Positions 1-43,035 of a stretch of DNA of 43,035 bases are shown one piece after another (the stretch's first letter is position 1; the number at the start of each line of letters is the position of its first letter). The notes beneath the pieces are model-generated. The model was not told the DNA's origin and ran no database searches. It saw nothing but the letters and a program-made list of their open reading frames with translations. The stretch comes from Paraglomus brasilianum (Eukaryota). Location: NCBI GenBank assembly GCA_910592345.1, contig CAJVPI010000201.1, forward strand, positions 1 through 43,035, in the 5' to 3' direction. The position numbers were made by a program, and so were the translations under genes.

Positions 1-699
1 GTTTATGCAGGGTAAATCATGTTTATTTACAATTAGGGACGAGAGTTAGAAACTCATTTACAGCTCTGATAATATTTTCAGCTGTAAGAAAAGGTCGTTT
101 TTATAACTAATTTCTAACTACTATTATTAGTGTTTCGAGTAAAAAAGTGTCGGAGGCACAGCCACGGAGGGAACGTCTTTGTATATGGACACAGCATGAT
201 TGAACGATTAAAAGACGTGTTCGGTTATATTAATATTTAATACTGATCATAAAGAAATGTAGACGTATTGTATTCCAATGTTGCTATTACGATTACTATT
301 ATTAGGTAAACAGCCTTGCGAAGACTGAAGTGTTAGATCTGTGTAGTAGAGAACACGAATGAAATACTCTTCCCAACATTAGCGTGTTCAATAATGACAC
401 TTTATTAGAGTGGTTAAGATACTCCACCTTCAAATAAAGATCCTCCTTGAACTAAGAGAAGAAGACAAAGCAAGGTTACGCAATATGAATTTCAAATAAC
501 CGAGGGCCTGATTGATAACAAAATTTTAAGTAATGAACAGATGTCCTGCATCTACTAATGTCTTGTTGGCGTTGGTCTGTAATAACCTTTGGTTGAAACT
601 AGAGCTAGACGTGGCATCGATGTTATTTATTTATACAGTATTATTTGCTTTTCTTGACAACCCAAAAGACTCAACTGACAGAATTTTGAAAAGGGCAAT

Positions 700-777
700 A
701 AGCAATGTTAGTTAGCGTGGTTTTCAAGCAATGTTAGTTAGCGTGATTTTCAAGCAATGTTAGTTTGCATGCTTTTA
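700..777. repeat. 26-bp tandem repeat, 3 copies
   Basis: AAGCAATGTTAGTTAGCGTGGTTTTC (700-725), AAGCAATGTTAGTTAGCGTGATTTTC (726-751) and a degenerate third copy (752-777); no spacers. Confidence 0.9.
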
Positions 778-1033
778 AACAAGCATGTTTACTACAAATA
801 GAGTTTTTCAAGCTTTCAGAACGGCTTGATAATACTACAAGCAACTCATTATAAGAAACTTTGAAGAAAGATTTTCTCTGACTTGAATCAGTTTCATATT
901 AATTGCGTTTGTTCTTTAAACAAATTATTCGTTATAAGAGGGTATTCTGACGACTTTCTTATGTGTATAATGAGTTTATTTGTAATATCAATATATTTGT
1001 AGTATTAAATTTTTAGTTCATGTAAAACATATG

Positions 1034-1359
1034 AAAAGTTTTTCTTTTCAAAAATTTCTCCTGCTCTTGTGTACTATGCGAAGTGCAATAATTTTTGAAG
1101 CTAATTGATTATGCTTTTCGAAAAGAATAACAATAAAAATTTATAAGTTATTGTTATAAGTTAATAGCTCGAAGTGTGAGTATACGTGTTATACATATAT
1201 AATCATATATTTTCATATCGTGATTTAAAGACAGCTGCTTCAACTTGCTACAGCTTAGTAGTGATAACTTATAAAATTTTATTGTTATTTTTTTCGAACA
1301 GCTAATCAATTAGCTTCACTTCGCATGAGCAGGAGAGATTTTTGAAAAGAAAGACTTTT
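1034..1359. mobile_element. Foldback/MITE-like element with about 100-bp imperfect inverted arms
   Basis: 1034-1151 is the reverse complement of 1264-1359 apart from a few mismatches and two small insertions in the left arm; non-coding AT-rich spacer; no clear TSD. Confidence 0.65.
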
Positions 1360-2177
1360 ACTATTAAAACTTCGTGTTACCCGGTCATTTATTACAGCAA
1401 AACTTCACTAGCGAATTATCATTTTTCTCCGGGCTTTGCTTGATGGAGCCTTGATCTCTCCGGAGATCATGCAGGAAATAGTAGTAATGCCTACTATTGA
1501 TATGTTACAATCCATCCGTCTCATTAAATTTATTAGAGTTCTGGTATTTCTTCCGATAAACTGCTCTAATCGGTCAGGATTTTTTTGACGTTCGTCTTTT
1601 CACGTTTCTCTATATCCATATTTCAATTGAGCACTATTAACTGGCTAGTCCGTAACTAAAGAAATGGCTGAGCTGTACTGCTTGGTATGTTTGAACCGCC
1701 AAAAATTTTCATCTAATTTCAGAATTACGAGGTTTGTAGAGACCACGATTTTTCATGTTGTATCACGCGTTTATTTTGTGTATCTAAATAATAAGTAAAA
1801 TGAACCATATTTATTATAAGCTTTTATCTGTAATTAGAATGGTAAGCATCCATGTGTGTCATTATCTATGGTACAATAAATTGTCACCAAAAATAGATGC
1901 ATTAGAATTAGGTGGTCAAAGAAAATGGTTGAATGTATCTGTAGACAAAGTGATCGTATGAACGAAATACAGTAATCGCTTTGATAATGTAGCAAATTTA
2001 AAATAATGCATTCTCTGATTATGGCTTTCTATTTGGCGCTTTGTAGTACGGCAGCTCTGCAAATCCAACCAATAAAAACCCAACAAGACCTAAAACCTTC
2101 TTATTCTCAATCCCGCGACTAAATCGCGTATCTTCTATCGACCAACACGATTACTACCATATTCATATTAGGCTGAT

Positions 2178-5100
2178 ATGACTTCCACTAACATCAATAT
2201 ATACCAATTCCTCAAGAAAGGAAAAGAAGCCTTTAAAGCTGAAAATTATGGCACGGCAACCCAGCTACTGACAAATGTTATATGCATACCAGAACTGAGT
2301 TCACAACACTTTGAGGTATGTGACTATTTAGCACACACTCCAACTTTTGCACGTCTTCCTAGATTCAAATTAATGCTTTCAACTAGGCGAATGATTACCT
2401 TGGCAGGGCATATTGGAAATTAGGAAAACTCACTTCTGCAGCGGAGGCTTTTGAACGGTTAGCCAACGTTTTCTAATAACATAATTATACTTAGTAATAC
2501 TTATCGCACTCTGTCATCAACTACTCATCCAGTCTATTTTTTTCACTCGAACAGAAATAGAGCAACCGGAGAAGTAACACCAGAGCGCTCCTGTGACGGT
2601 AAACTCTAACGCACCAAGCGACTTAGGTCATTCAGTTTACTCAGTCTTTTTCAACTCATGTAAGAAACTTACGATCCAGTACGTCGTTCAATTATAAGTC
2701 GCCGAGATATACCTACAATTAGTACGTGAATCAAAGACAGAGGAGAAGATATTACATTATGCAACCTTGACATTGTATTGGCTAAAAAGGTATCTATTCT
2801 ACTTGTTCGCTTATATTGTTTTATTGCTCATATACTATACTAATAAAGGCGACTCAATTCATTTATTTGAAACGGTATCAGATCTCGGAGCAAATCCAGT
2901 ACCAAATACAGTACCGTATTACGTCAGCGTAAGACCGGGCCGTTGTATAGTGAACGTGGTGTCAAACTACTACGTGGCCTATTTGATATTTTGGTTAAAC
3001 GCGCGGAGGGACAACCTAGGCAACGGGGCTGCCTTAAACGTCGAAATGGAGAATCGTCCGGTAAGTGCCTTGTTGTATTTAAAAAATCTATTGGTCATCG
3101 ACAGGCGAATTCAAATATATATGCGCTGTTCACAGGAAAGCCAGTAGAGTTGATCGACGAGCAGTTTGTAAAAGAGTTGTTTGCTGCTAAGGAGACCTTG
3201 GTTGACCCGCATCTCCACAAGTTGCTCGCCAGATCTCTATTGCGAAAGAAAGAAATTCGAAGGTAGGCCAGATTTCTCAGGACCATGAATATAGATTTAC
3301 GTGCCTGATCTCAATATTGTATCTGTTCGATTTTCTGCAAGTGTTGCAGATCATGCTCTAGACAGTCGCTATCACTTGGCCGATGACTTGGAATGGAATA
3401 CTTTTATATGCGAGAATATCGACTTATTGGCATCATCATATCCACGGGAGGAATGGGATAACTTCTGTTCTATCGAGAAACTGTACATGTTTGCGCTTGA
3501 CAATTGTGTGAGATTGACACTAGATTGCGGGTGAGTAACACAATATAGTATTGTCGCTCTATATATGCTTGCATAGAAAATAACCGTAAGAGGTTGCCAT
3601 TATCAATTATGAAAGATGTCGTGAAGAGTGCGAAAAGATATTGAAGCAATATGGGAAAGTCTCTTCACGAAGTAAACATCTCCCAGAGCAGAACGAAGTA
3701 CATCAAGTGAGTGTCAACTTATTTGCTAGCAGAATTATTCTCGCAATTGTTAACTGTCTGTCCGCATACCATGATATTATATCTGTGCTATTGCAGGAAA
3801 TGCAAGCAAGATACAACCGGCACAAGGCCTATTTTAGGATAAAGTTCGGGGACTCGAGCGAATATCAAACCCCACTTTCTCTTCTTCCCACAACCAGAAC
3901 GCATGTGTCCTTTGCGTTTGAAAGACTCAAACGTGCTCTGTTTTTGGGCATGCCGTTCACACAATTGCAAAACTTAACCGATAATTGGAGCTACGTGGAC
4001 TACTTCATATGTCAACGAATCAGCGATTCTTTCCAACTGTTAACTACCCTCATATTGTGTTTCGATTTCGATTGGCTTAGTAAGCCGGATGTAGAGTGTG
4101 CAGCAATAATGGTGAATGATGATCATGCGACAAGGGAAATAGTGTTTCCAAATCACAAGAACCTTCTTAATCACTTGACCAAAGATGACTATGGAAATCA
4201 AGATCGAAAAGAATTGGCCCAGAAAATGGATTCTGTCACGAAAATGTTAAAGCAGATTGACAAGATTACATTGTGTTCTCCAAATGACTTGAATAGGTAG
4301 GTTCATATCAATTGGTATTATCTATTTCATGTGTTTGTCGTGAATGCAGAATAACCGGTATTATTTTATTAAGATTTTTATCTGTCATTTCGTGGTATAT
4401 TGACTCGGGAAAACAATTTATGGAACTTCTCAAGTATTGGCTCCCCAATTTGGCAAGCACTGCTCCAGAGGTAAATCAAACAGCTATTCTGATCGCATAC
4501 TTACAATGAATCCATTCACTTACGTTTGACCGTTCACTCGAAAGCGAAAATCCAGAGTCCTCCCCAAATTTAAGAATGATCTTGTGCAATCCGACCAATC
4601 TTCTTCACGAGCGTCTTCTCGAACATCAGATAGTTGGCAACCGACACCTCCGCCAATCGTACCAAAAAAACTGGTAATAGCGGAAGAGGCAACATTGATG
4701 GACATTGAAACGTTCCTTATGATACTTCTCATTCAAAGACAAGAAGTGTGTGTCACACGCTTAGAAGCCACTAGTCTGGGTCAAATCTTGTATTTGGCAG
4801 AAAAGTCGTGCTGGAAGCCAAGTGCAAGTCACCAACGCTTTTGGAATACCGTCATTGCTAAATACGGAAGAGTATGGACGCTTTCATCAAATTGGTTATA
4901 TAAATCTTTTTCGTACAAACTTTTTTACACGTCTGTTAATTAACAGGATGATCCAGAGAGATATGTATATACAACCGATTTGTTTGCCGAAGATGACTTC
5001 AATCAAGCCATAGCTGAGATTCGTGGAGACATCAGATACGTGGATTTCGACCAATCAGATGAAAAGAGCAATAATATTATTGACAATCAACGAGACCTTT

Positions 5101-5698
5101 ATTTGTTGCTATCATATTTGTTTAAAGTGAGTTTTTAACCGTGGTCCTACTTTTGTCACGTAAAGTTGCACTTATCACGCCTCTATTTGTTAGGGCTTGC
5201 AGAGTTGGTATACAAGTAGACGTGTAGAGGCTCTCCATTGTCTCACAGTATTTCATTATTGGGATCGATTGTTAACATACGACAAGAGCTCGTGTAAGAG
5301 AGGGCAGGAACCATCAAAACAGTTTTTCATCTTGGACGAAACTGTCGCGGAGGATGCTTATCGAAGGTAATCAATCGATAATGACATCTTATTTGGCTGC
5401 ATGTTAATTAACATTCGTTTGTCTTTCAAGGTTTATACCTGGCTATGAGAAATTGTCGTCAGCTCATGGACTTGAGCACTTTGCGAAAACCTTTTACACA
5501 GATGAGAAATGGAGCAAAGTAGTACAGGAAGTATATGCCGAAGAAGGCAATCAACCAATTCATGGTTTGTCAGATGAATTAAGTTCCCAGCCGACAGAAG
5601 AATCTATAGAGGATTTGGCATCATATGCAGTCGAACCATGCCCTAGTGAACATGCCAGGCTCTCCGATTTGTCCATTTTAGCCAATGCCAGCGAATAA
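2178..5698 (+). CDS. TPR/alpha-solenoid protein resembling the Nup358/RanBP2 N-terminal domain (14 exons, about 824 aa)
   Basis: Hand-spliced exons 2178-2315, 2387-2457, 2555-2598, 2699-2789, 2882-3060, 3136-3262, 3342-3530, 3616-3706, 3797-4296, 4374-4470, 4545-4871, 4947-5126, 5194-5366, 5431-5698 sum to 2475 nt in one open frame. N-terminal TPR-like helices (KGKEAFKAENYGTA, ANDYLGRAYWKLGKLTSAAEAFER). Collinear motifs YWLKR, LEWN, LTL, EMQ, CQRIS, MDIETFL, QRFWNTV and HYW match the recalled RanBP2 NTD. Confidence 0.75.
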
Positions 5699-5923
5699 GG
5701 TTTAAAGATGAGAGGTAGCAAATAATTTAGATGAAATATGATGAATAGAGTTCTCAGGATAATCACGAAACATTGAATTCAATGTGTAATTTGAGAATTT
5801 GTTCTTGTTGAATTGTATTTTTACTTTGTAGTACTATTCAAGATAAATAAAATATTATCCCCGAATTACAAGATTTTTTCACCATCAACACATCATGTTT
5901 CAAACTGTATTAGCGAGTCATTC

Positions 5924-7537
<1,614 letters not shown>

Positions 7538-8932
7538 TTTGACTGTAGTTTGTTTGATAGGTTATCAGGGAAACAGTAAATTGGGGCTGTTGTGACTTTT
7601 GACATTTAAACGGAGGTGATTTATTTATACTAGAAAGAAAGTTGATAAATTGTCACGCAACATTCCGAGGCATTCCATTAGTCTTGTTACACAAATAATC
7701 TCCTGATATGGTTAACGAATTTGATTCCATCTCAAGATCAAATATATTGTATATGACAAATAAAATACCGTACACTGATCTTCCCCAGCATCAGACAACT
7801 ATGGACTGTGGAAAAGAAAGAAACGCAAATACGTACACAGCGTTCGCAGCGCATGAAACAATATCAATTGATCTTTCCGAAATTCCCCTGCGAGGATTTG
7901 TACTCGTATACCGATACTTGCACCAAACCCTTTTTGTAAAGATCGTCGCTTAGCGTGGAAATATTACTCGGATGAACAGTTTTTTGAAATTTTGATAGAA
8001 GCTTGCAGGATATTTGATTAGATTTCAACCGATAATCAAAAGCATCCCGTATTGTCGCTCTTTATAGAGTTGCTCTATTACTATGGCTTTCTGGTATCGT
8101 CCGCTTGAGACAATGTATTACTCAGTATCACGTCCCCTGCCTTGATTTTTGTTGCACCACTCGTTATTTCAAGTACCGCAACGTTAAGACGCAAATCGAA
8201 ACATCAGTGTGTTCCTACCCAGAAAAGAGTGGTTCACTGACATGTTCGTATAGATTTTTCATTGAGATGACTGATTAGAAGGTTGTGCATTATTCAACGT
8301 CAAGTGAATGAAAGAATACAACTGTTTGGCCGAGATCTACAACATATCTTCGGTCGAATCCCAAGATACGCAGCAAAGAAAAGCTGACATCTCGTACAGT
8401 ATTTTATCGAATTGCGTTTCATAAACATCAAAACATCAAAAGTTTGTCTGCAGCTGAGTGCCAAATTTTGGATGGCTTAATTTCTGTTAGTAATTGACCT
8501 AAAGTAGATTACAATGGAAAATAATATGATGCTTGCTCATCTAATAACTCTAGCTCAAATTTAATGTCTCAGAGTCCACTTCTTCTATCCACTGTTTGTC
8601 CAACATGCTGCATATTGATGAATATGGATATCTATTTGGGGGGGTTTTTCGCAATCGGTCTGACACATTGCACATAGCAATTTTCTGTGCATCAAAAGAG
8701 AAACATACATTCACAAAGGACTTTGTAATTACAATATTTTACTTGGGTAGCTTAAGCGTAATAGTGATAGTTTTTTCCCTTCTTCAACTGACGATACATT
8801 AGCAACAATAAGAGCACGGAAATCACTTCAATGTTGGCTTTGTACCGTTTAATTGTTGTACATCTCAATTGTTCATGATTTACCAAAATATCATTATCAA
8901 TCCCTAGTAGTAACGTCATAACTTCCTTTCGT

Positions 8933-10155
8933 TCAGCCCTTCTTCTCTGTATCTTCGTGTGCCTCTTCAGTAACTTGTCTTTCCATCTCCTTGACAAGCA
9001 CATTAGCAACTGTGGCTACTTTCTCACCGATCAAACCCTTCTCTCCCTTATCATTCTCAACAGCTTTTAATGCTATCTTTTCCTCACCCCTCGCTTGTTT
9101 TAGCATTCTCTCCCCCACATCAAGTTCCTCGTACTCCCGTAGTGTTACCCTCATTCCAATGCCACTTGGAGCATTATCGATGATATAGTACAACCATCTC
9201 TCAACCACATCTCGGTTTGCATCTTTCAATTGAAGCAATCTCTTGTGTGTCTTGCGTTCAAAGTTCTCTTGGGTTTTTTTATGAATAAATGGACCGCGAG
9301 GAACGGTCCATCGGGTGGTTTTTGTAGGAAGGGGGACAGGTCCCGAGCATGGAATCCTGAGAGCCCCAGCAGCACGTCGACAAAAGTCAACATAAAAGTC
9401 CATATGAGATGGAACATAACTCCGAAAGTGCAGATCGCAAACGACAACATTGTGGGTCGGAAGATATTGCTCGGGTTCTATGATTTTATAATAAGCAGGG
9501 AGAGATAATGCGGAGAGAGAGAAAAGGTTAGCATAGTTGACATTGTGGAAGACGCTACGACGTTATAAGATCAGTAGATATTGAAAAGTGAAAAATCACA
9601 ACCATATAACCCCGATCATATTAATTGCCTCTAATTTATTTCTATCACATAGTGTTTCTCGATTTTGCATAAAGTAAAGTAAACCTAACCCTTGAGGTAT
9701 ATAACATCCTCTGCTGTTTGTTTATTGTCTATTGAGGCGCTGTTAGCGTCTTTTGATAATGGTGGTAATTGGGAACTGGAATCTGGTGTACGTGTGGAAG
9801 AAAAGTCGGGTGACGACCGATCAATGGATTGAGATCTGCGATATATATAATAGAAATATAAAAGATGACAAGTACCAGTGTGACTATGAGCATCCCATGT
9901 GCGCAATTCTACGAATTAACAAGTTTTCGTGTATAGAATGTAACGTACGTGTATCGCCGCGAAAGTACGTTAAATGTACGTGCTGAGAGAGAATTGTAAA
10001 GCGGTACACATTGCGCTTCGGCCTGAAGAAAAATTAATCACGATAGTAGAAGATTTTAGGGCTTGGTCATCGTAACAGTTAATCTCTCGAAAAGTCTCAT
10101 ACTGTCTTACGCATGATAATAGTAATCTTCCGAGGTTATTCATTCTCATCAGCAT
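8933..10155 (-). CDS. RSM10: Mitochondrial ribosomal protein uS10m (4 exons, about 269 aa)
   Basis: S10 motif GPVPLPTKTTRWTVPRGPFIHKKTQENFERKTHKRLL. Exons 10111-10155, 9949-10022, 9690-9835, 8933-9477 are in frame and give a presequence-like N terminus ending LSRRY|TS. Confidence 0.9.
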
Positions 10156-10278
10156 TAGTCTCAAATTTTTGCACGTCTCAATGTTTTTAGATCAGACGCA
10201 CGCCCCAATTTGGTTGATGGTGTGACCAGCAAAAAATATGGTTCGAGAAACTCTTTGAACGTATCATCGCTTTTTAAA
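10156..10278. promoter_or_regulatory. Bidirectional promoter between RSM10 and ATP16 (123 bp between start codons)
   Basis: Divergent ATGs at 10155 (-) and 10279 (+); CCAAT near 10205. Confidence 0.6.
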
Positions 10279-11372
10279 ATGAATTTTCTTGGGAGGACTG
10301 CCAGAACTGTTGGAGCGTTAGGGATCAGGGGATTGGGTGAGTTTTGCGGATAATGGACAGCGGTAAAGCGAAACAGAATATAAATTGAGCGGTTTGCTAT
10401 AAATTATAATCAAGTGTTTCTTTATTTGTTCAGAGTGGATGCGTATCTAACTCTCAATATTTCTTTCTAGCGCGCTCATATGCAACGGAGTCCACAGGAG
10501 CATCAGATAAGCTGCGTCTGAGCTTTACCGTACCTCATGAGGTGAGCTTATAGCCGTAAAGGGTCAACTATTGACCAACGATTGTTAGACAAGTGAGGAT
10601 AGAGTGGCCTTAGTTGAACTATTCTTTGGATCCATGTTGTGCTATTAATATTTCACTTTTGCAATTGATACTCATTTTTGCAATTGATACTGTACATTAA
10701 ATGTGCGCTGTTTTGTTGCCCACGTCTTTTTCTTTTTGAAATTAACACTTTTTTCCAAGTCACTCCAAACTTAAACTTTTTCCCTCTTTTTCTAAATTCA
10801 TGCAATAGATACTCTACGATGGTGCTGAAGTCCAACAGGTCAATCTCTCCTCCACTGCCGGTGATATGGGTATATTGGCTAACCATCTTGCTACGATCCA
10901 ACAACTGAAACCAGGTGTTGTGGAAGTTGTAGAAAACCCTACTACAACAAAGAAGTTTTTCGGTAACAGTGAATTGAGGGGGAGGGGCGGAGGTTTAGCG
11001 TGTGAAATTGGCAATACGGGAGAGGAGACGATGTAAAATTGAAAATGACAGCGACCGTAGCATTAGCTCTCGACTGTGACCTATGCTCACGGATGTTTAA
11101 TAACTCAGAGACAATTACCTAAATCTAATCTTGGTCTATTTTCTTCATTTCCAGTTAGTGGTGGTTTTGCGACGGTAAATTCCGACTCCTCTTTAAACAT
11201 CAATGCAGTCGAGGCTTTTTCACTCGAACATTTTTCTATCGAAGCCATACGTGCTAATCTAGCCGAAGCTCAGCGTCTATCTGCTAGTAGTACGACTGAA
11301 GCAGAACGCGCTGCTGCAAAGGTTGAATCTGAGGTCCTTGAAGCTTTGCAGACTGCCCTTGGAAAGAGTTGA
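10279..11372 (+). CDS. ATP16: Mitochondrial F1 ATP synthase delta subunit (4 exons, about 166 aa)
   Basis: Exons 10279-10336, 10471-10541, 10809-10962, 11155-11372; presequence ending RSYAT; KLRLSFTVPH, QVNLSSTAGDMGILANHLATIQQLKPGVVEV, FFVSGGFATVN. Confidence 0.95.
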
Positions 11373-13013
11373 TAGCAGTAATAGGAGTGGAACGAGAGTA
11401 TGCAACAATCCCAATAAAAGTTTTGGAGTTTCTTAATCAAGCAAGAAATGACATTCCCTGAATCATACAGACTTAATCACGTATATTATCCGGGAAAAAA
11501 AAAAGCTCGCTGGGTATTATGCACGATTCGGCTATGGAATGGGTCCTGATGCGCGTAAGGATGAGTAGTCTATGTATATAACAGCGAAATAAGAGTCTCG
11601 ATGTTATCCTTAATGGGTATTGACCAAGCATTGATATTATATAAAATTAGTAAGATTTTAACGGCATGAAATTTTTATTTCAAAAAACGCAAGTCACTTT
11701 GACTAATCTATGCAACGTTCTTTAAATCTTCTGCCAATACAAGCTAATGCTCTAAAGAAGCTTCTTGGACTTGACGTTATTGAATGACATGAAGTAATTA
11801 AGTCCGAATACTATTGAGTTTAAAATAACGAATCTCTCCAAAAATGATGGTTTAAAAAGTATACAATGAAACTGTCGCTTAAATGTCCAAGCATTAATAA
11901 TAAAACTCAATTACATTGGATTTAAGCAACAAGTTTCTTCCTAAAGTGTATTGATATTAAGCGCAACGAGTTTGTTACGATACGGTCCGCATTGCAGGTA
12001 GTTTAGGGAAGTGCCATTGTAAAGTATAAACGAATGTTTTCACGAAGGATGGTTAAAAATAGGTGATTCGAATGCACAACATCACTAGGTACTACACGTG
12101 ACAGTCTGCAGTTTTTGCTTGTATGACCTAAACAAACAACGGTATAATGGAACGTTCTATTTATCTCAAGTTTTCTATTAATAAATGGTTTAATTCTTGG
12201 CGCACTACACTTAATAGTTTATCCGATAACTTCGCTCCGACTTTGATCTTTTACAGTAAATGAAATATTTTTGTCTTGTTAAACTTGTTGATAACACTCG
12301 TGCGCATAGTACTCGTCTGGTAGCAGATCCAAGCACATCAGAAATTGTTGTCGGATGTTTAGTAATACCGAATTCTACTTCAGGATGCGGAACGCTTGAA
12401 ATTGTCGTTACGTTCGTTTTGAACTCGCAATCAATATAATTGTTTAATTGGGTTTAATGTCTGCTGCTTAACTGTACACATGACATGATGATTCACTACC
12501 AATTAAATCGGTCAAATAATAGACAAATCATGTTATGATTTATTAATAAAACATACATGCAAATTGATTCTCTGTTGTTAGCAAGAATATACCGTCCAAC
12601 GCTAGAGAATTATTGGAATTCATTAAAGAAAGATGATAAATTATTGCTGTGCTTCAAAAGCGTTGAGGCCCGAAGAAAATAAGCACATGAAGCAGCGTCA
12701 AATAAATTAGAGTTAAAAAATATAAAGCACAAATAGTTGGTTTATTAACAAAGTTGTAAATAATAACAATTTAAACGACGTAGTCCAAAAATTTATTTTC
12801 TTGCTTAATAACTTATTATTACGCAATACTCTTTTTGGCTGCGTATTCAGAGTCTAAAGAACGCTATAAGTCAAAGTCGGGCCTAACCACTTTTTTTATT
12901 ATTCCCAAATTACTTATGGTATTTTAAAAGTTTGTGCTTATAGTCGTTATTACTGTGGCAACAATTTTTTATGTAATTAATTTTGATAGCTCAAGAAGTG
13001 ATTATGTTGTGTC

Positions 13014-13122
13014 TAAGTTTGGGACCTGTCTCAGTTCAGAACCCAGTCACCCAGTCCAGAACTCAGTTGTCTCAATTCCGAATCCAGACACTCAGTCCAG
13101 AACTGGGCAGATCCCCAACTTA
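13014..13122. mobile_element. Short MITE-like element (about 105 bp) with imperfect TIRs and TA (or TAA/TTA) flanks
   Basis: Left TA|AGTTTGGGACCTGTCTCAGTTC, right GAACTGGGCAGATCCCCAACT|TA; internal CAGT(C/T)CAGAAC subrepeats; higher GC than the flanks. Confidence 0.55.
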
Positions 13123-14567
13123 AACTGAGGTACAACAACTTTATTGCATATTAATATAAAAGTAAAGCGCAAGCTTCTAATGGCGCGTCAATAATTTTGG
13201 AAAGAGCCAAAAAGCAAATAATCTTTCCAAAAGAAAGGAAGGAAAAAAGGGGTTAGTTTAATATTAATATGTGAAAAATAATTGCAAGAATTTGCTAGCC
13301 CTGAAATATTCAGAGTACGGTGACGAAAAAAGTAAGTTTAAAAACCTAATAACCGAAAAAAAAGAAAAGACAAAAATGAGCAACAAAAGTAACATTAAAG
13401 AATGTCGATGAGCGTAAAAAATTTTTTTGTCGCAAATTACAAATTAAAGATGACTGAATATGAATTAAAAAAAAAAGCAATTAATGGATCGGGAGAACCG
13501 ACTAATGTAACATTTATTCTTTGTAACGTAAATCTGTCACCATCCTAATGCAGTTTAGGAAAATCGATCATCTGCAGTATCGGACAACAACGTACATTCT
13601 CGGCATCCAATAAAAACAATAAAGCTTTTTTGGTCTTTGCCCTCGTTGTTTGTCTTTGGCCGATTGGTTACGTACACGTTGGCGTTTAAGAATTTCGAAG
13701 CTAGAGTATTCTGATGATCCTGGTGAACCAACAACAGTTCTGAAAATTTAGGATCTCCGTAAACCCCCTTAGGAGGAATTTTATTGGCTTCACGTGAACA
13801 AAGTAATAATACTACATATTCGCATTTTATTATAATTATTATAATTATATTGGCTCAACAAGTTTTTCAATAAAGATATAACTACTCTCTGTTAATCCTT
13901 TATATCAGTTGCACAAAGCGGTAGAATATTATCCCGTTAGCATAGTAATACAGAAGTAATGTTATCTGTGGCAATGCCTGTGTAGATATTAATATCCGTA
14001 ACCAAAGCGTATTTCTATGGTGGGAGCAATTCTACGCAAGATAAGGACATCCCGATATTGGTCCAATCCGTACCGTAAAATTCGAATCAAAGAAGGTTGA
14101 TTATATTAATGGCTTGCAATGTATGCTAGATTATATCGTTATTAATAATAACTACGCGCGTCTGTACAGCTCGTGGACATAAGACTTTGGGGGATACATA
14201 TTTGTCTTCTTGCAATGGATCCATGTGCATAGGTTAACCGTATTGGGCAATATCCGTTTTCAAAATGTCGATACCAACGATCTGAACATATAATAACGCT
14301 AAACCAATCGTCACTTGCAATAGTTGATCAATATGCAGCCTATAGATATGTTATAGCCCCGTGACGAATAGATACGACATTCTATGCATTATCATCCCTG
14401 ATGCTGTCCTTTTGTTACCATTTCAATTGCGTATTTTACTATTCCCTCCTCCTCCTGGCTATTGTGCGTTTGCTTCACTTGCGTTGTTATCATTATCACA
14501 TGCTTGGTTTTTAAGCAATGATTTGTAATAAATATTGACGTTAATACCTTGTATAATTGATTTTCAC

Positions 14568-14591
14568 ATATATATATATATATATATATAT
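14568..14591. repeat. (AT)12 microsatellite
   Basis: Direct reading. Confidence 0.95.
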
Positions 14592-14699
14592 TCTGTGTTA
14601 GAATCGACTTTCGTGCGAGGGCACAAACTTTAATTAATGAGAATATAAGAGAACTAGTAGATTGTCTTGCGGATCAAACAACTGTGATACCAACTAATA

Positions 14700-14935
14700 A
14701 TCATCATTGATAGTGGATCGAATAGCGTGGGATCAAAGGCTATGGGAAGAATGTGACGAAAAGGAGAAGGGGAAGGGGAAGAAGAAGAAGAAGAAGAAAA
14801 TGAATATGAACAAGATGAAAATGGACAAGATGATGGTGATGACGATGACGATGACGACGGTGATGAAAACGAAAATGAGAATGATGATGACGAATACGAC
14901 GACATACTTACTCTGTCGTGTATGATCTTTTTATA
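14700..14935 (+). pseudogene. Relic encoding an Asp/Glu-rich acidic tract
   Basis: GAA/GAT/GAC codon run giving GEGEGEEEEEENEYEQDENGQDDGDDDDDDDGDENENENDDDEYDDIL, preceded by an in-frame TGA and with no usable start. Confidence 0.35.
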
Positions 14936-15696
14936 AGGTGGGAATTATGAGAATCTGGTCGTATGTCAGATATTGTTTCCTGTGCTGCTTCGGGATAACA
15001 CTAACCATTTGGCGCGATAACTGTTTTATTTGACAATTAAATCAGGTTTATTTCATTATGACACTTGTACAATTCTGGATGTAATATACTTCCTTCACTG
15101 CCAAAGATAGACCATTATAAATAATCACTTCTATTAATAGACATATGGTTGCAAATCATGTGAGTTGGAATTCTATAACGAATACGTGATACCAAACAAT
15201 TGTATTATCTTTGATGTCACATAAAATGATCTAGACGCAGATATCTGGGCGTTTAATGAATGTCCACCATCAGCATTGACATACGTGGATTCTAATTATA
15301 ACTATTGCTGTGATGCACGTGTTATATTGTCGAGATTATATCAAAGTCTCTTATCAGCGGTTGTCACAGAAATAAAGTTGATTTCTATGGTGGCGGTGAC
15401 TTGTTACATTGATATTTATAGTATCTGAGTAACCAGCGATCCACCAATCGTTGCATATTAGCGTGGATTTATATATGGCATACTATATAAGAACATATAC
15501 AATATATATCCCATACACGTAGTATGATGCGTTATACACACATAATACAAATTGCACATCGTCTTGTCCTCCATACAGCCAGATGTGCAACAGACCCAGC
15601 CCCGTAAGTATTGTGCAATATATGTATATATAAGCCTTTGCCCTCCATTAACTGAAACTGGAAACAGGAGATAACGAAAGCGGATGCACCCTTGTT

Positions 15697-15706
15697 CTAT
15701 TTATAG
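15697..15706. promoter_or_regulatory. MEF2/Rlm1 consensus binding site CTATTTATAG
   Basis: Exact CTA(A/T)4TAG match upstream of the MEF2-type gene. Confidence 0.45.
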
Positions 15707-16660
15707 CTCACTTACAAATAATCGAATACATTAAAATACAGATCACACAAGTGTCCCAAACACAAAGAACTTGTATAAACGTAGAATAAAGCAAGCAAAG
15801 TAACACAGCTGCTGTGGTATAGTATAGTAATAGTGATTGTCTAATGTATATAAATTCCCGATAATATCGAACGTCACTCGCCCCCCTTTTTTCGTACTTG
15901 GTCATTTAGCTACACCCCGCAATCTATTGACCCACTGTGCTCTGCCTATCACCCAACCAAATCCCCACTTATTTTTAACCATTGCACCAGACTATTTTTC
16001 TATTTTTTTCCACCTCGTCCTCATAAATTCTTTTCTTATCTCTACGGAGTGTAAAAAAAGAACAGTGGTTACAAGTTCAGAGAAGTACGTTTAAGGTGAG
16101 AAGAAAGTTTACGTGTATATGTTAGAAGAGTAGCTATAAGGGCGGAAAAGTCAAGCAATGCTCATGTGTGTGAACGCTGGTTTTCATATATGCTATCCTT
16201 ACATGTTGTATTCTATGTACCATAAGCTGAAACAACATGCTGAGGTGCGCGCTAATGGTGAATAGTCTGATGTTGCTTACAAGTATAATTATACAAAGGA
16301 AAGAACAGTGGATAAAAGTTTATTGTGTAGACGCAGTAGATTAAAGCAATAGGTTATTAGTAATAGTAATGTCGGTATAAGATATTCAACCTAATGACTG
16401 TCTTTCGGTCATTATTTGTCGATCATAGAATGGCTTTAGCGAAAACTTATTTCTGACAGAGTTTGCGCTATCACGTATTGCTATATATTCAAGTCTCTGC
16501 GTTCGTTTCAGATAATGATACGATGTGTCAGCGGATATAAAACAATATGTTATAAAGTCTTGCGTGGGCTGGATGTCGATTTGGCTGTTTGCAACGATTT
16601 TAACTAACTTTCAACTTTACCACGTTTTCTCTCTCTGCAGCTTTTATTAATTGAACTACA

Positions 16661-18533
16661 ATGGGCCGCAAGAAGATTCAAATCAAGCCAATCAAAGATG
16701 AACGAAATCGCCAAGTAAATATATCCATATTTCAAACTTTATATACAGATTGTCGAATGTTGGAAGACGGCTATCTTGTTGAATATGTTATTAGTTTCTC
16801 ACCTCTTTTCCTACCGTTCTTAGGTTACATTCCTGAAAAGGAAGTATGGTCTAATGAAGAAAGCCTATGAGCTCAGTGTCTTGTGTGATTGTGAGATCGC
16901 ACTGATAATATTCAATTCGAACAATAAACTAGTTCAGTATGCAAGTACTGATATCGACAAGATTCTATTGAAGTACACTGAGGTAAGGATTAGTGTCGAG
17001 ACATGAGTAATAATTTTTTTCCCGATAACTTATATAAATTACGACTCGTTATTATTAACATACAGTATAGTGAACCACACGAAAGCAAAGGCAATCATGA
17101 TGTAAGTTGAACGAAGTCAAATGCTGCTGAATATGTTATTCATTCTAATTGATTATCATCTTTTCCAGTTCGCAAATACAGCAGACGTTGATGATGACGA
17201 TAACCCTCCAGCAACGGTATACGACCCTTCTTCGACCCCGGAGCAAAAGCAGGTATGTGTCAATCAGAAGACTGATCCAACGCGAAATGAAACACCACTA
17301 ACAGAAAGTTTTTGTTAATAGGCCACACCTCCGTCATATCAACATACTCCATACCACGTGAATTATACCAACAGCATGTATGCTCCATCACCCCAGCCAT
17401 ACATAGTTCAACAGGTGCAGCAAGTGACGGATCATGCTTCTGTCTTTAAATATTATCATTGCTAAGTTACTATAATGTACTTTGTGTACTTGTTCGCTAA
17501 TCACTGCATTAAACCTCTTACTCTTATAGCAACCACAATATTATGGACAAATGACCCAGGTGACCCCAATACCTCATCAATCAATGATGGCCATGTCCAT
17601 GCCAATGTCTGTTAACATTGCTCCCAACTCTCAATCCTCACTTTCCGCATCACCAATTCCCGCTCCACTACAGATGGGTGTGCCGATTTCAAATAATTCC
17701 TCGATGCCATCAACACAGTCATCCCTCTCATCAACCATGTCAAACACTATGACACAGGTAATACCAGGGGTAGTACAACAGACACAGCAGTCGCCTCAGT
17801 TACAACATTCATCAACACAAATGCACAGCCCGCAGATACGCCATTCACCACAGTTATCTCAAAGTGCGATGGAAACACCACCTAGCGGGAATGAATTAGT
17901 CAGTTCTCCGCCATTAGTATCGCCAACACCGAAAAAGCCAAAATTAAGAGTACAAATTCCAGAACAAAAGGACGGGAAAGGTGGGAATTGTGCACAATGT
18001 GTGATTGTCAAAGAGGATCCAACGCCGCGTGATCAGGATGAGACTCCTGAGGATTCTCAACAGATGCCCATGGTTTCGATGCCGGTAAGTTTTGTATTAT
18101 AAAAATACTTGGAAATTTGCGAGGGCGTTTATGTACAACTATCTTACCATCTCGAATTCTCTCTTCCCCTTATCTCAAATCCGCATTGCCCTAGCTCTCC
18201 ACTCGTCCGACACCAACTACTGCGGACGCAGGTCCAACATCAGCCTTAACATCCTCTCAATTCGGACCGAATCTTCCGTCTCCGTCCACGTTTTTCAACG
18301 AATTTTACAAATCAGAGCTCCCATCTCCACTAGCGTTTTCTCAAACTCCGACTAGTGCACAGACAAGCGCATTTCATTGGCCACCACATAGTAGGTCGCA
18401 AGCACACCACCCTTCGCCGCTAGCTAAACAAGATGGTGTATCGGGGAAGAATGTCAGGTCGGCACCTGGAGATGATGATGAAGTAAACGGGATTGGAAAC
18501 GGAGAACCCGAGAAGAAAAGGCTTAAAGTCTAA
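16661..18533 (+). CDS. MEF2-type MADS-box transcription factor (Rlm1/Smp1-like; 7 coding exons plus a probable 5'UTR intron of about 16085/16096-16640)
   Basis: [51 protein letters not shown]2 domain [24 protein letters not shown] docking-like [13 protein letters not shown] motifs; C-terminal NLS-like EKKRLKV. Confidence 0.95.
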
Positions 18534-20137
18534 GCAAATATATTATAGAGAACGGAGTGAATGGATAGAATTATAGAAGGGCAGGAAGTGTTGATGAATT
18601 GAATGGCCCCGGCTGTTAAAGGGAACATCGGATTATTGTAATTCCACCGATTAGCTACAAATCTAGCTACTTTTTCTTTTCTTTTTATTCATAATTGATG
18701 GACTTTTTTGTAAAAAGATTTTGAGCTTCCTTCCATTTTATTTTACCTTTTTAAAATTTAAATCAACTAAAGACATTTACCAGTTAGGTATAAAATGGAA
18801 TGGAGAGAAATTATCATCACTATTATCCTGATCTATAGTAGAGACGTTTTTGTTGATGGTGTAGTGGAACGAGAATTAAGTTGTACCGGTGGTTTTTTCT
18901 TGATATGGTGTATACTGTCCAACACTCATATTTTACTATTTGTATTATATTCTTATGGACCCCATTTATTTCACCTTTTCGCACAGTTCTTAATTACCTT
19001 TTACTTTTTCCAATCTATAAGACTATATTTTACTATTCGGACTTTCTCTCCCCCCCCCCTTTCGTAGGATAAGCAGCATTTCTGCTCATTTTCAACAGCA
19101 ATCAATCAGACATTATGCTATGCTTATTTTAATATTGCCTTGATAATCGAGTAGCCACTTTTGATCCCCTTTTCTTCATCTTTTTTTTTTTTCAGAACAA
19201 AGCCAGGAGAATGGACAGGTTGGTTAGCCTGTAAAACAATAAAGTATACAAATTCTATGCATAAGAAATGTAAATAAACTAGTGTTTTTCTTGAAATATC
19301 GCAATCACATGGTTGTCCTTGTTGGCTGACAGGTTCCATGGTCGAGGGACGCACAGAATGCCAGCGAACATGCAAGTTAAGAAGCCTGGTTTATAGTTTT
19401 ACGTGAAACCGTTGTACTCTATTTATTCGTATTATTGTAAACCACCCGTCGACTATTTATTATTATAATTATAGCATTAGCTTGTGTAAACTACGATATA
19501 ACTGGTTGTCAATAACAGTTATGACATTTAAAATTATTTATAGTTGGGTGAATTGCCATATTACAATATTACAATGTAAACTATTATTATGTTATTTTGG
19601 CTTTTTCGATCGCCTGCCATTATTAAGCAGCATAATAGTCATAGTACATGTCCGGACAGCAACAGACACAGGATGCTTACCATCTCTATTAGTACAATAC
19701 TTCGTCGCTACATATGTTCCTTAACGTGTGATAAAATATTATTAATATTAAGTACGTAACGAGTTTTATGAAAATCCTTGCTTCTGCATACAAGGGTTGC
19801 GCATATACATTTGTCCCGCATTCATATTCGGTAGGGCAATTAGCCGATGTTACATATTAATATTCTTTCAACTTTCTCATAACCATGATTGGTCGAGAAA
19901 ATAATGACGTTTAGTCGAAAATGATGACGTTGATTACTAAAACAATCTACAATATTCTTCTGGCTTGCATCATCAAAAGCACGACAATATTAAGATTACA
20001 TCACCGAGCGTACGTTGATTACACGTCAACAGGTCATCCAAACATAAATATAGGGTCGATGGAGGAAGAACGAAATCTGAAATCAGGGAAAATAACAACT
20101 CAATCAACAATTACCTACAAACGTCAATTTAATCAAA

Positions 20138-21751
20138 ATGACTATTCACTTCGAAGCAACCTACAACAAACAAACCAAGCATGTCATCGCCGAGTCCACC
20201 ACCTGGAGCGACCTCTCTTCAAAGCTCCGCATGCTATTCTCGATTCCATCCTCGAAAATGATAATCGTTTCGTACATCAATAAGGATGGGGATGCAATTG
20301 CATTGTCGAATGATTCGGATCTACGTGAACTTGCTTCACATGAAGGATCGACGGTTAAATTGACATTATCAACGGGTAGTGAGAAAGATGATAGTAGTGG
20401 GGATGAGAGCTGGATAGTTGAAGAAAGTAAATTTGGCGAAAATCCATTTTCCGATACGGAAGGTTCCGACAAGGCACGTTTGAATGCCAAATCTTCTATT
20501 GAACATACTGAATTCCCACCACTCACAAGCCCACCAAGTTATCGCTCAGTAACTCTAACGGACGAAAAGGACGAAGACGAACTCGACTCAACCACTCGCT
20601 CTGTCAACAAGGGTAAAGAAAAGGATGACTCACCGACACGTACCTTGTCGGATAATCCACATCCAGAGAACACGTCACGGCCACCATTTATGGATCTTGT
20701 AGAGCAATTCCAAAATATACTTGACCAATTTAAAGATGTTTTCGACCGAAATCCACAACTAATCGACAGTGTAAATGTTGTAATGGATCGTATCTTAGCT
20801 GGATCATTTGTAGATGTACAGGATTATACTGATTGGTTGGAGTCGTTCAGGAATTTTGGATTTGGAAAATTCGGGAAAGAGAAAGAGAATGCTTCTAGTA
20901 ATTGTGGATTTGGAAAATTCGGGAAAGAGAAAGAGAATGCTTCTAGTAATTGTTGCAATGATCAACGCAGTTGCCAAAATAGGTGTGGGAAAAATGCGAA
21001 TTGTAAACGAACGGCTAACCCAGAAAACGACAACTCGGAATCCTATGATAGGATCTACATAACGTTCCGCAGTCATCCACATCCAATGTTCGCCCCTAGA
21101 CCCGTGTTCGGTCATCCACTACTATATGCTCCATGGCATCATCGGACACCATTCAATGCATTCTATAGCAACCCATTCTTCACACCATTCTCATTTTTTG
21201 ATGATGACGACGCCGCATTTCGATATTTTACACCCTACACATACGCTCCATTTTATACTCCGAGGAGTATTCCAACTATATATGTTACAAGACCTCCTAC
21301 ATCCCCGGCGGACGAGAAACGAGCAGAGAGTTCAACCAAAGGCTCCGAGTCTGCAAAGACATGTAATTGGAAGAACGGGAGAAATAGATGTAACGGGGCA
21401 AGATTTGGGGCACCAATTGCGTCAGAAAGAAGTTGTAGGTATGCGTGCCGTCAGCGATCTGCATACAGCAACGGCAGTGGTAGCAATGCTGATGCCAATT
21501 TCAATGTGTCCGAGAAGATCACACTACTGAATGCAATGGGATTCGAAGACAATGTTCAGAATGAGGATTTACTAAAACGTTATAATGGGAATGTCGATCG
21601 TGTGGTTGAAGTGCTGTTGCAGCGTAAACAAGAAACGCTGAAGCAAGAGCAACAGAAGGAACAACCACGTCCGGATGGCGAAGAGAAAACTGAGGTCGAT
21701 GGTGATAACTTTAGCGAGGCTGAATCTAAACCATATAGTCTGAAAATTTAA
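20138..21751 (+). CDS. Intronless PB1 + UBA protein (p62/SQSTM1- or NBR1-like ubiquitin adaptor), 537 aa
   Basis: N-terminal PB1 with OPCA-like VSYINKDGDAIALSNDSDL; C-terminal UBA LNAMGFEDNVQNEDLLKRYNGNVDRVVEVL; no ZZ or FW domain recognisable. Confidence 0.8.
   Translation: MTIHFEATYNKQTKHVIAESTTWSDLSSKLRMLFSIPSSKMIIVSYINKDGDAIALSNDSDLRELASHEGSTVKLTLSTGSEKDDSSGDESWIVEESKFGENPFSDTEGSDKARLNAKSSIEHTEFPPLTSPPSYRSVTLTDEKDEDELDSTTRSVNKGKEKDDSPTRTLSDNPHPENTSRPPFMDLVEQFQNILDQFKDVFDRNPQLIDSVNVVMDRILAGSFVDVQDYTDWLESFRNFGFGKFGKEKENASSNCGFGKFGKEKENASSNCCNDQRSCQNRCGKNANCKRTANPENDNSESYDRIYITFRSHPHPMFAPRPVFGHPLLYAPWHHRTPFNAFYSNPFFTPFSFFDDDDAAFRYFTPYTYAPFYTPRSIPTIYVTRPPTSPADEKRAESSTKGSESAKTCNWKNGRNRCNGARFGAPIASERSCRYACRQRSAYSNGSGSNADANFNVSEKITLLNAMGFEDNVQNEDLLKRYNGNVDRVVEVLLQRKQETLKQEQQKEQPRPDGEEKTEVDGDNFSEAESKPYSLKI
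20858..20953 (+). repeat. Perfect 48-nt in-frame tandem duplication (GFGKFGKEKENASSNC x2)
   Basis: GGATTTGGAAAATTCGGGAAAGAGAAAGAGAATGCTTCTAGTAATTGT at 20858-20905 and 20906-20953. Confidence 0.95.
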
Positions 21752-22602
21752 ATAAGTTTATTCTGTATGTTTGTTAATATTTATACGATTAAAGATAGCT
21801 AAATGTTTCTTTAAGTGATATCTATAATTAATAAAAACACAATATTAGTTGTTGCAATATTTAGAATTTTATCCACTATGTGTTTGTTCCGAAACGTGTG
21901 AACACAATATAATGTTTGCATTCTGTTAAAGGCTTTTCCCGTACTCTATGATAATTTAATGTCAACGACTAGTAATCTGGTTGCGCGCGTCGTTAAAAAT
22001 TCACCAGGACTTGCAATTTTTGAAAGATGGTTTTATTAAATACAACAACCCTTCTGTTTACAAGTATTTGTTAAGATAAAGTGTTGACCATTCCCTGTTC
22101 CTCCAGAGGATACTAGCTATCGTCAATCTTACAAGTCAAACGAGAAGATGACACTACCACTCTTATCTGTTGTCTCGATTATTCTTAGTAAATCAAGTGT
22201 TTAATTTGTGTGTACTAATTTTAGCAAATTAAAATTTGTTTAACCGAGACAAAATACCAAAGCAATGAAAATACGACTAATCGACTTGGCACTGCCACTT
22301 CTCCGACTTTTGTCATAAACTAGATTTTAACGTAGGCAAGCCGAGAAATGCTCTACGAGTTTTAAAGAGCGAACAAAAGACCTAACTGTTGTCCAAATTA
22401 CTATGTTTTGTTGCTATTACTATATTGATCGAAACATTACCAACGCAAATTCAAATAAAAAAATATGCGGCATTTTTAAATTGATGCACATTTTTAATTC
22501 TTGGCATATATTCTTTGTATTAGTTACGATCGTTACTATATTAAGAGTAACGACAATCTTCAGCCAATTCTCGCCTCTTTCGCATTTTCTCTTTGCTTCA
22601 CA

Positions 22603-23674
22603 ATGCGAGCTTACCACCACGACGGTGACAACACAGCTGACCAACGCCTTCCGCACGAGTATACACCCTTTTCTCCAGTAACACCAGAAGAATTAGGTCG
22701 ACTCGGAGTGCTCTACTGGAGAATTGAAAAACGAGACGATTGGCTGGAGCAGATTAATGCTGTTGCTCAAGAAAGATCATACAGAAATCGTGATGTTGTG
22801 AGTGTAAATGAAGATACAGGAAAAAAAAGATAAAGAATAAATGTTGATACTTTATATTTTTGGTAACAATTATTGTAGATTAAAGTCTCCAAAGAAGCAA
22901 TGGGAGATGTGTATGAGAGCAAGTTGAAGACGTTCTACGAAGAGTATGTATGCTTATAGAATATTGAATCAGTAATAGCAGATAAACCGATGGTTAATCT
23001 TATTATTATGTTTGACTAAACCAGGCACCTCCATGAAGATGAAGAGATTCGCTATATTCTTGACGGATCAGGATACTTTGACGTGAGAGGTTGTAATTTA
23101 CAAACTATAGATAATTGCACAAGACATGAATTAAAACACACTTGACTTGAAAACACAACTTTACATTGTGCTCTTCTTCTTTGTCTTTTAGATGAACAAG
23201 ACCGATGGATTCGCATCGCTCTCACGACAGGCGACCTACTTGTCCTGGTGAGTATGCGTTTACGTTTATGACTGAATTCTGTGGAGAAATTGATAAACCC
23301 TAGTTAACCCTTCGTGCCGAATAATAGCCGGCAGGAATCTATCACCGCTTTACGCTTGATTCCAACAATTACATAGAAGCTATGAGTAAGTGAGAATGCA
23401 AAGTAACTGAGTTTATTTACATTATATCTTTATTTACTCATTCTATTTGTCTGTGTTGCTGCTCAATTTACTGTCGCTACGTATGTTAATTCTACAGGGC
23501 TTTTTAAAGACGAGCCGAAATGGACACCTATTAATCGTAAGACTTTGCTATGCAATCAAGTAATACGCATCATCTTAGTATCGTAGATCCTAATATTACC
23601 GTTCGATTATAGGCCCGGCCGACTCCAATCCATTCAGATTGTCCTATCTTCAATCGGTTAGAACCACTGTATAG
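22603..23674 (+). CDS. ADI1: Acireductone dioxygenase (methionine salvage), 7 exons
   Basis: [77 protein letters not shown]. Confidence 0.95.
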
Positions 23675-23939
23675 AGTGTTTATGAAATAACACGTGACCG
23701 GTTTATATTAGCATTTACATAATAATAAATGCTTTATCCAATGACTAAACAGAAATGCTAGTTCAATAGTAGCAATTATTATTATAAGCTAAGCAATCTG
23801 ATTAAAAACCCGATTTATTTATCAATAAAAATGTATGCTTATCCATCTCCTCAAAAACAAAGCTTCTCTCCAAGCCCATGTATTCGTCGATATATAATAC
23901 CAACCTAGTTAATTATCTGAATGCACACGAAATCCATAA

Positions 23940-24392
23940 CTATTTTCCTCCTTTCTTTTTACTCTTCTGGTTTGCTTTGGCCATCTTTGCGGCCTCCTTA
24001 GCGCTCAATTCTGGCAACTTCTCATCTGATTCCAAAAATTCCAATCCAAAATCCGTCTCACCGTATCGTGAACTGAATTTCGATAATTGACCACTTTCAT
24101 CGAATAAACCCACACCATCAGAGTATTCATTCCATAGCGGATGGTTTCGCGTATCCTTTACCAGCTTGACCTGTGGTTTCGGAGACGTCGTGTGATAGAC
24201 ATAGGACGAGCCGTCGGTTAGGAATACGCGTTGGACGAATTTGGGAGGAATTGGCTTGGATTGTTTGGTGCTATAATAGAGAGGGCGGGGTAAAGTTAAA
24301 GATAAAGATAAAGATAAAGGAGCAGGATAAGTGTGAGGGGAGAGAGAATGGCATGCTTTGTATGGACGGAGAATGGCACGGAATGATTGCAT
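23940..24392 (-). CDS. MRPL36: Mitochondrial ribosomal protein bL31m (MrpL36-like), intronless
   Basis: Presequence-like N terminus; QRVFLTDGSSY..TTSP...LVKDTRNHPLWN signature of fungal bL31m. Confidence 0.85.
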   Translation of the reverse strand: MQSFRAILRPYKACHSLSPHTYPAPLSLSLSLTLPRPLYYSTKQSKPIPPKFVQRVFLTDGSSYVYHTTSPKPQVKLVKDTRNHPLWNEYSDGVGLFDESGQLSKFSSRYGETDFGLEFLESDEKLPELSAKEAAKMAKANQKSKKKGGK

Positions 24393-24519
24393 GGTTAAGT
24401 TATCGTTCTTATTGAAATCTACAAATTCCTAACTATTTGCACGACAATATGATTGGTGGATCAAAGTTTGATTATTTCCTGCTCATTTTCACATACTTGT
24501 ACTGTTTAGTCTCTCAAGC
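24393..24519. promoter_or_regulatory. Bidirectional promoter between bL31m and NDUFS3 (127 bp between start codons)
   Basis: Divergent ATGs at 24392 (-) and 24520 (+); ATTGG (reverse CCAAT) near 24452. Confidence 0.6.
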
Positions 24520-25659
24520 ATGATATTGAATAGACTAGCATCAAAGTTTAATGGAGTGGCCAGACTGTATAATCCAAAAATACTCAATAGTAAGATATTG
24601 TTGGTTTTACAGAGTATTCCGCGACTTACATGCTTAAGCTGCAAAACACATTAATTCCAACTTTATATCATTAACTCGTTACTATTCCACCCCACCTATA
24701 CATAGTAGCCCCGTATCTTACACGGACAGTTCCGCTTAGAACACCTGTCCTATTGAATAAGAGATCATTCTCTTCAACTTCAATTGCCTACCAAGGTATT
24801 CGTGCTCCAATTACCTCAATTTTAACCATGATAATCGATATCTAATGATCCCACCGTCCCTATATTCTTCGCAGCTGCAGAATCTTCATCATCACCCACC
24901 CAAAACCCAGAAACAGGCTCCGAATCTCTGCATGAATATGGCAAATATCTGCTGTCAATGCTCCCCAAATACATTCAACAGTACTCGGTCTATAAAGACG
25001 AACTAACAATCTACATAGCCCCATCCTCTCTCATCCCCGTAACAACGTTCTTACGCGATCACACCGGATGTCAATTTAAACAAGTTCAAGACATTTGTGG
25101 AGCTGATTATCCCACTCGCTCGAATCGCTTCGAAGTAGTTTATAACATGTTGAGCGTTCATTACAACGCTCGGATCAGAGTAAAAACCTATGCTGATGAA
25201 GTGACACCTGTGCCGTCTATTGTTAGTCTATTTGAGGGTGCAAATTGGTTCGAGCGAGAGGCATACGATATGTACGGAATATTCTTTGTTGATCATCCGG
25301 ACTTGAGAAGAATTTTGACAGACTATGGCTTCGACGGACATCCATTGAGGAAGGATTTCCCTCTGACAGGATATGTAGAAGTTAGATATGACGAGGAGAA
25401 GAAGAGAGTTGTGGCTGAGCCATTGGAGATGACGCAGGCGTTTAGGAATTTTGAAGGGGCGGCTTCGCCTTGGGAACAGACTGGTAAGTTGATAATTAAA
25501 CATAATTCACATGTATCGATCGATCTTTACCCTTTTGTCTTGTTGATAATCTAACATTACTCTTCAAATTTTGCAGGTCCTGGACAGGATAATCGTCCTG
25601 AATCGTTTAAACTGGAAAATCTTCTGCCCAAGCCAGAGACAAAGAAAGAAAGCAAATAA
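24520..25659 (+). CDS. NDUFS3: NADH:ubiquinone oxidoreductase 30 kDa subunit (NDUFS3/Nad9 family), 4 exons
   Basis: [65 protein letters not shown]; spliced presequence exons from ATG 24520. Confidence 0.96.
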
Positions 25660-25926
25660 TCTAATCCAAACGCTATTTATTGAATCATCAACGGAAGAGA
25701 GCGTCGGGATGAATACTTTTCATTGAAGTAATTATTAAGTGAGGTTGCAGTAGAGTATGATGAGATAGAAAGCCCTTTCGTATATGTATTATAGGAATAC
25801 AAAACGTCTCTCGTGTGCTCGAGTTATAGTCGATTTTGCAACCGAAATTTTGTCAATTCTATTCTTCTGTACAGGCCCTATGAAAGTTTTTATCTGCAGA
25901 TTCACATGCTGGTTGTACCGTTGATA

Positions 25927-27945
25927 TTATAACGACAAGATTCGATAGTAATCTTCTTCGATACTAATATATGTCTCGGCGAGTTTTTCTATTCTTTCCG
26001 ACTTACTCATTTGGCAGAGTACGTCCTATTGAAGAAAATTGAGAGAATATAATTGACATATGTACACAGACATGTTTGGACGACAAAATAATAAACAGGG
26101 GACAGACCTTGTTATGATTATATAATCGTTTTTTCACTTGTATTCGATATGCCTTGTAAGCGTTAACATCCGATTTATTCAGTCTCTTCAACATTAACAT
26201 TTCTATGCATCTATGCATCTGTCGCTATTAAAATAATTTCATCAAAAGAATGTTACTTATTGTACCAATTACTTATCACATTCGTCATTGAACTAACCTG
26301 ATCCAGCTTGCATTTTCGGCGCACTTCCTCTACTTTGCTTTTATCTAATGGTATGGGGAGACCTTCGACTATTTTATTTTCCACGAGATACATTAAATCA
26401 TTTTTATCTCGGAGATCGCTAAAAGCATCATTGGGATCTTCGACTGGTGAATGTATTTACCACATTAGCTGACAAACGTATTATGCAACATTAGAAATTA
26501 CAACTACTCGTTACCAGTCAGTTCTTTGATCCATGGATTAGCCAATAAATTCCTATAAAGAGCCTGATACAGTCTGCCTATTGACAACAAATTACAATCA
26601 AAGGTAAACGCATATAATAATTGTTCTATAACATATATAACTTACTTCCATGATCTTGTTTCTGATAAGGAGGTAGAATCAGAAATTGACTACAAACATT
26701 AAATAAAAATGACGCAAACCACGATAAATACGTTAACTCTGCAATGGCATCCAAAAGATATGCCCACTAAAGTTGCTTCCCATACCTTATCCTCAATCTT
26801 GTAGAATACGAAAAGTTCGACGTTTCATTTAATTCATTGGATATGTCTTTGATTTCCGATAACGGTTTAGAACCTTCACATTTCTCGTAAAAGAAGAATG
26901 CATACATCGTACAATAGCCTATTATATTATATATATTTGAATCGCCTGTTGACTTTTTCTGGAAGCTGGAATATCACGGCGATTAGTTTGTACCTGCGAA
27001 AAGTTAAGCAAGCGATTTGAAATGTGTTGTCTTATTAGACTATATACTCACACAAGAGCAATCTCCCATTTCTCATCATCCTCGTTAATATAGCGTGCAC
27101 CATCAATATATAAAAGCACAAATAGCTGAAGTCTACTGTGATATTCTTTGAAACCAGGCGTGTTAAAATTGGCCTACATGACGATAAGAATAACCAGTTA
27201 AATTTCTATCACGATCAAAGTAAATGTTCTCCATGTACAAATACAAACCTTGTAAATCTCGTAAACCGTACTGTCGTCATCCGAAAGGCGGTATTCGCTT
27301 ATCTTCTCGCCCATTGGAACAAACGCATGCGTATCTTTCTGCACTCTTTGAAGAAATGTGTCGTAGTTTGTCATAAAGCCTATCACACATATTACAGAAA
27401 GGTGAACCATTTTGTCGGTATTAGCCTTTTCGGTTTCCCCATTGATAATTGCTTGTCAATTTGACTATTTCACACTTATCACTTGTGGTTTATTCCTTCT
27501 TTCTCCTTTTCATCCTCTAAATCGTTCGACTCGTTTACCTTCGGGTATGTATTCTCGTATGATTCCAATAACATCAGTTGGCTTGGCACCGGGCAAATGA
27601 TCAGAAATCTTTTCGTCATAACTTACATCCAAATATGTTACCAGACTTCCCGCAGCGTAGTAGAGCTTTATCTTTAAGTTTTTGTACCCGTATATCTGTT
27701 GCAATGGACCGAAAAGACTATAAGTGAATTGGGGCAACAATTGGTGGTATTCGCCTTCGGGATGTTCGTATGGATCGGATGTGTGTGCACAGACTTGGAA
27801 GCAGAAGGGAGTATGAAAAAATGGCTCAAAACAAACAACGCAATCAATTGCTAAAATAAAACTATGAGTGGTTACCAAGACGTAGTTTTAAAACGTCGTT
27901 GGCGTTGCAGACCCATTCTTCTTGGTTCACAGTCGTTATAGTCAT
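25927..27945 (-). CDS. HAT1: Histone acetyltransferase type B catalytic subunit (multi-exon)
   Basis: EEWVCNANDVLKL; FTYSLFG..QIYGYKNLKIKLYY; LFVLLYIDGARYINEDDEKWE; RLRISQFLILPPYQKQDHG; LTVEDPNDAFSDLRDKND; YRIQVKKRLY. Confidence 0.93.
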
Positions 27946-28863
27946 TATGTTTTTAATAAACAACGCAGCTAAATCTGTTGAAATTGAGGTAAAGACGGAC
28001 GCCCTACCAAACATTATATTGTCGAGAAATTAGTATAAGCGGTTCATTTTACCAAACATTAACATTCTCGTAAGAATGTTGAAAGCAATTAAATGAATTA
28101 AACCTATGACATTTATTTTGCAATATAGCTCCCACTATCTTCTTTACGCGCTCACCACGCGTTCTCGTATCCTATACGGAATGCTTCAAATCACACACCT
28201 TTTCTTTTTAATAACCGTGCTATACGCAAGCAAACGACAGAGTTTTTACGCAAACAATAAACTGTTTGATTCGAATATCGAATTAGAATGTATCCAAGTC
28301 ACGAAGATGTTTAATAACATTTCCTAATATTAATATTGTTGTACACGTGGGCAAAAATGGGGAATTCAGATTATATTATTTATTATAAATGTATTGTCGT
28401 TAATTCTTGCACTTTGAAGTCGGGGAAATCACTGAAAGTTCCCAACACCATGAAAGATATTTATGGAATTTACAGAAGAACACTTATAATCATATCTCTT
28501 TGATTTGTAACTTGCGGCTGATTGTCATTAGCGTTAGCATCTTAATGACTGCATTTGTTATGGTAGCACTCAAATAGTAAGTACAAATTCTTCGGCTTAA
28601 ATCACGGTTTACTCGTAACCATCAAGATACTGTCCGAAACTTTGAGAACGAAGTCCAGAAGAATCCAGACACTCTTATTAGCAAATTAGTTTAATAGTTA
28701 ATAATATCCTTTTCCTTTATTTTGATAATTATTGAAACCCTCTAGTTTATCTACATCTGAAGACAATCCATGCTACATTTGACTCAACTGCAAATTCGAC
28801 AAATATCCTATTATTACTATTACTATACAAAATTATCAACTAAAAAGGGATTCACACGTCCAA

Positions 28864-31800
28864 TCATGGCGAAGGTCCAGGAGGTGTCGGCGGTGGTGTA
28901 AGACTCAACTGACTCCTAATGTGGTCAATCAATCCCGATCCATTGCTCATTGCTTGACTATTCTGGCTGCTATTTGGTGACATCGGTACCAGATTTCTTG
29001 TTGCAGCAGACTTGTGTACCTCATCCAAAGCCTTTATCATATCATCATACTCTTCTAAACGAGATGGAACGCGAACATTGTCATTGTTGTTCTCTGGAAG
29101 GCGACTCCATCTATCATCAACGCTTACATCAACGTTCTTCTGAGTTTCATCCCATTGGGACTTGAGGGCGTCTAACTCATTTGCTATCGAATCAAGAGCA
29201 CCAGAGTTTCGCGGGCTATTGTCGCGAATGTTTACTTCGATACCGCGATACGTGTCGACAGCATGCTCCATCTGATCGAGAAGGATTCCAATTTTATGAT
29301 TCAATTCAACGTTTTCCTTTTCAAGTGTTTCTGTCTTGGTACGATATTCACCAATCTCGCGTTCAAGCAAAGTGCGATGCTCATCCCACTGCTGGCGTTC
29401 CATCGAGTGTCTGGTAGTGTCTTGCAACCCATTTTCTTTTCGAGGTGATCCGTTCAAAGCGTTGTCAAGTTCCCGGTTCAAATGTTCATTCAGATTCAAT
29501 GTCTCTTCCAATTCTGTTCGAGTTGCTTGGAGCACTTCTTGCGCCCGTTTTAGTTCAGCTCCAAGATTATCTAATTGCTGAGTGGTTTGAGCATGAAGAT
29601 TCTTGAGAGTCTCGTATTCTTTCCGTAGTACTTCATATTCTTGATCCATCATTGCTTTATCGTTATTTGAGCGCTCTAATTGTACTTGAATATCAGTCAG
29701 TTGTTGCTGCAGAGCTTGCTTTTCTTTATCAAAGTCTTTTCGCTGTTCTTCAAGACGTGCATTAGCATATTCTTGTATCCGAGATTCACGAGCGCCTCTT
29801 CTGACTGTCATTTGATTTTCTGCATCTGCCAATTTCTCCTCAAGGTCCTCAGAACGTTCTTGCATTTGTAATAACTTTTCATTTATCCTTCCATTTTCTG
29901 TTTGACTCCTCGTCAATTCTTCCTTCATTCTTCGCAACATCTTCTCGCTACCTTTGACGTAATGAACCGCGGTTTGATAGTCCGATTCTACTTGCTGCAG
30001 ACGCTGCTTTACTTCGGTTAATTCACGCCTAGAAGCATCAGCATCTGCAACAGCACCCGCATCCGAATCCTTGCTGCTATCCGTGAGTGTATTTGAAGTA
30101 TTTTTATCATTTGCTCGTTCAAGCTGTGATTCAAGGTTTTTTATGCGTCCTTCTGCCTCTTTCGCAATCTGAATTGCTTCCTCACACTTTGCACGAGCTT
30201 CCGAAAGCTGATTTGACGTTTCTGCATGGACGAATCCGAGTTCTGCATATCGAGCTTCTAATTCTTTATACCGTATTGCCATACTGCTCGTTCCGCCATT
30301 GTCAAGAATGCCCTTCTCAGACATGACATCTCTCATCATTCCTATTTTAACGTCGGCCTCCTCAAGCACTTGCGTTTTTGTTTCTAGCTCTCGTTCCTTT
30401 TCACGTATTTTATCTTTCAATCGTGCGATTTCATCCGTAGCTTCGGCCAGCCTTCTTTGTAGGGAAGCATTTTCGGACCGAGACTTGATATTAGTAGCTT
30501 CTAAATGAGAAGTCCTACCCATAGCTTCGGCAAGAGACCTTGAAGCCTCATCGGCTGCAGTCTGACTGTCACTACGAGCAATTTTAAGCTTTTCGACTTC
30601 CTGTTCAAGTTCATTGTATCTACGGGTCAGATCAGAGGTATTGAGGTCATTGGTTCCGGAACGCGACGTATTCAAAAGCTCGGTCATGCTTTCTTGCATT
30701 ACTGCACGAACAGCATCTGCTTCTTTTTGAGCAGTAGCTAATAATCGTTCTAATTCATCAGTTTTTGCATATGCACGATCCAAATCACGCATTTTCACAT
30801 CTAATTCCGCTCTCAGTCCTGCAGCTTCTTTTTCCAAACTAACTATATCTTGACGGTCTTGACGAGCTTGTCTCCATAAAGATTCTGCTTCAGAAGCGCG
30901 CTCATTGGCAGCACCCAAAGCAGTGTTAGCTTTCTCGAGAGCGCGTTGATGTTGATCAAGCGACAATTGTAGTTGAGTTAATTGTCCTTGCGAACCTGAT
31001 GACTTGACACGATGCTGCGCCAATTCAGCGTTAGTTTCCGCCAATCGCGTATTAGCTTGCCTCAGAGAAGTCTCGGCAGCAGTAGCTCTCGAATGCAATG
31101 TAGCCAGTTCGGTTAATACTCGGGCGTGTGATTCTTCCATTTCTTCTGCTCTTGCATTTGCGGCCTTTGCTCGTTCCTCAGCCGATTCTCTTGCTTGTAT
31201 CTCATAACTTGATGATTGTTGGTACTGAATTAATTTAGCTTGAGAGGATTCTTTTTCGGTTAAAGCCTGAGTTAATCGTTTCTCAAGTTCTGCGGCACGT
31301 TGTGATTCAATCTGCGCTAGATCTGTTTCTGACGCGTTCACCAACGCTGTCAATTTGGCTTTGAAATAAGCAGCTTCTTGAAGCGCTGCGGTACGTATAC
31401 GTTCTGACTCTGTGATTTTCAAGGATGCAGTCTGTGCCTGGCTCGCTATTGTTGCTTTGGCTCGACGAAGTTCCTGTTTTACTTTCATCAACGCAACAAT
31501 TAACTTGTATTTATCCGAATTTGGCTCGCCTACATTCAACAATTGTTCTTCAGAATCCTCGGACATGTCGGCATCGCGACTAAAGTCGGGGGAAAAACCA
31601 GCTTTCCGAGCAAAGGCAAGTTCTGTGCGGAACCAGTTTTCTCGTTTTTTCAATAAAGAAATGGCCGCATCTCTTTGTTGCAACTCGCGAAGGAAGCTAT
31701 CTCGTTCTGCATTCGACACAGGGGTGGGAAATTGATCAGCAAGCTTCATAGTTTCCGTCGGGGACATTGGGGAGCGAATGGTCGTTGGACTTCCACTTGA

Positions 31801-34800
31801 TGTTCCTGGTGAGAATGTACCGCCATATAGCACGCTACCTTGTGCTTTGTTAGTATTAACTATCAATTGCTGCGTATTCGTATCAGCGTTTTGATTAACA
31901 CCTGTAAATGATCCCTGGCTTTGTGCAGGCGGCGGATTCATACTTACGCCGCCTTGATTCCCTATATTATTACTCTGCAAACTCAAACCACCCTGAACAC
32001 CCATATTATAATTCTGCATACCCACACCACTTTGGCCTCCGATATTAGTATTATTCTGCATTCCCATACCAACTTGACCTCCCATATTATTATTCTGCAT
32101 TCCCATACCAACTTGACCTCCCATATTATTATTCTGCATTCCGACATTATTCACTCTGACCCCACCCTGCGGTGGCCTTGGCGCTGCTCGCGGGTTAGTA
32201 AAATCCTTTGGCCCATACTCAGCTGCTGTCTTTTCCGGGCCAGATCGGGGCGATCTAAACCCATTTGCTTCTCGAAGATTATCTACACTCCTCTGCTGTC
32301 TACTACCTTGTGGCGAAGGAGTCTGTTTGCGGAGGGATTCGATACTTTGTTTACGCCCAAACGGGGCTTGTGCTGATCCGGGGGGTGTGGTGGGAGTAGA
32401 TTCCATGTACCGGAATTGTTCTGTCGGCGAATTTCTGGCATTGGGCAAGGTCCCATCATTTCGTGTGTTGTCTGGAGACATGCCACGGCTTATCATCTGC
32501 CCTTCAGGACCTCTCGGGGCAATATTGTTACCAGTCATTTGCCTCTTTGGGAACGTCTGTCCGCGAGGACTTCCCTGCCCAGTCCCGTTAGCTTGTTGCC
32601 CTCCATACATTTGATTCGTGTATATCATTCCTTCTGGACCAGTTTTCGGTGAGCCTTGTCGGGGCGGACCCTGAAACCGGGGGTCGTTAGCTCCGTATGG
32701 AATAGGGTCGCCGTATGGAGTTCGCTGATATCTTTGAGCGTCATTTGTGAGTGAGTTTGAACGAGAGTCTGCTAATGATTGGCTGCGGGGGAAAGTTTGA
32801 GTTGGAGATGGTGGGCCACGTAGGCTGTCTCCACTTGACTGGGAGGTAATGGAGCCATTCGGATATCTTTGGTATTGTGTTTGAGTTTGTGTTTGAGGTT
32901 GAGGTTGGGGTGGAGGCGCTTGCTGTGATCTGTTTGAACTGTCAGGATATTTTATTTTGGCTTAACGATACGATATACAAATTAAGAGTGAATTATTGAT
33001 TCATTTGAAGAGTGCTGACATAAAACCACTTTATATATTCTTACCGGTATCTAAAACATGTATTACTCCTGATTCATCGGGTTTAGCTCTGTGAAGACTG
33101 TCACCACCAAGAACAAAAATTTTTTCTCTGCACGCAGACAAAACCGTTGTGTGTCGGGGGTACGGTGATGGTCCCATCTTCTGGAACATGTACCATCGCT
33201 TATCTAATCATCAAAATGTATTTAATTAACATCATGCACTAGTTTAAACACTTTGTATTTGATGTGAGATTTGATACTATGTACACTCATCTCACTGTAC
33301 ATCCCACACTGAAAATTTAAACCGAAATAGTACGAACTTGTGATTCTAAACGCAGCCAAATCACCGAGTTCTTCTCCTTCTGGTCCTTTTCCACCAAATA
33401 CATATAATACGTCTCCTACAAGCGTAGCGCCGTGGCTGTCGCGTGGAAGAGGTATGTAGCCAATACATACAAGCTCTGTCCAGGTATTTGAACGAATGTC
33501 GTAGCACCATGTATCGTTGTAGCGTCTTTTACCATCAGTGCCACCAAATCTGGTAGAAAAGAAAAAAAGGAATAGAGATGCAATGCATTAATACGGTACC
33601 GAAAAGAAGACGATGTCGATATGGAAAGATTAAACAGACTTGGGAATTAGATATTCACTTAAACGAAAACAGAATAATCATAGGAAAATGACACACGTAC
33701 ATGTAAATCTTCTCATTAAATGTTACGGCAACGTGCCCTGATCGTCCAGACGGAGGGTCGTTTGCAGACACAACTACTTCCCATCTTGCTTCACCGGAGT
33801 TCACTGAATATAATTAATATTCTCATTCAATGCGGCTGTTATATTATTATTATTACTGCCTTCCACTTCTAATCTATATCCGAATCTCGCATTTGCCTTC
33901 CGCGGCATGACAGAGCATCTAGAAATCTCTCCAACTCCTTCCCGCCTACTATCGATCTTCCAAACATCCTTCTTCTTTTTTACTTACTTGATGCAGCATC
34001 CAAAGCCAAAAGATCGTTCATGTAGTATCCTTCAGCCTCTCCACCAAAAATATACATCTTTGTCCCTACTGTTGTTGCTGCATGGCCATATCGTGCTATT
34101 GGATGATTGCCTATTATTGTTGGTTGTATCCAACTTTTTGTTTCTGTAGCAGCAGTTGGAAAGAACGTTAATACCTGACTGAACAAGTGAACGATGAAGG
34201 CCATTAAACGAATAGAAATTACCAATATTGAGAATAAAAATATTGTCATCGGGGTTTTCTTCAGGATTTGCGACCAGGCCGCCAAATACTATAGATGAAT
34301 AGAATAATTGGTTTATTTATAGTACGTAAGTTTCATAGTCTTTGATTAACTCATGGAACAATTTTCAAGTTCTTTAAATTCTCGTAAATCGATCCAACAG
34401 AATTGACAGAACTTAATCACTAACCAATCATCTGTTGACCTATGATAACATGAGTGTGTCGACTTCGTGGAGGAGGTATATCACCAGTCGTTGATATTGC
34501 TTGTACGTTGAGTGTGTCTGCAGGATATTAAGAATATGTGGTTGAGTTCGTTTCCACACTATCAGTGTGACATTTATTTAACGTCAACTCGGATTACAAG
34601 CATCTCCTTTCATCACATTCCCACTTCCAATTCCTTCCATGTATACTCACTCGCTTCCAATAGATAAACATCATTCCTAGCTCTGCCTTTTGCTACACCA
34701 CCAAATATAAATATATCATTGTCTCTAGCACTCTGGCTTGCAGAGTGTCCGACTCTCGGAAAAGGATTGGTTATATTAAGCTTTTTTTGTGACCATGGGT

Positions 34801-34843
34801 ATATAGGTCCACTCTTATTAGTAAGTTTTGAAAAGAAAGTCAT
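28864..34843 (-). CDS. Kelch-repeat plus long coiled-coil cell-polarity protein (Tea1/Kel1-like)
   Basis: N-terminal kelch blades over several exons (PFPRVGHSA..IFIFGG, PRSRHT, ARYGHAA..MYIFGG, PLPRDSHGATLVGDVLYVFGG, GPSPYPRHT) followed by a large exon (about 28864-32960) encoding Q/N/G/P-rich and heptad coiled-coil sequence. Confidence 0.88.
31955..32142 (-). repeat. 39-nt coding tandem repeat (MQNNNMGGQVGMG), 2 perfect plus about 3 degenerate copies
   Basis: Identical units at 32051-32089 and 32090-32128; degenerate units MQNNTNIGGQSGVG, MQNYNMGVQGGLS, LQSNNIGNQGGVS. Confidence 0.9.
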
Positions 34844-36378
34844 GAGTACTACTCGATTAGTATATTAAATATCAATATTTTGATTATTGTTCTTCTTTAA
34901 AAGATTCGGATGAGTTATATAAATAGTATTAAGTAATGACTTGAGGTGGGATGAAGTCTATAATAAGGAGTGTTTGTTTATTGAAACAACGTTTAGAACG
35001 TATGTAATAGTAGTGTCTATAGACGTCGTGGTATCTAAGGATATAGAGTGAAATCGGAGGAAGGGAGAGATGGTGTTAGTAGTAGTGTCCGTGATGACTA
35101 TTCTTGGGGAATCTGCAAATTAGCAGAAAAGAGAAAAGGCAAACGTTTAAGCTGGCTGAGTGTTTAGATGTGTTACCACTTTCTATGCTCGCGTTACTCA
35201 CACAATATGTTTCGGCTTTTCTGTTTGTAATGAGCGTAGTCACGTGTAAGAATACGATGAGTTAGAAAGCTCGATGAAATTCAAGAGAATGGAATTTTAT
35301 AAAGCCTTTAGAAAAGACTTGCGAGGACGTCTTGTGCTAAAATATGAATTCGGTCTATATTTGCGGGATTGTTATAATTTATGTGCTATTGTTTGTCCCT
35401 TTGTACATTATTATTAAAACAAGTGATAACTCGGGGTTGTCCCTGTACAGCTATTATTGAAGCATCGCACAGGTACTACACTAGAATCGTATTGTTTGTT
35501 ATATTCGTTTTCGTCATTGTTATGACAACCTCGATTCACGTGGCATGTTTGCAAAAGGTGCTTTACAATTTTAATCTCACAACCCGTGAGTAGGACGGTT
35601 AAACAGCCTCGTACTACAGCATTAGAATGTTTCTGTTGGCGCATAATTATAATTGTGTAAACATACAGCTTAAAGTTAATGTTACATCAAAATAATCATC
35701 CAAGTCCTAAACCCTATTAATCGAGCAGATCGACCCGCGCAAGAATGTGATGGTTGATATTGTGCCCAATAAGGTGATAAATTAGCAATGTGTGTTGTAA
35801 TGTCCTTTGTGCATGGTTAGTTTCCCTATTTGTAAAAAGTGTGAAGGTTAATCCGATTTAAATACTTGGAGATGGAGACAGTTACACTCTGCCAGCGCGT
35901 GCAGGACACTATTACACAACTGCGAAACCAATCAATTAATAATCGGATGTTCACGACCCAATAATCCTGCACCGATTTCTGCAAGCTTTTTATTGGTTGA
36001 CGTTACCTTGGTAATCGGAGGCATTAAGCATGTTTATCTCGTTATAGGATTGCATCTAATTCTTGAGACAAGTACGCATATGCAGTGTCGACCATCTGCA
36101 TGTGTTTTTACTGAACTAACTTCAAACTGTCAGGCATCCTGAAAAAGATCTCCCTTCCATTAGATGCAAGCAGCTCGGCTAAATTATATATTAATCTAGT
36201 GGCAAATTTGAAATTAAAGCTCGAGTCAGAATAGACATTGTAGCAACAAAAAAGTACAGTTTATATACAGCATGTGACAAGCATGCAAGCTTGTGGTTGC
36301 CTCGATTATCTTTCGTTTAGTTAGTAAATTGCCTCCCTAATATTAAAAATGTGGATGGCTAAAAGCAATGCAAAAACG

Positions 36379-36410
36379 CCTTTGAAACCCCCTTTGAAAC
36401 CCCCTTTGAA
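36379..36410. repeat. 12-bp tandem repeat CCTTTGAAACCC, about 2.7 copies
   Basis: Direct reading. Confidence 0.85.
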
Positions 36411-37951
36411 TTAATAATTACTGTATCTGAGCATCTCATCCAGATCAATGCTGTAGGAAACTCAAGTTGCTAATGACCAGTTTTGAATAATACAGCGAAT
36501 ACAATTTATTAAACCTCATGCAGTTGACGTCAATTACAACGATTATGTTCTATATTCAAAATCATAATTCAGAGTACGTGGTATATCCATCTTAATCTAA
36601 TGGTCGGAGGTTTTTATTAAATCAGGCATGTTATTCGTAATAGAAGAACCAACAGCATCAAGTCAAAGTTGTTGGTAACATTACATACTAAATACAGAGG
36701 CAAATCTTTAACTGGTTGAGATTTTTTGTCGGAAGCGTGAGAGAATTTTGCTTATTGAAATACATTACAAGATTTTATCTGGTAAATCGTCGAAATCCTA
36801 GTTCCAGAAATATATCAGCCAACTATTTATATCGGTTTCCAAAACCAAAAACTGTTTCACTACGCCAAAAAAAAACCCTCAAACATTATTTATTTTTGCC
36901 CAGCGACAATTTTCTAGAGTTATATTCACATGCACTTGTAATCCATTTTGCACTATGTAGTGCATGACAAATGCGAAAGATGAAACGCAAATGACATAAA
37001 CTTCTACATCCTAAAGCGTTATATTCTCTGTGGTATTAAGATTTGAGTAAGAATTGCCCAAATTAGTAGTTGGCGCATGGTATTCACATATAAAATTTCT
37101 GCCACGTGATGGTGATTAAAATTAGTTCACTGCTCCGATTCCTGCATTAGCGACAACGTATTCTTTCTAAAGTTGTCTAGTGTCACTGGTAGAGGAGAAA
37201 ACACCCGAGGTCAAAAAGGCAACTGTGCGGTTGCAACTTGCAGATACTTCCATAACCATTGTCAGATCAGTCATGGGATCCATTATTCGCAATCCAAGAA
37301 GGGATACATACTCGTCCCAACTATGGTCAGACTTAGACTGGGACGCCGACTTTTGGTTCTCCAGTTGAGATCTGTCTGCACAAGCAGTTTGTGTTTACAA
37401 TCCCTTTGATAGCATTATTCTTTTGATCGCGTCAGAGATATCGAGAAATAAAATGTCAAAGTCTGTAGAATTCACGTTATTATTGGGAAGATAGATTAGC
37501 ATGTTACACGTATGAAGTGTGGAACTCACCTCTCCAAAATATTTTCCGTGGCTCGTTTGACAGCTGCACTTTGTGCATCTGTGGCTTAACTGTGCCACTG
37601 ATGACGTAAACTTTATAGCATTCAGAATTTGACGAGAATGGAGCAATAGTAAGAACAGAAAGACCATAATAACCTGTCCGTTGTAATAATAGCGATTTAC
37701 ATGTATTACATGATTACTCGTGAAATACTAATACTAACCTTGATGTATTTTTAAATTCTTATGGGGGTAAGTGTAATCGTGGCGTCCTGCAAATTGTTTA
37801 TGTGGCACAACATCTACAACATGGAGGGAAGTTTTTACACCAATTACGACAACCTGTGCTCGAGCACATAACAATAACGGTCAAAGTTTGTTCCCAGAGT
37901 CCTTGCATCATCTTTCCCTCTACGACACACTCCGATACCCACATAAAGTAA

Positions 37952-39356
<1,405 letters not shown>

Positions 39357-41006
39357 ATTAATTAAAATTATTATATAGAAATAAATAAAACCTGAACTAA
39401 ATAAAATTTCCCGCGGGATTACACAACTAGCAGTATTATTATTATTAGTATTGAAAGCTTTCCTAACTGGGAGTGTGAAGATCAGCTATAGCTCGCTCAC
39501 CTTTCTTAGCTATTTGTCTCTTGATAAGCTTTAATGAAGTGCAAACAAATAGTTTAGGTGAGCTTGCTCACATAGGATCAGATATGGTTCAGGAGGTGAT
39601 TTTATACATGTCGTGCATAAATCCCGTCATCGTATGAAATGCCGTCAAAATACCCAAAATTGAGAAGGGTCCCTAAACATTTTTGTCTCAATCGGCGGAT
39701 TGTGATAAACGCTATGAGTTATGTTGCAACAATAACAGCAGTGATCCTTGTGTTTTCCTACCAAGCATAAACTATGTTTACTTTCTTATTAATATGCTGT
39801 TTAGATATAAAGCCGTTATCATATTAATCTATCCTGCTTTCTGATGTTACACGGAAATGCCAATACACTGTAATTGTTAGTAATAAAACATCTTAACAGC
39901 CTATTACTATTATTAATTAATTCTCATTGTGTTCCTATTTCCACATACGACCATTACTAATCGAAATAAATAATGTTATTGTGGATGCACTGATTTGAAT
40001 TAGTGTGGAAGCAGCCGAGTTTCCTGAGCTGGGTGATATATCACAGCAAAAGGTAAGACAGCAAGAGCCAAAGCGCAGTGGGGGGTTGCATCGAACGGAT
40101 AGTAAAGGCGCATGCGCTATGGCCGATGCGGTTGTAGAACTTTTTAAACAAGTGACTGGAAATTCTCCATTTCCAAAAGCCTGATACCGTATAAAATATT
40201 CGGTTTGGCGAAAAACAAATCAAAAGTCGGACAAGCTAGTGCAAAAAGTAGCAGTAAAGAAGAATCTTACGCTTGACATATACAATGCATGTTCACAACG
40301 CAAAAGTAGCATATGGTTACAATGTATCGATTGATCCTGGCTCTGTCAACCCCAGCCACTCAGTAAATCCACCATTAAATTGTCATTCCATACAACTGGT
40401 AAAGCTTTATTCAAAGTACATTTATGAAATTAATAACGAAAAAGCATCTTGCAAGTCCTACACAAAATATTAGCTGGAAATCCCAACTTCTTCTGCTCAG
40501 ATACTATTTCTTTTTAACCGATTTCGCCGTCTTGATTCGTTTACGAACGTACCAGCAATAATACTACTCGCGCTCGTTACGATACACAAGTAAAAGAAAA
40601 TAATCGAAGAGGAATCTGAATAGACATGAAAAAGATGAAACACAAATAAAAGAGATGTACTGTACCATCGGATGATGATTATGGCCAGAAGATCCTGTGA
40701 TGTCAGAAGAAATATATCTTCTGAATATAGAAGACGCACCAGTAAATTGAGTGAAGCGTAAGTTACGGATAGAATTTGCTCGAGTATTTTTTACAGAAAT
40801 ATAGATAGAGAAAGAAGTTTGAGAGTCATAATTTATCAGTACGCGGTATGAAATCTGGCTGATGCTGAAACCATGATCTCTCATTGGTTGATCAGATTTC
40901 TATTCTCGTGCAACATTATTAGTTATGGACGGATTTCCCTTCCTATATCCTATTAACATAAATAGACACAGTGAGGGTCACACAAAATTTATTGTATATA
41001 AACAAC

Positions 41007-41029
41007 ATAATAATAATAATAATAATAAT
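41007..41029. repeat. (TAA)n microsatellite
   Basis: Direct reading. Confidence 0.85.
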
Positions 41030-41147
41030 TCTTTAATAACCCAAGTCATTTATCTTTCTTATTTATTATTCTACTGACAATTGTCCGATCAATGTTAAGA
41101 TTAGTCCAAATTTCGATAATATGATATCTTTATAATCAGTCCAAATT

Positions 41148-42160
41148 TCACGTCGCTGATAGCTGTTCACACCAAAACCGTCTCATCAATGGCAGATTGT
41201 TATGAAACAAGCAATTTGCCGTATGCATTTGGAGACCTGTACTTTTCATCTTTACCCGTTTGTGCTTTACTATTGGTTGACAGTAATCGTTGTGGCTGAT
41301 TCTCACACTCCTTACTGCGTAAATAACAATATTTATACATAAAGTAGTACCACTAACACGCGAACACGCGTCTAATACACCTAGAGCTTCTTTCCATTGC
41401 ATATCTATTGCTTCACAGCAACCTCTCCTCCTTTAAAGCGCAAATACAATTTCATCCCTTTCGTACTTGAACGTCTCTTCAAAGAATGCTAGTGGCACTG
41501 AGATTAGGAAATCAGGCTCTGCCACTGGTGCTGTTGACGCTGTATTACTGCGTTGGAATACGGTGGTGGAGACTGGTCTGATGACGAGGCGAGAGAAGAG
41601 TTGTGGCGAGCATAGTTGTGGTGAGAGATAAGCGTGTGGGAATTGTTGGAATGACGGTGTATAAAAATATGATGTGGATTTAATATATAAATTCCAATGC
41701 CATTCACATAATCTTTAATCTCTCCCTTGACTTTGTTCGTAGCCAGTGCTCAACTCCTTTCTTCTTTTTAGCTGGGAAACATGACACCGATTGTTTCTTC
41801 TTCTCCGGTTACTTCGGTATTATCTTCATATTCGACAAAGCTCCATAGCAGTTCGCTTACCTACGGAAGGAGGAAATGACGTTGATAGTCTGTGATTGCG
41901 TTTTGGAAAAGGTCAATACAATGTAAATATTAATAACAAGTCTTTTCTCTTAGGATGTGAATATACGGATTGAATGTCTTATTATTATATACCAGTTGTC
42001 GCCAGGGGAGCCACTTTTGCGCAATATGTCGCAGCCGCCTCAGCTGTTAAGAAAGAATATTCAATAACCATCGATAATCGATTAACGTTAGCATAGATGC
42101 TTACGTTTAGTGGAGTGGTAAACACCACATACACTGTTGAATCAATAAATCACCCCTGAC
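41148..42160 (-). pseudogene. Decayed spliced gene of unknown family
   Basis: Exon-like blocks with plausible splice sites (41993-42043 LRRLRHIAQKWLPWRQL; from 41860 VSELLWSFVEYEDNTEVTGEEETIGVMFP), then stops, frameshifts and an open stretch of about 90 codons. Confidence 0.3.
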
Positions 42161-43035
42161 AAAGGAGATCCCAAGCCAGAAATTATAACAATAAACGAGA
42201 CAACCTTGCACTACTGTTCACTTCAACAACGTAGCAGTAGAGCTAATTTAAATCGCGAAAAATCGTAGAATTAGTACAGGAACATGAGACCTTTTTAAAG
42301 TCGAGGTCAAGTGAACTTAGAATTAACAACAAGTATATATTAATATGTAACAAGAACACGGAAAACGATAGATTAACCTGTGTAGTAGTAGGCCAAAGTT
42401 AAAAGTCAAAGAATGACACTTTCAGCTCGCCTTGCAGAAAGCGATCAGTATAGTATTTTACTTAACTGCAGCTTTTGCAACAACCTGTATGTATAGTTAC
42501 AGCTTGAAACGTAAAGTTCTTCGGAAAAGATTTTCCTGTTGAAGATTTCTTTCGACGTAATATTAGCTGTAGCTTTGAAAGTCACTTTTAGAGTATTTTC
42601 CACCCACCCTAATTATTAGTCACTGGACATTGTTATTGGAATTGACTTGTGATAAAATGTTTATGTACATCAAACGTCAGTATTCAAATGACAATTACAT
42701 ACTTGCACACACTGGAACTTGAAACAGTCTTATAAGTATTTTCTGTATTCAGCAGTAGCTTAACTACAAAGTCTGGCATGGCCAAAATAAAAGCCTGGAC
42801 AAAACATCCCAATCGCACAAGAAAAAGGGAACAGAGAATATCGCCCAAGTGATAGCTGACACCTGATGGCATTCAAGATTCAAATCATGTGTCTGAAATT
42901 TCAGCGACGGCCGTCGTCAAAATTCTGATACAATCTCATTACTCGATTAGCTCAATTGTTTGATAAAGCAACTAATGCTGAATATTATGCTATGAAAGCT
43001 AACCAGGAAGAAACCTTATGCTGGTCAACTATGGA

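What the first reader, a model, noticed from the sequence alone, without database searches (positions are those of the whole stretch)
2178..5698. Stand-alone fungal homolog of the Nup358/RanBP2 N-terminal solenoid, a supposedly metazoan-specific nucleoporin
Seen: a 14-exon gene that splices into about 824 aa with N-terminal TPR-like helices; the ORF track shows it only as fragments. Compared with human RanBP2 residues ~1-700 as I recall them, conserved blocks occur in the same order (this gene vs RanBP2): ANDYLGRAY vs AHRFLGLLY; TLYWLKRS vs AKYWLERA; DPHLHKLL...ADH...LADDLEWNTFI vs DVHVNIRL...VAH...LRSSLEWNSCV; LTLDCGCREECEKILKQY vs LTLSTRDVQESRELLQSF; EMQARYNRH vs EMKGHFYMH; ICQRISDSFQLL vs ACDRLSQSGHML; ATLMDIETFLM vs ICILDLEVFLL; QRFWNTV vs QKSWWDAV; IAEIRG vs INTLRA; VFHYWDRLL vs SVHYWKKVL; EPSKQFF vs EPIDPLF. 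Established: the Nup358 NTD is the alpha-solenoid that clamps Y-complexes in the metazoan cytoplasmic ring, and Nup358 is absent from budding yeast and widely called metazoan-specific. Inference: this lineage keeps an ancestral opisthokont Nup358 scaffold without RanBD, zinc-finger, FG, SUMO-E3 or cyclophilin modules (the gene ends in a short acidic tail 225 bp before the convergent enolase stop). That would point to an undescribed NPC cytoplasmic-ring architecture and to later domain accretion in animals.
Basis: partly seen in the sequence, partly recalled or inferred. Interest (0 to 1): 0.92.

Follow-up and report, generated by a model that had tools for sequence, protein, structure and literature searches.

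The report
Fungal Nup358 anchor-domain nuclear pore protein
A spliced gene of a root-symbiotic fungus encodes a relative of the pore-anchoring domain of the animal nuclear-pore protein Nup358, without its transport and enzyme modules; it likely clamps onto the outer ring of the nuclear pore, and it contradicts the published view that fungi have no Nup358.

Summary
Fourteen GT-AG exons give an open 824-aa frame. RNA-like contigs join 9 of 13 introns exactly. The product is 91% identical to a Paraglomus occultum protein.

Homology to the Nup358/RanBP2 N-terminal domain (NTD) is strong. A fungi-only profile ranks human RanBP2 NTD first in the PDB (E 2e-19; TPR-less fragment 9.5e-16). A confident model of the P. 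occultum orthologue (pTM 0.84) superposes on human residues 145-667 at Z 21.6, 4.3 A over 450 residues.

Named relatives come from Glomeromycota, Endogonales and 16 chytrids and follow the species tree. None of 33 scanned has Ran-binding, zinc-finger, E3 or cyclophilin domains.

One correction: 'metazoan-specific' was already broken by a Dictyostelium Nup358 fitted onto a single Y-ring, so the domain likely predates opisthokonts. I found no paper on a fungal member. This scan reported the same idea earlier in a chytrid (e1-7220403). Pore localisation is inferred, not shown.

The parts
2178..5698 (+). 14-exon gene for an 824-aa Nup358/RanBP2-NTD homologue
2178..2315 (+). exon 1 (aa 1-46).
   Evidence: no upstream exon found by tblastn
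2387..2457 (+). exon 2 (aa 47-69), TPR helix pair; intron 2 (2458-2554) joined in a contig
2555..2598 (+). exon 3; its donor is supported by the orthologue only
2699..2789 (+). exon 4; flanking introns 3 and 4 supported by the orthologue only
2882..3060 (+). exon 5, end of the TPR part; intron 5 joined in a contig
3136..5533 (+). exons 6-13 and the start of exon 14 (about aa 177-770): N-terminal solenoid, wedge and C-terminal solenoid; the orthologue's model superposes on human NUP358 145-667
   Evidence: 7MNJ, Z 21.6, rmsd 4.3 A, 450 residues; introns 6-12 joined in contigs
5534..5698 (+). acidic, low-confidence C-terminal tail (aa 771-824) and stop; no RanBD, zinc finger, FG array, E3 region or cyclophilin
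5924..7540 (-). convergent enolase gene; it bounds the gene 225 bp after its stop

Best explanation
[quoted passage not shown] Shown: the gene model; homology to the TPR/HEAT solenoid, wedge and C-terminal solenoid; a family tree that follows the species tree across Glomeromycota, Endogonales and chytrids; no detectable C-terminal Nup358 modules. Inferred: it would wrap Nup96/Nup107 as the human NTD does, probably about two copies per Y-complex on a single ring as in Dictyostelium. It would add no Ran-binding sites, FG filaments, or SUMO-RanGAP1/Ubc9 docking of its own, so its job would be scaffolding rather than transport-complex disassembly. The domain would be inherited from the common ancestor of animals, fungi and amoebae and lost in the yeasts and moulds in which pores have been studied.
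For: Fungi-only profile of 52 sequences: RanBP2 NTD is the top PDB hit (E 2e-19), and the TPR-less construct 7MNJ scores E 9.5e-16. A profile of 22 chytrid or chytrid-like sequences without Glomeromycota reaches it too (chain 71-490, E 1.7e-9; 7MNJ 6e-8). The model of the 91%-identical orthologue has pLDDT 82.7 and pTM 0.84. Foldseek ranks 1-10 are all Nup358 (E 6e-10 to 3e-8; TM by target 0.62 for 7MNJ). Against 48,161 chains the top three are Nup358 (Z 22.2, 21.6, 17.6), and the next is a short TPR match at Z 14.6. In the second look the top 11 entries are Nup358, including 570 residues at 5.4 A on 7R5K. The depositors call this S-shaped architecture novel (bioRxiv 10.1101/2021.10.26.465790, section 7), and section 9 shows the NTD alone anchoring on NUP96/NUP107. 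A Dictyostelium pore chain of 780 aa is also hit end to end (E 2.9e-4, TM 0.30); I infer from its length that it is that paper's Nup358. A language-model search with the Racocetra homologue ranks a chordate RanBP2-like (RGPD3) cluster first (0.94, 181 features). The tree follows the species tree.
Against: There is no localisation or binding data. Identity to human NTD is only 14-16%. The P. occultum protein alone and the four-sequence TPR-less profile found no RanBP2 in the PDB. Superpositions end at human residue about 660-700, so the end of the human NTD (to 752) has no matched counterpart. The oligomerisation element that human NUP358 needs for pore localisation (PMC13242641) was not identified in this protein's tail. 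Of the human basic residues needed for NUP88/RNA binding, K61, R64 and K500 map to Glu, Asp and Val and only K502 to Arg; R58 falls in an insertion, and K34 and K40 could not be mapped. No reciprocal search from the animal side was possible. The Dictyostelium chain did not reach the top 50 of the VIA-align list.
Confidence: 0.7

Rival explanations
1. It is a true Nup358-NTD homologue that has left the pore and serves as a cytoplasmic or mitotic scaffold in fungi.
For: The basic NUP88/RNA-binding residues are mostly not kept. No oligomerisation element was seen, the end of the NTD is unmatched, and the family evolves fast (median end branch 0.87).
Against: The whole three-part architecture is kept across chytrids and Mucoromycota. 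The amoeba homologue is fitted at the pore. Anchoring uses contacts with NUP96/NUP107, which the NUP88/RNA patch does not test.
Confidence: 0.2
2. It is a pore component that duplicates the cytoplasmic Y-ring, giving early-diverging fungi an animal-like double ring.
For: PMC6006428 describes Nup358 as the dimeriser of cytoplasmic Y-complexes in humans. The abstract of the 2021 preprint says the pentameric bundles depend on the double ring.
Against: Dictyostelium carries two Nup358 copies on a single ring, so having Nup358 does not force duplication.
Confidence: 0.15
3. It is a generic TPR/HEAT solenoid whose resemblance to Nup358 is convergent.
For: Pfam gives only TPR-type hits. The Atlas search with the P. 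occultum protein and the structure alignment of the first, poor model gave only generic TPRs. Identity is about 15%.
Against: The TPR-less human fragment is hit by sequence (E 9.5e-16) and by structure (450 residues, 4.3 A), with motifs in the same order. Unrelated solenoids reach TM 0.12-0.18 by query against 0.39-0.47 for Nup358.
Confidence: 0.03
4. The gene came by horizontal transfer from an animal, or the window is a contaminant or chimera.
For: None of my own; it would only reconcile the gene with statements that Nup358 is absent from fungi.
Against: The gene has 13 short introns among housekeeping genes. Orthologues occur in five Glomeromycota genera, Jimgerdemannia and 16 chytrids, on a tree that follows the species tree. 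The tree held no animal or amoebal row, so it does not test a very old transfer.
Confidence: 0.02

Closest known systems
Human and Xenopus NUP358/RanBP2 N-terminal domain (PDB 7MNL, 7MNJ, 7MNN, 7R5K chain 00, 7TBM, 7TDZ, 7VOP, 7FIK/7FIL)
   Same: The TPR/HEAT solenoid, wedge and C-terminal solenoid come in the same order. Up to 570 residues superpose, and the profile match is E 2e-19.
   Different: About 15% identity. No RanBDs, zinc fingers, FG arrays, SUMO-E3 region or cyclophilin; 824 aa against 3,224. The last part of the human NTD is unmatched, no oligomerisation element was identified, the NUP88/RNA-binding basic residues are mostly changed, and this protein starts about 25-30 residues later than its Glomeromycota relatives.
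Dictyostelium discoideum Nup358 (aa 1-780 modelled; bioRxiv 10.1101/2024.01.17.575985; likely PDB 9HCJ chain 00)
   Same: A non-animal Nup358 NTD, fitted as two copies on a single cytoplasmic Y-ring. End-to-end Foldseek hit.
   Different: It matches the fungal model less well than human does (TM about 0.30; not in the VIA-align top 50). Its full-length domain content was not seen.
Gigaspora margarita KAF0467318/9, named 'E3 SUMO-protein ligase RanBP2-like isoform X2' by its source
   Same: A direct orthologue (about 32% identity). A database name already points to RanBP2.
   Different: The name overstates the function, because no E3 region was detected. I found no paper discussing it.
Primate RGPD proteins (RanBP2-like and GRIP-domain)
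   Same: They share the NTD; an RGPD3-named chordate cluster is the top Atlas hit for the Racocetra homologue.
   Different: They are recent duplicates of RANBP2 fused to a GRIP domain (recalled, not checked here).

Membership tests
Nup358/RanBP2 NTD family | Sequence homology beyond the TPR repeats | tested here: met
   TPR-less 7MNJ hit at E 9.5e-16 and 6e-8 with the chytrid profile. The shallow four-sequence TPR-less profile missed it.
Nup358/RanBP2 NTD family | S-shaped fold of N-terminal solenoid, wedge and C-terminal solenoid | tested here: met
   Model of the 91%-identical orthologue: Z 21.6, rmsd 4.3 A, 450 residues on human 145-667; 570 residues at 5.4 A on 7R5K.
Nup358/RanBP2 NTD family | C-terminal solenoid complete to the equivalent of human residue 752 | tested here: inconclusive
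   Superposed ranges end at human residue 660-700.
Nup358/RanBP2 NTD family | Reciprocal best hit from animal RanBP2 into fungal proteomes | not testable with these tools
   No animal RanBP2 was returned as a usable protein, and no fungal proteome was available.
Nup358/RanBP2 NTD family | Localisation at the cytoplasmic ring and binding to Nup96/Nup107 | not testable with these tools
   Needs experiment.
Nup358/RanBP2 NTD family | Basic surface residues for NUP88 and RNA binding (K34, K40, R58, K61, R64, K500, K502) | tested here: not met
   One of four mappable positions is basic in the orthologue (K502 to Arg). K61, R64 and K500 map to Glu, Asp and Val; three positions could not be mapped.
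Nup358/RanBP2 NTD family | Oligomerisation element after the NTD (human 802-832) | tested here: inconclusive
   The tail is acidic and low-confidence. A short helical tail motif occurs in chytrid and Jimgerdemannia members but not in this protein; it was not compared with the human element.
Full-length metazoan Nup358 (RanBP2 SUMO E3 ligase) | Ran-binding domains, RanBP2 zinc fingers, FG arrays, IR1-M-IR2 E3 region, cyclophilin domain | tested here: not met
   None by Pfam in the orthologue, 4 Glomeromycota homologues or 33 further hits. At most 5 FG dipeptides and no zinc-finger signature in 45 proteins of 450 aa or more. The gene ends 225 bp before enolase.

The most novel reading that the evidence does not exclude
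Early-diverging fungi keep the ancestral form of Nup358: a bare Y-complex clamp, older than the animal-fungus split, onto which animals later added the Ran-binding, zinc-finger, SUMO-ligase and cyclophilin modules. In chytrids and Endogonales a short C-terminal helix is the forerunner of the oligomerisation element. These fungi build a cytoplasmic ring unlike the yeast one, possibly a doubled Y-ring, and loss of this gene marks the switch to the yeast-type pore.
Probability: 0.25. Interest if true: 0.82.

Novelty: new variant of a known kind. Interest (0 to 1): 0.62.

Why it matters
[quoted passage not shown] Yeast and Chaetomium pores are used as the fungal standard. A conserved fungal family of bare NTDs suggests that those models lost a cytoplasmic-ring component. 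It also gives a natural minimal version in which the scaffold role can be studied apart from the Ran, SUMO and FG roles. With a member in Spizellomyces punctatus (SPPG_07134), a chytrid I recall as transformable, the question of whether Nup358 drives doubling of the cytoplasmic Y-ring becomes directly testable. The Dictyostelium precedent lowers the surprise.

Tried and rejected
Single-sequence search of the P. occultum protein against the PDB: 1 irrelevant hit, E 1.3. Four-sequence TPR-less profile against the PDB: 1 irrelevant hit. Word-index searches found only 4 Glomeromycota clusters. The Atlas search with the P. occultum protein gave only generic TPR or hypothetical clusters. The first fold, on a 6-sequence alignment, was poor (pLDDT 46.7). 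Foldseek still ranked Nup358 1-10, but VIA-align listed only short TPR matches; I relied on the 52-sequence model instead.

No upstream exon encoding the missing N-terminal residues was found in window 1-2320.

Absence from Dikarya, Mucorales or Mortierellales is NOT shown. Only 21 of the 72 hits have a name look-up, and none of those was an animal or amoebal Nup358, so the profile's reach is limited. The first tree run did not finish; the tree cited is a quick LG+G4 run with SH-aLRT support only and no outgroup.

No second set of runs was laid, so introns 1, 3, 4 and 13 stay without a direct joint. No whole genome was held, so copy number, and whether other Nup358 modules lie in separate genes, were not checked. 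The tail motif was not compared with the human oligomerisation element. Ciccarelli 2005, the cited source for 'absent in fungi', was not held. The Nup358 row of the table in PMC1257468 has marks whose columns I could not assign. No complex prediction was run.

Full report
Gene model. I read 1-8000 and rebuilt the exon chain from GT-AG sites. Fourteen exons from 2178 to 5698 give 2,475 nt, or 824 aa plus stop, with introns of 64-100 nt. Fourteen public runs hold part of the region; I laid the four best, all from one study and guessed by the tool to be RNA. Their contigs join 9 of the 13 introns (2 and 5-12) at exactly the modelled ends. Introns 1, 3 and 4 show no joint, and intron 13 shows only a 9-base loose end that fits the join. 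Some contigs are unspliced. The closest database protein is Paraglomus occultum CAG8495829.1, 828 aa and flagged partial. It aligns with the spliced product end to end at 90.9% identity, which supports the four unjoined introns and places the window in or next to Paraglomus. Other Glomeromycota homologues carry about 25-30 more N-terminal residues. I found no upstream exon for them, so the true start is slightly uncertain. Enolase ends 225 bp downstream on the other strand, which leaves no room for a simple continuation.

The family. Word-index searches gave four Glomeromycota clusters: Paraglomus, Funneliformis, Racocetra and Gigaspora. The Gigaspora margarita entry is already named 'RanBP2-like' by its source. 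A profile of four sequences without the first TPR pair, run against 1.84 billion representatives, gave 72 hits at E up to 0.001, 37 of them up to 1e-10. I looked up 20 of the longer hits: one Ambispora, one Jimgerdemannia, 16 chytrids (calling those genera chytrids is my own knowledge) and two unnamed. One more, Funneliformis, was known; 51 were not looked up. A quick maximum-likelihood tree of 35 rows puts the window's protein with P. occultum at the base of Glomeromycota (99), Jimgerdemannia as sister (99), and the chytrids on the other side of a branch of support 99. That is the pattern of vertical descent, though the tree has no outgroup.

Link to Nup358 by sequence. The P. occultum protein alone finds nothing in the PDB, nor does the shallow TPR-less profile. 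The four-sequence full-length profile and the Gigaspora protein find RanBP2 as the best natural protein, mainly through the TPR part (E about 1e-8). The 52-sequence profile built only from this family ranks human RanBP2 NTD first (E 2e-19) and the TPR-less crystal construct next (E 9.5e-16). A profile of 22 chytrid or chytrid-like sequences reaches RanBP2 71-490 in one stretch (E 1.7e-9), second only to an engineered consensus TPR protein. Blocks 8-11 were not recovered by HMMER.

Link by structure. With the deep alignment, AlphaFold2 modelled the P. occultum orthologue at pLDDT 82.7 and pTM 0.84. I folded this orthologue, not the window's own product. As I recall, this model version was trained before the full NTD structures were released in 2022, so it could not have copied them. 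Foldseek ranks 1-10 are human or Xenopus Nup358. Among 48,161 representative chains the top three are Nup358, with 7MNJ at Z 21.6, rmsd 4.3 A, 450 residues (model 175-774 on chain 145-667); the next hit is a 132-residue TPR match at Z 14.6. In the second look the top 11 entries are all Nup358 (Z 17.3-22.3). The matched range covers the N-terminal solenoid, wedge and most of the C-terminal solenoid described in bioRxiv 10.1101/2021.10.26.465790 (outline, passages and sections 7 and 9 read). It stops at human residue about 660-700.

Stand-alone architecture. Pfam finds only TPR-type families, in 7 of 33 further hits, and nothing in the other 26. The same holds for the Glomeromycota proteins. None of 45 proteins of 450 aa or more has a RanBP2 zinc-finger signature or more than 5 FG dipeptides; the longest is 1,556 aa, and several are partial models. 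After the solenoid this protein has only a 54-residue acidic tail.

What is already known. [quoted passage not shown] PMC6371224 (passages) calls it vertebrate-specific. PMC2951903 (table passages) marks it in 13 columns and, in its supergroup table, under opisthokonts only. But Foldseek also returned a 780-residue chain of the Dictyostelium pore. The matching preprint (10.1101/2024.01.17.575985; passages and section 7 read, supplement not available) identifies a D. discoideum Nup358 by profile search and fits two copies on a single cytoplasmic Y-ring. So the domain is not animal-specific in print and is likely older than opisthokonts. For fungi, full-text searches for RanBP2 with Glomeromycota, Nup358 with 'early-diverging fungi' and Nup358 with homolog and chytrid returned 0 papers. 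Searches gave listings in which I saw no title on a fungal Nup358; most of those papers I did not open. The library lacks most subscription journals, and supplementary tables of nucleoporin surveys could hold such hits. This scan noted the same thing earlier in a chytrid (e1-7220403). I confirmed chytrid members myself.

Mechanism. Shown: the gene, the homology and the missing modules. Inferred: in humans the NTD is the part that anchors Nup358 by wrapping NUP96 and NUP107 on the Y-complex stalks, and the amoeba homologue is fitted on the cytoplasmic ring. Homologues on both sides of the fungal branch therefore sit at the pore, and the simplest reading is that the fungal protein does too, as a scaffold without transport modules (about 0.7). 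Against this, three of four mappable basic residues used for NUP88 and RNA binding are changed, no oligomerisation element was identified (the human one is required for localisation according to PMC13242641, passages), and the end of the C-terminal solenoid is unmatched. A short helical motif at the far C-terminus occurs in 15 of 46 family rows, from chytrids, Jimgerdemannia and unnamed members, but in no named Glomeromycota protein and not in this one. The pattern was written after seeing some of the sequences and has no shuffle control, so it is a lead only.

Verdict. The feature is real and the homology is about as firm as remote homology gets (my estimate 0.95). It is a new architectural variant of a known family: not a member of full-length RanBP2 E3 ligases, but a member of the Nup358-NTD family on the two features I could test positively. 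Interest is 0.62. It overturns a stated absence in fungi and opens a direct test, but the Dictyostelium precedent removes the claim of a first non-animal Nup358, and function is untested.

Noticed in passing
window 5185-6161: Two contigs spliced at the enolase intron run on over the last one or two exons of this gene without splicing intron 13 (X1 record 5, X3 record 17). This suggests that the enolase 3' UTR overlaps the gene's 3' end in antisense; a contig across two genes does not prove one transcript.
   Followed up: no
C-terminal tails of P0012, P0017, P0018, P0020, P0021, P0026, P0027, P0028, P0036, P0040, P0053, P0055, P0058, P0080, P0081: A short basic, leucine-rich helical motif with a central glutamine, mostly within the last 65 residues and sometimes doubled, in 15 of 46 family rows. 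It is absent from the named Glomeromycota members. It is a candidate oligomerisation or partner-binding element; the pattern is post hoc and has no control.
   Followed up: partly
proteins P0020, P0023, P0036: Three unnamed family members form a supported group (96) between the chytrids and the Jimgerdemannia plus Glomeromycota clade, so the family reaches at least one further lineage.
   Followed up: no
window 2040-2177: The gene appears to lack the first helix found in the other Glomeromycota homologues. An AG lies 6 bases before the ATG, and the P. occultum model is 5'-partial, so a diverged upstream exon is possible.
   Followed up: partly
window 20096-21751 (+): Intronless 551-aa frame with an N-terminal PB1 domain and, by eye, a UBA-like C-terminus; it resembles p62/NBR1-type autophagy receptors (recalled). 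It contains a short internal duplication.
   Followed up: no
window 8933-9562 (-), 22498-22833 (+), 23940-24428 (-), 24835-25554 (+), 27510-27887 (-), 28864-33587 (-): Ordinary neighbours by Pfam: ribosomal S10, acireductone dioxygenase-like, ribosomal L31-like, complex I 30-kDa subunit, Hat1 N-terminus, and a kelch-repeat protein with a long coiled-coil exon.
   Followed up: partly
window 695-765: Three imperfect tandem copies of a roughly 24-base unit in the upstream intergenic DNA, seen by eye.
   Followed up: no
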